From Trypanosoma brucei (Eukaryota), in assembly GCA_000002445.1 (NCBI GenBank), contig CP000069.1, positions 960,001-1,024,000 of the forward strand: a DNA stretch of 64,000 bases, given 5' to 3'. Made by a program: the position numbers and the translations under genes. Shown in pieces: positions 1-64,000 of the stretch. Below the pieces are notes generated by a model. The model was not told where the DNA came from. It worked only from the letters and a program-made list of their open reading frames with translations, and did no database searches. Every line of letters begins with the position of its first letter. Positions within the stretch are counted from its first letter, which is position 1.

Positions 1-845
1 ACCGTTCCTGCAGTCACTCTTTCAGTAAAGATATTCATTCTACGGGTATATCCGATGACAGCTCGTACCTGCTTCATCAGAACGGAGGGCGTGGAACCGA
101 CAAGCATTACAGTTCCTTCTCCAGCGGTGGAAGTATTCTTCGGGAAGAGCGCGAAAAGATCGAGTTTCAGTTAAGCCTCCCCCTGGATGAAATGCGGCGC
201 TGCGTAAGGGAGGAAACTCGCCGTTTGGACACGACTATTAGTACCCCCATTAAACGAATATGAGGCTTCTGCCTGTAATTTCATAATGAAGCAGCAGACT
301 AGACTATGATCAGTTGTATTTGTTTTTTTTTTATTTTTCGAGACAACGTGTCGTGGTGAGTGTTGTTTTTTTTGTTCCACAACGTATGCAGTACGGCGTG
401 GAGGGAAACAGTGGCAACGACAACAATAGATATAAACGGTTAACGTATGAATCGATGGATGCAGGTAACAAAAGCAGTAATTTATGTATGATGCCAATAC
501 GACAAACCGTTAAAGGCTTCGTGATTTTAATGAAAAGCATGACGGTTACATAATTTTGCAAAATAATGAGGGAGGAAAAATCTTGAAATGCCCCCCCTCG
601 TTGCTGCCCTTCCATCTAAGTTAACCGATAGAACAAAGAAGAAACATACATTTTGTGTACACTACACAGAGCAAAGTAATAGTAAAATATAAAAGGTAAG
701 AGCAAACAATAGCAATAATCAGGGACAAAAGATATGTATGTATGTTTCTTCTCTCTCCGTATTTGTATCGGGTGCTCGCAATGCTAAATTATACTCGTTT
801 CCCATTTCCTGTATCTTCTTTCAATCCCTTCTTTTTCCTCTTCTT

Positions 846-870
846 CCCTTCCCTTCCCTTCCCTTCCCTT
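846..870. repeat. (CCCTT)5 microsatellite
   Basis: cccttcccttcccttcccttccctt, read directly. Confidence 0.9.
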
Positions 871-1565
871 TTTTTCCTTTTCCGCACACCCATCCTTTTC
901 CCTTATCCCACAAGGAGATGTTTAATGGAAAGTGGACCCCCTATGGAAAGTGAGCGACGGATGGTGCAAGCGGGTGAGGTATATAATAATAAATGTGAAG
1001 GTTAGTGTGGTGTTTGACCCCCTTTTTTTCTTTTTCTCTCCCTCCCCTAACGTTCCCACTATATCAGGATGAGTATGTGGGCATGAATCCTTCTTCCTGT
1101 ACTTCATTAACACTAACATTTTTAACTGATGGTGTGAAGGATGTGATTGAGGATACCACTGCTATTAACTGTGGAAATAATACAATTACCTTTTGGATGA
1201 AGGTGTATTGTTCCTCTAAATGAAGAAAAGGTGGTGTAAGAAAAAGCACTGGAAAAGAGAAGAACAATATATGTTTTTTTTTTTTAACCTTTCGAGTCGC
1301 CAATCGAGGCATTTTAAAAAAACTTTCTGCGCTCTCATTGTTGCGATCATGTATGTTCCGTTTTGTATCTTCTTTTTTTTTTACCACCTCCTCTCCACCA
1401 TCGGTTTTTTTTTCTGGTTGTTGTGGTAAAGCGCTAACTACTTCGTACTATTTCAATGGGGATCGCTTATTACCACGTAGCCTTGACACTGAAGTTACTA
1501 TTTTTTTTTTCGTAATTTGGTGCACTAGTTCTTGAACAAAGTAAAACTGAATAAAGTCTCGATCC

Positions 1566-1640
1566 TGCCCCTTTTCTCTCTATTTTTGTATTCTTAATCT
1601 TGTTTTTTTTCTCCCTCTTCTATTTTTTTTTGTATTGTTG
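1566..1640 (+). promoter_or_regulatory. Polypyrimidine tract upstream of the first plus-strand ORF, a candidate trans-splicing acceptor region
   Basis: A long C/T-rich run (ccccttttctctctatttttgtattcttaatcttgttttttttctccctcttctattttttttt) lies immediately 5' of the ATG at 1657. This is the expected architecture for kinetoplastid SL trans-splicing signals. Confidence 0.35.
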
Positions 1641-1656
1641 GACGAAGTGAATTCAC

Positions 1657-2628
1657 ATGTCGGATTTAGAGAAACTACGTGCTTGCTGCAGAGCAGTGGT
1701 ACGACGGCAACGAAACAATGCCACTCTTGATTTTCCATGTGTGATTTGTCAGCAGGTCATTCGTGGGCAGCATGGCAGCATGGAACATTACCGTGTCAGT
1801 CATGGCATTTGCACCAGTCACTTTGATGATGTTGCAGATCTTAACGGGTTTCTCTCGCATTTGCGCTCTCTTCTGTTGCCGGCGGGCGACACCAAATTTC
1901 ATTGTCCCGTTTGTGGTGTTTCGTGCGATGGTGAGGCGTCATTAGTTGCCCATGCCGGTCAATTGGGGCATACTTTCTGGGATGCAAGAGCAATTCCAAC
2001 ACTCGCCCCCTTTTGTATTACAGCTGTTAGTAGTGGTAATGATGAGCTGCAACACGAAGAAGATGATGAAGTCACTGGTAAAGTTATTGATCAAGCATTT
2101 TATGATGAGGATGAGGATGAGGATGAAGATGAGGAGTGGGAAGAGGAACCCGCTATGTGTTTGTTGTGCGATACAACCTCTCACAATTGCCTCCTGCATA
2201 TGAAGGAAGCTCATTCATTTGATTTTGTCGCTGCGGTTCAACAACATGAGGGCGTGAATGATGTATATGACGTCATTCGTATTGTCAATATTATTCGTGG
2301 ATGCGTTGCTGACGGTACATGTCCTCATCATTACGGTGAGGATTCCCCCGAAGCTGAGAGCTGCCGGCATGAAATTGCTTCGTCATCGCTGCTGTCGCAC
2401 TTGAGATATGAACCCTTGCATGCATTACCACGAGCGATCCCCACTGGTGACAAGGAACTTATTCCGCGACTTGTGGGGGATACTTTTATATCGTCTATTG
2501 TGGTTGGGGGAAATATAAAATTCGGTGAAACCAAGTGCCAAACTGGAGGGGATGAGGGGGAAGATTATCCAATGGTGCCCACTATGATGGAGCTGGCCGC
2601 TAAACGACTAGCAAAGGGCGGGGCATGA
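1657..2628 (+). CDS. C2H2-type zinc-finger protein (hypothetical), with an acidic DE-repeat tract
   Basis: 323-aa ORF with three C-x2-C...H-x4/5-H motifs (CVICQQ...HYRVSH, CPVCGVSCDGEASLVAHAGQLGH, CLLCDTTSHNCLLHMKEAH) and the acidic run YDEDEDEDEDEEWEEE. It is the first ORF of a same-strand array. Confidence 0.6.
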   Translation: MSDLEKLRACCRAVVRRQRNNATLDFPCVICQQVIRGQHGSMEHYRVSHGICTSHFDDVADLNGFLSHLRSLLLPAGDTKFHCPVCGVSCDGEASLVAHAGQLGHTFWDARAIPTLAPFCITAVSSGNDELQHEEDDEVTGKVIDQAFYDEDEDEDEDEEWEEEPAMCLLCDTTSHNCLLHMKEAHSFDFVAAVQQHEGVNDVYDVIRIVNIIRGCVADGTCPHHYGEDSPEAESCRHEIASSSLLSHLRYEPLHALPRAIPTGDKELIPRLVGDTFISSIVVGGNIKFGETKCQTGGDEGEDYPMVPTMMELAAKRLAKGGA

Positions 2629-3145
2629 TATAATTTTTTTCGAGACGAGGCGGCGGGGTGATCAATAAGACATGGTGGTTAAGGAGAAAAACAATAACAA
2701 TAAAACATAACATGTACTTCAAATTTTAAGGCCTGGTCCCGCTATAGGTGAGGAAAGAAAAATGAATATTGCTTCTTACCTCATTTGATCTTTCATATCG
2801 GTTTCAACTAGTCGACGAGTGCAGTTTTGGCAAAAACAATAAGCGAGGCAACAACAACAGCGGCAGCGGCCAGTCGCCTTTATGGTCCCCATGCTCGTGC
2901 GGAGTGTATATCATCGGCAGTGGGCAGGTCCGTAAGGAAGCAAAGCTTCAGAAGTGGAGTACACGGAACGTTTAATGTATTTTTGTCAGTTACGTATATT
3001 ATGTTAATATTGTTTGTTATTGTTAGCTGAACTCATTCATTTTTTTTTATTTACTCCCCGTCAGCAACCACCTCTTACTGAAGGAAGCGTATAAACGTAT
3101 TCATAGGTTAGAAGGGAAGTATAGAAAGGAACCTGGAAAGCAGCT

Positions 3146-4327
3146 TTGGGTAAGAAGAACAAAAACAGGAAGGTTTGCGTTCTATTTCATCCGAACATGG
3201 ACGATGACCTCATCCTCAACTTGGTTCGACTTGTTCGTAATGGTCGAGTTTTAGCGAGGGGGTGCGAAGAATTCATTTTTGGTGGCGTCAGGATGATGGA
3301 TTGTGGGCCGTGTACCGAAGATTACGCAAGGTTGCAAGACTACTATGCAAAAGAGGGGAATCTGTCGGAAGTTGCACTTGTTGTATCTATTAGAGGAGCT
3401 ATTGTGGAAATTTGGCGTTTTCAGGATTTTCGCTCTTTGAAGATACCTTTCCCCGCCCCAAGTAGTGCTCACCAGGCCAATTCAGCAGCTGCGAAAATGC
3501 AAGCATCCCTGAAGATATTTGTGCGAGTGATTTTTGCCTATCTTCGGATTCACGAACTTTTTTCTGAGCTCACCAACATTCGTGTTTCCGATGTGGAGGC
3601 AAAACTGGTGACAGACATGGGAGAGGTTCCAACACTGGAGGCAGATACATGTTCAAAGAGCGTTTGGGCGGTGGACGGTGTAGCGAGTGTGAAGGTCCTT
3701 TACAACAAGTTGTGGCGGATCCCAAGCCCTAATCCCAAGACATCTCCCCTAATCGATAGTAATACCACTCCACGTGAAAACTCGGTGATTGAGCTCCTGC
3801 GCCTGAGGGCAACTGCACCTGTACCAATCAATACTCGCAGTGACCGCTGCGGGGGAAGTTTGTTGGGAATGGGATCTGATTCGGCAGGCAGTGCACGGTC
3901 GGTGCCAAGCCCACTCTTTGCGCCATCCCAAATGCCAAGTTCCGTTGGCTCAACACGATTGAGTTTCACGAACAACCCAATGAAGAGCCCAATGTTACAG
4001 GTGTCATATAACCCCCTTCCTTGCGCAACAAATACAGATGACAGTTTTCCTCTCTTTAGGCCGCTACCACAAGCCGATATAGCCGCAGTTCTCGCAAGGG
4101 GTGAGGCGCTTACTCCTGCTGTACGTGGTCACACCTTTTCTAATACCCCAAGTTTTGTGGCGGGTGGTGGTTATTCATCGTCAGGGGAAGATGAAGGTGA
4201 TGTAGCGTGTACAGATGACCAACTAGTGGACTTGTTAGAAATATGTGATGGCATCTCCATCCTTGAGGAAGCCATAGATATTAATATGGTGCTGCAGCGC
4301 TTAGATACTCCGCTATTACGACCTTGA
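3146..4327 (+). CDS. Hypothetical protein (393 aa) with a Ser/Pro-rich C-terminal half
   Basis: Long uninterrupted ORF on the same strand as its neighbours. No domain recognised by eye. Confidence 0.5.
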   Translation: MGKKNKNRKVCVLFHPNMDDDLILNLVRLVRNGRVLARGCEEFIFGGVRMMDCGPCTEDYARLQDYYAKEGNLSEVALVVSIRGAIVEIWRFQDFRSLKIPFPAPSSAHQANSAAAKMQASLKIFVRVIFAYLRIHELFSELTNIRVSDVEAKLVTDMGEVPTLEADTCSKSVWAVDGVASVKVLYNKLWRIPSPNPKTSPLIDSNTTPRENSVIELLRLRATAPVPINTRSDRCGGSLLGMGSDSAGSARSVPSPLFAPSQMPSSVGSTRLSFTNNPMKSPMLQVSYNPLPCATNTDDSFPLFRPLPQADIAAVLARGEALTPAVRGHTFSNTPSFVAGGGYSSSGEDEGDVACTDDQLVDLLEICDGISILEEAIDINMVLQRLDTPLLRP

Positions 4328-5197
4328 CAGAATAAGGATGAGGAATGATATGTGGTTACTTGAGATTTTTTCCGCACCAAATAAAAATGCGGCACATCTC
4401 GATTACTGTTCTCTTCCACAGTCGATGGCAAACTTTCCCTTTCGGTCTATCAGTTTCTTTTTGTCCTCGTTGCGTACCGTGCTCAAGTCATATTTTTTGC
4501 ACCTGTATGATATGCGTAATATTGCTTTAAACATATGCGCTGATGAGTTTGTTGTGCACAACCGAGTAGCTGTCTCAGGTTATTTATTGTGTTTTGGACA
4601 CAACGCATTTGCTGGAGAAAATTGTTTTACTTTTCTCTTGTAGTATCAGTGAGTTTACCTCTTTTTTTGTATATATATTTTTTACTTCTTTCTATGCACA
4701 TCTAGACTCCATACGTGTGTTTGGTACTCACTTCACTATCGTTGCTAATTTCCGTTTGGGAGTTACAGCTGTACGTATCCCAGTTCTTTTTTCTTCTTTT
4801 GCTCTTCCTGGAATTGCTATGTGGAGTAATTCTTTCCTTATGCCAAGAAAATATGTGAGTTTAGTGGAGTGGACTGGAGAAAAAGAAAGGCCTCCACACA
4901 TCGCTGTAATTCATTCTTTACTTACTGTGTGCCCTGATGATTGCGAGAGTGGGAAAATCCACTATACAAAACAGTAGTTGTGTTCCGGAGCGAAAGTACT
5001 TTATATATATATGTATATATGTATTGAGACGTTGTTTAGGAGGACTTTCTCGTATCCCTATTGATTCCCCTCCCCCATCCGTGAAGATTTCCGTTGTATC
5101 CCTATCTGAAACTATTTCGTCGGTAACTTTTCGTTTTTCCACGATTACTACCATAGTTAGTGCCATATTTTAGGAAATAATAACGTCACTACTTCAG

Positions 5198-5923
5198 TTG
5201 CAGAGGCGTATTTTTTCTTCACATGCGTCATATACCTCACAGTTGGCCCACTGCGCCCTTACAGGCGAACGTTACTCACAGGAACTTGAAAGAGAACTGA
5301 TACGTTATGGCAAACTCATGCATTTCACGTCGTCACGTTGGATTACTGAGCAGCAGCGGCAGCGGGAAGGTTTGGCACTACGTTGCGCAGAGGAATATCC
5401 TTTTTGGCCCCATGGAGTTATGGGGCGTGAATCCGCTTCACTCATAATGAACACCGTATTCATAGAAGAAACGGATTTATTTCTTTTCTTCACACTAAGA
5501 CCTCTTCCTGTTCGTAGGTTGGCGCGTGAGGAGCACTGGCTCTTTGCAGACTGTGCGTGGAGCTCATTCAATAAAAATCAAGCGAAATTTTCTCATTTAG
5601 AGAACCTCTTAACAACCGTGAACCGAGTGGTGCGATGCTCCAATGCAAAGGATTCAGCGGTTGGACTGCAGAAATCCCATAGTTGTAAGAGCGCATATTC
5701 TTCTTTTGTTACTACAGGAGTTACCAAAAGGAATCGAGCATTTGAACTCATGTTTCCCTCTTCCGTCACGGAGGGGCGTTCAGCGGAGGTATTTTGGGTT
5801 GGCCGCAATGATATTATTTCACACAAACTGGCACTTTTTGAAAATGCTGTGTGGCTTCCCCTCAATTCTACTCCAGTGGCACCCAAATGCCTGTACAACG
5901 CGGACCAAGTAGTAATGCCTTAG
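5198..5923 (+). CDS. Hypothetical protein (241 aa)
   Basis: ORF on the array strand that fills the gap between flanking genes. No recognisable motifs. Confidence 0.35.
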   Translation: MQRRIFSSHASYTSQLAHCALTGERYSQELERELIRYGKLMHFTSSRWITEQQRQREGLALRCAEEYPFWPHGVMGRESASLIMNTVFIEETDLFLFFTLRPLPVRRLAREEHWLFADCAWSSFNKNQAKFSHLENLLTTVNRVVRCSNAKDSAVGLQKSHSCKSAYSSFVTTGVTKRNRAFELMFPSSVTEGRSAEVFWVGRNDIISHKLALFENAVWLPLNSTPVAPKCLYNADQVVMP

Positions 5924-6762
5924 TTGTTTGTTTGTTTTTTTGCGGAGATAAAGTAGAAAAGTTAGAGCAACTTCGCGTGTATATATCCCTGTGAATTGCT
6001 GGTTGTGTTTGTTTTCCGTGAACATCTTATATATATTAAATATGTATATTTTATTCCTCTTATAAACAAAAAATATTGCACCTGCACATGTAAACAACCG
6101 CACAACATGCAGATAACTAGATACATATACATATATTTACGTTTTTTTGTCCTTTAATTAATTATGTTTGATTGTTCCACTACTGTTGGTATTTATCTCC
6201 TTTACAAGTAACTGCTCTTTACTTCCCCAGTTCGACTGGGTGCATACTTACGGATGAAAGTTATTTATTCGCTACTTATTTTGTCATTTAGGACACACGA
6301 AAAAAGGGTTGTCGACCTCATCGGGGACTGCTGAGCTGCATCCGATTGCTTTATTATTTTTTATTTGTTGCTGTTGTTTTATTTTTCTTTCACCCTTTTC
6401 ATAAGAAGTCGGAGGAGGAGGAGACGACTGTTGGGGTGTTTTTTGTGAAAATCATGGGAAATAATTGTCAAAGGGTATTGGTGGGGATACTGGTTACTTA
6501 CATGAATAGCTCCTCAGATTTTTTTTTAAAACCTAAAGTAAAATAACAACGACACCGAAGTAGGTGTGAGAAAGAAAAACAAAAGGTATATTGAAAAGTG
6601 TCGAACAGTTTGAAGCAAATGGGAATGGAGAAAAGCTGTAAATCATTGCGCACTCCAACTCTTGCTTCTTTTTTTTTATGTGGTGCACGAAAAGCAAAAA
6701 GAATCGTAGAGCAAGGGTTACGCCAATCAAACGAAAGTGTGGGTACCGACGAAGATTAAGAA

Positions 6763-9700
6763 ATGCAGAGTGCATACACAATAAAGGTTAGTGAAAGGCA
6801 GGCTGATGGTGTTCGTGATGTTTCAGTCTTCCATCATGGGGAACTTCACTTTTCAACATCACACCGGAATATGAAGTGGGCCGTTCTTACGCGATTCCCA
6901 GCTCCTTTTACACAACATGGGGGCTCCTTACATCCGGCGGCAATCTCACTACCAGATGAAAAATGCGATGTCGCCTCTGCTTGTAGGGGCAACGAGAAAC
7001 AACGGGATCCAGTTGTTGTTGGGAAGAGTGATATCGACAGTGGGTCAAAACTCATGTATGAATACCTCTGCGTTTTCCACTGCGATGAACCGCGGAACCG
7101 TCTTAGTCACTACACTGCTCATCAGCCATGGACTATTTGTTCAGCGTACAGCACAGCGGACCCGGCTGCCGTGACGCACTTCGTGCTAAACAATATTAAT
7201 CCCTCCTGCGTTGTGCCCGGTCTCCGTGGTGTGTTTGTTCATGGCACACCGCAAAGTGTTCCCACTGTCCCATCACCGTTAATTCAAGTCGGTGTAAACA
7301 CCTTTCAGCCCGCTGCTGATTTGTGGTGGATGGTCTCTCAGTTGGCGATTAATCCGGTATATGTTTCCGTAGGTGGAGGTAACCCCGCCACGTGTCTTCC
7401 CACAGGCGACGCCGCAGCGAATTCAACACGCATGCATATTTACAACTGTGAGGACAACATGGAGTGCGTTGCGCCCAAATATGCACTGGTAGGGTCTACT
7501 GTTCTCGCCCAGTTTCAGGTTTCGGAAGATAGAATGATGGTGGTTGCAGTTGGTGGAAATGATGTTCGTTTGGCTATGACCACCGTTAGTGAGCACGTGG
7601 GAATTATGTTGTGGGTGTGGTGGCCCCAACGGTTGCATATGCCTAATCTCCGCGTTAAGGGTGCCTCTGTCTCGTTAACGGTGTCGGAGAGTTGCCGTGC
7701 CAACGTGCAAGTCCTGTTTCTTTTCGACGCCTCGCGTGGTTCGCTACACGTTCTGAGGACACCGGATCTTCTTACAGCTAAGGGATCGCTGGACTTACTG
7801 TTTACCATATCAACAAATTGCCCGCCCGTCGTTCTTCCCTGTATGTGCTCTTCCATGATGCAACCCATCATGGTTTGCAATAGGCCTTCTGTGAATGAAG
7901 TCGCGCTCTACTACGTCCCGGAACTATTACGAACACCACTGTCTACCAACTACATGGCCACAATGTCTCTTAGCGGGGTGCTACCTAAAAATGTTATCGT
8001 TGAAGGAGTGTCGTACCACAACGGTTCGACCGTTGTTTTCGAGGCTGCAGTGGCCGGTAGTGATAGGGAGCCATCTGTTGCAGCTAGTCATCAACAGTAT
8101 GCATTCAACTTTCCTTCACTTCTGGATGAACAACATCCGCTTGCTCGTTTCATTTTGGAGGCTCTTGAGCCGGTGTTCGAAACTGAATGTGTGGCCCTAC
8201 TGCAATGTGAGTTGCTCCGACGCTCGTGGAAAAGTAAACGCAAAGGGCAAGTATGGGACTTTGGCACTGGATGCTTAGAGCTTATTGCAAACATTGTACA
8301 CAACAGTATGTCTCCCAATAGTGACAGAAGGGGTAGTCCTTCTGGGGGGGGAAGATACGCGGCAGCGGGTGGCAGCGGTAGTGGTCGGTCCGTCAGTCAA
8401 ATGTGTGATGCTGCGCCGTCCGGTTTGGAGTTGCAAACTTCCTCAGCTTGCACGTTTGTAGACAAAAATTTTCGTCTTTGCGACGTCGTAGCGGATCCCA
8501 TTCTCATGACAGCTGACACACTGCAGAAAAATGCCTTTCGGTTTCAAGACCGAGGACATCATGAAAACCATGGAAAGTTTAGTTCTGAACTTGACCATGG
8601 AAACATATGGACAAAGAAACAATGTGGGCTATGTGTTTTCACACTCCATCTACTCTACGAAAGTCTCAAGTTACAGGAACGCTTTTGGATTCTACTTGAA
8701 CCTTTGGCACGGTTAAACCTGCGACTAAGTGAAATTATGCAGTGGTCTCAGTATACTCGTTACTACTCAACATGCTTGTGCGAAACGGAAACTGAAGATT
8801 TTGCAGGACACACCACAACTGGCGCCTCTCGAACGGGGACTACCGTTTCTTTCCAGCGCGCGCTCCCCGAGAACCTTCTTATTGAGTATTTCAAATTTCA
8901 CACCTCTTCCTCGACAGCGGCAGTTATGAGTGGTGCGCCTCCCTTATTGTATACTATTCTTCAGCGTGTGCTTAAGGGGAAAGCACGGACTTCCGGTGGT
9001 TGGCCCGCTATTCGTGGCATCACCAGCAGCAATCCACTTTCGTTGGCCAACAAACTCTTTTTTATGCTGGTAGATTGCTTCGATGCACCGCAAGTGACCG
9101 CAAGAGTACCTACGAGTTGGTGGTTCACCTTGTGCAAAGGGTTGCTGGAATATGATATTGACCCCAAATTCGTCTCAACGGAGCTCTGCGCTGGCGTTGG
9201 GCAGCCTATCGAGAGAGCGTTGTGTATTGCAAAGGACCATCCCGACGATATATGGAATGATGACTTTAATACGATAATTGGGCGTTTGGACAGGCTTCAG
9301 CACAATTTAACATCGACACGGTGCGTCAATCCAGCTGGTGATGTTGTGCGGACAGCACAAGAGAGGGCAATCGGTAGGGAGTACAGGGCCACATTGAACG
9401 ATGACGATGGTGTTATTATGCGGCCTGACTTTCCAAAGCGCTGGGGTGATTCTCGTTTAGATATTGTTCAGAGCATGTTCAATACGGCGGCACCGATCAC
9501 CCTGCCCAGTCAAGTGGATGGTACGGATGCAATATACGGTTCATTAAGGAACCTTTCAAGGAGAGCAACTGCCTTACCTGTTGGACGTGGAATGTTTACC
9601 CTATGTACGCAAAATTTTCGGGTGAGGGACAGTGTCCCGATACCTCCACTCAACCTGGAGGGGCGAACTAGTGATGGCATCACCATTACAAATAATTTTG

Positions 9701-12276
9701 AGGAGGCAGAGCCAGTGAATATCATATGGCCGCTTTTCCATAACGGGTGTGCTGCAGGACTGCGATTTCTTTCGTTGCCCCATTTCAAAGGACATCGTTC
9801 AGCAAAAGAGGAAGAATCCATCACACGGCATTGGGTGCTCTATCAGACACGAAATATTTCTTGCCCAGCATCACGATCTGGACTTCTTCTAGCTGCGGGC
9901 CTACTCGGCCACCTTAAGGTCCTTCAACGGACCGATATTTATTCCCTTCTCGTATCACCACAGTCCCAGTTCTCGGGACGCGAAGCGGTTACGATTGCTG
10001 TGTTGCTGGGGTTAAGCTGTAGTTTACGTGGCACATCAAACCCTGTTGTGTTCAATTGTGTCTCAATGCATGTGCAGTCACTTACGCCAGCCACCGAAGA
10101 CATCGAAGTTTCACTTGATGTACAAACTGCCGCCTCCGTGTCACTTGGGCTTTTGTACCAGGGAACACCCGATGCCTTTTTTGTCGAGATGTTACTCATT
10201 CAAATGTCACGTCTCCCTTCGGATGAGCATTTCCGAGACCGTGAGGGTTACGCCCTTGGTGCAGGTTTTGGTCTTGGACTGTTGCTGCTTGGAACCGGAA
10301 GCTCCCATGGCGTGCCCAATGTGGAAAACCGTTTACTGAAGTTTATGGAAGGGGCTCGCCGCGAGGCCGCACCATCCGCGTGTGAAGGACTTGAAGTATT
10401 CAACGAAGTCAACCCTGACAGCGGCCACTTTCTGACACGAGCACAAATGGCGCGAAACGCCAAGGAATCGTTTAGGAACCAATCTACACGAGTATACGAA
10501 GGCGATTGCTTTAATATAGCTGTCTCCGGTCCTGCTGCTGTGGTAGCACTGGGGTTCATTTATCTGCAAACCAACGATGCGCTCATAGCAGATAAGATTG
10601 CTCCACCCAACCGTCTTGTGGGATTGCAAGGAGTTTTCCCGGAGTTGTGCCTCCTTCGGACGATGATGTCTTCCCTTATCATGTGGTCCAAGGTTGAGCC
10701 AACACAAGAGTGGATTTTCCAGAATGTCCCATCCTGCCTACTCCGCCTCGTGCACTCACCAAAGAAAAGTGGTCTCGCTCCGTCGCAGATTCGCTATCTG
10801 ACGATGAATCTTGGTTACTGCATTGCTGGTGCTGTTCTGGCAATGGGCATGCGGTTTGCAGGTTCTATGAATGCGGACGCCAAGGTGACGGTACTTGCGG
10901 AATTAAATGGGTTTCTTCGTGGTTTTATCGGTTCTACCAAGACGGGGATCACAAGTATACAGAATTCTACGGGCGCCTTTCTTCCGTGCATTTCGGCGTG
11001 CGCGATAGCATTGGCACTAGTTACTGCTGGAACAGGTGATGTTCAATGCCTCGCTGTTATGCAAAAGTTGCACAAACGCATGAATGTGGGTTATGGCGAT
11101 CATCTTGCTATCTCCATGGCTACTGGACTTCTTTTCCTCGGTGGAGGGCAACTGACACTTTCGAACTCGCTTTCTTCTGTTGCGGCCCTTATCATGGCTT
11201 TCTACCCTGTTTGGCCTGAGACAGCGTCTGACAATAGAATGCATCTGCAAGCATTGCGACATCTATACTGTCTCGCCGTGGTTCCCCGACTTATTGAAAC
11301 AATTGATGTGCTAACGAACCGTCCGGTGTCCGTTCCTGTTCGTGTCATTGTTAATCGAGGAAGGTTGTTTCAAAATGAACCTTCGAGTGTTGTGAAAGAG
11401 ATGTGGACGCCTGTGCCGAAGGGTAGAGAAAACCAAGCGGTCCGTATGGTGACACCATGCCTCTTGCCTGAACTTAGTACAGTTGCACAAATCGAAATAA
11501 GGAGTGCTCAGCACTATAATATGACCATATGCAACATGGACCCCAATGTCATTGGTGATGGTGGTATTGTTGTTCGCGTTCTTGAGAAAAATGTAACCAG
11601 CACAGAGGACGGCAAATCTGGTCGTAGCCTTGGGGAGGAACTTGTGGTGAGCTGGATACAACGCCTATTCCATGAACAAATGCAGTTGCGGCCCGGACCA
11701 ATAGAAGCTGGGGTCATCATTGACAACGTAAACCTCTTGTTCACCTGTCAGGAAAGATTTCTAGCGGATTTGAGTCATTCCGAGCGGGAGTTTTCTTTAG
11801 ATTTTATAATGAACGTGCGTCGGACGTTAAACCGACGGTACAGCGGCCTATTGCGACATACCGGAAGGTTGTCCACGCGGCACCCTCTTTCTCAGTTGAT
11901 TAAGAAGCAGAAATCCGTGTATAGCACGGCCTCTTCTCTTGTACAGACACTTGTGAGTGATGATGGGCACTCCAGTGACCTTGCGCCTATTGCGGAAGCC
12001 CTTCTCATGTATGCCGAGGCCACAGGAATGGAGTCAACGGGTAACAGCGAAGCCTTCCACGTTTCTTTTGTCATGCAATGGCTTTCTCAGGCACTTCACT
12101 TTTACGGTCTTGTCGGACGGACAAAACCTCTGTCGCAGTTGCTAACCAAGTATACTGACGTACTTCAACGGCGGGAACAAAGGGTTTACGCACTCTACCG
12201 CATGAACCAAACCTTGTTGCTTCGCCCTGAAGTGCTTGAAGACTTGGTGGATTGCTGTGTAGAGCTGGCAAACTAA
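6763..12276 (+). CDS. Anaphase-promoting complex subunit 1 (APC1)-like giant protein containing PC (proteasome/cyclosome) repeats
   Basis: 1837-aa ORF. It has repeated Gly/Leu-rich PC-repeat-like segments (GAGFGLGLLLLGTGSSHG..., LALVTAGTGDVQCLAVMQKLHKRM..GYGDHLAISMATGLLFLGGGQLTLSNS) typical of APC1, Rpn1 and Rpn2. Its size fits APC1 rather than the proteasome subunits. Confidence 0.55.
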   Translation: MQSAYTIKVSERQADGVRDVSVFHHGELHFSTSHRNMKWAVLTRFPAPFTQHGGSLHPAAISLPDEKCDVASACRGNEKQRDPVVVGKSDIDSGSKLMYEYLCVFHCDEPRNRLSHYTAHQPWTICSAYSTADPAAVTHFVLNNINPSCVVPGLRGVFVHGTPQSVPTVPSPLIQVGVNTFQPAADLWWMVSQLAINPVYVSVGGGNPATCLPTGDAAANSTRMHIYNCEDNMECVAPKYALVGSTVLAQFQVSEDRMMVVAVGGNDVRLAMTTVSEHVGIMLWVWWPQRLHMPNLRVKGASVSLTVSESCRANVQVLFLFDASRGSLHVLRTPDLLTAKGSLDLLFTISTNCPPVVLPCMCSSMMQPIMVCNRPSVNEVALYYVPELLRTPLSTNYMATMSLSGVLPKNVIVEGVSYHNGSTVVFEAAVAGSDREPSVAASHQQYAFNFPSLLDEQHPLARFILEALEPVFETECVALLQCELLRRSWKSKRKGQVWDFGTGCLELIANIVHNSMSPNSDRRGSPSGGGRYAAAGGSGSGRSVSQMCDAAPSGLELQTSSACTFVDKNFRLCDVVADPILMTADTLQKNAFRFQDRGHHENHGKFSSELDHGNIWTKKQCGLCVFTLHLLYESLKLQERFWILLEPLARLNLRLSEIMQWSQYTRYYSTCLCETETEDFAGHTTTGASRTGTTVSFQRALPENLLIEYFKFHTSSSTAAVMSGAPPLLYTILQRVLKGKARTSGGWPAIRGITSSNPLSLANKLFFMLVDCFDAPQVTARVPTSWWFTLCKGLLEYDIDPKFVSTELCAGVGQPIERALCIAKDHPDDIWNDDFNTIIGRLDRLQHNLTSTRCVNPAGDVVRTAQERAIGREYRATLNDDDGVIMRPDFPKRWGDSRLDIVQSMFNTAAPITLPSQVDGTDAIYGSLRNLSRRATALPVGRGMFTLCTQNFRVRDSVPIPPLNLEGRTSDGITITNNFEEAEPVNIIWPLFHNGCAAGLRFLSLPHFKGHRSAKEEESITRHWVLYQTRNISCPASRSGLLLAAGLLGHLKVLQRTDIYSLLVSPQSQFSGREAVTIAVLLGLSCSLRGTSNPVVFNCVSMHVQSLTPATEDIEVSLDVQTAASVSLGLLYQGTPDAFFVEMLLIQMSRLPSDEHFRDREGYALGAGFGLGLLLLGTGSSHGVPNVENRLLKFMEGARREAAPSACEGLEVFNEVNPDSGHFLTRAQMARNAKESFRNQSTRVYEGDCFNIAVSGPAAVVALGFIYLQTNDALIADKIAPPNRLVGLQGVFPELCLLRTMMSSLIMWSKVEPTQEWIFQNVPSCLLRLVHSPKKSGLAPSQIRYLTMNLGYCIAGAVLAMGMRFAGSMNADAKVTVLAELNGFLRGFIGSTKTGITSIQNSTGAFLPCISACAIALALVTAGTGDVQCLAVMQKLHKRMNVGYGDHLAISMATGLLFLGGGQLTLSNSLSSVAALIMAFYPVWPETASDNRMHLQALRHLYCLAVVPRLIETIDVLTNRPVSVPVRVIVNRGRLFQNEPSSVVKEMWTPVPKGRENQAVRMVTPCLLPELSTVAQIEIRSAQHYNMTICNMDPNVIGDGGIVVRVLEKNVTSTEDGKSGRSLGEELVVSWIQRLFHEQMQLRPGPIEAGVIIDNVNLLFTCQERFLADLSHSEREFSLDFIMNVRRTLNRRYSGLLRHTGRLSTRHPLSQLIKKQKSVYSTASSLVQTLVSDDGHSSDLAPIAEALLMYAEATGMESTGNSEAFHVSFVMQWLSQALHFYGLVGRTKPLSQLLTKYTDVLQRREQRVYALYRMNQTLLLRPEVLEDLVDCCVELAN

Positions 12277-12729
12277 CCGTGCATGCGCAAACGTGCGTGC
12301 GCGCCTATAGATTCGAACCGTATCCTTGAATTTTATACTTCTTTTGACCTCCATCTACCATCAGATGGTCGCCGGGTGTTGTGTGCCCGATAGTGCTGTT
12401 TTGCTATAGCGTATGTCAGTGTACATTTCATCCCCAGTTTTGCCTCCTTTTAACCTGCTGGTACATAAAGTACAGTTTAAAGGGGTAGCAGTTGCACATC
12501 ACTTTGGACCTTTCTTTTGAGTTTCCTCCCGAAAATTAATCTCCCACTTTCCTCATTTCTATCCCTTGACCCTGCCGTATTCACGCGAACACGTTTGTGT
12601 GTGATCTTTAACTACATGTTCAGTAACTGTAAGTGAATAGAAGAAGGTAGCACACTTTGTAGGAATATACGCATTGAAGGTTATATTTTTGTTACTTATA
12701 TTATTGTTTCACTGCTATCTATCATCACT

Positions 12730-13122
12730 ATGGATGATGATAAACTTGTGATGTTTGACGCCAATGGCGCCATACGCATGTACGACCCGGAGAAATTCGA
12801 CCAACTAGTGAAGACGATCGAAGTCGAAAAACGCTTTACCACACGTATGGACGAGTTCAAGAACATCGTCAATCAGACTATGTCGATTGTTGAGCAACTG
12901 GGAAAGGCCATTGAAGAGGAAAAATTGAAAGCGATTGGATCTCGCAACATCGTAGAAAGCGAAGCAGAGGAGCGCTTTCGCACTGTACAGGAGGCGCAAG
13001 TAAGGCTCCGTGAAAAGCAAGCGGAACTCGACCGTTATATTGCAGAATATGATTCATTGAAGAAAGTGGAACAAGAACAGGAGATGTACATCAAGCACCT
13101 GAGTCACGCCTCGCGTGAGTAG
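12730..13122 (+). CDS. IFT20: Intraflagellar transport protein 20 (IFT20)
   Basis: 130-aa coiled-coil ORF. KAIEEEKLKAIGSRN and ELDRYIAEYDSLKKVEQEQEMYI align with the conserved IFT20 core (KEAENEKMKAIGARN...[23 protein letters not shown]). The size also matches IFT20. Confidence 0.8.
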   Translation: MDDDKLVMFDANGAIRMYDPEKFDQLVKTIEVEKRFTTRMDEFKNIVNQTMSIVEQLGKAIEEEKLKAIGSRNIVESEAEERFRTVQEAQVRLREKQAELDRYIAEYDSLKKVEQEQEMYIKHLSHASRE

Positions 13123-13716
13123 CTGGACACAGTTAACATGGATAGAGTGATTATGTTTACGGGTGTATGTACGATGAAGGAAAGGGAAAGGAAGGGATGA
13201 CAGCAGCTAAAATATTATTTTATGTCACGTATTCCTCTCCCCTTCCCATGTGCCCCTTGTCTCGTATGCTTCGGTTCACATCTGGGAGAACAAGGGGGGA
13301 AGTGGAGGTAACATTAACGGTGAGTATAGATTTTTGTTTATGATTGCTTGATGGTTGATGCGGGTAGTTCTTTTGTTTTTGGGGCTACTCATGCGATCTG
13401 TTTGTTCATATATATATTCTCGGTAGCTACGAGCACATCTCTCATTCTTTATTTTATTTACAAGTGTTTTGCAGCAAAACTATTGCTTACTCATTTGCTA
13501 TGTTTACTTTATTACTGCCTTCCACCTTGTCATTCCCCTCCCATCCCTACCCCGGTCGTTTTCGTTACTGGTTTTAAAACCGACTTCCAATAGGAAACTG
13601 TGGGCAGGACGTCGAATTTGGAATTCATTGCAGAAAAAGCAAGTGTTTAGGCAAAGGGGAAAGGATAGAGGCTTATCAGCTAGAAAATTTCCGTGTAGTT
13701 TTCCACCACGTCTCAG

Positions 13717-15009
13717 ATGGAACTGCAGTCGCTTATAGACACGGTGAGTTTGCAAAAACTGCTGCTTCTGGGTGCCTTGTTGCGTTTAATTCTTATCGCG
13801 TATGCATTCTTTCATGATCAATGGTTTAGGGTAAAATATACGGATATTGATTACATGATCGTTGTGGATGGGGCGCGACACATGTGGAATGGGGGCTCTC
13901 CTTTCGATCGCACGACGTTTCGTTATACCCCCCTTCTTGCTGCGTTAGTGATGCCCAGCATTTGGATTGCGAATCCCATGGGAAAGTTGATATTCGCTTC
14001 TTCGGACTTAGGTGCGGCGTGGTATTGTTACGGTGTGCTGAAAAGTTTTGCCAAGGAAAGAAGTGCGAAGTGGATGGTGTCTTTATTTATCTTGTTTAAT
14101 CCGATTGTTCTGAGTGTGTCCACACGGGGGAACAGCGACATGCTGGTTACTTTCATGAGTTTGATGGTTTTGTCTAAGTTCGCTCGTCGTAAGTGCTATC
14201 AAGCAGCGGCCGTTCTTGGTTTCGCCGTTCACTTTAAGATATACCCGATAATATATGCTCTTCCGCTTACCCTTGGTGTGTGGGAACAATCTGTTGCGGC
14301 GAGCACAAACACGTGGAGACGGGTGGTCAAAACAGCAGTCGTCGTGTCAATATGCGCACTAATGGCTGCAATTTCCTTCGCAGTACCCACGGTCCTTTGT
14401 TACATGAAGTATGGACAACAGTACCTCAACGAGGCCTTTATTTACCATGTATATCGCGAAGATCATCGTCACAACTTTTCACCGTATTGGTTGCTGATGT
14501 ATCTCAACATGGCGAGACGTCATCTGGGACAAGGTGTTGACTTCTCCCCGCGCCTCGTTGCGTTTGCTCCTCAGGCAGTGGTGTTGAGTTTTGTATCGTA
14601 CAAACTCCGCCGCAACACGGCGCATGCTTGCTGTGTGCAGACGGTGTTGTTCGTTGCCTTTAATAAAGTGTGCACTGTACAATATTTTGTGTGGTTTATC
14701 CCCTTTCTTGCGTTCCTTTTCTGTGAGCCAAAAGAGGTGGAGGACGACGAAAGTGGTGGCAGCGGTGCGTTCAAATTTTTTTCCTGGGTGAAGGCGCTCG
14801 GTGTGGTGCTGATGTGGGCAGCAACCATTCCTCTATGGGTCACCACCGCCGTGCCGCTGGAGTTTCACGGTTATAGTGACTTTGCACAACTCTGGATTGT
14901 TTCGTGCCTTTTCTTTTTGGCGATGGTTGTACTCGCTTCCATGTTAGCACGCATTGCGTATCGGGTTCAGTGTACGAAGTGTTCAGCGAAGTCGATCAAA
15001 GTAGCTTAG
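13717..15009 (+). CDS. GPI14: GPI mannosyltransferase I (PIG-M / GPI14 family), a multi-pass ER membrane protein
   Basis: 430-aa ORF with the PIG-M signature region KYTDIDYMIVVDGARHMWNGGSPFDRTTFRYTPLL (human PIG-M has [35 protein letters not shown]). It has many predicted TM helices. Confidence 0.85.
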   Translation: MELQSLIDTVSLQKLLLLGALLRLILIAYAFFHDQWFRVKYTDIDYMIVVDGARHMWNGGSPFDRTTFRYTPLLAALVMPSIWIANPMGKLIFASSDLGAAWYCYGVLKSFAKERSAKWMVSLFILFNPIVLSVSTRGNSDMLVTFMSLMVLSKFARRKCYQAAAVLGFAVHFKIYPIIYALPLTLGVWEQSVAASTNTWRRVVKTAVVVSICALMAAISFAVPTVLCYMKYGQQYLNEAFIYHVYREDHRHNFSPYWLLMYLNMARRHLGQGVDFSPRLVAFAPQAVVLSFVSYKLRRNTAHACCVQTVLFVAFNKVCTVQYFVWFIPFLAFLFCEPKEVEDDESGGSGAFKFFSWVKALGVVLMWAATIPLWVTTAVPLEFHGYSDFAQLWIVSCLFFLAMVVLASMLARIAYRVQCTKCSAKSIKVA

Positions 15010-15096
15010 CGCGGTGTTGTCGATGTCTTACAGTTGGCTTGCAAGTGGGTGTTTGCTTCGCGGTGGATTGGTTTAACCCGTAAGAGAGTACTCAAC

Positions 15097-15150
15097 ATCC
15101 CTTCCCCAACCTGCGTTTTCTCATTTCTTTTTTTTTTTGGAGTTTTTTGT
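15097..15150 (+). promoter_or_regulatory. Polypyrimidine tract upstream of the calpain-like gene, a candidate trans-splicing region
   Basis: ctgcgttttctcatttctttttttttttggagttttttgtcac precedes the ORF that starts at 15469. Confidence 0.3.
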
Positions 15151-15468
15151 CACATTGAAATATAAGGAAAGCGTCGACCGTATTACATACCCGTAATTCC
15201 TTTAACACCACATTCGTCCACGTGTCCACGTCACCCAAACCTTGTTACTTGAAACCGAATTAGTTATCTCTTATCTTGTTACATCGTACGATAAACACTT
15301 CTTTTTTCTGTAAGTCTCATTCGCCCACTTTCCGCTTCTACTCCTGAAGGTTACGCTTCACGCTCCCGTTTGGGTTAGAACAAAGGAGGAATATAAACAA
15401 AGAAGGGAGAGGGGAGAACTGTCCGCAAGGGAGAGTGATCCTTAATATTTTCTCTAGAAGGGATTGCA

Positions 15469-18400
15469 ATGGTTGTGAGTCTTTCCGGTTATTCTCCGCG
15501 GGAAGTATACGAGGTAGAGTGTGCCAAATTTAACTGCAAAAAGAATAGTGCAATATGTAACTTCCTTTCGGAGCGGCCGGATGACTTTAAAAGCATCAGC
15601 GTTATTGATTTATCAAAGAATTTTGTGGGGCCAAAAGGTGTTCTGCCTCTTCTGGAGGTTGTTCGTCTCTGTGAAAATCTCGAACTTTTGAATCTGTGCG
15701 GTCAACAACTAGATAAAAACGCTATTGACGCACTCTGTTTGGTGTTGCGTAGTCATCCCACTGTAATTCATTTAAATCTCTCGGCCAATCCACTTAGTAT
15801 GTCGGCAGGTACATCGCTTCTCTTGCTGGCGAAGGACAATCCGCTTATTCAGCACATCAACCTCACAGATAGCTTCATCAAACCATCTGTTCTGTTGGCG
15901 ATTAATGCACAATTGGAGAGAAACAGAGAATATAGAGGTAAGGAAGCGGACCGAGCAGATATAATTTCAAACGTGCAAAGGAATGAGAAATTAAACGGTG
16001 GTGATGTTAGAATACCCTTGCAGACATCGCAAGAGAGAGGGGAAGTTCTTTCAAGGCCTATGCAACCGATTGTGCAAGACCAAAATGTGACATCGCGTGA
16101 AACAGATGATCAGGCATACGATTCCTTGTATCCCCATGATTTGGGTGCCCTTTTGGCTAGTTTTACACATGAGGTTCATGATGTCTTGTTTGATGAAGAT
16201 CCGACATCATACGTAGCGAAATATTGCTCGGTGCGGCGGACATGCTTTCACGATGCAGACTTTCGTGCTGATAGAGTCCCTCTTCGTCGCGGTGTTAGGC
16301 GGTGGGATGCCTTCGCCTGGAGGCGTGTGAGCAAGTTGTTTCCATCAGCAACGTTACTTCCGGAAGCTGGGGAAGATAAGACACTGGTATTCCCTCGCGA
16401 ATGCTTCCAAGCATATTCGTGGGTTTTTACCTGCGTTGAGGCTGTTTTCAAGGATGCGGCAATCCTTCGTGATACTCTTTTCACTTCTTACGATGTGGAT
16501 CACGGTGTTTATGGTATTCGCGTGTATGTGGATGGGCGGTGGCGGTACGTTATAGTCGATGACTATCTTCCCGTTAACGAGAAGAACGAACTCATGTTCA
16601 CAAAACCCGTTGACAATAAATACTTCTGGCCTTGTATACTAGAGAAAGCATTAGCCAAGATGTACGGTGGTTATTTGGCACTTGATATAGAATTTATTTT
16701 GGAGTCCGTTCCACGAGCCCTTTCGATGACTCCTGAAGCAACCACCCCAACGAACACGCCACTACTTGCGTCCAACGGTTTTCCGAACACTGTGGAGTGT
16801 CGTGATGACGATGTACGGCGTACGAGCTGCGCCAAAACACTACAAGACCTCAGTGGTGGGGTGGGTATTACTCGCTTCCTGCGTACTGCTGAATTTCAGA
16901 AGGATGAGTGGTGGGCCTCTATGCTAGATATGTCTAGGTCTGGTGCTATTATGGTGGGGATAACAGACTTTGAAAATGCCCTTCCCGGTATAGAGACGGC
17001 TCACGCATACCGCATTACCCACGTGCAGCAGGTTGGTGGAATAAAGCTCGTCATGCTTTCCAGTCAGTGGTCGCCCCAGCAGTGGAAGGGCGATTGGTCA
17101 GATGATTCTTGTCTATGGCAGTCTCATCGTGATGTCAGTATGACTCTTCGAAAAAAAAGGTTGGCCGGCGACCACTTTGGGTTTTGGATGTCGTATAACG
17201 ACTTCCTTTCGGTTTTTATTCAGGTGCATATTTGTCATGTGTTTAATGGCTTTACACAGCATGTTGTGGAGTGTGAGTGGGGTAGGGACACCGCAGGGGG
17301 GCCATGCTTTGACCATCACTGGCACCTCAATCCACACTTCAAACTGCGACTGTCAGAGAACACGCTCTTTTTCATCAACCTTTCCCTACCGGACACGCGC
17401 TTTGCACCAACGTGCGTTAAGGCGATGGGGATGCATATTCTTAACAGCCCGCGGTACCCGGTATGCTACCTACATAACACGCAAGATTGTGTCGTCGCAA
17501 CCGATTATGTGGAGACGGACTCGATTTCCGTAGAGGGCAATTTTACAAAAGAAGGTGTTTATTGGATAGTTCCCAGTGCTGACTTGACAGGGGTAATGAG
17601 CAGGTTCATCCTCCGCATGTTTGTGAGCTCACCATTTGTTTTCTCTTCAGAAGTGATTGGCAACCACTGGAATACGCTGAAATTCTCCGATATCATAGAG
17701 TGTAGTGGCGAATTCTGTGCGGGGGATGACAACGCGCAAGTGCTTATTCGGTTTCTCACAAATGACAAGATTAGAGAGGAGGTGTCGGTAGGTCCAATTG
17801 TTGTGAAGGTGGCAACACCAGAGGATAAGAACCTTGCGATTGGGCTGTTCCTTGTACATTCAAGTTTTGCGGGATCGAAGGCGTCCAGGACCCTTGGAGT
17901 TGTGGATAAAGGGGATATTGTGGCTTCGAGTCCTTATGCAGTTACTGACAGGGCTTACATTATGGCAGACGTTTGCGATAACGACGTGTACACATTGATA
18001 ACATGTATTAGTCCCACCGGCTCACGCGCGGAAATCGAATACACCCTATGGAGTGCCATCCCCTCGCCGCAGCATACCATTTTACCTGTATGGGGAAGGA
18101 AAAGCGTTACAGTGTCGTGGCCTGAGGGGAGTGGTTCTTTCTATGGGGTGAAGAACAACCCGCAAATTGAGATATGCCCTGAACGCGATTTTGATACGTT
18201 CGTTATCAAGATGAACCTCGTGGAATGTAATGTGACCGATCCTGCGATTGTTCTTTTCGTGCTTCAAAACGCCGGGAATAAGGGGGATGGTATCAAGGGG
18301 AAAATACCAGCGAATCAGGTGTTAAAACGCTCTCAGTATGTGCGACACCACTTTGTACAGTGCGAGCTGCAACTGCTAGAACCGACGGACTCCCTTTTGG

Positions 18401-18501
18401 TTATTCCTTGTCTGCAGCCCACGGGGTCGAAAGGGGCGTGTGCCATAACGGTTTCAACGGAAACTTCCGATTTTTCTGTTAGAGTGTTGTCGAGTGTTTA
18501 A
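15469..18501 (+). CDS. Calpain-like cysteine peptidase family protein with N-terminal leucine-rich repeats. The catalytic Cys motif was not seen and is likely degenerate.
   Basis: 1010-aa ORF. The N-terminus carries RNI-type LRRs (IDLSKNFVGPKGVLPLLEVVRLCENLELLNLCGQQL...LNLSANPL). The central region resembles the calpain protease core around YGIRVYVDGRWRYVIVDDYLPVN...KYFWPCILEKALAKMYGGYLAL (WVALLEKAYAKLHGSY-like). No QGxxGDCW motif was found. Confidence 0.7.
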   Translation: MVVSLSGYSPREVYEVECAKFNCKKNSAICNFLSERPDDFKSISVIDLSKNFVGPKGVLPLLEVVRLCENLELLNLCGQQLDKNAIDALCLVLRSHPTVIHLNLSANPLSMSAGTSLLLLAKDNPLIQHINLTDSFIKPSVLLAINAQLERNREYRGKEADRADIISNVQRNEKLNGGDVRIPLQTSQERGEVLSRPMQPIVQDQNVTSRETDDQAYDSLYPHDLGALLASFTHEVHDVLFDEDPTSYVAKYCSVRRTCFHDADFRADRVPLRRGVRRWDAFAWRRVSKLFPSATLLPEAGEDKTLVFPRECFQAYSWVFTCVEAVFKDAAILRDTLFTSYDVDHGVYGIRVYVDGRWRYVIVDDYLPVNEKNELMFTKPVDNKYFWPCILEKALAKMYGGYLALDIEFILESVPRALSMTPEATTPTNTPLLASNGFPNTVECRDDDVRRTSCAKTLQDLSGGVGITRFLRTAEFQKDEWWASMLDMSRSGAIMVGITDFENALPGIETAHAYRITHVQQVGGIKLVMLSSQWSPQQWKGDWSDDSCLWQSHRDVSMTLRKKRLAGDHFGFWMSYNDFLSVFIQVHICHVFNGFTQHVVECEWGRDTAGGPCFDHHWHLNPHFKLRLSENTLFFINLSLPDTRFAPTCVKAMGMHILNSPRYPVCYLHNTQDCVVATDYVETDSISVEGNFTKEGVYWIVPSADLTGVMSRFILRMFVSSPFVFSSEVIGNHWNTLKFSDIIECSGEFCAGDDNAQVLIRFLTNDKIREEVSVGPIVVKVATPEDKNLAIGLFLVHSSFAGSKASRTLGVVDKGDIVASSPYAVTDRAYIMADVCDNDVYTLITCISPTGSRAEIEYTLWSAIPSPQHTILPVWGRKSVTVSWPEGSGSFYGVKNNPQIEICPERDFDTFVIKMNLVECNVTDPAIVLFVLQNAGNKGDGIKGKIPANQVLKRSQYVRHHFVQCELQLLEPTDSLLVIPCLQPTGSKGACAITVSTETSDFSVRVLSSV

Positions 18502-18988
18502 ACAATTGAGAGAGGAGTATGATGGTGGATATTCACTGGTGAAATGTGGCACCACGAATTAATAATGGTGGGCAGTGCCCACTGGTGGGTGGGGGTGAGG
18601 GGAATTGCACCTAATTTTCACATGTAAAGTGTTTTCCTTCAGGCGATCGAAAGAAAACGGCAGGCGTCAGTACTGTTGGTGTTGATTTTGTATGTTTAAT
18701 GTGTTTACGAACCAACAAAAGGGAGGAATGTTTACGTATACATGCGGATTAGACTCACTGTCTCCTATTGCACTTGCTGTTGTTTGTAACTGGTGTGCTT
18801 TTGGTTAGGCGTCAGCTCTGTAATAATATCTGATGGCCGGAAAGCCATAACAGTAACCGTACACTTTACTTTGTTTCTTACGTGGCATCCTCTTCACATC
18901 TCCACACCCTTTCACATGCACATTTGTCGATGATAACGTACAAGTTGGGCTAACGAAAAACGAAGCAGAGTAAGTATAAACCACGGAG

Positions 18989-19708
18989 ATGAGCACCGAA
19001 GACATTCTGATTGAATGCCCTCTTAATGTTGAGGTTGAGGAAGAAGCAGATGGCATCAACGATGTTGTTCGTTTAGAGGAAAATCAATTATCTACTGCAC
19101 AACTACTCTGTCGAATTACGTCCCTCATCGCGATTGGGGCGTTTATATACTTAACTTTTTGGAACAACTCTCAGTTCTGGGCCGTAGTATTTGTCTATCA
19201 TCCATTGTTTATGGTAGTTGCTTTTATGGGCGCGCTTCCCGAGCTCATGTGCACTGTTGCTGGTTTTCATAGTCGGAAGTTTCCATTTAGTCGCGTCATA
19301 AGAACGCATCTCAAGTGGACTATGGTGTTTAAGGCATTAAGTTTGCTTGGCATAGTCGCAGTAGAGTGGACCAAATTCGTCAAATCCAAAAATCATTTCA
19401 AGTCTTGGCATGGGATTATCGGTGCCGTGTGTGAAGCTTCTCAGTTTTTGGAAGCACTCGTAGGTCTCAGCATGTATTTCAATGCTGGTGGTCGCTTCTT
19501 CAGTTCGTCTCAGGCGCGTTTGCTTCGTGTGGCGCATCGACTCCTTGCCGTCGTGGTTATTTTAACGGGATTAACTTCCATGTCGTTGGGCATGTTCACC
19601 AAGTTTGCCGTGGAAGTGTACGGAGCGTTGGCCGTGCGGGTGGCATTTGCCATTCTTCCCATTGTTTTGGCACTGTGGGGTTATGCTTGCCCCTTTGTGG
19701 CCTGGTAA
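18989..19708 (+). CDS. Multi-pass membrane protein, possibly of the cytochrome b561 / ferric-reductase type
   Basis: 239-aa ORF with about five or six hydrophobic helices and paired His residues at conserved spacing (YHPLFMVVAF, THLKWTMVF, SWHGIIGAV, AHRLLAVVV), suggestive of a di-haem b561-like fold. Confidence 0.45.
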   Translation: MSTEDILIECPLNVEVEEEADGINDVVRLEENQLSTAQLLCRITSLIAIGAFIYLTFWNNSQFWAVVFVYHPLFMVVAFMGALPELMCTVAGFHSRKFPFSRVIRTHLKWTMVFKALSLLGIVAVEWTKFVKSKNHFKSWHGIIGAVCEASQFLEALVGLSMYFNAGGRFFSSSQARLLRVAHRLLAVVVILTGLTSMSLGMFTKFAVEVYGALAVRVAFAILPIVLALWGYACPFVAW

Positions 19709-20154
19709 ATGAACGAAAGAATCAAAAAGAGAAATAGGGCAGGGTATACTAAAAAGGTGCACGAAAAGGCATTTGGTCTGAGGGGTGGTCGTCAACAAGA
19801 AAAGAAATGTTGCTGGGGAGTTTTGTCCAAAAAAAAATAAAATAATAGTGATAACCCTTTCATTTGGAAGCTTGTGCTCCTCTGTTCTTTGCTGCTTTTT
19901 TTTTGTCAGCCTGCTGAGAGTGTTATGTAACCTACACCATTTATCAAATGGCAACTTGCTTTCTTGTGGTGGAGCATGCCCAAATATTTCGCTATATGGG
20001 TGTCAGGGAATGTGATAGTCTCGTCGGTTACAGTAGTGGCAGTAGGTGACTTTCTGTCGTCTTTTCCCCTCATTTGTATTGTCAGTTGTTGGTGGCACGA
20101 GTATCGTTGTGCAGGCACATACGCACGCACAGTCATACAAGGTGATATCGAAAT

Positions 20155-21150
20155 TTGCATTTACTCCTCTCTTCTCCCTTATTTTTGAATGTTGCCACCT
20201 TTTCCCCTCCCCTCCTATTTTTGTTTGATGAACATGCACCCCTGAAGAGAGAAGGGATGGGGGGGAAAACAAATGTAAAGGTTCTTGGAAGACCGACGCA
20301 ACCGACAGGAACCTTTTTTCTCCGAAGCATGGATCGTGACCCTGACAGCCGACCCTTTCTGCGGTGCGAAATGAGGCGAAGAAGTGACCGCAGTCTTCCC
20401 AATACCACTTTGTCGCTTCACTACGATGAACCTAGCCGCAGTCAGTCGAGGCAGTTAGGTGAACGCCGCCGCTTTTTCAAGCAACCCACCGAAAGTCCCT
20501 TTTCACCCGCGAGAGCCCAGCCGGAGCGCCGTCTCCTGCGCCGCGGGTCCCCCAAGTGCTACGCGTCCAGTTTGGATAGTGCTCTCTGCGTTTCACGGGA
20601 CTCGTCGCCATTCCGCTCTTCGATAAGACGTTGCCGGAAACCGCCTTTTAATGACCGGTCAGCAAGCGAACCGCGGCCCTCACGTGTTCCTCTTTCGGGT
20701 GGTCGTGGGCAACTCAACTTGGGAGATCTCGTGCCAATGCCAAAACCGCCAAAACAACGGCTTATACCACCACCCATGGAAAAGAAACCATTACGTACCG
20801 CACGGCGCCGCACACCTCTTCCGTTGTCGCAGACAACACCGGAGAGACGCAGGGGTGTGAAAATGTTTGATGCTAATGAGTACCAAAACGCGTTCGACGG
20901 GGGTCAAACCGCCTCGCTTCTGTTTAACCGTACTCCTAGTGATGTTCCAACCGCTCATCAGAGAACTCCAAGTAACATAAGTGCTCGCAGTAGTGCCTCA
21001 GTTAGATCGGACACTTCTGAAGCCGGTGTGGCAGGGCAGGCGAGGGGTCGAGACTCGCCATCCACTGCGAGGAATTCGGTCACACGGAGGGCGCGAAGCA
21101 TGACACCAACACGGCGTAATTATGATATTATTACGGGATTGCCACTATAA
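20155..21150 (+). CDS. Hypothetical basic Ser/Arg/Pro-rich low-complexity protein. The true start is probably an internal Met (MGGKTNVKVL or MDRDPDS).
   Basis: 331-aa ORF on the array strand. It is strongly biased toward R/S/P/T and has no recognisable domain. Confidence 0.4.
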   Translation: MHLLLSSPLFLNVATFSPPLLFLFDEHAPLKREGMGGKTNVKVLGRPTQPTGTFFLRSMDRDPDSRPFLRCEMRRRSDRSLPNTTLSLHYDEPSRSQSRQLGERRRFFKQPTESPFSPARAQPERRLLRRGSPKCYASSLDSALCVSRDSSPFRSSIRRCRKPPFNDRSASEPRPSRVPLSGGRGQLNLGDLVPMPKPPKQRLIPPPMEKKPLRTARRRTPLPLSQTTPERRRGVKMFDANEYQNAFDGGQTASLLFNRTPSDVPTAHQRTPSNISARSSASVRSDTSEAGVAGQARGRDSPSTARNSVTRRARSMTPTRRNYDIITGLPL

Positions 21151-21442
21151 CCTAATCGCTGTGCATGCCCTTACTCTAAGAGCAGTAGGTACTATAGAAA
21201 ACTTTTTTTTTCAGTTTCCTGTAGAACTTGATATAGATGGTAGATAGGCGTGCGAAGTACTTACTTTGTTTTATATCTTCCTCCTCCCTTTTATCCCTTG
21301 GACGTTTTTGTTATATTTATTGCGCACATACACGATACCACTTGGTTCCCCATCCCACACCCCCCGTGCTATTAAAATGCCTTCCCACAACAACTACCAC
21401 TTCATGCCATCCTCAATGAGACTACAATAGTGAAGCAAAGGA

Positions 21443-22090
21443 GTGACGGGGGGAAAAAAGATAATGGTTTACTACTTCACTCTTGCAGCCGATCCGTCGG
21501 TCATATGCTACATGGGTCGTGACAAATACGAAAACGAGAAATTAATTAAATACGGATGGCCGGAAGATATTTGGTTTCACGTTGATAACCATAGCAGTGC
21601 TCACGTTTATGTGCGTATGCCAAAGGGTAAAGGTTTAGATGATTTAACCCCTGCGATCATTGAAGAATGCTCTCAGCTCACCAAGGCGAACAGCATTGAG
21701 GGTTGTAAGCTTAACAACGTACGAGTTGTGTACACGCCCTGGAGTAACTTACACAAAACAGATGGCATGGAAGTGGGGCAGGTGGGGTTTCACAAAGAAT
21801 CTCTCCGCCGGTACCATACCGTTGAAAAAAAAAACAATGCTATGTTGAACAAACTGGAAAAAACAAAAGTCACGAAAGACGACGTTGATTTCCAAACTTT
21901 AAAAGACGAACGGGATGCGGAGGAGAGACGAGAGAAGCGACAGGCTTTAGCAGCCCAACAACAGCGCGAAAAAAAAGAAGCTGCGGCTCGGAAGAAGGCC
22001 GAAGAACTACGCTCGTACGCGTCGCTTATGGTTGAGTCGAAGATGCGAACAAATCAGGAACATATTCCAGATGAAGATGACTTCATGTGA
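21443..22090 (+). CDS. CCDC25 / NFACT-R (DUF814) family protein
   Basis: 215-aa ORF. [40 protein letters not shown]...[36 protein letters not shown] is nearly collinear with human CCDC25 ([37 protein letters not shown]...[36 protein letters not shown]). Confidence 0.85.
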   Translation: [215 protein letters not shown]

Positions 22091-22413
22091 ACTCTGGAGA
22101 TCTTTCCACGAAGTAGCAACTTCTTTCCCCCCTCCCCCTTCTAGTTGGTGTATCACTTCGCCAGTATACATCTCAAGGGTGTCACGTTTAAGTGCTGCTG
22201 ACGTTTCCTTGGAAAAGAGGAAGGAAAGCGAAATTGTTTCGAGTTGCTGTGTGATCGAGGAAATCGATGGTTGCCTGAAAATTTCTAAAACCTCCCCTCT
22301 CAATTCTTTCTCTCCCTCACATTTCTTCACCGGAGGCTGGCACACACAAAAAAAAAAAGTACAGAAGAGAGGGTTGATCTATAAGTTGTTGCTGCGAAAG
22401 AGTTGTAGCACAA

Positions 22414-24009
22414 ATGCTCTTGGGATGCCGTCGGTTTGTCACACACGCCGTCGGACAATCTTTCCCCCACGTAACTTCTCCATTACGTGGTAAGCGGTTG
22501 CTGCGCTTGCGCCATGGCTGCCCTCGCGCTAAACCACTGCTCTCCGCCGAAGGGGATTTGCACACAACGCCGTTGGACCGTCCCCCGCCAACAGATATGC
22601 CACTCGCGTACTTGCAGGGGGAGATTTTGGATATGGAGAAGTATCGGACAGAAGAAGCTGTTTGGTCGAGAAACACAGTGCGGGAAGCATGGAATGCAAT
22701 TAACCACACACTGCACGATACGACCCCCGGCGTTGATGCAACGAAGAAGAAGGAGATAATTGAAAAAGACCTTGTAGGCTTGGCTCTCTGCACGTCATAT
22801 GCGGAAGTGAAGCACCTTCTTTCTCTGTTGACGCCCTCGCTTCGTTCACATATTGTTTCTCAGCCCTCCTATAAACAAACCGAGGTGGAGGAGTTTTTTC
22901 TCCATCTTGGACAAGACATCGAAGTGAGAGGTGCGGATTGGGTGATTCAGGTTCCGCCCCCGTCGGTGACCGATTTGCGTTATACCCTTGAGCGGGTGGG
23001 CCGATTTGGCGATGACGGCCGTGGGTGTATTGGACACACGCCGCATCGAGTAGCCGTGTGGCGCGGGCGGTTGGGGGAACCGTTAGGACTCACTATTCGT
23101 GTGGGACGTTATGTGCCGAATGTTGCCAGGGCATTGGTTCCTCTTGCGCGACGAGGTAGTGTTTTGATACTCTCCAAGGCGGGTATGGGAAAGACCACAA
23201 TCCTGAGAGACCTCGCTGCTTCCCTCTCTCGTGATCCGGCGAAACCCCGCGTTATGGTCGTTGATACCTCGAACGAAATTGGAGGTGATAGCCCGATGCC
23301 GCTGCCTTTTCTAGGGCGTTGTCGCCGTATCCAGGTCCCGCGTCGCGAGGAGCAACAAGAAGTAATGAAACAAATTCTTCAAAACCACTCACCGGAGTAC
23401 GTAATTGTTGATGAGGTTTCCACTACCGCCGAAGCAGAAGTAACGTGGTCCATTTCCCAACGGGGAGTTCATCTCGTTGCCACATGCCATGGCGAAAGTT
23501 TAGCGGGGTTATTGCAAAACCAGTCACTGAACTTGTTGGTGGGAGGCACCGCGCATGCATTTCTTAGTAACGAGGAGCGGCGGTTACGGAACAAGATCAA
23601 GAAAACTATCCTCGAGAGGCCGCATTCATCACCGTTTAAGTTTGTTGTGGAACTCCATTCACGGAAATTCGCTCATCTTTATGTGGATGTAAACCAGGCT
23701 GTTGATTGTCTTTTGGACCAGGGGGATGCGAGACGAAGTGCACGGATTGGGAAAACAATTGCCATTGATGAGCCACTGCCAGATGAGGTGATGGGTTTAG
23801 TTATGTCTCAAGAAAAGGAAGGTTCATATGCAAGAGAGCCGTCACACGAATCGTGGAGTGAGTGCAACGATGATGACAGTTGCGCCCTCGCCGGGCGGGA
23901 GGGGTGGCGGCCAAACAACCGGCCCGAGAGGCAGCGAGGGACTCGGTCGCATGGATGTCGAAAAAGATCAAATGACGACTTGTTGGACGAACTGAATAAC
24001 TTTAATTAA
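22414..24009 (+). CDS. SpoIIIAA / ycf45-like P-loop ATPase with a long N-terminal extension
   Basis: 531-aa ORF. The Walker A region GMGKTTILRDLAASLS, then VMVVDTSNEIGG, then Walker B-like YVIVDEVST and VHLVATCHGESLAGLL, follow the order and spacing of bacterial SpoIIIAA (GKTTLLRDLARQLS, VDERSEIAG, VLIVDEIG, VITTAHG). Confidence 0.55.
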   Translation: MLLGCRRFVTHAVGQSFPHVTSPLRGKRLLRLRHGCPRAKPLLSAEGDLHTTPLDRPPPTDMPLAYLQGEILDMEKYRTEEAVWSRNTVREAWNAINHTLHDTTPGVDATKKKEIIEKDLVGLALCTSYAEVKHLLSLLTPSLRSHIVSQPSYKQTEVEEFFLHLGQDIEVRGADWVIQVPPPSVTDLRYTLERVGRFGDDGRGCIGHTPHRVAVWRGRLGEPLGLTIRVGRYVPNVARALVPLARRGSVLILSKAGMGKTTILRDLAASLSRDPAKPRVMVVDTSNEIGGDSPMPLPFLGRCRRIQVPRREEQQEVMKQILQNHSPEYVIVDEVSTTAEAEVTWSISQRGVHLVATCHGESLAGLLQNQSLNLLVGGTAHAFLSNEERRLRNKIKKTILERPHSSPFKFVVELHSRKFAHLYVDVNQAVDCLLDQGDARRSARIGKTIAIDEPLPDEVMGLVMSQEKEGSYAREPSHESWSECNDDDSCALAGREGWRPNNRPERQRGTRSHGCRKRSNDDLLDELNNFN

Positions 24010-24344
24010 GGCACCAATTTTTATCCAACGATAAGCTACAGAACAAAAAAAAAGTACATACTAAGGGTTTTCTTTCAAAAACAGAAACATACCGACTTGC
24101 CCCAGCACATACTGGACGGAAACGCCGGATTCGAGGAATATCAGAACATCTCGCACGTAGCAAAGGCTCCTGTCATCACGTTTTGATACTTTTTTCTTCT
24201 TCTTCTTGAATAGTCCCTAGATTTCTTCCAACGTCAGCACTTTTGTTTAAACTTTCTCTTTCTGATTTCTTTTTTAATTGTCTGTAAATATGTATTTGCG
24301 GTCCTGCTCAGCCATAGTTAATTACGCCCACTAGCAAAGGGCAG

Positions 24345-24836
24345 ATGATATCATTGCGGGGAAACATAGGTTTGCTTACCCGGCGGCGCCACGCCGTTAT
24401 CACTCTCCACTCTGCATTAGAGTTGTGTGGTGTCACACGTTACAAGAGTTCATTACCCAACAGCGCATTAACTGCTCGAACAGCGGAGGCCCTCTATTCC
24501 ATGGAACATTACCATAAGCAATGCCTCAATGAGGATGAGCGTCGGCAAGTCGAAGTGCAAGCTTGGGAAGAACTAATGAACCTTCCTGATGCTGCAGTGG
24601 AGGATGCGTCCTCAAGCGTTGTCGCCGACATTCTCGGTTCCTGGTGCTATTTTTCGAAATTTTGGGACCGAGGAATACAAGGCCCCAACCCATCAGACAG
24701 TCCTGAAGAAAACAACGTCAAAAAGGTCAATGTTCCTCTAATCGCAAGGGAATTCCACCGACCCCATTCCCCATCAACAGTTGACACGGCACCACCACCC
24801 CGCGCGAATCCACTAGATGAAGTGCTGGACTTTTGA
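24345..24836 (+). CDS. Hypothetical small protein (163 aa), the last ORF of the plus-strand array
   Basis: ORF only. No motifs recognised. The start codon is uncertain. Confidence 0.3.
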   Translation: MISLRGNIGLLTRRRHAVITLHSALELCGVTRYKSSLPNSALTARTAEALYSMEHYHKQCLNEDERRQVEVQAWEELMNLPDAAVEDASSSVVADILGSWCYFSKFWDRGIQGPNPSDSPEENNVKKVNVPLIAREFHRPHSPSTVDTAPPPRANPLDEVLDF

Positions 24837-25923
24837 ATAAGAATTTTTTAAAAATGTAACACCGCATACTTTTACATATTTTCTCCCGACATTTTTTAAT
24901 TTACCGACAATTCCGTACATCACCCCTCAATTCACCACAACATTTCCCCGAAACCTCGTCAAGGAAAAAAAAGAAAATATGGTTTTCTTCACGAACGCGC
25001 AATCGGCAACAAAGCAAAACAAACTGAAAACAACGTAGATCTTCAAAAAAGCAAGGAGAATCCCAAGGAACAAGAAAATACAAATACATACTATCACCTT
25101 CACCACCAACATAAAAGAAGAAGCATTTTACAAAACTATGAAAAAGCTGAGGGGTCGACACCCCCTTCGGAGTGTAATTTTTGAAGAGAATTACCGAATA
25201 GAAACGGGAGTTTCGTATACCGCTCTGGATGAAAGCTTTCCTGTTGTTCATGGCTTTTTTTTTCGTATCGAAGGGGGGAAGGTACACTTTTGTCGGCGTG
25301 CAAGTGAGTTTAGCACGTAGTCGCCACACAAATACTGAGGCATTTAGTGGGCTGGTAAATGAACTCAAATCATTTTCCAACTGGAGGGAAATATCAGAGA
25401 AACTTACGTGGGAGATTATATGTGTACATCAAGAGGACTGGAAAAGCGTTGCGGATGTTCAGAATTGCGAGGCAACGGGTGAAGCGAGAATGAAGAGAAT
25501 TCGTACTCAGTCTGGCAGTACAAATTGTCCGCGTGAGGATCGAAGAGGAGTTAATAAAGCTAATGCTCTTTGGAAAATGTTTTTTTTTTTCAGTACCGTC
25601 TTCGGGTGGGAAAGAATGCGATTCCCACTTTGTTTTCTTCCGCTGTGACGGACTCCAGTGTGAGTACCTTACAGACACTTCTTCCCTGATAATGTCTTCA
25701 TATCAACATCATTTATTTTGATTACTCTAATGAGATGAATACTTATGTTATGTTGATTTGAATATAACCGATGTGTCTCCCTTTTTATATTCATAAATAA
25801 TTAGATGCGAAATACCATACTTATTTAACCTGTTTGCAAAATAATGTGTTGATTGACATATACGTTATGTTCACCTACATTTTTTTGCATATAGTCTCAC
25901 CATGCTTGTACACTTGCCCAATT

Positions 25924-25934
25924 GGGGGGGGGGG
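25924..25934. repeat. G11 homopolymer
   Basis: attggggggggggggctaaaa, read directly. Confidence 0.9.
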
Positions 25935-26059
25935 CTAAAAACAAAGCATGTTACATGAGTACGCAAATACATTTTTAACAATTTATTCGTTTTTATTTGG
26001 CTTCTTATGAAGTGAGGACAAACTTCACATTGTTGAGTAGCTAAGTTCTTTTCGCAGCC

Positions 26060-26125
26060 TCATGATAATAATAATAATTATTAATATTGTATGCCTTACA
26101 TTGTCACGTAAGAGGAGGAGGAGTG
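26060..26125 (+). repeat. Single degenerate element resembling a VSG-associated 70-bp repeat
   Basis: tgataataataataattattaatattgtatg....gaggaggaggagtg: a (TAA)n tract followed by a GT-rich tract and a GAG-rich tract. This resembles the tripartite 70-bp repeat found upstream of T. brucei VSGs. Only one imperfect unit is present. Confidence 0.3.
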
Positions 26126-26999
26126 AAACAAATGCTATTTGTTTAAGTTAGGTTTTTTCTATCTTCTCTTTTCATTGTTCACATAAACATTGCATGTTAG
26201 TGTTTTCGACAAAGCAGTGCATTCAACAATATTAGCATTTTTCAGTAATAATAAAACATAAATATATCTATGTGTTCCTCTCTATTTATATTTTTAATGT
26301 GCATGCGCTTACGGTACGAAAGAAAACATCTATTGTATTAAATTTTTACCACTTATTACAACTTAATAGTTGGATTCCTGCATGGTGCACTCCAACTCTC
26401 CCTTCCTATCTGCTTATCTACAACACTTTTATTTCTCACATACCATCACATGATTCTAATAGGGATATGGTTATACTAGCTGATTCCGTGATAGCTTCCC
26501 CCCTTGGTTTTTTTTCCAAAAATGACGGGAAATGATACGAGAGATGTTGGGACCTCCAACGAAAATTCGTTTCTGTTACTTTGACAAGTACATGATACAG
26601 TGTTAGACTTAAATGCGGGGATGGAGTTCATTAAAGGACAGATGAAAATACAGAGAGATGAAATTGCGTCTATGGATATGAGACTTAGCAAACAAATGAA
26701 AATACGGGAGGAAAAAGGTGTGGATATAAGTAGGACGTTGAATTGGCTGACGTTACTGGTTGAAAATGAGCGTCCTGGTGCATATGAATCTGCGTACAAT
26801 GTAATACAGCGCGTAATCTCATATGACGATAATAAGGGATTGCTGGGGTTGCATGCTGAGGAAAGGGTTGCTAACCTTCGGGCAGATGAAAAATGCCATA
26901 CCAGGTTCGACCGAAATGGGCCGATATTGCATGTTATCACCTCTAAGAAGGGTTGGTCATGCACAGATTTTGGTGGAAGAGATGCATGCGACATGTTTG

Positions 27000-27150
27000 T
27001 GCGCAAGGAGACGGTACGTATGTGGCACAGAATCCGAGCACATTTGGATGATTGGTTACCGACTGGCTCCCAAGTGTCCCAACAGCCCCTCTTACTTGTT
27101 TGTTCTCGGGAGATCGGAAAATCCTGTGGTCGGGAGAATACAGCGATGTG
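27000..27150 (-). mobile_element. Degenerate ingi-related (DIRE-like) fragment on the minus strand. It is 5'-truncated inside the AP-endonuclease region and may extend further toward about 26.5 kb.
   Basis: The reverse complement of 27100-27150 reads cacatcgctgtattctcccgaccaca..., matching the internal ingi site catcgctgtattctcccgataccgaccaccatcaca at 27762 in copy 1. Downstream similarity (gagaacaaacaag against gagacgacacagac) decays quickly. Confidence 0.4.
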
Positions 27151-27376
27151 CCCTGACGATGCCAGCCACCTCAACGTGGTGTCAGAGTCCAGTACCCCGT
27201 CTCATCGGGGGAAGCCAAGAGCCAGCAGCGTTCCTTTCATGGGCAACACTGCTGTGCTCCGGCTACGGCATCATACAGCACAGGGATCAGCAGCGTCTTG
27301 CTGGGACACCGTTTTTCATTTGTCGGTCCATGGGCACGTGCCAGCGTGTCATCAGCAGTATATCATCCACACTAAG

Positions 27377-30300
27377 ATGCTGCTGTCCGGTGATGTGGAA
27401 GAGAATCCCGGCCCGTCGTTGCGCGGGATGCAGTGGAACTGCGCCGGGCTATCTCAAGGAAAGAGATTAGCATTAGCACGTCGGCATACATCCCACCAAA
27501 ACGCACATTCACGGCAAATGACTTAGATACGCTTCTGACGACCGACGGTGCCCAGCTCATCGGTGCAGACGCTAACGCACACGCGTTGGTATGGGATCGC
27601 GCGAGCCCACCAAATACCAAGGGTGAAACCCTCACACAGTGGTGCATTGACAACCAGCTTCTGGTCTGTAACACTGGTGAGTGCACCAGGTACGCCCGCC
27701 ACCACGTGAAGCCCACCCCTGATATGACGCTATCAAGGAATTTCACAGTGTCCAGGTGGACATCGCTGTATTCTCCCGATACCGACCACCATCACATATT
27801 TTTCGACGTTATTGTTGGAGACGACACAGACTCACTGAGCTGCCCGCGGCTTTGAAAACCCATGTACGCATAGCTAAAAGCTGACTGGAGGAATTTCCGT
27901 CTCAAGGTTGACGAGTTCTGCAGAAAAATTGGTAGAGAATAACGTCAACACCCTGAAACAGAAATTGAGCTCCGCCATCCGCATTGCGACGAAGGTCTCC
28001 GTTCCCCGTGGCTGCAGAGCAACGCCACCACATGGGACACCTGCGCTCGCGAAACTCGATGAAGAGATCGCTGGATACGGACCCTCTCACCGAAGGGAAA
28101 AGTTGGTAGCCACGCGTAAGCAGATCCTGGACCGCACCACAAAGAAGAGATGGAGCACGCTATGCTCCAGACTTGCGGTGTCAGACCGCTGCAGTTGGCA
28201 CATTGTCAAGAAAGTATACGCGCCACGACCACTAACCACACCGGCTGTACTTGTTGATAACGCGGCCATCACGGACTACCGTCAAGCTGAGAGGTTCAGT
28301 AAACTGTACTCATCCCGCGCAAGAAGGCACCCCGACTCACACCCACCGGCACCCATAAAGACGATAGCGAGTGAGTTTAGTCTCATCACGATAGCTGAAC
28401 TACGGAGATCGATCAAACTGCTACCGAGTGGATCCGCAGCCGGACCTGATTGCTTATACAACGAGGCATTACAACATCTCGGTAGAGCAGCGCTGAATGT
28501 TGTGCTGAGGCTATTCAATGAGAGCCTACGAATGGGAGCCGTGCCGTCTGCATGGAAGACCGGTGTTATCATCCCCATCCTGAAGGCCAGAAAAAAGGAA
28601 GAGTACCCCGAATCTTACAGGCCTGTGACGCTCACGAGCTGTCTCTGCAAAGTCATGGAGCGCATAATTGCCGCAAGGTTTAGAGACACTGTTGAGTCCC
28701 AGCTGACGCCGCAGCAATCAGGCTTTCGCCCCGGATGCTCACCGCTCGAACAACTCCTGCACGTCTGCGCTGCCCTCTGCCGTCCCACGCACCAATATCG
28801 TACAGGTGCTGTATTCGTTGACTACGAGAAGGCATTTGACACAGTAGACCACGACAAAATTGCGGGGGAAATGCACAGAATGAAGGTATCACCCCACATT
28901 GTGAAGTGGTGCGTATCATTTCTGAGTAACCGAACTGGTAGAGTGAGATTCAAGGAGAAACTTTCCAGAAGCAGAACATTTGAGCGAGGAGTGCCACAAG
29001 GAACTCTCCTTGGCCCAATCATGTTCATAATTGTCATGAACTCGTTGAGCCAACGCCTTGCAGAAGTGCCGTTGCTGCAGCACGGATTCTTTGCAGACGA
29101 CCTGACGCTACTTGCGAGGCACACAGAGGGATGTCATCAACCAGACGCTACAATGCGGCCTAAACGTGGTGTTACAGTGGTCAAAAGAGTACTTCATGTC
29201 TATCAATGTAGCGAAAACAAAGTTCACACTCTTCGGGTTCACAGAGCGCCACCCCCTTACATTACAACTGGAAGGCGAAAGAATAGGAGCTGACAGGACA
29301 CCGAAGCTTCTAGGAGTAACATTCCAGTGTCTGCAAGGGATGGCAACACATGCGGCCGAAACGAGACGCAAGATGGACTTCCGACTACTGCAGATAACAG
29401 TCATCTCAGCTTCTATATGGGGGCCAATACGACAAGTGCTGAGAGCTTTTTATCTAGCACTCGTACAGGCACGCACCATGTGTGGCATTGAGGTATGGTA
29501 CTGGGACGCTTCGGAACGAAGTCGCGACCTCCTTGCAGCAGCACAACACAAAGCCAGTCGAATCATAGCTGGCATACCGCATGGGACGCGCGAAGAGGAC
29601 TCTCTGCTGGAAGCAAACCTCCTGCCACTCAAGACGACCACTCTTGTGCGCAGCATGAAATTCATGCTGATGTGTGAGTCACGAGGCGGATGTTTGCGGC
29701 GCAGTGCTGAGGAAGTATACCACAGCAAACACCCAGTCAGAGCCCTACACTCCCGCATCATGCGGTCCTACCCCCACCTCCGCATTGAGCCACGCGAGCA
29801 CCCACTAGAGACATCGACGCTCCGCCACAGCTGCCGACCGATATTTCACACGCAGATAAAGCCTGTGTGCGCTGATGACCCTGACAATGTCAAAAGGGAG
29901 GCTTCCGAAAAGTGATTGCACGGCATTTTTCACGGAGGGGGAAGGAGCCACCGCGGCGAGTGCACTACGAATTGTGGACTGATGGATCCGTGCCCCTCGG
30001 TGAGAAGTCCGGATCAACTGCCCTGCTCTATAGAAACAACACGCTGATTTGTGCACCCGAGACCGGAGCAGGGGAACTTTCATGCAGTTACAGAGCGGAA
30101 TGCGTAGCATTAGAGATAGGACTGTAACGGCTGCTGAAATGGCTTCTGGCATACAGAAGCACACCGAGCAGGTTGTCCATCTTCTCTGACTCGCTGTCAA
30201 TGTTAACAGCACTGCAGACGGGCCCCCTATCCGTAACGGACCCAATTCTGAGACGACTATGGAGGCTTCTGCTTCAAGTTGAGAGAAGGAAGGTGCGTAT

Positions 30301-31883
30301 CCGACTGCAATTTGCGTCCGGCCATTGTGGCGTGAAACGGAATGAGGTTTGCGATGAAATGGCCAAAAAGGCCGCTGATTTACCACAGTTGCGAGACGCA
30401 TGGATCCCCGACATCATTGCTTATGCGAAGCGAGTGCTTAGGTCGGAAGAAGTCTATGAGAACACTCATAGGTTTGGTATCACGGGCAACCACTTTCCAA
30501 CAAAACATAAAGAAGAACTGACGGGGGAAGAAGAAACGGCACTGGCACGCTTTCGGGTTGGAGTCTTCAAGATACTATGGATGGATGTTGCGAAAGATCA
30601 ACCCGAGTGTGCCTCCACAGTGCCGATGGTGCAACCCGCAACATGCAGCAATAGGGCCAACAATACAAACAGTCCCAACTGTTGCGACACGCACTCTTCA
30701 GAGAACCTCCGAACCAACTAAATGTACGGAATGTGATGCCACATACCAATACCTGTCGAATGCTGTAACGCACATGGTAAACAAACATGGCTTTGTGCGA
30801 GCTGATGCCCTCCGGAGGATCAAATACGGCGATGCAACACCCGCAGTGGACATCCTCCCGGAGCCCTCTCCAGTGGTGGCGATCGTTCCTCTACCATCGA
30901 GCATACGAGTCCTGATGAGACCGCAGGTGCTTTACTGTACCCTCTGTGCCTCCAAATTCGCAGTGCCAGGCCGACTATTACACCATCTTAGAACAATACA
31001 TGGCATAGGCAGCGGTAGTTGCCGCGTGAAAAGGGGGCGAGAGAGCGAGGACTCAGTGCAAGGAGATGGTAGCGTCCCAGCAGCCCCAGCCCCTCAGGAA
31101 ACACGGAAGCTGCCGTTTCAATGTGACCTGTGCGAGGCGAGCTTCAGTACACGTTCTTCCCTGTCACTACACAAGAAATTCAAGCATAAGAGCATAGTGA
31201 CGGAGGACGGTACCGTGGTGTTGGTGCAATTCCCTCGTAAGCGTGCCCGTGAGGGAAACGTTGACGTCCCGGGGAAAGGCGAGGTGCAGTGTGGTGTGTG
31301 TCAAAAAGTGCTCAGTTGCAGGGACTCCCTCATCCGACACTGTAAGGCTTTCCACAAAGGTGAGGGAGTCGAGCTTAAATGCAGCAAAAGCACAAAATTG
31401 CGTGCCACTGATTCCCCGCATACAAATGCATCCATGTTGGTGCGCCCGACATGCGGAAGGCAGTGTGCTAGCAAAACTGGCCTCACCCTACATCAAAAGA
31501 AGATGCACGGTATGAAGGTAGAGCGCGCTGTTACCAGCCAACGCGGCGACTGCGAAGAAACGTCGCTGCACCTGATGAGCTGTCCCAGTTTGAAGGAGTT
31601 ACGTGTCAGGCTTGCAGTAGAAGGTGAGTGTGTGCAGGATATATGTTTTTCCAAAAGGCTGGCGCAATTTCTCATTGCGGTTGAACGGAGCCGGCCGCAG
31701 GTGAAGTCCTCCCCCAATGTAACAGTCATACAACCCACTCTCCCTTCTGCAACTTCCCAGCTTATTGCCGAGTGTGGAGCTAGCAGGAAAAGCACCGGAC
31801 GCTGGAATAGTCCAGACACCCTCAGAGACAGAGGGGGTATGCAGTTAACAAGCAACAGAAACAGAAAGAGGGAGAGAGAATAA
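27377..31883 (+). pseudogene. ingi polyprotein ORF (APE-RT-RNase H-ZnF) disrupted by multiple frameshifts
   Basis: The ORF track shows successive fragments 26600-27526, 27433-27855, 27908-29293, 29112-29915, 30173-30721 and 30558-31883 in different frames. Together they reconstitute one retrotransposon polyprotein. Confidence 0.75.
27392..27415 (+). other. 2A-like co-translational ribosome-skipping motif (D-V-E-E-N-P-G-P) at the N-terminus of the ingi ORF
   Basis: The codons gat gtg gaa gag aat ccc ggc ccg encode ...MLLSGDVEENPGPSLRGMQWNCAGL... The motif lies about 12 codons upstream of the APE domain start (QWNCAGL) and conforms to the canonical D(V/I)ExNPGP. Confidence 0.8.
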
Positions 31884-33611
31884 TAAACAAATAACAAAAT
31901 TCAAAACAAAAGGATTGCTAATTGACATTTTTGTGAGAGTCCGGGGTGGGAGGCTTCTCGCCCCGTCTGCTGTATTCCGTTCAACTGCGGAGCTACAACA
32001 AAACGTTATAGAGAGGGTGTGTTAGGATGAATAATAAAGGGAGACTCTGCCACAGTCGCCAGACCGATAGCATCTCAGGGCTCTACGGTGATGGCTGATG
32101 GCCGTGCCAGTGGGGGGAAACTCTCACGAAGGCACGAAAAAAAAAATTTTTAAAGTCTATAGGCAAACCTCTACCCTGATATGGCTAATGTTATCCGCTA
32201 AGAGATTTTGTTCGTGTCAGTATAAGCAGATGTCTCATGCCACAAGAGAATTTACGTATGGTTTTTGCTGCAAACAAACCAAATGATATACTTAAGTTTA
32301 CGTGTTTTCTTTCTTATAATTGAAATAGATGACATTATTTTGTCCATCTTTTTTTCCTTTTCTACTGACCAATCGCCTTCCGTATTTCTCATCCTGATGT
32401 CGAATATTATTCCTGTTTCCTCATTTTTTATTTCAGTAAACAGCAATTTTGCACAGCTATCACTCGACAAAAAATATGTTAATAATCTGAATAGTAATGA
32501 TTATATTATTATAAGAGAACACATTCATGTACGCCACTACTTCTCCCAGTAACAACGATAATCATACATAACATTGTATGTGCGTGTTCACGCGTTTCTC
32601 GTACATTATCATTTCTTTTGTTGTAATGTCCCTGTTTGAGTCATCTCAATTGCGAGTTATTATAACTCTGGTTGTCCCTCCACTATCTTTGTTTGGGGGT
32701 GGTGGGGTGTGTTAATGCTCTTTGCATGTGGAGTGGGGATAGAGGAATAGGGCCCTGCTTATGTGAAGAGTGTGTGAAGTAAGGATGATGAGAGTTACTT
32801 ATAAGGTGTGTAATTATTTTGCGTGTGGAAAATGGTCTAAATGAGGGTGCTGAGAGGGAAGGTCTCTAATTATTCTGGGACTGTTTTGTGTGCTAGCAAC
32901 TAACATAATATTCCATCATGCCAACGTATAATGAAAGGTTTCATTAATAAGCTTAATTTTCTGAGATGGTGTTTTGAAACCCCAATTGTTACCTTTACTA
33001 GTGTGTTGTTTAGGAAAATGGAACGCAAGAAGCTGTGTATACATATAGAGAGGGAAAGAAAGAGTATTTCCAGTACGCGTATGAAAGGAAGAGGATATGC
33101 TGAATAGGGCTCAGTAGCAGAGTTGTGTTCATTGGACAAGGGTAACACGTGCGTGCAAATTAGGCACGTGATGTGCCAGCGAATTAAGCTATTAAAGTAG
33201 CAACTGGAGCCAATGGAGGACTTGGAAAAATAGCATAACGTGAAGGTGCAAGTACTCATGAGGAGAATGGATAAGCTTGTTATTGATGGAAGGTGCAGCG
33301 CAGCTCAGTTGGAGGTGCGGTTACTTGGCATGATGGTTAGTGAAGTTTTTTTTTTTTGAATCAAGAAGTTAGGGAAAATGGGGTAACCAACAGGAAAACA
33401 CCTGTGAGGGAACTCAATGTTGATATACGGCTTGAGGGGAGGGTTCCATACAACTCTGTGTGCTTTGGGATGTGCTTCCTCTTTTGTTGAATGCTGCTGT
33501 AGTTGGTTTGTGTCAGGCACTTATTAATTTCGATATTTTTATGTGTCTGTTTGTTGTGTCTGTCAATAACAACAACAATTGTTATGACAAGCTTTAGTTT
33601 TCTCCTCCTTT

Positions 33612-35019
33612 TTGGCTGATGAACGTATAGGCAAAATCACGATGAGGCACGAAGCAGTGTTTGCCATTGGGATGCTTGCGGCTGTTTTATCTCCTTCCTC
33701 TCAGGGTGATTTGAATTCTTTCAAATGGAGGACTGAGATGTTTGACTGGAGCCAGTTTGCGGATGATGTGGATGAAAAAGAAAGGCACCACAACTTTGGA
33801 GAGTTCGAGACACTGCAAGATTTACAGAATTACGCAGGCAGAGGCCCCACAGCCTTCCTTCAAGAATCGTGAAAAGGAAGGAGAGATTCTGAAGAATTTG
33901 GAGGAAATGGTCAGTGAGGCAGAAGCTGTTGGTGGCAATAAGGGCTCGAACAATTCATCTAACAGCACGACAGCATATCAGGAGATGAAGAAACTATTTG
34001 AGAAGGCGAAAAAGCTTAAGGAGCAGATAGAGGTGAATAGGACAAAAGCCTTGAATGCAAGTCGCTCTGCTGAAGAAAATATGTTGAAAGCTGTGTATGG
34101 CGATGCTGTGGATGTGGCAAGAAACGAGAATAAAACTCTGGAGGAAGCCATGAGAGGAAACAAATCACTGCTGTTCAATAGTGTCTACAATGCAGACACG
34201 AGCTGCGGTTCTTTTGGAGACAAGTTAGTCGGAAAGACTCTAATTAATGACTTTTTCTGCCTATGTGTGGGAGAGGCTGTTGATTTAATTAAGAAGTTCG
34301 AAAAGCCAAATAATCATGTATATAAATTAGATGTTCCCGATAGCGATGATAACAATATATATAATGGGTTAAATTGTCCTTGTAAGGATGAAATAAGGAG
34401 ACCTAAAAATGGTAGTTGGACTATGATGGCTGCACATTGTAAAGGTGACAGCAGCAAGTGCAACCCCGACAATATAAGATACAACCATACTGAGGCATGG
34501 GATGTGATTAGTAGAGCTTGCGTGTACAAGAATATTGCATCTAATGTGAAAACCCTAAAGAGTGCATTAGCTCAGTTTGATGCGTTAGTGAATTTGGAAC
34601 AGGGCGGACATCAGGTGAAAGGTATTCTTGGTTATGTGAAAACATTAAACAACGAAAATCGCACATGCACAGGTCACACTGCTGGGTTTACATGCGTCAG
34701 TTACAACTACACACTTAAAAATGGTGGAATTCCATGGTACAACCGCCTCACTAACGCCACCAAGGAACTACAAGAAATGGCGAAGTATGCCAAAGAGGCT
34801 GACAGCCATCTTCATGAGTTGGAAGAATTCCAACATGAGGCAGAGGAAATATTTCTTGAAGTGAAGCTAGGTGGTGATGCAGAGCTATGGAAGAGTAGCC
34901 GAGGTAGGGATGATGGTGAAAGTGGCAATGCTGAAGTAAATAATAATGGATTCAACTATATAGATATAACAACTGATATTTTTACATTAATGATTCTATA
35001 TCTTTTTTGTATATTTTAG
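33612..35019 (+). pseudogene. VSG-like / VSG-related surface glycoprotein pseudogene, split by a frameshift between the signal peptide and the body
   Basis: ORF 33612-33872 provides a signal peptide (MRHEAVFAIGMLAAVLSPSSQG). The frame-shifted ORF 33742-35019 encodes a K/E-rich helical N-terminal region and a Cys-patterned middle (CLCVGE, NCPCKDE, AAHCKGDSSKCNPD, RTCTGHTAGFTCVSY). It ends in a short hydrophobic tail (DIFTLMILYLFCIF) like a GPI-addition signal. The two ORFs overlap in different frames. Confidence 0.45.
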
Positions 35020-35249
35020 TTTATTGGTACGTTACCAACATTGTTGTGTAGTGTTTCGATTCTTTATTGTTTTTATTTGGATGCGTTCTTTCTTTTTTTT
35101 TCGAGCCTGACGGTATGTGAGTTTAAAATAATTGCATTTGAATTTTTTTTTCTTTCCTTTGAATGAATAATCAATGTGGTATCACTTTTTCTTTTGTTGG
35201 AATGTGTGTCTTGTCGTTTTTTTTGCTGTTATCAAGATAGCAGCATTTT

Positions 35250-37255
35250 TTTTTTTTGAAAGCTCGCTGTCGATGCTACGACATCTTATGGGAGCTGAAA
35301 CTTTATGTAACTTTTTTTTATTGTGTATCATGCTGCGTTGTCAGTGTACTATTAGCTTGTTACTATCTGTGTCGGATAAAGCTATATTTGTCTTGTTAAT
35401 GACTTTTATAGGTTGGGTCGGAACTAGTTGTAAAAGACAAGTAGGCGTTACTGAAATTTTAATTTTCAACCATTCGCTATGGCTGTAAAAGCGTACTTGC
35501 GAGTGAAAGGCTTCTGCCTCTTTTTTTTTTTTTTGAGCCAAACGTAGAAGAGCATAGTGGAGTTTACAATTTTCATTCAGAGGAGTGGGCAGCTTTTTGT
35601 GTAGTCTATTCTCCTTTATAGGGGTGTTCCTCTCGAATGAAGAAAGTACATGTTGGAAGAGAATGAGGGGTTTCTCAATTTCTAGGAGGAATTGTGCAAG
35701 GTTCTTGGTGAACACTATCTTCTGCATATTTTTGCCCTCAAGCCCGAAGTAACTGCGGAGCACTTTAGGCTTGAGCGCGCGAGTATGTGGGTGGGATTCT
35801 CTTCGCATTCGTTGGAGTGTGTATGTTTCCTTTCAACGCAGATTTCATGTTTTTGATGGCGATGTATAGATGAGCCTGATGTTGATTGGGACGTCTTATT
35901 TCGGTTTACGAACGTGAAGTGTAGATGAAACCCTCTGACGTTGAAGCTCCGGAGCGGTGGTGGAGATTCTTTTGCTACGGAGAAGGGATGCTGTCTATGC
36001 ATTCCCCCGAAGTGCTCCATCAGGCTGTCTTTTGATACATGCGTATGACGGCATTGCGTGCAACAGGTGTCATTTAGACCTATAGTTACCGTGTTCCAAA
36101 TGAGGGATACCTCTTGTTCTGTGATGGAACGGCTCCGTTTTGTACCAGCGTTACTATCCAGGGGATGGCCTCTGCGGTGTTGAATCTTGGTGCTTGGTGT
36201 TGTTCCCCCTTTTGATTGTGATACAAAGCTGCATTGCCTGCATTGTAGCGGCTCAGATGTGCCTACTGGGTCGTGCACTGGATGCCCTCTCGTTTCCGTC
36301 GCTCGGGAGCCCTTTGTTGGAATACTTGCATTCTCTTCGAGTTCCCATTGCCTTTTTATTCCTCGCGACCCCGTTTGCGGTTGTACTTCGCAGTATTTCA
36401 TCCCGTGACTTATCACTAGTCCAATTTACGTGTGAAATATATAGCTGCGAGGTCCATATATCGCTTCATTTTCTCCAGAGGTTGAACTGGTGGTGTTATC
36501 ACTTTGTTCATTGGTGTTGGGTTGATGCGGTCGGTTTTCACTTTGTGTGCCTATCCGTTTCTCCACCACTGGAATGATGTGCTAAAGCTGACCTCTGCTC
36601 TTTATTCCATGACGCATTGTCGAGTCTCTCTGCTCAATCAATTTGAACCCACAGATTCCTCACTGGAGTGTGTTTTTTATCATATTCAGTGTGGATTATG
36701 GTTCCGCCAGTGTGGGGTGGAAAGGGACTGCCGTTGGTCATGTAGTGTTTCTGTGGCCTGCGCAATGTTAGTACACCTGCGCTCTTGGATTGAAAAAGCC
36801 ACGTTCTGCGCAAACCCATTTGTGCTGTTTGATATTTTCATCTTCTTTCCGCTTCTCCGACATTTCATCGTCTAACTTTCTCGTTTTGCCGTGAAGGCAT
36901 CGAGTTTTGTGCCATGTGAGCCCTCCTTTGTTTCCATAGGATTTGTTACAGACACTGAGCACATACGACTTCGGTGGAGGGGGCAGGGGTTATAAGGTGA
37001 ACATTCCACATCACCGAACAGCAGCATCTTAGTGTGGATGATATACTGCTGATGGCACGCTGGCACGTGCCCAGCGAACGACAAATGAAAAACGGTGTCC
37101 CAGCAAGACGCTGCTGATCCCTGTGTTGTATGATGCCGAGGCCGGAGCACAGCAGAGTTCCCCATGAAAGGAACGCTGCTGGCTCTTGGTTTCCCCCGAT
37201 GATGCGGGGTACTGGACTCTGGCACCACGTGGAGGTGGCCGGCATCGCCAGAGGG
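35250..37255 (-). mobile_element. Old degenerate ingi-related element (DIRE) on the minus strand with a large internal deletion. Its 5' Pr77/2A end lies at 37255 and its 3' T-rich end near 35250.
   Basis: The minus-strand ORF 36872-37258 encodes HLHVVPESSTPHHRGKPRASSVPFMGNSAVLRPRHHTTQGSAASCWDTVFHLS...MLLFGDVE, about 88 percent identical to copy 1 residues upstream of its 2A motif. The reverse complement of 37241-37255 is the Pr77 start (ccctctggcgatgcc). The region 36885-37000 is a weak reverse-complement match to the APE start. Minus ORFs 35715-36416 and 35341-35808 keep ingi C-terminal features (PLQCRQCSF..., CTQCRHTHVSKDSLMEHFGGMH, NLAQFLLEIEKP against KRLAQFLIAVERSRP). Poly(T) runs sit at about 35090-35260. 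Confidence 0.5.
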
Positions 37256-37402
37256 CATCGCTGTATTCTCCCGATACCGATCACCATCACATATTTTTCG
37301 ACGTTATCGTTGGAGACGACACAGACTCACTGAGCTGCCCGCGGCTTTGAAAACCCATGCACGCATAGCTAAAAGCTGACTGGAGGAATTTCCGTCTCAA
37401 GG

Positions 37403-39775
37403 TTGACGAGTTCTGCAGAAAAATTGGTAGAGAAGAATGTCAACACCCTGGAACAGAAATTGAGCTCCGCCATCCGCATTGCGACGAAGGTCTCCGTTCC
37501 CCGTGGCTGCAGAGCAACGCCACCACATTGGACACCTGCGCTCGCGAAACTCGATGAAGAGATCGCTGGATACGGACCCTCTCACCGAAGGGAAAAGTTG
37601 GTAGCCACGCGTAAGCAGATCCTGGACCGCACCACAAAGAAGAGATGGAGCACGCTATGCTCCAGACTTGCGGTGTCAGACCGCTGCAGTTGGCACATTG
37701 TCAAGAAAGTATACGCGCCACGACCACTAACCACACCGGCTGTACTTGTTGATAACGCGGCCATCACGGACTACCGTCAAGCTGAGAGGTTCAGTAAACT
37801 GTACTCATCCCGCGCAAGAAGGCACCCCGACTCACACCCACCGGCACACATAAAGACGATAGCGAGTGAGTTTAGTCTCATCACGATAGCTGAACTACGG
37901 AGATCGATCAAACTGCTACCGAGTGGATCCATAGCCGGACCTGATTGCTTATACAACGAGGCACTGCAACATCTCGGTAGAGCAGCGCTGAATGTTGTGC
38001 TGAGGCTATTCAATGAGAGCCTACGAATGGGAGCCGTGCCGTCTGCATGGAAGACCGGTGTTATCATCCCCATCCTGAAGGCCAGAAAAAAGGAAGAGTA
38101 CCCCGAATCTTACAGGCCTGTGACGCTCACGAGCTGTCTCTGCAAAGTCATGGAGCGCATAATTGCCGCAAGGTTTAGAGACACTGTTGAGTCCCAGCTG
38201 ACGCCGCAGCAATCAGGCTTTCGCCCCGGATGCTCACCGCTCGAACAACTCCTGCACGTCTGCGCTGCCCTCTGCCGTCCCACGCACCAATATCGTACAG
38301 GTGCTGTATTCGTTGACTACGAGAAGGCATTTGACACAGTAGACCACGACAAAATTGCGGGGGAAATGCACAGAATGAAGGTATCACCCCACATTGTGAA
38401 GTGGTGCGTATCATTTCTGAGTAACCGAACTGGTAGAGTGAGATTCAAGGAGAAGCTTTCCAGAAGCAGAACATTTGAGCGAGGAGTGCCACAAGGAACT
38501 GTCCTTGGCCCAATCATGTTCATTATTGTCATGAACTCGTTGAGCCAACGCCTTGCAGAAGTGCCGTTGCTGCAGCACGGATTCTTTGCAGACGACCTGA
38601 CGCTACTTGCGAGACACACAGAGAGGGATGTCATCAACCAGACGCTACAATGCGGCCTAAACGTGGTGTTACAGTGGTCAAAAGAGTACTTCATGTCTAT
38701 CAATGTAGCGAAAACAAAGTTCACACTCTTCGGGTGTATAGGGCGCCACCCCCTTACATTGCAACTGGACGGCGAAAGGATAGGAGCTGACAGGACACCG
38801 AAGCTTTTAGGAGTAACATTCCAGTGTCTGCAAGGGATGGCAACACATGCGACCGAAACGAGACGCAAGATGGACTTCCGACTACTGCAGATAACAGTCA
38901 TCTCAGCTTCTATATGGGGGCCAATACGACAAGTGCTGAGAGCTTTTTATCTAGCACTCGTACAGGCACGCACCATGTGTGGCATTGAGGTATGGTACTG
39001 GGACGCTTCGGAACGAAGTCGCGACCTCCTTGCAGCAGCACAACACAAAGCCAGTCGAATCATAGCTGGCATACCGCATGGGACGCGCAAAGAGGACTCT
39101 CTGCTGGAAGCAAACCTCCTGCCACTCAAGACGACCACTCTTGTGCGCAGCATGAAATTCATGCTGATGTGTGAGTCACGAGGCGGATGTTTGCGGCGCA
39201 GTGCTGAGGAAGTATACCACAGCAAACATCCAGTCAGAGCCCTACATTCCCGCATCATGCGGTCCTACCCCCACCTCCGCATTGAGCCACGCGAGCACCC
39301 ACTAGAGACATCGACGCTCCGCCACAGCTGCCGACCGATATTTCACACGCAGATAAAGCCTGTGTGCGCTGATGACCCTGACGATGTCAAAAGGGAGGCT
39401 CCCGAAAAGTGGATTGAACGGCATTTTGCACGGAGGGGGAAGGAGCCACCGCGACGAGAGCACTACGAATTGTGGACTGATGGATCCGTGCCCCTCGGTG
39501 AGAAGTCCGGATCAACTGCCCTGCTCTATAGAAACAACACGCTGATTTGTGCACCCAAGACCGGAGCAGGGGAACTCTCATGCAGTTACAGAGCGGAATG
39601 CGTAACATTAGAGATAGGACTGCAACGGCTGCTGAAATGGCTTCCGGCATACAGAAGCACATCGAGCAGGTTGTCCATCTTCTCTGACTCGCTGTCAATG
39701 TTAACAGCACTGCAGACAGGCCCCCTAGCCGTAACGGACCCAATTCTGAGACGACTATGGAGGCTTCTGCTTTAA
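37403..39775 (+). pseudogene. ingi copy 2 RT-RNase H ORF (790 aa), terminated by a premature stop shared with copy 3
   Basis: RT motifs (FFADD) and RNase H (ELWTDGSVPLGEKSGSTALLY). The ORF ends ...RRLWRLLL at a TAA where copy 1 has CAA (Q). Confidence 0.8.
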
Positions 39776-40055
39776 GTTCAGAGAAGGAAGGTGCGTATCC
39801 GACTGCAATTTGCGTCCGGCCATTGTGGCGTGAAACGGAATGAGGTTTTCGATGAAATGGCCAAAAAGGCCGCTGATTTACCACAGTTGCGAGACGCATG
39901 GATCCCCGACATCATTGCTTATGCGAAGCGAGTGCTTAGGTCGGAAGAAGTCCATGAGAACACTCATAGGTTTGGTATCACCTGCAACCACTTTCCAACA
40001 AAACATAAAGAAGAACTGACGAGGGAAGAGGAAACGGCACTGGCACGCTTTCGGG

Positions 40056-41519
40056 TTGGAGTCTTCAAGATACTATGGATGGATGTTGCGAAAGATCAAC
40101 CCGAGTGTGCCTCCACAGTGCCGATGGTGCAACCCGCAACATGCAGCAATAGGGCCAACAATACAAACAGTCCCAACTGTTGCGACACGCACTCTTCAGA
40201 GAACCTCCGAACCAACCAAATGTACGGAATGTGATGCCACATACCAATACCTGTCGAATGCTGTAACGCACATGGTAAACAAACATGGCTTTGTGCGAGC
40301 TGATGCCCTCCGGAGGATCAAATACGGCGATGCAACACCCGCAGTGGACATCCTCCCGGAGACCCCTCCAGTGGTGGCGATCGTTTCTTTACCATCGAGC
40401 ATACGAGTCCTGATGAGACCGCAGGTGCTTTACTGTACCCTCTGTGCCTCCAAATTCGCAGTGCCAGGCCGACTATTACACCATCTTAGAACAATACATG
40501 GCATAGGCAGCGGTAGTTGCCGCGTGAAAAGGGGGCGAGAGAGCGAGGACTCAGTGCAAGGAGATGGTAGCGTCCCAGCAGCCCCAGCCCCTCAGGAAAC
40601 ACGGAAGCTGCCGTTTCAATGTGACCTGTGCGAGGCGAGCTTCAGTACACGTTCTTCCCTGTCACTACACAAGAAATTCAAGCATAAGAGCATAGTGACG
40701 GAGGACGGTACCGTGGTGGTGTTGCAATTCCCTCGTAAGCGTGCTCGTGAGGGAAACGTTGACGTGCCGGGGAAAGGCGAGGTGCAGTGTGGTGTGTGTC
40801 CAAAAGTGCTCAGTTGCAGTGACTCCCTCATCCGACACTGTAAGGCTTTCCACAAAGGTGAGGGAGTCGAGCTTAAATGCAGCAAAAGCACAAAATTGCG
40901 TGCCACTGATTCCCCGCATACAAATGCATCCATGTTGGTGCGCCCGACATGCGGAAGGCAGTGTGCTAGCAAAACTGGCCTCACCCTACATCAAAAGAAG
41001 ATGCACGGTATGAAGGTAGAGCGCGCTGTTACCAGCCAACGCGGCGACTGCGAAGAAACGTCGCTGCACCTGATGAGCTGTCCCGGTTTGAAGGAGTTAC
41101 GTGTCAGGTTTGCGGTAGAAGGTGAGTGTGTGCAGGATATATGTTTTTCCAAAAGGCTGGCGCAATTTCTCATTGCGGTTGAACGGAGCCGGCCGCAGGT
41201 GAAGTCCTCACCTAATGTAACAGTCATACAACCCACTCTCCCTTCTGCAACTTCCCAGCTTATTGCTGAGAGTGGAGCTAGCAGGAAAAGCACCGGACGC
41301 AGGAATAGTCCAGACACCCTCAGAGAGGGGGTATGCAGTCAACAAGCAACAGAAACAGAAAGAGGGGGAGAGAATAATAAACAAAGAACAAAATTCAAAA
41401 CAAAAGGATTGCTAATTGACATTTTTGTGAGAGTCCGGGGTGGGAGGCTTCTCGCCCCATCTGCTGTATTCCGTTTAACTGCGGAACTACAACAAAACGT
41501 TATAGAGAGGGTGTGTTAG
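40056..41519 (+). pseudogene. ingi copy 2 C-terminal C2H2 zinc-finger ORF (487 aa)
   Basis: Multiple C2H2 fingers (CTECDATYQYLSNAVTHMVNKHGF, CTLCASKFAVPGRLLHHLRTIHG, CDLCEASFSTRSSLSLHKKFKHK, CGVCPKVLSCSDSLIRHCKAFH). It is frameshifted relative to the upstream ORF. Confidence 0.75.
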
Positions 41520-41568
41520 GATGAATAATAAAGGGAGACTCTGCCACAGTCGCCAGACCGATAGCATC

Positions 41569-42750
41569 TCAGGGCTCTACGGTGATGGCTGATGGCCGTG
41601 CCAGTGGGGGGAAACTCTCACGAAGGCACGAAGAAAATTCCAAAAAAAAAAAAATAGAGAAGCATATATCCTGCACACACTCACCTTCTACCGCAAACCT
41701 GACACGTAACTCCTTCAAACCGGGACAGCTCATCAAGTGCAGCGACGTTTCTTCGCAGTCGCCGCGTTGGCTGGTAACAGCGCGCTCTACCTTCATACCT
41801 TGCATCTTCTTTTGATGTAGGGTGAGGCCAGTTTTGCTAGCACACTGCCTTCCGCATGTCGGGCACACCAACATGGATGTGTTTGTATGCGGGGAATCAG
41901 TGGCACACAATTTTGTGTTTTTGCTGCATTTAAGCTCGACTCCCTCACCTTTGTGGAAAGCCTTACAGTGTCGGATGAGGGAGTCCCTGCAACTGAGCAC
42001 TTTTTGGCACACACCACACTGCACCTCGCCCTTCCCCGGGACGTCAACGTTTCCCTCACGGGCACGCTTACGAGGGAATTGCACCAACACCACGGTACCG
42101 TCCTCCGTCACTATGCTCTTATGCTTGAATTTCTTGTGTAGTGACAGGGAAGAACGTGTACTGAAGCTCGCCTCGCACAGGTCACATTGAAACGGCAGCT
42201 TCCGTGTTTCCTGAGGGGCTGGGGCTGCTGGGACGCTACCATCTCCTTGCACTGAGTCTTCGTTCTCTCTCCAACTTTTCACGCGGCAACTACCGCTACC
42301 TATGCCATGTATCGTTTGAAGGTGGTGTAATAGTCGGCCTGGCACTGCGAATTTGGAGGCACAGAGGGTACAGTAAAGCACCTGCGGTCTCATCAGGACT
42401 CGTATGCTCGATGGTAAAGAAACGATCGCCACCACTGGAGGGGGCTCCGGGAGGATGTCCACTGCGGGTGTTGCATCGCCGTATTTTATCTTTCGAAGGG
42501 CATCAGCTCGCACAAAGCCATGTTTGTTTACCATGTGCGTTACAGCATTCGACAGGTATTGGTATGTGGCATCACATTCCGTACATTTGGTTGGTTCGGA
42601 GGTTCTCTGAAGAGTGCGTGTCGCAACAGTTGGGACTGTTTGTATTGTTGGCCCTATTGCTGCATGTTGCGGGTTGCACCATCGGCACTGTGGAGGCACA
42701 CTCGGGTTGATCTTTCGCAACATCCATCCATAGTATCTTGAAGACTCCAA
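41569..42750 (-). pseudogene. ingi copy 3 C2H2 zinc-finger ORF, C-terminally truncated at the breakpoint
   Basis: It matches the copy 1 and copy 2 ZnF ORFs up to ...VQDICFS, then continues into unrelated sequence (the copy 2 poly(A) region read in reverse). Confidence 0.7.
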
Positions 42751-45662
42751 CCCGAAAGCGTGCCAGTGCCGTTTCCTCTTCCCTCGTCAGTTCTTCTTTA
42801 TGTTTTGTTGGAAAGTGGTTGCACGTGATACCAAACCTATGAGTGTTCTCATGGACTTCTTCCGACCTAAGCACTCGCTTCGCATAAGCAATGATGTCGG
42901 GGATCCATGCGTCTCGCAACTGTGGTAAATCAGCGGCCTTTTTGGCCATTTCATCGAAAACCTCATTCCGTTTCACGCCACAATGGCCGGACGCAAATTG
43001 CAGTCGGATACGCACCTTCCTTCTCTGAACTTAAAGCAGAAGCCTCCATAGTCGTCTCAGAATTGGGTCCGTTACGGCTAGGGGGCCTGTCTGCAGTGCT
43101 GTTAACATTGACAGCGAGTCAGAGAAGATGGACAACCTGCTCGATGTGCTTCTGTATGCCGGAAGCCATTTCAGCAGCCGTTGCAGTCCTATCTCTAATG
43201 TTACGCATTCCGCTCTGTAACTGCATGAGAGTTCCCCTGCTCCGGTCTTGGGTGCACAAATCAGCGTGTTGTTTCTATAGAGCAGGGCAGTTGATCCGGA
43301 CTTCTCACCGAGGGGCACGGATCCATCAGTCCACAATTCGTAGTGCTCTCGTCGCGGTGGCTCCTTCCCCCTCCGTGCAAAATGCCGTTCAATCCACTTT
43401 TCGGGAGCCTCCCTTTTGACATCGTCAGGGTCATCAGCGCACACAGGCTTTATCTGCGTGTGAAATATCGGTCGGCAGCTGTGGCGGAGCGTCGATGTCT
43501 CTAGTGGGTGCTCGCGTGGCTCAATGCGGAGGTGGGGGTAGGACCGCATGATGCGGGAATGTAGGGCTCTGACTGGATGTTTGCTGTGGTATACTTCCTC
43601 AGCACTGCGCCGCAAACATCCGCCTCGTGACTCACACATCAGCATGAATTTCATGCTGCGCACAAGAGTGGTCGTCTTGAGTGGCAGGAGGTTTGCTTCC
43701 AGCAGAGAGTCCTCTTTGCGCGTCCCATGCGGTATGCCAGCTATGATTCGACTGGCTTTGTGTTGTGCTGCTGCAAGGAGGTCGCGACTTCGTTCCGAAG
43801 CGTCCCAGTACCATACCTCAATGCCACACATGGTGCGTGCCTGTACGAGTGCTAGATAAAAAGCTCTCAGCACTTGTCGTATTGGCCCCCATATAGAAGC
43901 TGAGATGACTGTTATCTGCAGTAGTCGGAAGTCCATCTTGCGTCTCGTTTCGGTCGCATGTGTTGCCATCCCTTGCAGACACTGGAATGTTACTCCTAGA
44001 AGCTTCGGTGTCCTGTCAGCTCCTATCCTTTCGCCGTCCAGTTGCAATGTAAGGGGGTGGCGCCCTATACACCCGAAGAGTGTGAACTTTGTTTTCGCTA
44101 CATTGATAGACATGAAGTACTCTTTTGACCACTGTAACACCACGTTTAGGCCGCATTGTAGCGTCTGGTTGATGACATCCCTCTCTGTGTGTCTCGCAAG
44201 TAGCGTCAGGTCGTCTGCAAAGAATCCGTGCTGCAGCAACGGCACTTCTGCAAGGCGTTGGCTCAACGAGTTCATGACAATAATGAACATGATTGGGCCA
44301 AGGACAGTTCCTTGTGGCACTCCTCGCTCAAATGTTCTGCTTCTGGAAAGCTTCTCCTTGAATCTCACTCTACCAGTTCGGTTACTCAGAAATGATACGC
44401 ACCACTTCACAATGTGGGGTGATACCTTCATTCTGTGCATTTCCCCCGCAATTTTGTCGTGGTCTACTGTGTCAAATGCCTTCTCGTAGTCAACGAATAC
44501 AGCACCTGTACGATATTGGTGCGTGGGACGGCAGAGGGCAGCGCAGACGTGCAGGAGTTGTTCGAGCGGTGAGCATCCGGGGCGAAAGCCTGATTGCTGC
44601 GGCGTCAGCTGGGACTCAACAGTGTCTCTAAACCTTGCGGCAATTATGCGCTCCATGACTTTGCAGAGACAGCTCGTGAGCGTCACAGGCCTGTAAGAAT
44701 CGAGGTACTCTTCCTTTTTTCTGGCCTTCAGGATGGGGATGATAACACCGGTCTTCCATGCAGACGGCACGGCTCCCATTCGTAGGCTCTCATTGAATAG
44801 CCTCAGCACAACATTCAGCGCTGCTCTACCGAGATGTTGCAGTGCCTCGTTGTATAAGCAATCAGGTCCGGCTATGGATCCACTCGGTAGCAGTTTGATC
44901 GATCTCCGTAGTTCAGCTATCGTGATGAGACTAAACTCACTCGCTATCGTCTTTATGTGTGCCGGTGGGTGTGAGTCGGGGTGCCTTCTTGCGCGGGATG
45001 AGTACAGTTTACTGAACCTCTCAGCTTGACGGTAGTCCGTGATGGCCGCGTTATCAACAAGTACAGCCGGTGTGGTTAGTGGTCGTGGCGCGTATACTTT
45101 CTTGACAATGTGCCAACTGCAGCGGTCTGACACCGCAAGTCTGGAGCATAGCGTGCTCCATCTCTTCTTTGTGGTGCGGTCCAGGATCTGCTTACGCGTG
45201 GCTACCAACTTTTCCCTTCGGTGAGAGGGTCCGTATCCAGCGATCTCTTCATCGAGTTTCGCGAGCGCAGGTGTCCAATGTGGTGGCGTTGCTCTGCAGC
45301 CACGGGGAACGGAGACCTTCGTCGCAATGCGGATGGCGGAGCTCAATTTCTGTTTCAGGGTGTTGACATTCTTCTCTCTACCAATTTTCCTGCAGAGCTC
45401 GTCAACCTTGAGACGGAAATTCCTCCAGTCAGCTTTTAGCTATGCGTGCATGGGTTTTCAAAGCCGCGGGCAGCTCAGTGAGTCTGTGTCGTCTCCAACA
45501 ATAACGTCGAAAAATATGTGATGGTGGTCGGTATCGGGAGAATACAGCGATGTCCACCTGGACACTGTGAAATTCCTTGATAGCGTCATATCAGGGGTGG
45601 GCTCCACGTGGTGGCGCGCGTACCTGGTGCACTCACCAGTGTTACATACCAGAAGCTGGTTG
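41663..45662 (-). mobile_element. ingi copy 3 (minus strand), truncated at both ends. The 5' end lies in the APE domain at about 45662 and the 3' end at an internal site in the ZnF region at about 41663, so there is no 3' tail or poly(A).
   Basis: It is the reverse complement of copy 2 at about 98 percent identity and shares the same premature stop (...RRLWRLLL). The RT ORF is 43031-45346, followed by 42572-43015 and 41569-42750 on the minus strand. Homology to copy 2 stops at gatatatg (reverse complement of 41663-41670), whereas copy 2 continues there with tttttccaaaaggctggcg.... Confidence 0.85.
43031..45346 (-). pseudogene. ingi copy 3 RT-RNase H ORF (771 aa)
   Basis: Nearly identical to the copy 2 ORF. 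An extra GA near the 5' end (tagagagaagaatg against tagagaagaatg) shifts the first 19 codons out of frame. Confidence 0.8.
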
Positions 45663-47452
45663 GAACTTAAATTTAACGTTCATTGAACGGTTAAGGACTC
45701 TTGTGTGTGCGGCAACGGGCGCCAGCTTATTTACCCACTCTTGCTCTTGGGTACGTTAGCAGGACCTAATTTTCCCCGCCAGTGCTCCACAAACAAATTA
45801 TGTTGGGTCAGTGGGCGGTCACCCATACCACTGCGTATTATTGAAGCGTGCTCTGTGGGGTTGAAACGATTCGGTTCGCTGGTGGATGGATTTTCGGGTA
45901 AGTCCCGATGCACATGTGAGGCTCGCGGCCAGTGGCGTGGCTTCTGTTAAGCGTAGCGATTACGTCTTGATTCCGTTTTTCTTAGTTTGGACGGTGTGGT
46001 GGCACATGCGGAGGCGGTGTTGGTTAACAGTCGCTGATAGCACCAACTGCGCATGTCCTGTTGTATGTTTCGCTTCCAGTCCCTCAAATGGCAGGGGCTT
46101 GGTAATTGACAAGGTGGTCCGCGGAAAAGCATGTGAAGATCTGAAAGTGTGTCTTGAATCCCTGTAGATATGGAGGTGGTGGCATCAATGCGACGACTTC
46201 CCCACTTCATCTTAATATATATGTATTAGCTTGAAGGAACGCATGGGAACACGCAAAGGCACGGTGATTGCAGGCCAGCTGTGCTGAAAGATGGGATGGA
46301 AATGAGAGTACCACAAACGTGAGGGTGTACTGCTCTTCTTTCCGCACGAAGCGTTTGTGTAGTAAATGTGAGGTATGGCAGGCGGCGCGTGCAGAAACGC
46401 AGTGTACGGAAAGCGACTCCCATCATTACGGGGAAATTTCCAAGGAGAACGACAACGGAATACACGTCAGCGGTGCGTCGCGCTTCCCGACGCATTCCAA
46501 ACATCGTCTCAGGGAGTTTGAGATGTCAAGCTTCTCATATGGGAATGTGGAGAAAGAAAAGAAGCCCACGTCGTCTTATGACTGGAAATACTGGAAGCCC
46601 TTTGCTAATCCTCTCAAACGATGCCCGGCGCAAAAGATGAGACACATAATATAGGTGACGGTGACTGTGGTGTAACTCTTGCCGACGGACTCGAAGCTGG
46701 CGAAGCTCCTTCGGGAAGAAATCAATATCATTGCGAAAACCTTCGAAACCGGTGGCGGCGGGTGCTCATTCACCCCCCTTCCCCCCTGGGTTCTTGTCCT
46801 CGTCGACCTTCATTTCGCACCGCATGCGTTGAGGGCCGTTCTGTTGCCGCCATCTGGTTGATGTTGATGAAGTTCTTCTTCTTTAGCCCTTTTATTTCCG
46901 ACGAAGGTGTCGCACACACGTGGGAAAACGCAGAGTGCGTTTGTGCGTATGGGGACTGAGACGCTCAAATCACTAAATATGCAACACGCTGACGTACTGG
47001 GGGTGAAAATAAAACGATGGAAAGAAGAAAGTTACCAACTTTTCAGAAATAAGCAAGCAAGTCACAAAAAGTTTATGCTTACACATTCGTGGTAGCCTGT
47101 GGTTCAGCGGTATCAACATTGTGGTAAACAATGGTTCAGTTGTTGTTCAAATATACACATTTGCTCACACAAAAATGAGCTCATTTTTTTTTTTTTTGAA
47201 ACATTTGATAATGGTATCATTTGGAAATTGGCGATGTAGATGTTTCGATATTAAATTACAGGGTATAATGACATCCAGTGATCGCCAACTCCGGTATTCT
47301 GATTTGACAGAGGGGCATTTCCTTTCCCCCAACCTTTTAGCATCGCTTTCCATGCCCGAATTTGTAAAAAAAAAAAAAAGAAATAACCGATTTTCACTCT
47401 ATTTGTCACATCTCCAGAGTAAAAGGTTTCCTTTCAACTGTGTCTGTGTGTG

Positions 47453-48388
47453 TTACCCGTGGGGAGGGGTGTCCCGACGCGCAGTTGTCGGCGCCGGGCA
47501 GGCTGCCCTTTTCGGTGGAGTGTCGGCTTGCGCAATGCGCACAGGCAGGCAAAAACAAGGACCACAATTCGCATGGCTAAACTTTCCCCAGTCTGCCAAA
47601 TCAGTGGCTGAGTGAAGAAACTGTGCTTCCTCAATTTTGGGGCATACATCGCTTACTTCGGCTTCTGGTTTGTATAACTGTGAAAATTTCCGCGTTCGTT
47701 TTTCTAATAGACCAAGATCACGTGCCACCTTTGCCTCCTGGCGTATTGCAGCAAGATGTGCGGCATTTGCTTCCTCCACTCGCCTTATGATGCGGTGCTT
47801 CTCGTTAATCAACCTTTTAAGTTCCCTTTCTGCGTCTGCATGTGCGGCCTGGGATGAGAGTCCCTCATTTTCCTCCTGCACAACCGAGTCATATGCGTCG
47901 CATTCCTTAATCTCGTTTTTCAAAGTCTCCAGCTTGAGTCGCAGCTGCCCAACTTCCATACTAAGACTATGTATGGAGTGCTTCACTTCGAGGTATTCCC
48001 GTCTTTGCAACGCTTCTGTGGGTGATTTCTTACCAACTGTCCCCTTGCCCGTATTGAAGCACGCACCCATACCATTTATTTTGATGATCGCCTCTTTCCT
48101 CTGTGAACGCGCGGCCTCAAGTCGCAATTCCAGTTTAACCACTTCACCGTAGTCAAGCACATCAGTTGCCATGGAGGCAATCTGATCCCCCAACAGCGCC
48201 TTCTCTTCAAGCAGTTTGCCCAGCAATTCTTCAAGATACCGAAGTTCCTCCTCATCTTCGCTAAGCTCCACATTCCGACGTACTTGTTTTGCATGAGCGA
48301 ATCTTCTGGATGAGGGCCGTGCCGATTCAGCTGCTTTCCCAACTTTAACCAAAGGGGCTGTTCCCGGTCTCTTGTTCTTTAGTGTCAT
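47453..48388 (-). CDS. Hypothetical coiled-coil protein (311 aa)
   Basis: First long ORF of the minus-strand array. It is rich in heptad-like E/K/L segments (LRLEAARSQRKEAIIKI, LKLETLKNEIKE). The start is uncertain. Confidence 0.5.
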   Translation of the reverse strand: MTLKNKRPGTAPLVKVGKAAESARPSSRRFAHAKQVRRNVELSEDEEELRYLEELLGKLLEEKALLGDQIASMATDVLDYGEVVKLELRLEAARSQRKEAIIKINGMGACFNTGKGTVGKKSPTEALQRREYLEVKHSIHSLSMEVGQLRLKLETLKNEIKECDAYDSVVQEENEGLSSQAAHADAERELKRLINEKHRIIRRVEEANAAHLAAIRQEAKVARDLGLLEKRTRKFSQLYKPEAEVSDVCPKIEEAQFLHSATDLADWGKFSHANCGPCFCLPVRIAQADTPPKRAACPAPTTARRDTPPHG

Positions 48389-48863
48389 ATTTGTTTTGAT
48401 TTTTTAAAAACAAATTGTGTTGTCGTTGCTGTTGATGCGGCTTAATGTACACGTCGGGCTCGCGTGGGGAGTCGCCACACCACCGTAGGTGTCCCCCAAA
48501 GCTTTTTCACTCCGTAGTTAACGGTCTGGTGCTAGGTATTATTAGTTTTTCAGAAACGATTTATTGTAACGACGAAAAAAAAAAAGAGGAAAGAAGGGTG
48601 AAGCGGATTCCATAACCCACAACTAAATGGAAGGAAGAGAAATATCACGCGCAACACGTTAAAAGTGGCAATCTGGGGGGAGTAAGCATAAAATTAAAAA
48701 TACGGGACGGACCACGCAAACAAAATTATTACACAGTGCCATTTCTCGTGGAAGGGTGCATTCTTTACGTACAGGACCGAAAGGGGACTTTTTTCAAAAA
48801 AATAAATAAATAAAAGTAATGAACTGAGTGGTGCCAAGGAGAAGTGTGTAAAGAATAGCGCGT

Positions 48864-49913
48864 TCAAACTTGCGTCAGCAGGACATCCTTGCAATAGTCC
48901 ACCTCAAAATCCTCGAGGTCCTGTAGGTTTAGCGTTAACGTCCACAACCCGTGTGCCTTTACGCTCCGCCCCTCGCTCACTGGTGCATTGGCTACACTAA
49001 GGGGATCCATGCATTTCGTAACGGCCCACTTACGCTCCAGGGACAATTCTTCTCGAAGCGATTCCTGCATGAGATTCACAATTATGCGCCCTACGGGAAC
49101 CACTTCCCATGTGTGGTCCACCTGTTTACGCCTTATCTTACAGACACGCTTCAGTGCGTCCGCCTCTTGCACCGCCCATGCCGCTAAATGTATGTGCCGT
49201 GGTCCTTCACACGTTCCAAACAGCATATAGTCAAAGTTGCTCGTTTTATTACTAACATCGATAGCGCAGATGTCCCGGACCTTAAGTGACCGCAAAACTT
49301 CTAGTATCTCCTTTACATCTTCTATATATGCCTTCCGCCCGTCCTGCCAAGTTTCGTCGAGGGATCCCTCAACTTCCATTTCCAACAACATGTCTGCAAA
49401 CCGCTCGTCATCGTATGGAAGTGGCTGTTTCGATCCCGTGCTTGTGGGTTGCTGAATCGTCTCCTCCAGAGTGTCACTAGCCAAAACGCGGAGGGCGCTG
49501 CGACTGTTCGTCCGCTGTTCCTCCTGGCGACTGGAAATTGGAATGTTAAGCCGGGAAAATACCTGACCCTCTGGAATATCGTTTTCCCTGACGACGCCGA
49601 GTTCTGAAGAATCCCCCACTTCTCGCCGCGCACTGGCTGATCCCAGCGCATTTGTAAGATCATCCAGTTGGAGATCAACAAAATCGCTCTCCCCGCCATT
49701 GGAGAGCGGCAGCGGCGGCGGAGTCCCATCATTCGTGAACGCATCACTTGAATGCCAGCGGGCAGCTTTCAGCGGCAGGTGACAACACAACCGATTTCGC
49801 ATCCTTCCACTTTCGCGAATCAACTCAAAACAGCACCAACGAAACGAAGGCGTAGTTTGAAATACACCACGCGCATAGCAGCCAGGTGTTGATTTGCTAA
49901 AAATTCGCCGCAT
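48864..49913 (-). CDS. Ribosomal silencing factor RsfS / iojap-like (DUF143) protein with a long N-terminal extension, likely organellar
   Basis: The C-terminal about 110 aa, ILEVLRSLKVRDICAIDVSNKTSNFDYMLFGTCEGPRHIHLAAWAVQE...VVPVGRIIVNLMQESLREELSLERKW, parallels E. coli RsfS ([45 protein letters not shown]...[20 protein letters not shown]). Confidence 0.65.
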   Translation of the reverse strand: MRRIFSKSTPGCYARGVFQTTPSFRWCCFELIRESGRMRNRLCCHLPLKAARWHSSDAFTNDGTPPPLPLSNGGESDFVDLQLDDLTNALGSASARREVGDSSELGVVRENDIPEGQVFSRLNIPISSRQEEQRTNSRSALRVLASDTLEETIQQPTSTGSKQPLPYDDERFADMLLEMEVEGSLDETWQDGRKAYIEDVKEILEVLRSLKVRDICAIDVSNKTSNFDYMLFGTCEGPRHIHLAAWAVQEADALKRVCKIRRKQVDHTWEVVPVGRIIVNLMQESLREELSLERKWAVTKCMDPLSVANAPVSEGRSVKAHGLWTLTLNLQDLEDFEVDYCKDVLLTQV

Positions 49914-50023
49914 CAGTCTCCTAAAGCAAATAAAAGGAAGGCACAGTACAGGATGAGAGCGACAAACACTATCAAAAATAAAATAAAATCAAAGAACAAG
50001 CCCCCGAGAAACACGAATAAGAA

Positions 50024-50040
50024 TATATATATATATATAT
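50024..50040. repeat. (AT)n microsatellite
   Basis: atatatatatatatatat, read directly. Confidence 0.9.
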
Positions 50041-51460
50041 TCAACCGAAATGAATTGAGAACGGAACAATTCTGAAGTCATGGAATACGGCAGGATTATG
50101 ATTCAAACAAACAAATCACACAACCTCTCACTTTTTTCTCTTTGCAGGGGAAACGCAGCAGTCCTTTTTTTTGTCTACGCGAGCAAATGCGCTTCTTCAT
50201 TTTGCCTACATCCAGATCGGTTTCTCAAACGGCTGCACGGATGGAGTTTATCATCAGGTATCGTTCAGCACTAAATTTTCCACGGCAGTGCAGGGCTAAA
50301 AGATATTTAAAAAGGGAAAAGGAGTATGATTGTGTGGATCAAGGGGGAAGAAAGTAAGGCAGGCAATGTCTAGCAAAAATAAATTAATAAACAATGTAAT
50401 TAACAAACAAAAAAAAAGACCAACACATATCCGATGTATCGCTTTCAATTACAGAAAACATACACCACTTAGCCCCAAATCAAAACAAACACGCGCACAA
50501 GCACGGATTGCTAGTTAACATGGCTGCCGCAGCCTTAATTCCGCTAAAGGCTAGTCAAAAAGGACACCATGAAGTGCGCTACAGCAAATATCATTTAGAG
50601 AAATAACAAGCGTATGCGAGTTATACAGAACAAGCTAATAAATATAACAAATCAGTTGAGTACCGAAGTTGCTCCCCACCTAAGTTCGTCACAAATCGGT
50701 ACCCTCCGCGTCGCTGCGTACGCATGGCATTTCCTTCAACCACGGTAAAAACAGAAAAACATAATAACAACAAGGTTTGTGTGGCATTCATTTGGGGTGG
50801 GCTGGAAAAGAAGATAAATGTATTCATGCATACGCACATACGTATGTACAGGGAGGGGAGGAGAGGGGGGTGGAGGAGTGTTTGTAATTCGGTCATTTGT
50901 GAGAACCGAAAAGATTTAGTGTCCAACACCTCTTCTCTCTTCAAAAATTTCTGCGGTTTATCGAACACCCAACCGCGAGAAAATAAAGAGAAAAGGCGTG
51001 GAAAGTGTATGGGATCCATCAACCTTTCAGAGGGATGGAGAGTGTGTATCTACCAAACGATACCACCTCGTTGCGCATGAAACAGCTGCAACAAATTCAA
51101 ATGTTTCTTCCCTCCCCATCTCGTCCACGCCCTTTTGAAGAGGAGAGGGGGAGAAAAAGAAAGATGCACGACAGGACCTTGCGACTGCAGAGTCGGGAAA
51201 TATGTCCGGTTCCCACTTCCTCCCGTCGAAACTTTTCTCACATTCAGATATCTATCAAATAATAATAATAATATACAAGATTCTGGGGATTAGGGGAAAT
51301 GTATAGTAGAAAGACTTTGATTCCTAGGGTTGCGAATCGAAAAGTATCATTATATTTTTCCTTTGATGTGTCGTGAAACAGTTCTCCACCCTTGGGAATT
51401 TCTTTCGTTCAACTGATTCATTAGCGCGCATGCACGTGGCAGCTGAACCTATTCCTGCGT

Positions 51461-54001
51461 TCATACCTCACGGTTTTCAATCCAGTGAACGGAGCAACTC
51501 TCCTCGATGTCCTTCGCACCTTTTTTGTTTCCACGCAAGTCATTTTGCAGGTAAGTGCCACCACCGCCTTTGCACACCCAAACGCCCTCGTAGCGATTCC
51601 CATGAATTTTATTTCGCATCACATGTGGGCGACTGTTAGAGGTAACAATAATACCCGCACTGTAATTATTCAGCACTTCATTCTCTTCAATGACACCGGC
51701 ACCTTCCTGAAACACATAAATACCTGCTTCTCTTCCTTGCCGAATAATATTTCTTGACACATTTGGCGAGGCCCGCTCTTTAATGAGAATCCCGGCTCGG
51801 TTGTTCCTCCGAATTTCATTTTCGACAATAATAGGGGCAGCTTCGGCACAACAAAAGACACCTGCCTTTTGGTTGGCTGTGATGTGATTCCGTTTGAGGA
51901 CAGCATTTGCACAGGGACCCTTCGCCACCACACCGAAACTGCCATTGTTTGCTATGTGGTTCTCTTCTACCGTACCATGTGCGTTATGTAAAAAAATTCC
52001 CGTAACTCCGCCATCCACCACATCGTTTCTTTTGACACATGCAGTGCTATCCTTTTTAAGCAAGAATCCGGCCAGTTTGCAGTTCTTCACCGTATTCTTT
52101 TCAAAGAGACCATGGGCCCCTTCGAGAACAACAACACCTGCGGTTTTGGTATCACATATATGGCAGTGGGAAACAATGGCATCTACGTCACTGTTTACTG
52201 TGATGCCACTCCCATTTGAGCTTGAAATCCGGCAGCGGGATATTTTCCACTCACCCCCAACGAGAGATATGGCTCCAAAATGGGAATCCTCTTTATCATT
52301 TGCCTCAGCAGGCTCCACTGCGTATTCCTTCTTTGTCTGTCGAGCGATGTGACGAATGACGAAATTTTCTATAGTGCCCCTACCAGCTATGCAGTGTATA
52401 GCGAAGGGCCCATCACTTACTTCAACAATGGGTAGGGGATCTTCACCGATAATGCTCAAGCTGTCTGGTAAATCAGCTCCCAACACAAGTGGATCCGTGA
52501 ACACAGCTGCTTCTTTGACCACAATATTACGTACATGAGATAGTCCTTTAACAGCCTGCAGCGCGGTTTGTAGCGTTGGGTAGTCCCTGGGGACACGAAT
52601 TGTTGTATCTTTTATGTTCCGGCCCGCACCGCGAGCGAAAAAGTCAAACAAAGGTGTTACAATGTGAGGACTTGGGCTGAGACCGCTCCTATCACCACAA
52701 GATATGCGTCTCGGAGTCAGAAAACGTGATGAAGTGCTGCTTGCGCTCGATGCCCGCCACTTCACCAGTCGCATCGCCGAGCCGCTCTCATCTCTGAGCC
52801 AGTGAGTACGAGTACTTCGACCGCTACACGTGACACTGTAAGGTGTACGCTCGAGGCTGCTGCAGCTCCGCCGGCTTCGACTTGCCTTTTCAGAATCTTT
52901 TTTGCACGACTGCACGCCGTTAAAGTTTGTGGGACTTGCCATGTGCTCTGTGTCACATCCATTGCTCAACAACGCTGCGAGACTCGAGGGTGTTGCACAT
53001 CTAGGGGCGCTCGGTGTCGTGATACCATTGGATTGCACCACCGCACTTAACATGGCGTCCAAACGACACGAAATGTCTTCGAGAGAGGGCCGATCATCAG
53101 GCGATCGATATAACATATCACGCAGAAGTTCTCCCAGATGTCCGGAGAAACCCATGTCCGTTACTTGCTTCACAACCTTTTCCACAATTGAAGGATTTTC
53201 AATCACACGACTGTTTATGGGCTGCTCCTGCAAGGTGGTAAGCTCTAACATCACCACACCTAATCCCCAAACGTCTACCTTTCCATCGTACTCCTCCTGG
53301 AGCATATGTTCCGGAGCGATGTAGAGCGGTGTGCCTACAACTTTCTCTTGCGACATCCCAACCGCCACGGCCAAGCCAAAGTCACCAATCTTCACATTTC
53401 TACCCTCGTCTAGGAAAATATTTGTGGGTTTCAAATCTCTATGCAGAAACCCTTTCCTGTGAATGAATTTAAGTGCCAGAACACACTGCTTCATCCACAA
53501 AACCACACGTCTTTCCGAAATGGGGTGAAATCCAGTTGCGACAAAGCTTCTCTTCGATTTACTTATAACCACTCCCAAATCCCCGTAAGTGCATAATTCC
53601 ATAACGAGACAAACGCATATCTCATTTGGACCAATTTCCACCGCATCCTTGCCGTCTCCGCAGCTGTTATTCGTAACTACCCCAACTGCATCGACAGGCA
53701 TGTCCTCACTATATCCCTGTGAGTCGGTTGAAATAGTCGTCTTTTTGGTAGGGAATTCGAACAGCAAGCGGCGAACTTCATTTGCGTCAGACACAAGAAA
53801 AAAATCCTTGTACGACACGATGTGTGGGTAGCGTAGTTGTAGCAGTACCTTGATTTCCTTTAGCGCTGCGTTAACAGACGAAATGTCGTGGCATCGAATT
53901 ACTTTCATAGCGAATTTCCGCCCAGTTCGGACGTGAATAACACTAAGCACAGAACCCTGTGCGCCACTACCAATTGGACGGTAAATAGTGTAATCCTCCA
54001 T
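51461..54001 (-). CDS. Ser/Thr protein kinase (NEK-like catalytic domain with a large insert) fused to a C-terminal right-handed parallel beta-helix (PbH1/CASH) repeat domain
   Basis: 846-aa ORF. Kinase motifs are IGSGAQGSV, FAMKV, HRDLKPTNIFL, DFGLA and GTPLYIAPE. The C-terminal about 300 aa is a series of about 22-residue repeats with the spacing N/D-x-G-x-G-(I/V) (NNGSFGVVAKG, NQKAGVFCCAEAAPIIVENEIRRNNRAGILI, EAGIYVFQEGAGVIEENEVLNNYSAGIIVTSNS, GNRYEGVWVC), characteristic of PbH1 beta-helix repeats. Confidence 0.7.
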   Translation of the reverse strand: MEDYTIYRPIGSGAQGSVLSVIHVRTGRKFAMKVIRCHDISSVNAALKEIKVLLQLRYPHIVSYKDFFLVSDANEVRRLLFEFPTKKTTISTDSQGYSEDMPVDAVGVVTNNSCGDGKDAVEIGPNEICVCLVMELCTYGDLGVVISKSKRSFVATGFHPISERRVVLWMKQCVLALKFIHRKGFLHRDLKPTNIFLDEGRNVKIGDFGLAVAVGMSQEKVVGTPLYIAPEHMLQEEYDGKVDVWGLGVVMLELTTLQEQPINSRVIENPSIVEKVVKQVTDMGFSGHLGELLRDMLYRSPDDRPSLEDISCRLDAMLSAVVQSNGITTPSAPRCATPSSLAALLSNGCDTEHMASPTNFNGVQSCKKDSEKASRSRRSCSSLERTPYSVTCSGRSTRTHWLRDESGSAMRLVKWRASSASSTSSRFLTPRRISCGDRSGLSPSPHIVTPLFDFFARGAGRNIKDTTIRVPRDYPTLQTALQAVKGLSHVRNIVVKEAAVFTDPLVLGADLPDSLSIIGEDPLPIVEVSDGPFAIHCIAGRGTIENFVIRHIARQTKKEYAVEPAEANDKEDSHFGAISLVGGEWKISRCRISSSNGSGITVNSDVDAIVSHCHICDTKTAGVVVLEGAHGLFEKNTVKNCKLAGFLLKKDSTACVKRNDVVDGGVTGIFLHNAHGTVEENHIANNGSFGVVAKGPCANAVLKRNHITANQKAGVFCCAEAAPIIVENEIRRNNRAGILIKERASPNVSRNIIRQGREAGIYVFQEGAGVIEENEVLNNYSAGIIVTSNSRPHVMRNKIHGNRYEGVWVCKGGGGTYLQNDLRGNKKGAKDIEESCSVHWIENREV

Positions 54002-54416
54002 TGAATACTCGGGTGATTATACGCCTTTGTGTGCTAAAAGGGCACTAACAGTAATTATTCCCCTCCAAGGTACAACGCTAGGAAACAAAAGAAAAAAACG
54101 TTGCGTGGCTCCCAAGATATCACAGGCAATAATGAATACAGGTTCAGCACACATCGTAAGGATGAGGAAGAGCGCAGAGTTTCGTTGTCAAAAAGTGCGG
54201 AAGTAGACGATAATTTGGTTGAGAGAGAGAGAAACGATAAATTATATATGTATATGTTTCCTCCGCTCCATTTTTTGCTTGATTGGACCGGTGCAAAAGG
54301 GCGAATAACATGTTTGCAACTCCCACAGTCGACAACCATTCCAACAACAAACTCATGAAAGCAAACAAATACCCTACGATTTCTTAGATAGCAAGAAAAT
54401 GTGTTTAGTAAAGAAG

Positions 54417-55478
54417 CTACGCAAAGCTATGCGTCTGTGCTTTACCCAGGGTTCCACGTAATGATCGATAGCACGCCATACCGTGCAACCAACATGCAAC
54501 GGATGGGGGTGTTACTTTACCGCCTAAACAGTCTTTGATGAACAGTTCAGCTCCCTCACAATCAACGATATCATCCAAGTGCACAACTACCAGAGAATGC
54601 GGAACCGACTCAAATGCATCAAAACCAACACGACTGTCGAAGCGCGCCTGCACTTCGGCAGCGGTTTGGTTCACCTCCACCCAAAAACAAGCATCAGGTT
54701 TCATATTCTTCATGTTCTCCACAATACTGAGTAGACCTCTGTTACGGCATGCGGTGCGTTCAACACCAAGCTCATCAGCTACCTCCATCACAGCACTGTC
54801 AAATAAATGCTGAACAATCACTTCAGGGTTCACGCCACTTAGTTGCGACACCGCCTCCTCCCGTCTAAGCCTATCATTTAACAAATCACTATTTTGCACA
54901 CTATTGTGATTATGGTCAATATTATTATGGTTCCCCGTAGCAGGCCCACTTAACGGTAGTTGGCAAAGGATGTCTTGTGGCTCTGGGTGGCCACCAGGGA
55001 AGCAATAATAGCCGGGATATTCACTCACTAGCGACGAGCGACAAAACATCACAGCCTTTTCGTCGGAGGTCGTTGTAAAACACTCAATTCCGAGTGCACG
55101 AGCGAGGTATTTCCGCCTATCTGTGCCGCCGTCACTGGTAGAACGTAAAAAATAGTCGACATTCGTAGCTACTCCCATACTGGATTTATAATCTGTTATT
55201 CCAAGTTGCAAATGGCACTTACCATTATCATACTGGACAACGTTATGAAGCCGGAATTTCAATCCGTTGTGCAGTATTTTCCTTTCCAACCCCTTCATCA
55301 ACTTCCTCCACGTCTCCTCAATGATGCTATGCTCCTCTGCGAGGCCTTCCAGCCGACCAAATGAGTCATCTACCGTAACTTCCACTCTGGAAGGAGGATA
55401 CGGGTCTCCAGCACAATCTGCCGATGCGTTAAAAGCGAGGAAGATAGTTTCAAACCCGTAAATTGCACTCTTACTCAT
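54417..55478 (-). CDS. NUDT22-like Nudix-family hydrolase (UDP-sugar pyrophosphatase family)
   Basis: 353-aa ORF. KFRLHNVV and YYCFPGGHPEPQDI match human NUDT22 landmarks (KFRLHSATL...VDVPGGHPEPQAL), and the overall length is similar. Confidence 0.6.
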   Translation of the reverse strand: MSKSAIYGFETIFLAFNASADCAGDPYPPSRVEVTVDDSFGRLEGLAEEHSIIEETWRKLMKGLERKILHNGLKFRLHNVVQYDNGKCHLQLGITDYKSSMGVATNVDYFLRSTSDGGTDRRKYLARALGIECFTTTSDEKAVMFCRSSLVSEYPGYYCFPGGHPEPQDILCQLPLSGPATGNHNNIDHNHNSVQNSDLLNDRLRREEAVSQLSGVNPEVIVQHLFDSAVMEVADELGVERTACRNRGLLSIVENMKNMKPDACFWVEVNQTAAEVQARFDSRVGFDAFESVPHSLVVVHLDDIVDCEGAELFIKDCLGGKVTPPSVACWLHGMACYRSLRGTLGKAQTHSFA

Positions 55479-55910
55479 AACTTTCCCCTCTCCTTTTTTT
55501 TAGACTCCACGCATATATGCCACTTTACAACCTTATGTCTAAAACAATTAAAACCCTTTCCATGCTGCACACAAATACGTGGGAGGAAAAAGAGAAAAAG
55601 GTGCCGCAGATACACACAACTACAGGGGTGATTAAACTAAGTTCCCTCGTCATAAAGAATGATTGATTAACGATGGGGTGCGTCTCCACAGAGATTTAAA
55701 CTTTTCTCAAAACACACGAGCAGAAACAAAATAACAAAGAAACGACCGCGTTTCATGACAACGAACATTCAGTGGAGCAATGGTTATTACAGTGTTTTCA
55801 TCTACAAAGGAACCGATCAACCCACTGAAGAGGTTAGACATTTAAAAGAAATATATTGGAAAAATAAGAAACTGGAAATATGACCCGTACATTTTTTTTT
55901 AGACATAAGT

Positions 55911-58352
55911 TTACCGTTGCCCCATCAACTGGACTCCACCATTTGATGTTCCAATGGCGAGCACATTTTCTATGGGGTGCCAACAGATGGCTGTCGCCGT
56001 ATCGGTGACTGGCAGTTTGTCCAAAACCGCACCAGAACCTACATCATAAATAAAGACATTACGAGTTTCGCTTCCAACGGCTACGAGGGCACCGGTTGGC
56101 GAAAACGCAACCCCGACGGCTGTCGCATTGCTGCGGTGCTGAGCGAGCTGACGAACAGAGCGCTTTTGCCTAATATCCCACAAACGCACTGTACTATCCA
56201 TTCCCGCTGTAAGACACATGTGGAGGTGATTGCTTCCGATAGAGGCGTAACGGCCAGCTGTCAGCAACGCCACGCTGTGTATGGGTCGCGTGTGTGCTTC
56301 CTCTATCACGTTAATGTTTTGCCCAACATGTAAGTCATACACGCCGAATGACTTGTTTGACGCTGCCCACACCACAACATTGGAGGCGAAGTGATTGATA
56401 GCGTCGACCCCGACCACGTGCTGCGCCGAGGGTACTGTAAACTCGAGTGCGGGCTTCATCTTTGATTCATTCCGCTTCCTATCCAAATCCCCTCCACCAT
56501 CATCCAAACAATAACGACAGAAATTTACGCTGTTTGCAGTGGCATAGCATATAAACTTGTCCGTGTAAACAAATTTAACTGCTCGCACGTCCCTCCCCAC
56601 CTTCTGTACGATATAAGGCGAAGCGCGCTTTGTAGGCCGCCACACGGCCACTACACCATCGCATGAGCCTGTGACCACAACAGGTGCGTTAAGAGACATA
56701 TTAGCATCTATAGAGCTCAGGGGTGCAGTATGTACCCGTAATGCCGTTCCGTCGCCCTCATTCTTTGCCACCGGCATCTTCAGCATAAAAGCCGATGCGT
56801 CACCAGATGCAGTTACCAGTGCAGAGCCACTGGCGGTAAATTTAGCCGATGTTATGACAGCACGGTGAATGGGAGAAGAAAGAAGAAATCTATTAGCGGC
56901 TGTCATCGGCTGAAGAGGTCGGTTGGACAGTGGCAAAAATTTGTATCGTGGAACGGCAACGGCTGTGGACGGATGCTTGGGTGCCCTTGTAGCCCTTTCA
57001 CGCAACTTCTTCTGCCGCTGTTGCACACTCCACGGGACACTGGCGGTGTAACCGCTACTTTTGATAGGGCGTCCAAACGTCACCGGTTTATCCGTAGGCA
57101 TCTTTTTATCTCTTGCAACGCTCAATTTTCCGGTGTTCCGGGTGGAAGGGACCTTCTGCTGATTATGTTGGGGAGGTAATTGCAGGGGTTCCAGTAGATG
57201 CGGGGGCAATGGAAATCGTGCGTGCATGATGTCGCTGGAAGGATCAAAAGAATCATCACATCCATCTCCCAAAATACCATCCACGGCAGACAAGTACAAC
57301 AACTCTTGCGTGCCCGATACTAAGGCACACCATGAGCCATCTCTTGACGCCGCAGAAATCTGTGGAGTTTTCTCACCGAAAAATAACGTATTACTGTCTA
57401 ATAATTCCATCGAATTTTTGTTGTAGTAAACAACCGCATCTGTGCGCATTACTACCATTATCGACCGACCAACGACCACTTCCATCACACGGACCCCTCC
57501 ATAAAGGGATACATGCTCTGGTATATCGACATCCCGATATATCTGCTTCGTCACATCAAGGACGAAAAAAACCTGCAAATTATCCTGCTGAACCAACTTT
57601 ATTGTGCCGTCTGATAAACCAACAACAAGATGTCCTTCCTCACTACCTCCAACCGCAAAACATGTTACCTGTTGAGCTCGAGTTATAATATGACCATCCC
57701 TTTGGAGATAAGGTTCCACACTCCACCACTCTTCATTACAGTGGAGACTTACTAGATGATTTCCCCTTGAAATGGCAAACAAAATGCTGCCGCCAAAGGC
57801 AGCGAATGCTGCACCGGCTTCACCGTACCAACAACTGCAGTCCAGAAGCAACAGGGTAGGTGCCACACCATCCGCAAGATTGTACCGTAATCGGCAATCT
57901 ACCAAAGTAATTCCACAAGGAGAACACACAGCTATGGTAGTGCCGTCGGTAGACCACACAACATGGGTGGCACCAGGTGGAACACCATTACAAAGGAACT
58001 CTTCATTTAAGAGAAGCACTTCATCCGCGTCATCGTCATCATCATCTCCGTAATCATCGTTTCCGTGTCCGAAAGACAACGCAGAGCTCCACGTGAAGAG
58101 AGCTGCTGACGATTCTCCAATAACCGCAACTTTCTCTTGGAATACGGAAAGAAGGATGGGCACAAATCCCATTTCCACTAGCGGATGCATGTTGGGCTCC
58201 TCTTCTCCACATTCCCATGCGTACATGACTGCCGGCCCACTGCCGTTGCTTTGACTACACCACAGTAATCGTTGTGACGATAGAGCCATGCAGTTCACAA
58301 TTCCCCCATTTATCTGGATAGCGCGAGGCGTAGCTCCCGTTTCCTTATACAT
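55911..58352 (-). CDS. WD40-repeat protein (813 aa)
   Basis: Several WD-like units, for example TAGMDSTVRLWDIRQK, AFSPTGALVAVGSETRNVFIYDV and ICWHPIENVLAIGTSNGGVQLM, plus an acidic DDDDDDAD tract. Confidence 0.65.
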   Translation of the reverse strand: MYKETGATPRAIQINGGIVNCMALSSQRLLWCSQSNGSGPAVMYAWECGEEEPNMHPLVEMGFVPILLSVFQEKVAVIGESSAALFTWSSALSFGHGNDDYGDDDDDDADEVLLLNEEFLCNGVPPGATHVVWSTDGTTIAVCSPCGITLVDCRLRYNLADGVAPTLLLLDCSCWYGEAGAAFAAFGGSILFAISRGNHLVSLHCNEEWWSVEPYLQRDGHIITRAQQVTCFAVGGSEEGHLVVGLSDGTIKLVQQDNLQVFFVLDVTKQIYRDVDIPEHVSLYGGVRVMEVVVGRSIMVVMRTDAVVYYNKNSMELLDSNTLFFGEKTPQISAASRDGSWCALVSGTQELLYLSAVDGILGDGCDDSFDPSSDIMHARFPLPPHLLEPLQLPPQHNQQKVPSTRNTGKLSVARDKKMPTDKPVTFGRPIKSSGYTASVPWSVQQRQKKLRERATRAPKHPSTAVAVPRYKFLPLSNRPLQPMTAANRFLLSSPIHRAVITSAKFTASGSALVTASGDASAFMLKMPVAKNEGDGTALRVHTAPLSSIDANMSLNAPVVVTGSCDGVVAVWRPTKRASPYIVQKVGRDVRAVKFVYTDKFICYATANSVNFCRYCLDDGGGDLDRKRNESKMKPALEFTVPSAQHVVGVDAINHFASNVVVWAASNKSFGVYDLHVGQNINVIEEAHTRPIHSVALLTAGRYASIGSNHLHMCLTAGMDSTVRLWDIRQKRSVRQLAQHRSNATAVGVAFSPTGALVAVGSETRNVFIYDVGSGAVLDKLPVTDTATAICWHPIENVLAIGTSNGGVQLMGQR

Positions 58353-58664
58353 GGATGGGAAATCTTTATCTCCCCAGATCTTTTACTCTTGGTAATATGA
58401 TACCGCGATAGTCTCCACGAAGTAAAGGATGAACAATAAAAAAAAAAGGTGAAAAAATTTAAAAAATGTGAACACATGTTGATTCCCATTTCCTTTTTTT
58501 TACTCTTGTGTCAATACAAGACTATAAATACTCCTACAAGCGTAAGCAGAGGGCACAGTGGAGTAACTTTGAGTGGGTGACATCCACAACACTTTACTCC
58601 TTATAATATTAACACCAAACCCGTCAACCATCTCGCAATGCCTTCCCACCCCCCTCCTTCAGCG

Positions 58665-60362
58665 TCACAATGACGAATCCTGAGAAAGCATGTGTACTGT
58701 GTTAAGGAAAAGTGCATTGCTCGCAACTTTCTTCAACTCAGACCTTTCACCTCCAGAACCACCAAGCACGGCTTCGCGAGTACTCAACTCCATGATGTGT
58801 TCCATTTCCTTCAATTGCAGCAGTACATCAGTTTCATCCCTCTCAGAGGGGTACACCGCGTGGCTGCGGCCCGTCTCCTCTTCGTTAGACTCAGTGGTAT
58901 TGTCACTGCCGCTGCAAACGCTTGCACCATCGTTGAATAAGTAATCATCTAATCGGTTCACATCGTCCCCTGTAAGAGTCTGCAGACGTTCTGCCTCCTG
59001 AGCATAAGCGTAGAGCCAACTGGTACTGTGACTGCGAAGTGTCGGTACATTCATTACTTTACGTCGTAAGTTGCAGAGATAGCGCTGAGAGAAAATATCT
59101 TCACCACTTTCATTGCTTTCTTGAAGGTTTCCTCCACCTCCTTTCTTCACATCTTTGAGAAAACTTTCAATCACAGCTGCATGTGACCCCGCTACATCCC
59201 TCCGCAGGCGCTGTAGTGCAATTGTGAGCTGGAGTCCATGAAGAAGTTCCTCTTCTGTTGCTTCAACTGCGACGCAACTTTCATCTCCACCACTTGCGGA
59301 ACGCTGCTGAAGAGAATATGTCGTAGCGCAAAGCGGCGTCGAAATGAGCGATGGTGGAGCTGCTGAACAGTGTAGGTGGGCGAAAATGTAACGGGGAATG
59401 CGCAGAGGAACACGCACATAGCAACCACTTTGTGTCAGCATGCGGTATTCTTCAACTACACCGCGCACCATACTCTCTGCACCGGAGTACTGTGTTGGGG
59501 CAAGTGCACCATTCCGCAACCAATGTAGTGGCTGACGAGCGGTATGATGAAGCAGCGCAGCACGTGCAAGTGTTGGGTTTTTATCCACCAATTCGGCAAC
59601 GGGTGCTGGAACCGCAACCACAGCAAGGTGCCACGACCCTTCACGCATAGTGGAGGCCACTCGGCGCGCCCACACTTGCAACGCTTCCGTCATTTCCTCC
59701 TCAAGGAAACGCTTCCGTACTGAATCGTCTACTTCAAGTAATGTAAGAAGAGGTTCCAACCTTTCATAGCATTTATCACGGAGGGACTGCTGCTTTAGGG
59801 ACTTCTGACGGGGTCTCAACTGACCATTAGGTCGCAGGGGGACAACAAAAACGGAACCACCCATCATAATAACACGACCAACCATTCTCTGATGATAATC
59901 ATATTCCTCTGCACCCCAGCGACTGAGGTATTCACCACGTGTTCCTTCAGAGTTTTCGATGATATCTGCAAGTTCGAGCAGCAACACATCCGTTTCTTCC
60001 TCCTCCTCCTCCTCCCTCTTTACCGTGCCTTCACTTTCCGTTACTGCTGCAGTTAATCCCTGAATGGCTTCGGTCAGGTCCAAAAGCATCATGGCGGTCA
60101 CTCGCGTATCTTCATCGTTCCCCCCTAAAGATAAATAAGCCTCGAATGCGTAATAACCACACCTGTGAGTACCGGAAGAGAACAAAGTTTCCGGAAGAGA
60201 AAGAGGTGTAAGATTGCTAAAGAGATTGTCCTCCGTCCACAAATAGGAACTGGTGGCATGATAACTGCGCTGCGAGTGCTTACGCAGTGAATAAAGCAAA
60301 TCCGTACGTGTGGGCGGGGAATGTGAGTACGTACCAAGAAGAATCACATTTAGTACCATCAA
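58665..60362 (-). CDS. Hypothetical protein (565 aa) with an acidic EEEEEE tract
   Basis: Long ORF in the minus array. No motif recognised. Confidence 0.5.
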   Translation of the reverse strand: MMVLNVILLGTYSHSPPTRTDLLYSLRKHSQRSYHATSSYLWTEDNLFSNLTPLSLPETLFSSGTHRCGYYAFEAYLSLGGNDEDTRVTAMMLLDLTEAIQGLTAAVTESEGTVKREEEEEEETDVLLLELADIIENSEGTRGEYLSRWGAEEYDYHQRMVGRVIMMGGSVFVVPLRPNGQLRPRQKSLKQQSLRDKCYERLEPLLTLLEVDDSVRKRFLEEEMTEALQVWARRVASTMREGSWHLAVVAVPAPVAELVDKNPTLARAALLHHTARQPLHWLRNGALAPTQYSGAESMVRGVVEEYRMLTQSGCYVRVPLRIPRYIFAHLHCSAAPPSLISTPLCATTYSLQQRSASGGDESCVAVEATEEELLHGLQLTIALQRLRRDVAGSHAAVIESFLKDVKKGGGGNLQESNESGEDIFSQRYLCNLRRKVMNVPTLRSHSTSWLYAYAQEAERLQTLTGDDVNRLDDYLFNDGASVCSGSDNTTESNEEETGRSHAVYPSERDETDVLLQLKEMEHIMELSTREAVLGGSGGERSELKKVASNALFLNTVHMLSQDSSL

Positions 60363-60792
60363 CTAACTGAAACCCTCTTCCACCACCTCCTTCTCCTTTT
60401 TATTTTCTTTTCCTTTTAAATATTAGGGAAAACCAACAGGGTAAAAAATGAAGTGAAAAATAAAACAGCAGCAAAGCAAACTTTGGAAGCATCATGACCC
60501 ATAGAAGTTATCTGCTCTGGTATCTATCCACTGATTCCCCGTGTTATGCTGATTCGGTTTCTACAACCATTTAAGAAGAGGGGCAACAAAAAAAAAGTAA
60601 AAAAAGGAGCGTAGAATTACACTGCTACAACACAATCAGCAATAAAAAGTAAAGGAAACATATTACTCTCTATTTCGTAAGTAGTTCCTCGCTTTTTGTC
60701 CTTGTTTCATGGAATAGAAAAATAAATGTATAAATATTTATGCATACATACGTATATATAAACACGAATGTATGAATACACGTATATAAATT

Positions 60793-60817
60793 AATATATA
60801 TATATATATATATATAT
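60793..60817. repeat. (AT)12 microsatellite in the intergenic region between minus-strand genes
   Basis: atatatatatatatatatatatat, read directly. Confidence 0.9.
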
Positions 60818-61051
60818 GTATTGACGTTATCTAATTGTTTCTATAGTGTCAATATCATCCTACTTCCTTCTTACCACGTTTCTAAACCTCCGACATCTAT
60901 GATACCTTGAAACGTTTTTGAGAGTACCACCATAAAAATTGTAAGTGGTGGTGATACACGTTCAAGATTGAATACACATCAAAACACAAACTAACACATT
61001 ACTCAGGAGTTCAAAACTGAAAAAAATTAAAAAATTAAAAAATAAAAAAAG

Positions 61052-61858
61052 CTAAACAGCGAGCCTCTGCGCCAAGTCATCCAGTGCAAAAAGGCGCCGC
61101 TCCGTTGCGCCAACCACATCTTCTTCCTCTTCCCCTCCCAAAACAGAGCCACTTGACCCCGCGTTCCTTACAGGTGACTGCAAACATGAACGTGACGTAT
61201 CCTCCTTTGCAGGCGATACAAAGGCGGACAGACCGGCAACACTGCTGTTACCACTTTGTGTGCTTTGTCGGCTCTGTGTGGTGTATGAAGTGAAAGCACA
61301 ATCCCTTTTACTCGTTTTACCGGAGTCTACAATTGTCCTCCGGTCGTCATCCAGATGCGATATGGAAAAACTTTGTGTGCTAAGCGCAGCCCATTCATCT
61401 TGCAGACCCTTTTGCGCATTAACAACTTCCACCACAATACGCTCTGCAGCAAACAGTCGCTCTGAGAGAATCATACGTTCCTCTTCCGCCACCTTCAACT
61501 TCTTTTCCAGCATGTCAATGCGGTCGAACAAAGCGGAGGGATCAAACCCCTGAGGTGCTGCAACAGCCGCAGTTTCAACGATTCCAACTTTTGAGTTCGT
61601 TCTGTCATTCACAAACTTCACGTTAGGGACGTCATGACTGCGTTGGGAAGAAGCGGACGGTTTGATATCTCCTCCGCCTGCGGTTGGTATCCTTTTCTGT
61701 TTCTCATTACTGGGATCCAGACCATACTTTTTCCCCCATCGCTCCAGTTGCACATCAATTTCTTCCAACAGTTGCACAGTTCGCGCATCGTCAACCATGT
61801 TATTGTTGAGAAACATAGGTCTCCTTGTGTGTTGTGAACGCTTTTGCAGAAACAACAC
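61052..61858 (-). CDS. Hypothetical coiled-coil protein (268 aa). The probable start is an internal Met (MFLNNNMVDD).
   Basis: ORF with a heptad-rich segment (LFDRIDMLEKKLKVAEEERMILSERLFAAERIVVEV). It is the last, most upstream, ORF seen on the minus strand. Confidence 0.45.
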   Translation of the reverse strand: MLFLQKRSQHTRRPMFLNNNMVDDARTVQLLEEIDVQLERWGKKYGLDPSNEKQKRIPTAGGGDIKPSASSQRSHDVPNVKFVNDRTNSKVGIVETAAVAAPQGFDPSALFDRIDMLEKKLKVAEEERMILSERLFAAERIVVEVVNAQKGLQDEWAALSTQSFSISHLDDDRRTIVDSGKTSKRDCAFTSYTTQSRQSTQSGNSSVAGLSAFVSPAKEDTSRSCLQSPVRNAGSSGSVLGGEEEEDVVGATERRLFALDDLAQRLAV

Positions 61859-62820
61859 GGTTCAGGTTACTTTTTTCTCCTAACTTCTTTGACGGTTCTT
61901 TCCTACAACCCACAAAGCGACATCAATATCAACAGTAATAATAGTAATAAGAACATCGTCGACGGGACATAGTGAATGGAAATGGAAGGAAAACACAAGA
62001 GGAATGAATTTACGAGTATTGATGTGTGTGTGTGTGTGTCGAGGGGAGGGGAGACAACCATAATTCTAACGAAAGTACGACACGAATTTCATATTGATAT
62101 TTGTACATTAACAGGCTGTTTCACTTATTCCTTTTATGGTTTATCCACCACTTCGTTTTGCCTCTCCGCCAGTTCGCCCAGCAGTTCAAATGAGCAGATG
62201 CAGTGCTACGCCGTAGTAAAAGCTAATTAATTAATGTGTCATGCATTTGTCTATAACGTTATTTTTACTTTCCTATATGTGACGTGGTGAGAAGATAAAA
62301 GAGAGTGATAATAAAAAGTGAAAATATTGTTCATTTACTTCTACAACTTCAAAAAACTCAATTTGTAGCATCAAACTTTATAATTTTCATGATATCACGA
62401 ACACTGGAGCGGATCACAGTGATCAATGTTAATCAAACGGAATGCACTGCATAAACAAGTAAACAAGCACAAGCGCACGACAGAAATAGAAAGGAAAAAA
62501 AAAACAAACAAAAGTACTGTGGTGTGACGACAACAACAATAAAGGCAGTACGATAATTTTATTTTTGAAGAAAAAAATAATTAATTTATCGTCCATGCCG
62601 CGTTATTTACTTTTCCCTTACCATCTAGTACGTTTGTCTTTTTTTTTTTTCAACTTCTGCATATGATATTGTTTCGCTTGTTTGTCTGCTGGTTCTGTTT
62701 TCCCTCCTCACATTTTCATATTTCCTTGAAAAAAGGAAAAAAAGTAAATAAAGAAAAACATCTTTAGTAACAACAAAAAAAAGCAAATATTCCCCCCTTC
62801 GCTGTGGTTATATACACAAA

Positions 62821-62856
62821 TATATATATACATATATATATATTTATACATATATG
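62821..62856. repeat. Imperfect (TA)n / TATACA low-complexity tract
   Basis: tatatatatacatatatatatatttatacatatatg, read directly. Confidence 0.8.
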
Positions 62857-64000
62857 TCTGACGAGGGTTAAAAAAAAACCGACAACAAATATGCAAAAAA
62901 AAATCGTGAAGATTATATCTCACCACGTGTGCGAGTCTTAGTTTTTTTTTATTTTTACAAAACAAATTCTCTACCTCACTAACACTATATGTGACGAATT
63001 TTATTTTTGTGTCTTCCGTGTTTTCCTTCAACTCCTTTCCTTCTTCAAATTATTTAATTTACTTTTCTTCGCTTTCGCTTTACTCCAACCCCCACCCACT
63101 TTTTTTTTTATTTTCCTTCATCTTTTTTTTTTTAAATGTCCCCTTCTTTTTCCCCTTTGAATGGTGTGAAAACAAGAAAAAAAAAGGAAAGGAAAGATGG
63201 AAAAGGGAAAAAAAATTTCTTTGTTTCCTTCAATATATATATTTATTTATTTACCTCTCTGTTGTTGATTTCATTTCTACTGCCCTTTTCTTTTGTTCCC
63301 TTCCCCCACTCAACAAATACTTTTAAAATAATGCAAATAGATAAATATATATGTATTGTATATACGTATATTTGAACAACTTTCTAGTAAGGGAAGAAAA
63401 AATTTTAATGGATGAAAATAAATATTTCTTTGCATGAAAATGTAATGGGAAGCAAAGTGGTAAAAAATGTTGCGGAGTTTGCCCGTCACGCACAGATTTT
63501 ACTCCTACTCTCATCATATGTTGATGTTCCTCTTTTTTTTTCCCCCTTCTTCTTTTTTATTTTTTTTACTAATTTTCACTTTCATTTGTATTTCTTCCGC
63601 ATGAGGTTTTTCGTGACATATGCAAACATACACACAAAAACACAAAAAACATAAAGAAGAAAAAAAAAAGGGAACGACAAAAAACAAAAAAAGAAATTGG
63701 TGAGTGAGCCTAACAGCCAGTCAAAATAATATAAAATAATAATTTTATTTAAAAAAAAACGGCATAAATATAAATAAATACAAAACAAAAGGCATACATA
63801 TATAAACTCACACAAACAAACATACATATAAATATATAAATATATATTTTAGAGGTGAAGAGGAAAGTTGGATACACATTTTCATAAATAAAAGCAAAAT
63901 AGATTGAAATGAAATGAGAATAAATTTGAGGAGCTTTGTAAAGAGATGTTGGAAGAGGTGAGGATGGGGTGGAGGAAAGGAAATAATTTTCTTGACAAAG

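Follow-up and report, generated by a model that had tools for sequence, protein, structure and literature searches.

The window analysed here, a 64-kb stretch (64,000 nucleotides) of chromosome 6 of Trypanosoma brucei brucei TREU927, carries a tail-to-tail pair of copies of the retrotransposon ingi located exactly where a plus-strand and a minus-strand gene array converge. The named TREU927 genes of the window (AAZ11890-AAZ11904, including GPI mannosyltransferase I) lie on the plus strand up to 24836 and on the minus strand from 47453, and cumulative GC skew peaks at about 46-48 kb. The last conserved gene of the plus array, AAZ11898, and the last gene of the minus array, AAZ11900, bound the convergent strand-switch region that holds the repeat. 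Convergent regions of this type are Pol II termination zones, characterised by H3.V, H4.V and base J. Within the 64-kb window, no tRNA or other Rfam families were found, and the sole tandem array detected consists of three 30-bp units. Retroelements are known to gather in strand-switch domains, for example, two ingi and a DIRE at the centromeric strand-switch of chromosome 1 (PMC1868937), and the histone variant H3.V is enriched at convergent regions and at ingi in general (Reynolds 2016, PMC4721609). We considered and rejected a centromeric strand-switch domain, which would be expected at the mapped Topo-II cleavage site or AT-rich repeat array of the chromosome, given that the chromosome 6 repeat array lies between Tb927.6.180 and Tb927.6.190, far from the window (PMC1868937). 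The features used below are as follows.

24345..24836, plus strand: last conserved gene of the plus array, RESC7-domain protein, AAZ11898 (named genes)
27148..32147, plus strand: ingi copy 1, full ends, internal deletion of ~245 bp, broken ORF (repeat search, BLAST, strain comparison)
33742..35019, plus strand: ORF with a VSG_B domain between copies 1 and 2, in the ingi/VSG island (domain search)
37004..37256, minus strand: inverted ingi/RIME 5' head (positions 253..1), abutting the truncated 5' end of copy 2 (repeat search, strain comparison)
37253..41655, plus strand: ingi copy 2, 5'-truncated at ingi ~611, 3' tail intact, A13, sense to the left (plus) array (repeat search, BLAST, domains)
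37253..41149, plus strand: left arm of the inverted repeat (repeat search, self-BLAST, MAFFT)
37452..40309, plus strand: near-identical core in copy 2, 4 differences in 2,858 bp (99.86%), putative gene-conversion tract
39773..39775, plus strand: premature TAA in place of CAA in copy 2, within the RNase H part of its ORF (ORF/alignment comparison)
41150..41656, plus strand: spacer of 507 nt, consisting of the 3' tail of copy 2 (ingi ~4506-5008) and A13 at 41643-41655 (sequence read)
41657..45662, minus strand: ingi copy 3, both ends truncated (spanning ingi ~4507 to 504), same sense as the right (minus) array (BLAST, strain comparison)
41657..45555, minus strand: right arm of the inverted repeat (repeat search, self-BLAST, MAFFT)
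42497..45354, minus strand: near-identical core in copy 3, partner of 37452-40309, putative gene-conversion tract
43031..43033, minus strand: premature TAA (CAA to TAA) in copy 3 (ORF/alignment comparison)
47453..48388, minus strand: last gene of the minus array, AAZ11900 (named genes)

The assignment of these elements to ingi, already proposed in the first-pass annotation, is borne out by the RVT_1 domain (E=7e-44 in copy 2 and 1e-43 in copy 3), by a zf-C2H2 domain in the 3' ORFs of both copies, and by their closest named homologues, the best match being a T. brucei reverse transcriptase (RT; 92% identity), followed by ingi-type RTs of T. congolense and T. vivax and a 'Tbingi protein'. No AP-endonuclease domain was found in the ORFs of copies 2 and 3, which start at ingi ~611 and ~504, respectively, so that both are truncated, defective members of the family. 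Copy 2 covers INGI 611-4996; overall, copy 1 is 98.1% identical to copy 2 and 97.8% identical to copy 3. Copy 3 continues for 107 nt past the right arm, a stretch that matches copy 1, and lacks the last ~500 nt of the element together with the poly(A), which is A13 in copy 2 and about A10 in copy 1. The 5' 253 nt of ingi, the RIME-A half, are present in copy 1 and in the inverted head that fixes the outer limit of the left arm; in IVM-t1, this sequence is the 5' half of a RIME. Copy 1 pairs with copy 3, from the outer side, in an inverted arrangement that is older and common to all strains. Tb-ingi elements show relative site specificity and are flanked by 12-bp target-site duplications (TSDs), and RIME copies differ from their consensus by ~4% (PMC3820030). 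No matching 12-mers were found around copy 1, 2 or 3, and the 5' flank of copy 3 shares no more than a degenerate AAATTTAAGT-like match with the beginning of the sequence that follows the copy 1 tail. The flanks have thus been swapped or lost after these copies inserted.

The tail-to-tail inverted repeat of copies 2 and 3 is real. By repeat search and self-BLAST, 37256-41149 matches 45552-41657 over 3,896 aligned bases at 98.9% identity, with 41 mismatches and one 2-nt gap, and a MAFFT pairwise count gives 44 differing columns among 3,899; such a match cannot be due to chance. The 3.9-kb scale of the arms holds as originally described, with inner ends that lie ~15 bp nearer the centre than first stated, and the spacer, made of the copy 2 tail and poly(A) as claimed, is 507 nt long rather than ~530 bp. 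At the centre, the poly(A) of copy 2 directly abuts an internal antisense position of copy 3 (~ingi 4507), the joint reading A13 followed by TAGAGAAGC. Even the innermost 150 nt of the arms, their most divergent part, pair as RNA (z = -33 vs shuffles).

Divergence between the arms is strongly mosaic, with 4 differences in the central 2,858 bp (99.86% identity) and 40 in the other 1,039 bp (96.2%; Fisher p=2.6e-19). The two near-identical cores, with a longest perfect run in copy 2 of 1,174 bp (38808-39981), are 2,187 bp apart, whereas the outer ~200 bp and inner ~840 bp of the arms show ~4% divergence, typical of unrelated ingi copies. Comparison with copy 1 points to the copy that changed: copies 1 and 2 are uniformly similar (98.42% in the core and 98.46% in the inner arm), whereas identity of copy 3 falls from 99.86% in the core to 96.09% in the inner arm against copy 2, and from 98.42% to 96.21% against copy 1. 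With copy 2 keeping a uniform ~98.4% identity to copy 1, the patch appears to lie in copy 3. Among the three local copies, 52 variable sites unite copies 2 and 3, 30 are private to copy 3 and cluster at 3665-4505, and 13 are private to copy 2.

The premature TAA following ...RRLWRLLL in copies 2 and 3, from which the first-pass annotation concluded that the two derive from one another, is present in both and results from a C-to-T change of CAA. The CAA is kept in copy 1, in five ingi copies of DAL972 and IVM-t1 and in the intact homologue P0052, in which PF00075 (RNase H) spans this region; within this comparison, only copies 2 and 3 carry the TAA. The claim thus survives in part, in that a portion of the two copies, including the TAA, has a very recent common origin, but a single inverted duplication is not supported, in view of both the mosaic and the orthologues of copy 3 in other strains.

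Copies 1 and 3 have positional orthologues in DAL972, IVM-t1 and OVI: the LF/copy 1 junction, the copy 3/RF junction and the ~245-bp deletion in copy 1 are conserved in all three. In DAL972 and IVM-t1, the minus-strand ingi has the same 5' truncation and right-flank junction (504/RF) as copy 3, and it retains the full 3' tail and poly(A), with no copy 2 beside it; the OVI contig ends inside the orthologue of copy 3. The interior of the locus differs in every assembly examined. In DAL972, a mirror-image joint lies within one contig, where the T10 of a minus-strand copy meets an internal position (~3961) of a plus-strand copy, and in IVM-t1, two ingi copies are joined tail-to-tail exactly on a 10-bp inverted microhomology (TCCGTTCAAC/GTTGAACGGA). 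The IVM-t1 interior also looks inverted. Between strains, positional orthologues are 94-95% identical vs 98-99.7% for the flanks, a disparity that could reflect conversion or chimeric assembly of repeats. The assemblies are imperfect for such comparison, the DAL972 contigs being ordered on TREU927, the IVM-t1 assembly combining ~2.4x PacBio with MiSeq and reference-guided scaffolding, and the OVI assembly breaking inside repeats.

The origin that we consider probable is that two defective ingi copies, each acquired separately, came to lie in a variable ingi/VSG island, were brought together at a poly(A)-to-internal joint and were partly homogenised by recent gene conversion. The setting would be one of retrotransposon build-up and recombination at a transcription-convergence zone. 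Copy 3 would be the old resident, a 5'-truncated minus-strand ingi that adjoins the right flank in every strain examined, and copy 2 a separate plus-strand copy of the same lineage as copy 1. The 3' end of copy 2, with its A13, would have become joined to copy 3 at ~4507 in a manner resembling target-primed reverse transcription into a pre-existing element, the other side of the inserted copy having undergone loss or later exchange. A later gene conversion of ~2.9 kb would then have copied copy 2 sequence, including the private nonsense mutation, into copy 3, and the tract would have stopped short of the ends, so that the outer and inner segments kept their divergence. The proposed origin of the centre joint by retrotransposition requires an extra deletion or exchange, as no TSD was found and the 3' part that copy 3 lacks does not lie beyond copy 2, where the inverted ingi/RIME head is located instead. 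Judged from the three copies at this locus, conversion appears to have run from copy 2 to copy 3; both might instead have been converted by an unseen fourth copy at another genomic site.

A one-step alternative, in which a fold-back or template switch copied a single ingi in inverted orientation, after which the arms diverged and the middle was re-homogenised, seems unlikely to us, even though copies 2 and 3 alone carry the TAA and at least 14 further derived sites. This scenario still requires the same later conversion event, and it fits poorly with the inner arm, where copy 2 resembles copy 1 (98.5%) more than it does copy 3 (96.1%). It also fits poorly with copy 3 itself, which has 107 nt more at its 5' end than copy 2 and a flank junction of its own that is conserved in other strains. 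A short inverted microhomology between the A13 tail and the T-run at ingi 4498-4502 is conceivable, but in copy 3 this run is interrupted (CTTCTCTA), leaving 1-2 nt at best; with so little pairing at the TREU927 joint and strongly heterogeneous arm divergence, we rejected classification of the structure as a fold-back palindrome. The IVM-t1 joint on its 10-bp inverted microhomology is a classic fold-back signature, but given the ~2.4x PacBio coverage, it may itself be a fold-back artefact of library preparation or assembly. We regard as far less probable still that the TREU927 reference contains a mis-join or expansion in repeated ingi sequence, that is, an assembly or cloning artefact, as the first-pass annotation had allowed. 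Tschudi et al. verified other long inverted repeats by PCR (PMC3447711), which may be weighed on the side of this possibility, as may the short-read and draft assemblies, all of which break or differ at the locus, and the exact look-up of eleven junction-spanning ORF variants, a weak test that gave no match in independent assemblies. The arms, however, differ at 44 positions, ~33 of these within 840 bp of the centre, so that Sanger reads over the centre can be placed without ambiguity and a single sequence has not been used for both arms, and a comparable poly(A)-to-internal-ingi joint is found inside a single de novo DAL972 contig. Cloning in Escherichia coli, moreover, tends to delete rather than create long inverted repeats. 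The long inverted ingi repeat at this locus is real and of an ordinary, though variable, kind.

The first-pass annotation also raised cruciform extrusion and fork stalling, a possibility weakened by the 507-nt spacer and the distance between the cores; a spacer of this length, together with the divergence of the inner arms, makes extrusion of a cruciform unlikely. Inverted Alu and LINE pairs and fold-back palindromes of yeast and mammals show that close inverted retroelements are recombinogenic, with joints that can include poly(A) or microhomology, and that fragility drops steeply with spacer length and arm divergence. By comparison, the ingi repeat, with its 507-nt spacer and 4% divergent inner arms, falls in a comparatively stable class, and with nearly perfect cores 2.2 kb apart, it probably resists breakage through cruciforms or hairpins fairly well. 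Recombination at the repeat is nevertheless plausible: the proposal that it serves as a substrate for rearrangement gains indirect support from the assembly-specific interiors, and conversion or inversion between the arms may be ongoing at the DNA level. In the ampliconic palindromes of the human Y chromosome, inverted arms around a unique spacer are kept nearly identical by intrachromosomal conversion. As in those palindromes, arm identity is no simple clock for the age of the duplication, but here only a 2.9-kb patch is homogenised in a dead transposon, in a structure a thousand-fold smaller.

Within T. brucei, the closest parallels are the ingi/RIME clusters of the RHS hot spots and the inverted repeats IR1-IR7 of TREU927. 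The former likewise cluster and recombine, insert after a preferred motif and cause indels and rearrangements between subspecies (PMC2854126, PMC3820030). The described ingi arrays, however, run in tandem, head-to-tail, with a 12-bp TSD separating the copies, whereas the present pair is antisense and tail-to-tail, lacks a TSD and meets at a poly(A)-to-internal joint. IR1-IR7 are likewise kilobase-scale repeats with a unique spacer, have arms of 422-10,011 bp with 99-100% identity, all yield siRNAs (AGO1-bound, 22-25 nt) and were viewed by the authors as a genome-stability curiosity (Tschudi et al. 2012, PMC3447711). Chromosome 6 carries none of these seven repeats, and that study treated ingi reads as a separate pool; the arms of the ingi pair, in contrast, are retrotransposon copies with mosaic identity, 98.9% overall, 99.86% over the 2,858-bp core and 96.2% in the remainder.

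Read-through of either array would plausibly produce a long hairpin RNA that could feed the known ingi siRNA pathway. We see a small chance, below that of one-step duplication and above that of an artefact, that this is a selected, working hairpin locus, in which 3.9-kb dsRNA would seed nuclear Dicer (DCL2/DCL1) and contribute an outsized share of ingi siRNAs as a trans-silencer, while conversion or flipping would maintain the perfect core and the divergent centre would protect the DNA; the strain-specific centres and the apparently inverted IVM-t1 interior are cited for the conversion and flipping. The two arrays converge on the joint, with each ingi copy in the sense orientation of its own array, and a transcript entering from either side would fold on itself. 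AGO1-bound siRNAs arise in T. brucei from seven other long inverted repeats and from many convergent regions, and ~52% of siRNAs come from ingi, sense and antisense reads being equal in number (PMC3447711). When H3.V is lost, ingi, inverted repeats and convergent regions give more siRNAs (PMC4721609). Yet dispersed ingi copies in both orientations already give sense and antisense RNA, the locus is missing from the published inverted-repeat table (PMC3447711), and the published list of convergent units on chromosome 6 spans only 88-347 kb. The exact structure, furthermore, differs from strain to strain, as would not be expected if this particular hairpin were under selection. An analogy could be drawn with hairpin RNA and transposon endo-siRNA loci of Drosophila and other eukaryotes, where an inverted transposon pair would likewise form long intramolecular dsRNA if transcribed, although the predicted ingi hairpin varies between strains.

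The ingi pair is a further case of known inverted-repeat and ingi-cluster features of T. brucei, probably assembled from two independent copies and partly homogenised by conversion. If the hairpin reading turned out to be true, the locus would approximate a minimal transposon-silencing master locus in an early-branching eukaryote.

The inverted repeat reported in the first-pass annotation is real: both a repeat search and self-BLAST recovered it as an inverted match of 37256-41149 to 45552-41657 (3,896 bp, 98.9% identity). Its proposed coordinates stood broadly, with small corrections to the arms (37253-41149 and 41657-45555) and the spacer (507 nt), and a pairwise alignment of the arms contains 44 differing columns. 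The position ~4507 below is in the coordinates of copy 1, a further ingi at 27148-32147 (+).

Features of the inverted repeat
37253-41149, plus strand: left arm, within copy 2 (37253-41655)
41657-45555, minus strand: right arm, within copy 3 (41657-45662)
Between the arms: spacer of 507 nt, the 3' tail of copy 2, with A13 at 41643-41655 as its end
Centre joint, A13 followed by TAGAGAAGC: poly(A) of copy 2 running directly into the internal antisense site at ~4507 of copy 3

Copy 3 extends 107 nt past its arm, ending at 45662. The ingi elements carry RVT_1 and C2H2 domains; among named homologues, a T. brucei reverse transcriptase comes closest (92%), followed by ingi-type RTs of T. congolense and T. 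vivax and a 'Tbingi protein'. Each copy is defective: in copy 1 the ORF is broken and ~245 bp are missing near position 331, copy 2 is 5'-truncated at ~611, and copy 3 covers only ~504-4507. The premature TAA previously seen in copies 2 and 3 was confirmed as a change from CAA that is absent from copy 1, five other-strain copies and the intact homologue.

Eight flanking ORFs match annotated T. b. brucei TREU927 chromosome 6 proteins (AAZ11890-AAZ11904) exactly, and a second look-up added three more; the named proteins include cyclosome subunit 1, GPI mannosyltransferase I, a calpain-like peptidase, MALSU1 and a protein kinase. Long ORFs occupy the plus strand to ~36 kb and the minus strand from ~47 kb of the window, and cumulative GC skew reaches its maximum at 46-48 kb, so that the repeat lies in a convergent strand-switch region. 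A centromeric context is ruled out, the centromeric array and strand-switch of chromosome 6 being located at Tb927.6.180-190 (PMC1868937). At the right end of the window (62001-64000), G+C falls to 31% and an array at 63752-63838 comprises three 30-bp AT-rich units; it recalls the ~30-bp AT-rich centromeric repeats, yet is far from the mapped centromere. An Rfam scan of the 64-kb window at gathering thresholds detected no tRNA, ribozyme or other family.

The surroundings of the ingi copies are themselves composite. Inside this chromosome-internal strand-switch region, the ORF at 33742-35019 (+) has a VSG_B domain (E=7e-22), and its place in the DAL972 locus (L002, ~17177-19483) is taken by a fragment resembling a VSG C-terminus and 3'UTR. 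The VSG/ingi island is thus interstitial and varies between subspecies. An ORF reading into the head of copy 1 without a frame break contains a match to RHS_N (retrotransposon hot spot protein N-terminal) at 26906-27083 (+), which is what an RHS pseudogene interrupted by ingi typically looks like.

The differences between the arms are distributed very unevenly. Only 4 of the 44 fall within a core of 2,858 bp (37452-40309; 99.86% identity, longest perfect run 1,174 bp), and the other 40 are confined to 1,039 bp outside it (96.2%; Fisher p=2.6e-19). In a three-way comparison, copies 1 and 2 are uniformly similar (98.42% in the core, 98.46% in the inner arm), whereas the identity of copy 3 falls from core to inner arm against both copy 2 (99.86% to 96.09%) and copy 1 (98.42% to 96.21%). 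Sites private to copy 3 are clustered at ingi 3665-4505, and many agree with copies from other strains. Because of this uniformity, this fall and this clustering, copy 3 reads as a patchwork, that is, an older, distinct ingi, the middle of which appears to have been overwritten, TAA included, by sequence of the copy 2 type. The earlier proposal that copies 2 and 3 derive from one another in a single step is not supported by this distribution. Nor can the duplication be dated by counting arm mismatches, as had been suggested: the arm ends diverge by ~4%, as do unrelated ingi/RIME copies (median 4% divergence from consensus for RIME; PMC3820030), and in such a mosaic arm identity is unusable for dating. 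The conversion itself seems recent, since core divergence (0.14%) is far below that of the flanks in DAL972 and IVM-t1 (1.8-1.9%) and similar to that in T. equiperdum OVI (0.2-0.35%).

Orthologous loci from these three assemblies were fetched through the exactly matching flanking proteins and mapped in ingi and flank coordinates, OVI to the extent of its contigs and IVM-t1 except for a 5.85-kb stretch. As far as contigs reach, all three conserve the junction of the left flank with copy 1 and that of copy 3, which has the same 5' truncation at 504, with the right flank. The left-flank-anchored copy in each also carries the ~245-bp deletion near position 331, as judged against the full-length X copy of L002, which makes the deletion a useful structural marker of orthology. 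Given these three conserved features, the outer inverted pair of copy 1 (+) and copy 3 (-) is older than these lineages. The comparison with other strains suggested in the first-pass annotation thus separates the preserved outer junctions from a strain-specific interior, which differs in TREU927, DAL972 and IVM-t1.

In TREU927, copy 1 is followed by a 4.8-kb segment with the VSG_B ORF, an inverted ingi/RIME head (37004-37256, minus strand), copy 2, and its A13 joined to copy 3 (4507 to 504). In DAL972, the contigs of which were ordered on TREU927, a single contig contains a joint that mirrors the TREU927 one: a (+) copy cut at ~3961 meets the T10 tail of a (-) copy that is full-length. Beyond it lie a VSG 3' fragment and the copy 3 orthologue, its tail complete. 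The 2.3-kb interior specific to DAL972 showed no similarity to the window or IVM-t1; visual inspection identifies it as a piece of VSG C-terminus and 3'UTR.

The ingi 3' tail contains a 10-bp inverted repeat, GTTGAACGGA ... TCCGTTCAAC, ~290 nt apart (9/10 in copy 2, at 41178-41187 and 41470-41479). In IVM-t1, the switch from (+) to (-) ingi occurs exactly at this microhomology (~17576-17585 of L008, one of the IVM-t1 pieces), and the reverse complement of the switch joint recurs past a gap of 100 Ns; the cause is a fold-back, either as a rearrangement or as an artefact of assembly or library preparation, such chimeras being a known artefact. The segment that follows copy 1 in TREU927 (32148-35425, including the VSG_B ORF region) is inverted in IVM-t1 (reverse complement of 1-3763 of the piece L007), where it is 91-94.5% identical and adjoins the tail of the copy anchored at the right flank; the distinctive short 3' end of the copy 1 tail travels with it, and a RIME with a ~10-bp duplication interrupts it. 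This arrangement is consistent with the expected product of recombination between the outer inverted copies, or with mis-assembly, given that IVM-t1 was built from ~2.4x PacBio and MiSeq data with reference-guided scaffolding and that an assembler crossing a 5-kb inverted repeat can generate the same 'inversion'. A weak TSD-like match links the start of the post-copy 1 segment with the 5' flank of copy 3. Across strains, positional ingi orthologues are 94-95% identical (27148-32147 against L009, L008, L011 and L002, L009 and L011 being further fetched loci), compared with 97-99% for copies within a strain and 98-99.7% for unique flanks; the low values fit rapid concerted evolution by ectopic conversion, and chimeric repeat assembly in the drafts could inflate the effect.

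Taken together, the best explanation of the locus is that two defective ingi copies arrived separately in a variable ingi/VSG island where transcription converges, and that gene conversion has recently homogenised 2.9 kb of them.

The centre joint combines a complete 3' end and poly(A) with foreign DNA, here antisense ingi. Joints of this kind are a hallmark of target-primed reverse transcription, and this one therefore favours insertion of copy 2 into or beside copy 3 by that route, with a deletion or exchange that would have been simultaneous with the insertion or followed it. Neither the 12-bp TSD that such an insertion should leave nor the remaining half of the target is present at the joint, and a TSD search around all elements gave none that was convincing. 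The main rival is an origin of the joint by fold-back or template switching, against which stands the minimal microhomology at the TREU927 joint. An assembly artefact at the centre is unlikely, considering that the inner arms can be told apart by ~33 differences in the 840 bp nearest the centre and that a similar joint is present in an independent assembly. Exact look-up of 11 junction-spanning ORF variants found none, a result that depends on identical gene calls.

The 5' end of copy 2 adjoins the inverted head, itself placed after a 19-nt motif, TCGGGAGAATACAGCGATG, which also occurs upstream of copy 1, in the RHS_N-like flank. The motif is found at 27130-27148 (+), 37256-37274 (-), 27761-27779 (-) and 45534-45552 (+): it immediately precedes an ingi/RIME 5' end twice, in the copy 1 flank and in copy 2 as the antisense of ingi 612-630, and is also intact inside copies 1 and 3. 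The ingi antisense strand thus seems to carry a copy of the motif that precedes ingi/RIME insertions, which would favour antisense self-nesting. We rejected a duplicated junction of head and position 611 (27130-27400 against 37004-37274): the two regions share only the motif and the head, with divergent upstream sequence, and so read as insertions that struck one target motif twice.

Tblastn, blastn and Pfam gave no support for 35000-37003 as a degenerate ingi (DIRE) or RIME 3' half: tblastn with ingi ORFs yielded no match below 90% identity at E<=1e-3, relaxed blastn only chance 11-17-mers, and the ORF at 35715-36416 no Pfam match. The stretch 35521-37256 (-) consists of T14 (35521-35534), 1.47 kb without ingi similarity, in which that ORF has C2H2-like motifs, and the first 253 nt of ingi/RIME (93%), the similarity stopping exactly at the RIME/ingi boundary. 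It is possibly a chimeric retroposed unit, and it has no 12-bp TSD.

At the DNA level, the near-perfect cores are 2,187 bp apart, separated by the 507-nt spacer and the divergent inner arms. Inverted repeats spaced in this way are generally expected to be poor substrates for cruciform extrusion and frequent hairpin breakage, which disfavours the cruciform proposed earlier; the conversion tract and the strain-specific interiors imply that the copies do interact by recombination. At the RNA level, copy 2 is sense to the plus-strand array and copy 3 to the minus-strand array, and the arrays converge at the joint, such that a read-through transcript from either would be predicted to self-fold into a hairpin; the innermost 150 nt of the arms pair as RNA with z = -33. 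In T. brucei, ingi contributes ~52% of AGO1-bound siRNA reads, from both strands, and seven other long inverted repeats and convergent regions are additional sources (PMC3447711). H3.V restrains ingi, inverted-repeat and convergent siRNA loci (PMC4721609), and loss of RBP33 de-represses strand-switch and ingi transcripts (PMC4162612). It is plausible that this locus contributes to ingi siRNAs; it is missing from the published inverted-repeat and convergent-unit siRNA tables, probably because ingi reads were pooled. Selection for a hairpin here is argued against by the lack of conservation of the structure between strains.

The locus is a fresh example of known phenomena, namely, retroelement inverted repeats, ingi recombination and siRNA-prone convergent regions, all already documented in T. 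brucei, and does not overturn current views; it also warns that arm identity is no clock for such repeats. Its main value, a modest one, is as a tagged test site, the 14 or more variants private to copies 2 and 3 and the unique poly(A) joint being sequence tags for small-RNA and long-read data that are already available. Provided that the structure is real, it would offer a natural T. brucei test case for three questions: how fast gene conversion overwrites dispersed ingi, with orthologues ~5% apart between flanks that differ by 0.3-2%; whether inversion polymorphism in zones of transcription termination is driven by inverted retroelements; and whether a specific hairpin locus supplies part of the abundant siRNAs from ingi.

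What the first reader, a model, noticed from the sequence alone, without database searches (positions are those of the whole stretch)
51461..54001. Protein kinase fused to a parallel beta-helix (PbH1/CASH-like) repeat domain
A eukaryotic protein kinase catalytic domain (NEK-like GTPLYIAPE signature) is followed by at least eight tandem PbH1-type repeats. This fold is usually found in carbohydrate-binding or lyase proteins and in FBXO11-type CASH domains. The domain combination is uncommon and suggests a kinase that senses or binds glycans or polymers. It may be lineage-specific.
Basis: inference. Interest (0 to 1): 0.6.

Follow-up and report, generated by a model that had tools for sequence, protein, structure and literature searches.

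The report
Known trypanosome NEK kinase with beta-helix tail
This is the already catalogued but unstudied Trypanosoma brucei kinase NEK10 (Tb927.6.3430): an active-looking NEK-type protein kinase joined by a floppy linker to a real, highly conserved beta-helix domain that most likely acts as a cytoplasmic protein-binding or targeting module rather than a sugar sensor.

Summary

The gene is T. brucei Tb927.6.3430, published as "NEK10" (Other/NEK). RNAi caused no fitness loss in bloodstream forms. Its Leishmania mexicana orthologue LmxM.29.2130 is dispensable and localises to the basal body.

The architecture is conserved across Euglenozoa (kinetoplastids, a diplonemid, euglenids). Most orthologues also carry a B-box zinc finger in the linker, which T. 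brucei has lost. T. brucei has also replaced the conserved activation-loop Ser/Thr with Lys.

The glycan-sensing interpretation is weak. The protein is cytoplasmic and lacks the one carbohydrate-enzyme motif tested (AlgG DPHD). By sequence its helix is closest to FBXO11-type substrate-receptor repeats and to beta-helices fused to other effector domains.

Verdict: a real, catalogued, functionally uncharacterised lineage-specific NEK variant of moderate to low interest.

The parts
51461..54001 (-). Complete CDS of Tb927.6.3430 (TbNEK10), 846 aa plus stop codon
   Evidence: ORF list. 100% identical to T. brucei proteins XP_845461.1/Q584Y3. The published RNAi primers for Tb927.6.3430 match at 53151-53170(-) and 52706-52725(+).
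53027..54001 (-). Protein kinase catalytic domain, aa 1-325, NEK-type, predicted active
   Evidence: Pfam Pkinase E=2.7e-48. NEK1 E=6.7e-29 and NEK2 E=5.7e-28 are the best PDB sequences. Foldseek top hits are NEK2. AF2 pLDDT is mostly above 85. Catalytic residues are invariant.
53621..53791 (-). Trypanosomatid-specific insert in the kinase N-lobe (aa 71-127): short helix then disordered loop
   Evidence: Absent in euglenids and the diplonemid, short in Bodo, up to about 110 aa in Leishmania. 12-35% identity even among trypanosomes. AF2 pLDDT below 50 for aa 84-120.
53420..53443 (-). Catalytic loop HRDLKPTN (aa 187-194)
   Evidence: Invariant in 38 orthologues. Aligns with NEK2 HRDLKPAN.
53309..53383 (-). 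Activation segment DFG...APE (aa 207-231), with Lys220 at the position of the NEK2 T175 phospho-acceptor
   Evidence: Alignment to NEK2. Every non-brucei orthologue tabulated has Ser/Thr at this position, and all 7 T. brucei-group sequences have Lys preceded by Glu.
52616..53026 (-). Disordered Ser/Arg-rich linker (aa 326-462); degenerate remnant of the region that carries a B-box zinc finger in most orthologues
   Evidence: AF2 pLDDT about 30. Composition is 20% Ser and 12% Arg. B-box Pfam hits appear in T. theileri, T. rangeli, Leishmania, Bodo and Ploeotia but not in T. brucei or T. congolense. Cys/His ligand table.
52253..52615 (-). N-terminal cap and irregular first coils of the beta-helix (aa 463-583), including a low-confidence loop at aa 557-570 (52292-52333)
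   Evidence: AF2 models. 42-49% identity within trypanosomatids.
51494..52252 (-). Eleven consecutive 23-residue PbH1-type repeats (aa 584-836), one beta-helix coil each
   Evidence: Periodicity z=10.4 at lag 23. Repeat register. Three strands per 23 residues in the AF2 model with pLDDT 97-99. No gaps in six of the eight orthologues compared and only 1-2 in Ploeotia, Euglena and Artemidia; 70% identity to T. congolense and about 40% to euglenids, equal to the kinase core.
51464..51493 (-). C-terminal end of the beta-helix (aa 837-846)
   Evidence: AF2 strand 837-841. N843 is invariant.

Best explanation
The locus encodes TbNEK10 (Tb927.6.3430), a cytoplasmic, catalytically competent NEK-family Ser/Thr kinase.

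Its C-terminal 380-residue right-handed parallel beta-helix (CASH/PbH1 type) is tethered by a roughly 135-residue disordered linker. I propose it serves as a rigid binding platform that docks the kinase onto a protein partner or substrate. By analogy with the Leishmania orthologue, this would be at the basal body or flagellum base. This is the way FBXO11 uses the same kind of repeat to recruit proteins to an SCF ubiquitin ligase.

Shown: gene identity, domain architecture, intact catalytic residues, the fold, strong purifying selection on the helix, conservation across Euglenozoa, loss of the ancestral B-box, and the activation-loop Ser-to-Lys change in T. brucei.

Published: dispensability in culture (T. 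brucei RNAi, L. mexicana knockout) and basal-body localisation of the Leishmania orthologue.

Inferred: that the helix binds protein rather than glycan, and that it directs localisation or substrate choice.
For: - Identity.
- Active kinase of NEK type; published class Other/NEK (PMC3894213 supplement).
- Beta-helix fold.
- The helix repeats are as conserved as the kinase core and almost free of indels from trypanosomes to euglenids, so the helix is functional and not a decaying appendage.
- Cytoplasmic: no signal peptide or TM segment.
- Closest sequence relatives of the helix are FBXO11-type proteins (F-box + zf-UBR) and helices attached to other effector domains (TIR, caspase, CHAT, SIR2, PNP, PknB-type kinases). 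This is a recurring 'effector + beta-helix' design.
- The FBXO11 CASH domain is described as the protein-substrate recognition element (PMC13394945).
- Orthologue LmxM.29.2130 (identity verified from the tagging primer) localises primarily to the basal body and is dispensable in promastigotes (PMC7902614 supplements).
- NEK kinases typically carry C-terminal targeting or regulatory domains, such as coiled coils and PH domains in trypanosomatid NEKs (PMC1266030).
Against: - No binding partner, ligand or substrate is known, and no experiment addresses the helix itself.
- Most solved structures with this fold act on polysaccharides, so a non-protein ligand is not excluded.
- I could not find localisation data for T. 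brucei itself.
- The margin by which NEK1/2 beat ULK3, PAK and PLK in sequence searches is only about 3 orders of magnitude, and I built no phylogeny.
Confidence: 0.55

Rival explanations
1. Glycan or polymer sensor kinase: the beta-helix binds a carbohydrate or another repetitive polymer, and this controls or targets the kinase.
For: The fold's solved representatives are dominated by polysaccharide lyases, epimerases, hydrolases and phage depolymerases. The Pfam NosD and Beta_helix families belong to the pectate-lyase-like group. CASH was named for carbohydrate-binding proteins.
Confidence: 0.17
2. Intramolecular regulator or oligomerisation module: the beta-helix docks on the kinase domain (autoinhibition) or drives self-association, as C-terminal domains do in several NEKs, rather than recruiting other molecules.
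For: NEK family precedent for regulatory C-terminal domains (established knowledge; trypanosomatid examples in PMC1266030). The long flexible linker would allow back-folding. T. brucei has lost the usual activation-loop phospho-acceptor, which suggests regulation by another route.
Against: The full-length AF2 model has pTM of only 0.54 and a linker at pLDDT about 30, so it gives no confident sign of a fixed kinase-helix arrangement. I could not inspect inter-domain error estimates or coordinates. The same helix type is attached to unrelated effector domains, which fits a portable binding module better than a kinase-specific regulator.
Confidence: 0.18
3. Bifunctional enzyme: the beta-helix is itself catalytic (lyase, epimerase, hydrolase or similar).
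For: Many beta-helix proteins are enzymes. Several charged residues in the helix are conserved: K694, K741, E758, E805, D821, R823 and D831.
Against: The only catalytic motif I tested (AlgG/AlgE DPHD) is not matched. The coils are very regular 23-residue units without the long T3 loops or insertions that usually build active-site clefts. The closest relatives are non-enzymatic repeats.
Confidence: 0.05
4. Artefact: the repeat pattern or the fusion is spurious (chance ORF, misassembly, or two genes read as one).
For: None found.
Against: The same uninterrupted architecture occurs in more than 45 orthologues from independent genomes and transcriptomes. All domain E-values are far below chance. 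The periodicity z-scores exceed 10.
Confidence: 0.01

Closest known systems
NEK (NIMA-related) kinases, e.g. human NEK2/NEK1 and the expanded trypanosomatid NEK family
   Same: The catalytic domain is most similar to NEK1/NEK2 by sequence and fold. It has an HRDLKPxN(I/V)FLD catalytic loop and a GTPxYxxPE motif. The design is an N-terminal kinase plus a C-terminal non-catalytic domain. The Leishmania orthologue localises to the basal body, in keeping with the centrosome/cilium theme of NEKs.
   Different: The C-terminal domain is a parallel beta-helix (plus a B-box in most lineages) instead of coiled coil, RCC1, PH or armadillo. There is a roughly 57-aa N-lobe insert. T. brucei has Lys at the NEK2-T175 position. 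Despite its name, it shows no specific relationship to human NEK10: there are no armadillo repeats, and the top hits are NEK1/2/4/6.
FBXO11 / FBXO10 (DRE-1) F-box proteins with CASH (PbH1) repeats
   Same: The same sub-type of 23-residue beta-helix repeat, with 32-35% identity over 230-260 residues to FBXO11-type proteins. Both are cytoplasmic or nuclear. In both, an effector module is joined to a beta-helix and accompanied by a zinc finger (UBR box in FBXO11, B-box in most NEK10 orthologues).
   Different: There is no F-box and no UBR box. The effector is a kinase, not an SCF adaptor. Domain order differs. Protein-binding by the NEK10 helix is inferred, not shown.
Bacterial PknB-type Ser/Thr kinases with C-terminal beta-helix repeats, and TIR-, caspase-, CHAT-, SIR2-, PNP-beta-helix proteins from metagenomes
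   Same: The same 'N-terminal effector + C-terminal CASH-like beta-helix' layout, and the helix repeats are close in sequence (E 1e-35 to 1e-92).
   Different: The kinase domains belong to a different family: 142-276 bits to the PknB model (above 220 for five of the eight scanned) versus 94 for TbNEK10. These are therefore independent fusions. Their organisms and functions are unknown.
Carbohydrate-active parallel beta-helix proteins (AlgG/AlgE4 epimerases, PL6 lyases, K1 capsule lyase, phage tailspikes) and NosD
   Different: Only 12-17% identity. The catalytic DPHD motif is absent. The protein is not secreted. The NCBIfam NosD family score of 34.7 is far below its cut-off of 300.

Membership tests
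Eukaryotic protein kinase (Pfam PF00069), catalytically active | Gly-rich loop, VAIK Lys, alpha-C Glu, HRD, catalytic Asn, DFG, APE | tested here: met
   G11-x-G13-x-x-G16, K33, E49, H187-R188-D189, K191, N194, D207-F208-G209 and A229-P230-E231 are all present and invariant or nearly invariant in 38 orthologues. Pfam E=2.7e-48.
NEK family | Catalytic domain closest to NEK kinases | tested here: met
   The best PDB sequences are NEK1 (6.7e-29) and NEK2 (5.7e-28), ahead of ULK3/PAK (about 1e-25). Foldseek top 11 are NEK2. The best non-orthologous database hits are named NEK4/NEK6. Published class is Other/NEK. I built no phylogeny, and the margin is modest.
NEK family | Activation-loop Ser/Thr phospho-acceptor equivalent to NEK2 T175 | tested here: not met
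   K220 in T. brucei (all 7 brucei-group sequences). Ser/Thr in every non-brucei orthologue tabulated. The family as a whole meets this feature, but the T. brucei protein does not.
Orthologue of human NEK10 | Armadillo repeats flanking a central kinase domain; specific sequence affinity to HsNEK10 | tested here: not met
   No Arm hit, and the kinase is N-terminal. The top hits are NEK1/2/4/6. The name NEK10 in T. brucei is only a serial number.
Right-handed parallel beta-helix (Pfam Beta_helix PF13229, pectate-lyase-like fold) | Profile match above threshold; three-stranded coils stacked into a solenoid | tested here: met
PbH1 / CASH repeats | Tandem repeats of about 22-23 residues with the conserved Gly and Asn pattern | tested here: met
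   The TIGR03804 parallel beta-helix repeat is found in 4 stretches, E=2.7e-13. There are 11 repeats of exactly 23 residues, with a Gly anchor and an Asn ladder. The SMART PbH1 and CASH models themselves were not available.
FBXO11/FBXO10 | F-box domain that binds SKP1 | tested here: not met
   No F-box or F-box-like Pfam hit even at E up to 1. True FBXO11-type relatives do show it.
FBXO11/FBXO10 | C-terminal UBR-type zinc finger | tested here: not met
   No zf-UBR hit.
B-box zinc finger (PF00643/PF22586) | Eight Cys/His zinc ligands in the C-x2-C...C-x2-C...C-x2-C...H...H pattern | tested here: not met
   No Pfam hit and no ligand pattern in T. brucei. The feature is met in most orthologues, consistent with Parsons 2005 Table 2 (Tb 0, Tc 0, Lm 1).
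Alginate C5-epimerase-type beta-helix enzymes (AlgG/AlgE) | Catalytic DPHD motif on the helix | tested here: not met
   The motif aligns to F-L-H-N in T. brucei and F-C-Q-D in most orthologues. NCBIfam AlgG scores 12.4 bits against a cut-off of 700.
NosD (nitrous oxide reductase maturation) | Family-level profile match; periplasmic location | tested here: not met
   TIGR04247 scores 34.7 bits against a cut-off of 300. There is no signal peptide. The Pfam NosD hit reflects shared repeats only.
Secreted or surface beta-helix proteins (tailspike-like, autotransporter passenger) | Signal peptide, TM segment or export signal | tested here: not met
   The N-terminus is kinase strand beta-1. The highest 19-residue hydropathy window (1.94) is the kinase beta-5 core. 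This was a simple hydropathy scan; no dedicated predictor was run.

The most novel reading that the evidence does not exclude
The NEK-B-box-beta-helix proteins may be an ancient Euglenozoa-specific 'reader kinase' of the basal body or flagellum. In this reading the beta-helix recognises a particular cytoskeletal protein state or repetitive modification, for example a tubulin or basal-body protein modification, or a cytoplasmic polymer, and so directs phosphorylation. African trypanosomes would then have rewired its control by losing the B-box and, in T. brucei, replacing the activation-loop phospho-acceptor with Lys. More broadly, CASH-type beta-helices would be a general, portable target-recognition module that different lineages have plugged onto kinases, F-boxes, TIR domains and caspases.
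Probability: 0.12. Interest if true: 0.6.

Novelty: new variant of a known kind. Interest (0 to 1): 0.33.

Why it matters
NEK kinases are greatly expanded in trypanosomatids, and most have no known role. This one carries an accessory domain that I found on no NEK outside Euglenozoa, and that domain is as conserved as the catalytic core, so it probably determines what the kinase acts on.

If the helix is a protein-recognition platform, as in FBXO11, it offers a way to find basal-body or flagellar substrates. It would also be an example of the same recognition module being reused with different effector domains across life.

The practical importance is limited. The gene is dispensable in cultured T. 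brucei bloodstream forms and in Leishmania promastigotes, so it is not an obvious drug target. The gene and its Pfam domains are also already in public databases.

Tried and rejected
- **Literature search for the gene or its architecture.** Searches for 'Tb927.6.3430', 'Q584Y3', and beta-helix + NEK + T. brucei found no main-text hits. The combined PbH1/CASH/B-box/NEK search found only Parsons 2005 mentioning the B-box.
- **T. brucei localisation.** The gene is not in the TrypTag supplements held here, so T. brucei localisation remains unknown to me.
- **AlphaFold-database fold search.** The library was not installed.
- **Word-indexed homologue search with the C-terminus alone.** It returned only 11 hits and missed the orthologues. 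The exhaustive representative search was needed.
- **PDB sequence search with the helix.** It gave only marginal AlgG hits.
- **Mapping conserved residues onto the helix faces.** Not possible, because model coordinates are not exposed to scripts.
- **Leishmania bar-seq data.** The mutant's share falls about 2.5-fold over 168 h in culture and further, but noisily, in macrophages. I did not find that the authors call this a phenotype, so I do not use it as evidence.
- **Rejected ideas.** Membership of FBXO11 (no F-box or UBR), NosD, or AlgG-type enzymes; orthology to human NEK10; a secreted or surface location.
Full report
**Observation**

The window carries a single 846-aa ORF on the minus strand at 51461-54001, exactly as stated.

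Pfam finds a protein kinase domain (E=2.7e-48, split in two stretches by an insert). It also finds a C-terminal right-handed beta-helix region (PF13229, E=2.6e-35; NosD PF05048, E=4.6e-23). NCBIfam finds the parallel beta-helix repeat model in four stretches.

I tested the repeat claim directly. BLOSUM62 self-similarity of aa 576-846 peaks at lags 23, 46 and 69 with z=10.4, 11.0 and 7.6 against shuffled sequences. The kinase-domain control never exceeds z=1.5. An explicit register shows 11 consecutive 23-residue units (aa 584-836) with a conserved Gly and an Asn ladder and no indels.

**Identity**

The protein is 100% identical to T. brucei proteins annotated 'protein kinase, putative' (XP_845461.1, UniProt Q584Y3, chromosome 6).

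The RNAi primers published for Tb927.6.3430 in the kinome-wide screen of Jones et al. 2014 match the ORF exactly, at 53151-53170(-) and 52706-52725(+). That paper lists the gene as NEK10, class Other/NEK, with no loss of fitness in bloodstream forms.

The name is a serial number. There is no sign of specific relationship to human NEK10: no armadillo repeats, and the best hits are NEK1/2/4/6.

**Anatomy**

An alignment of 38 orthologues shows every catalytic residue present and invariant or nearly so: Gly loop, K33, E49, HRD187-189, K191, N194, DFG207-209 and APE229-231. The kinase is therefore predicted active.

The closest solved relatives are NEK1 and NEK2 by sequence (6.7e-29 and 5.7e-28, against about 1e-25 for ULK3/PAK). 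NEK2 is also closest by fold.

AlphaFold2 on the full alignment gives four regions:
- **aa 1-325:** a confident kinase domain.
- **aa 84-120:** a disordered, trypanosomatid-specific N-lobe insert.
- **aa 326-462:** a disordered Ser/Arg-rich linker (pLDDT about 30).
- **aa 463-846:** a beta-solenoid at pLDDT 95-98.

**Distribution**

The same architecture occurs in:
- all Trypanosoma species sampled;
- Leishmania, Leptomonas, Porcisia and Novymonas;
- Bodo saltans;
- many metagenomic or transcriptomic sequences;
- the euglenids Ploeotia vitrea and Euglena longa;
- the diplonemid Artemidia motanka.

Beyond these, database hits drop abruptly to ordinary NEKs without a helix. The family is therefore Euglenozoa-wide and apparently Euglenozoa-specific.

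The 23-residue repeat region is as conserved as the kinase core: 70% against 67% identity to T. congolense, and about 40% against about 43% to euglenids. It has no gaps in six of the eight orthologues compared and only 1-2 in the others. The insert and linker are poorly conserved. The helix is clearly under selection.

First, most orthologues carry a B-box zinc finger between kinase and helix. This shows in Pfam PF00643/PF22586 and in the full eight-ligand Cys/His pattern in about 37 sequences, with two copies in Ploeotia and one other sequence.

T. brucei and T. congolense lack it, T. cruzi has a degenerate copy, and Euglena longa and Artemidia lack it. This agrees with Table 2 of Parsons et al. 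2005 ('B-box Zn finger: Tb 0, Tc 0, Lm 1, NEK'). That table does not list any beta-helix domain.

Second, the residue aligned with the NEK2 activation-loop phospho-acceptor T175 is Ser/Thr in every non-brucei orthologue tabulated. It is Lys (preceded by Glu) in all seven T. brucei-group sequences.

**What the helix resembles**

An exhaustive HMMER search with aa 466-846 finds 7,353 relatives at E up to 1e-3 and 204 at E up to 1e-30. Among the best 150:
- seven are further orthologues;
- 22 carry a different kinase domain, and all eight of these scanned with NCBIfam have PknB-type bacterial kinase domains, scoring 142-276 bits against the PknB model versus 94 for TbNEK10;
- others are true FBXO11-type proteins with an F-box and a UBR zinc finger;
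- others have TIR, caspase, CHAT, SIR2 or PNP domains at the N-terminus.

Direct BLASTP to an FBXO11-type protein gives 32-35% identity over 230-260 residues, E=2e-34. The best solved carbohydrate enzyme (AlgG) reaches only E=0.02.

Kinase + beta-helix proteins also exist in Anaeramoeba and Pelomyxa, with other kinase types and other domain orders. The combination is therefore unusual but has arisen repeatedly. The general design is 'effector domain + CASH-type beta-helix'.

**Mechanism**

The protein has no signal peptide or TM segment, so the helix is cytoplasmic.

The AlgG/AlgE catalytic DPHD motif aligns to FLHN in T. brucei and is not conserved in orthologues. The coils are very regular, without large loop insertions apart from one low-confidence loop (aa 557-570).

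The CASH repeats of FBXO11 are described as its protein-substrate recognition element (PMC13394945).

I verified that LmxM.29.2130 is the L. mexicana orthologue. The published N-terminal tagging primer encodes MEEYNIKRKI, which is identical to the N-terminus of the L. mexicana protein. Baker et al. 2021 report it as dispensable in promastigotes. Its primary localisation is the basal body, with secondary signal in cytoplasm and flagellum.

Putting this together, the best-supported reading is an active NEK kinase whose beta-helix is a protein-binding or targeting platform at the basal body or flagellum base (confidence about 0.55). The alternatives are:
- glycan or polymer binding (about 0.17);
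- an intramolecular or oligomerisation role (about 0.18);
- catalysis by the helix (about 0.05).

**Novelty and verdict**

The gene is catalogued, classified and screened. Its Pfam domains are already precomputed in public resources, and its B-box was noted in 2005.

What I could not find in the searchable literature is any discussion of the beta-helix on this NEK, its Euglenozoa-wide conservation, the B-box loss, or the T. brucei activation-loop change.

It is best described as a lineage-specific variant of a known kind: a NEK kinase with an unusual accessory domain. It is real but of moderate to low interest, given its dispensability in culture and the absence of functional data.

Noticed in passing
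window 27650-32130 (+), 37250-41625 (+), 41657-45662 (-): Three copies of a non-LTR retrotransposon (reverse transcriptase PF00078 E about 1e-43 plus a C2H2 zinc finger; ingi-like, with broken ORFs). Two are direct copies about 9.5 kb apart at 97-98% identity. The second and third lie tail-to-tail as a 3,721-nt inverted repeat, 99% complementary, with a 507-nt spacer. This sits exactly where coding switches from the + to the - strand, i.e. a convergent strand-switch region.
   Followed up: partly
window 53342-53344 (codon for Lys220), within activation segment 53309-53383 (-): T. brucei-group NEK10 has Lys (preceded by Glu) at the position of the NEK2 T175 activation-loop phospho-acceptor. Every non-brucei orthologue tabulated, including T. 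congolense, has Ser or Thr. This suggests the T. brucei enzyme is regulated differently or is constitutively active.
   Followed up: partly
window 52616-53026 (-) (linker, aa 326-462); orthologues P0004 aa 354-394, P0010 aa 389-429, P0035 aa 267-310, P0030 aa 281-370: A B-box zinc finger lies between kinase and beta-helix in most Euglenozoa (two copies in Ploeotia). It is lost in T. brucei and T. congolense, degenerate in T. cruzi, and absent in Euglena longa and Artemidia. This implies repeated secondary loss and agrees with Parsons 2005 Table 2.
   Followed up: yes
proteins P0159, P0168, P0171 (TIR), P0182 (caspase), P0179 (CHAT) and others: Many metagenomic proteins join a CASH-like beta-helix very similar to this one to TIR, caspase, CHAT, SIR2 or PNP/phosphorylase domains, or to PknB-type kinases. 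The layout is reminiscent of effector + sensor-repeat proteins of prokaryotic conflict systems. Their organisms and functions were not determined.
   Followed up: partly
L. mexicana orthologue LmxM.29.2130 (PMC7902614 supplementary bar-seq tables): The raw barcode share of the knockout falls from about 0.004 at 0 h to about 0.0016 at 168 h in promastigote culture. In macrophages at 72 h it is lower still but very variable (0.00002-0.002). This may be a mild fitness cost. I did not find the authors calling it a phenotype.
   Followed up: partly
window 54417-55478 (-), 55911-58352 (-), 48864-49913 (-), 47453-48388 (-), 58665-60362 (-): Neighbouring genes on the same strand are a 353-aa protein with no Pfam match, an 813-aa protein with C-terminal WD40 repeats, a 349-aa protein with an RsfS ribosomal silencing factor domain (E=5e-14), and two further ORFs with no Pfam match. 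Nothing links them functionally to the kinase.
   Followed up: partly
window 62001-64000; tandem repeat 63752-63838: The last 2 kb of the window drops to 31% GC and contains a 30-nt A-rich tandem repeat in 3 copies. I did not examine it further.
   Followed up: no
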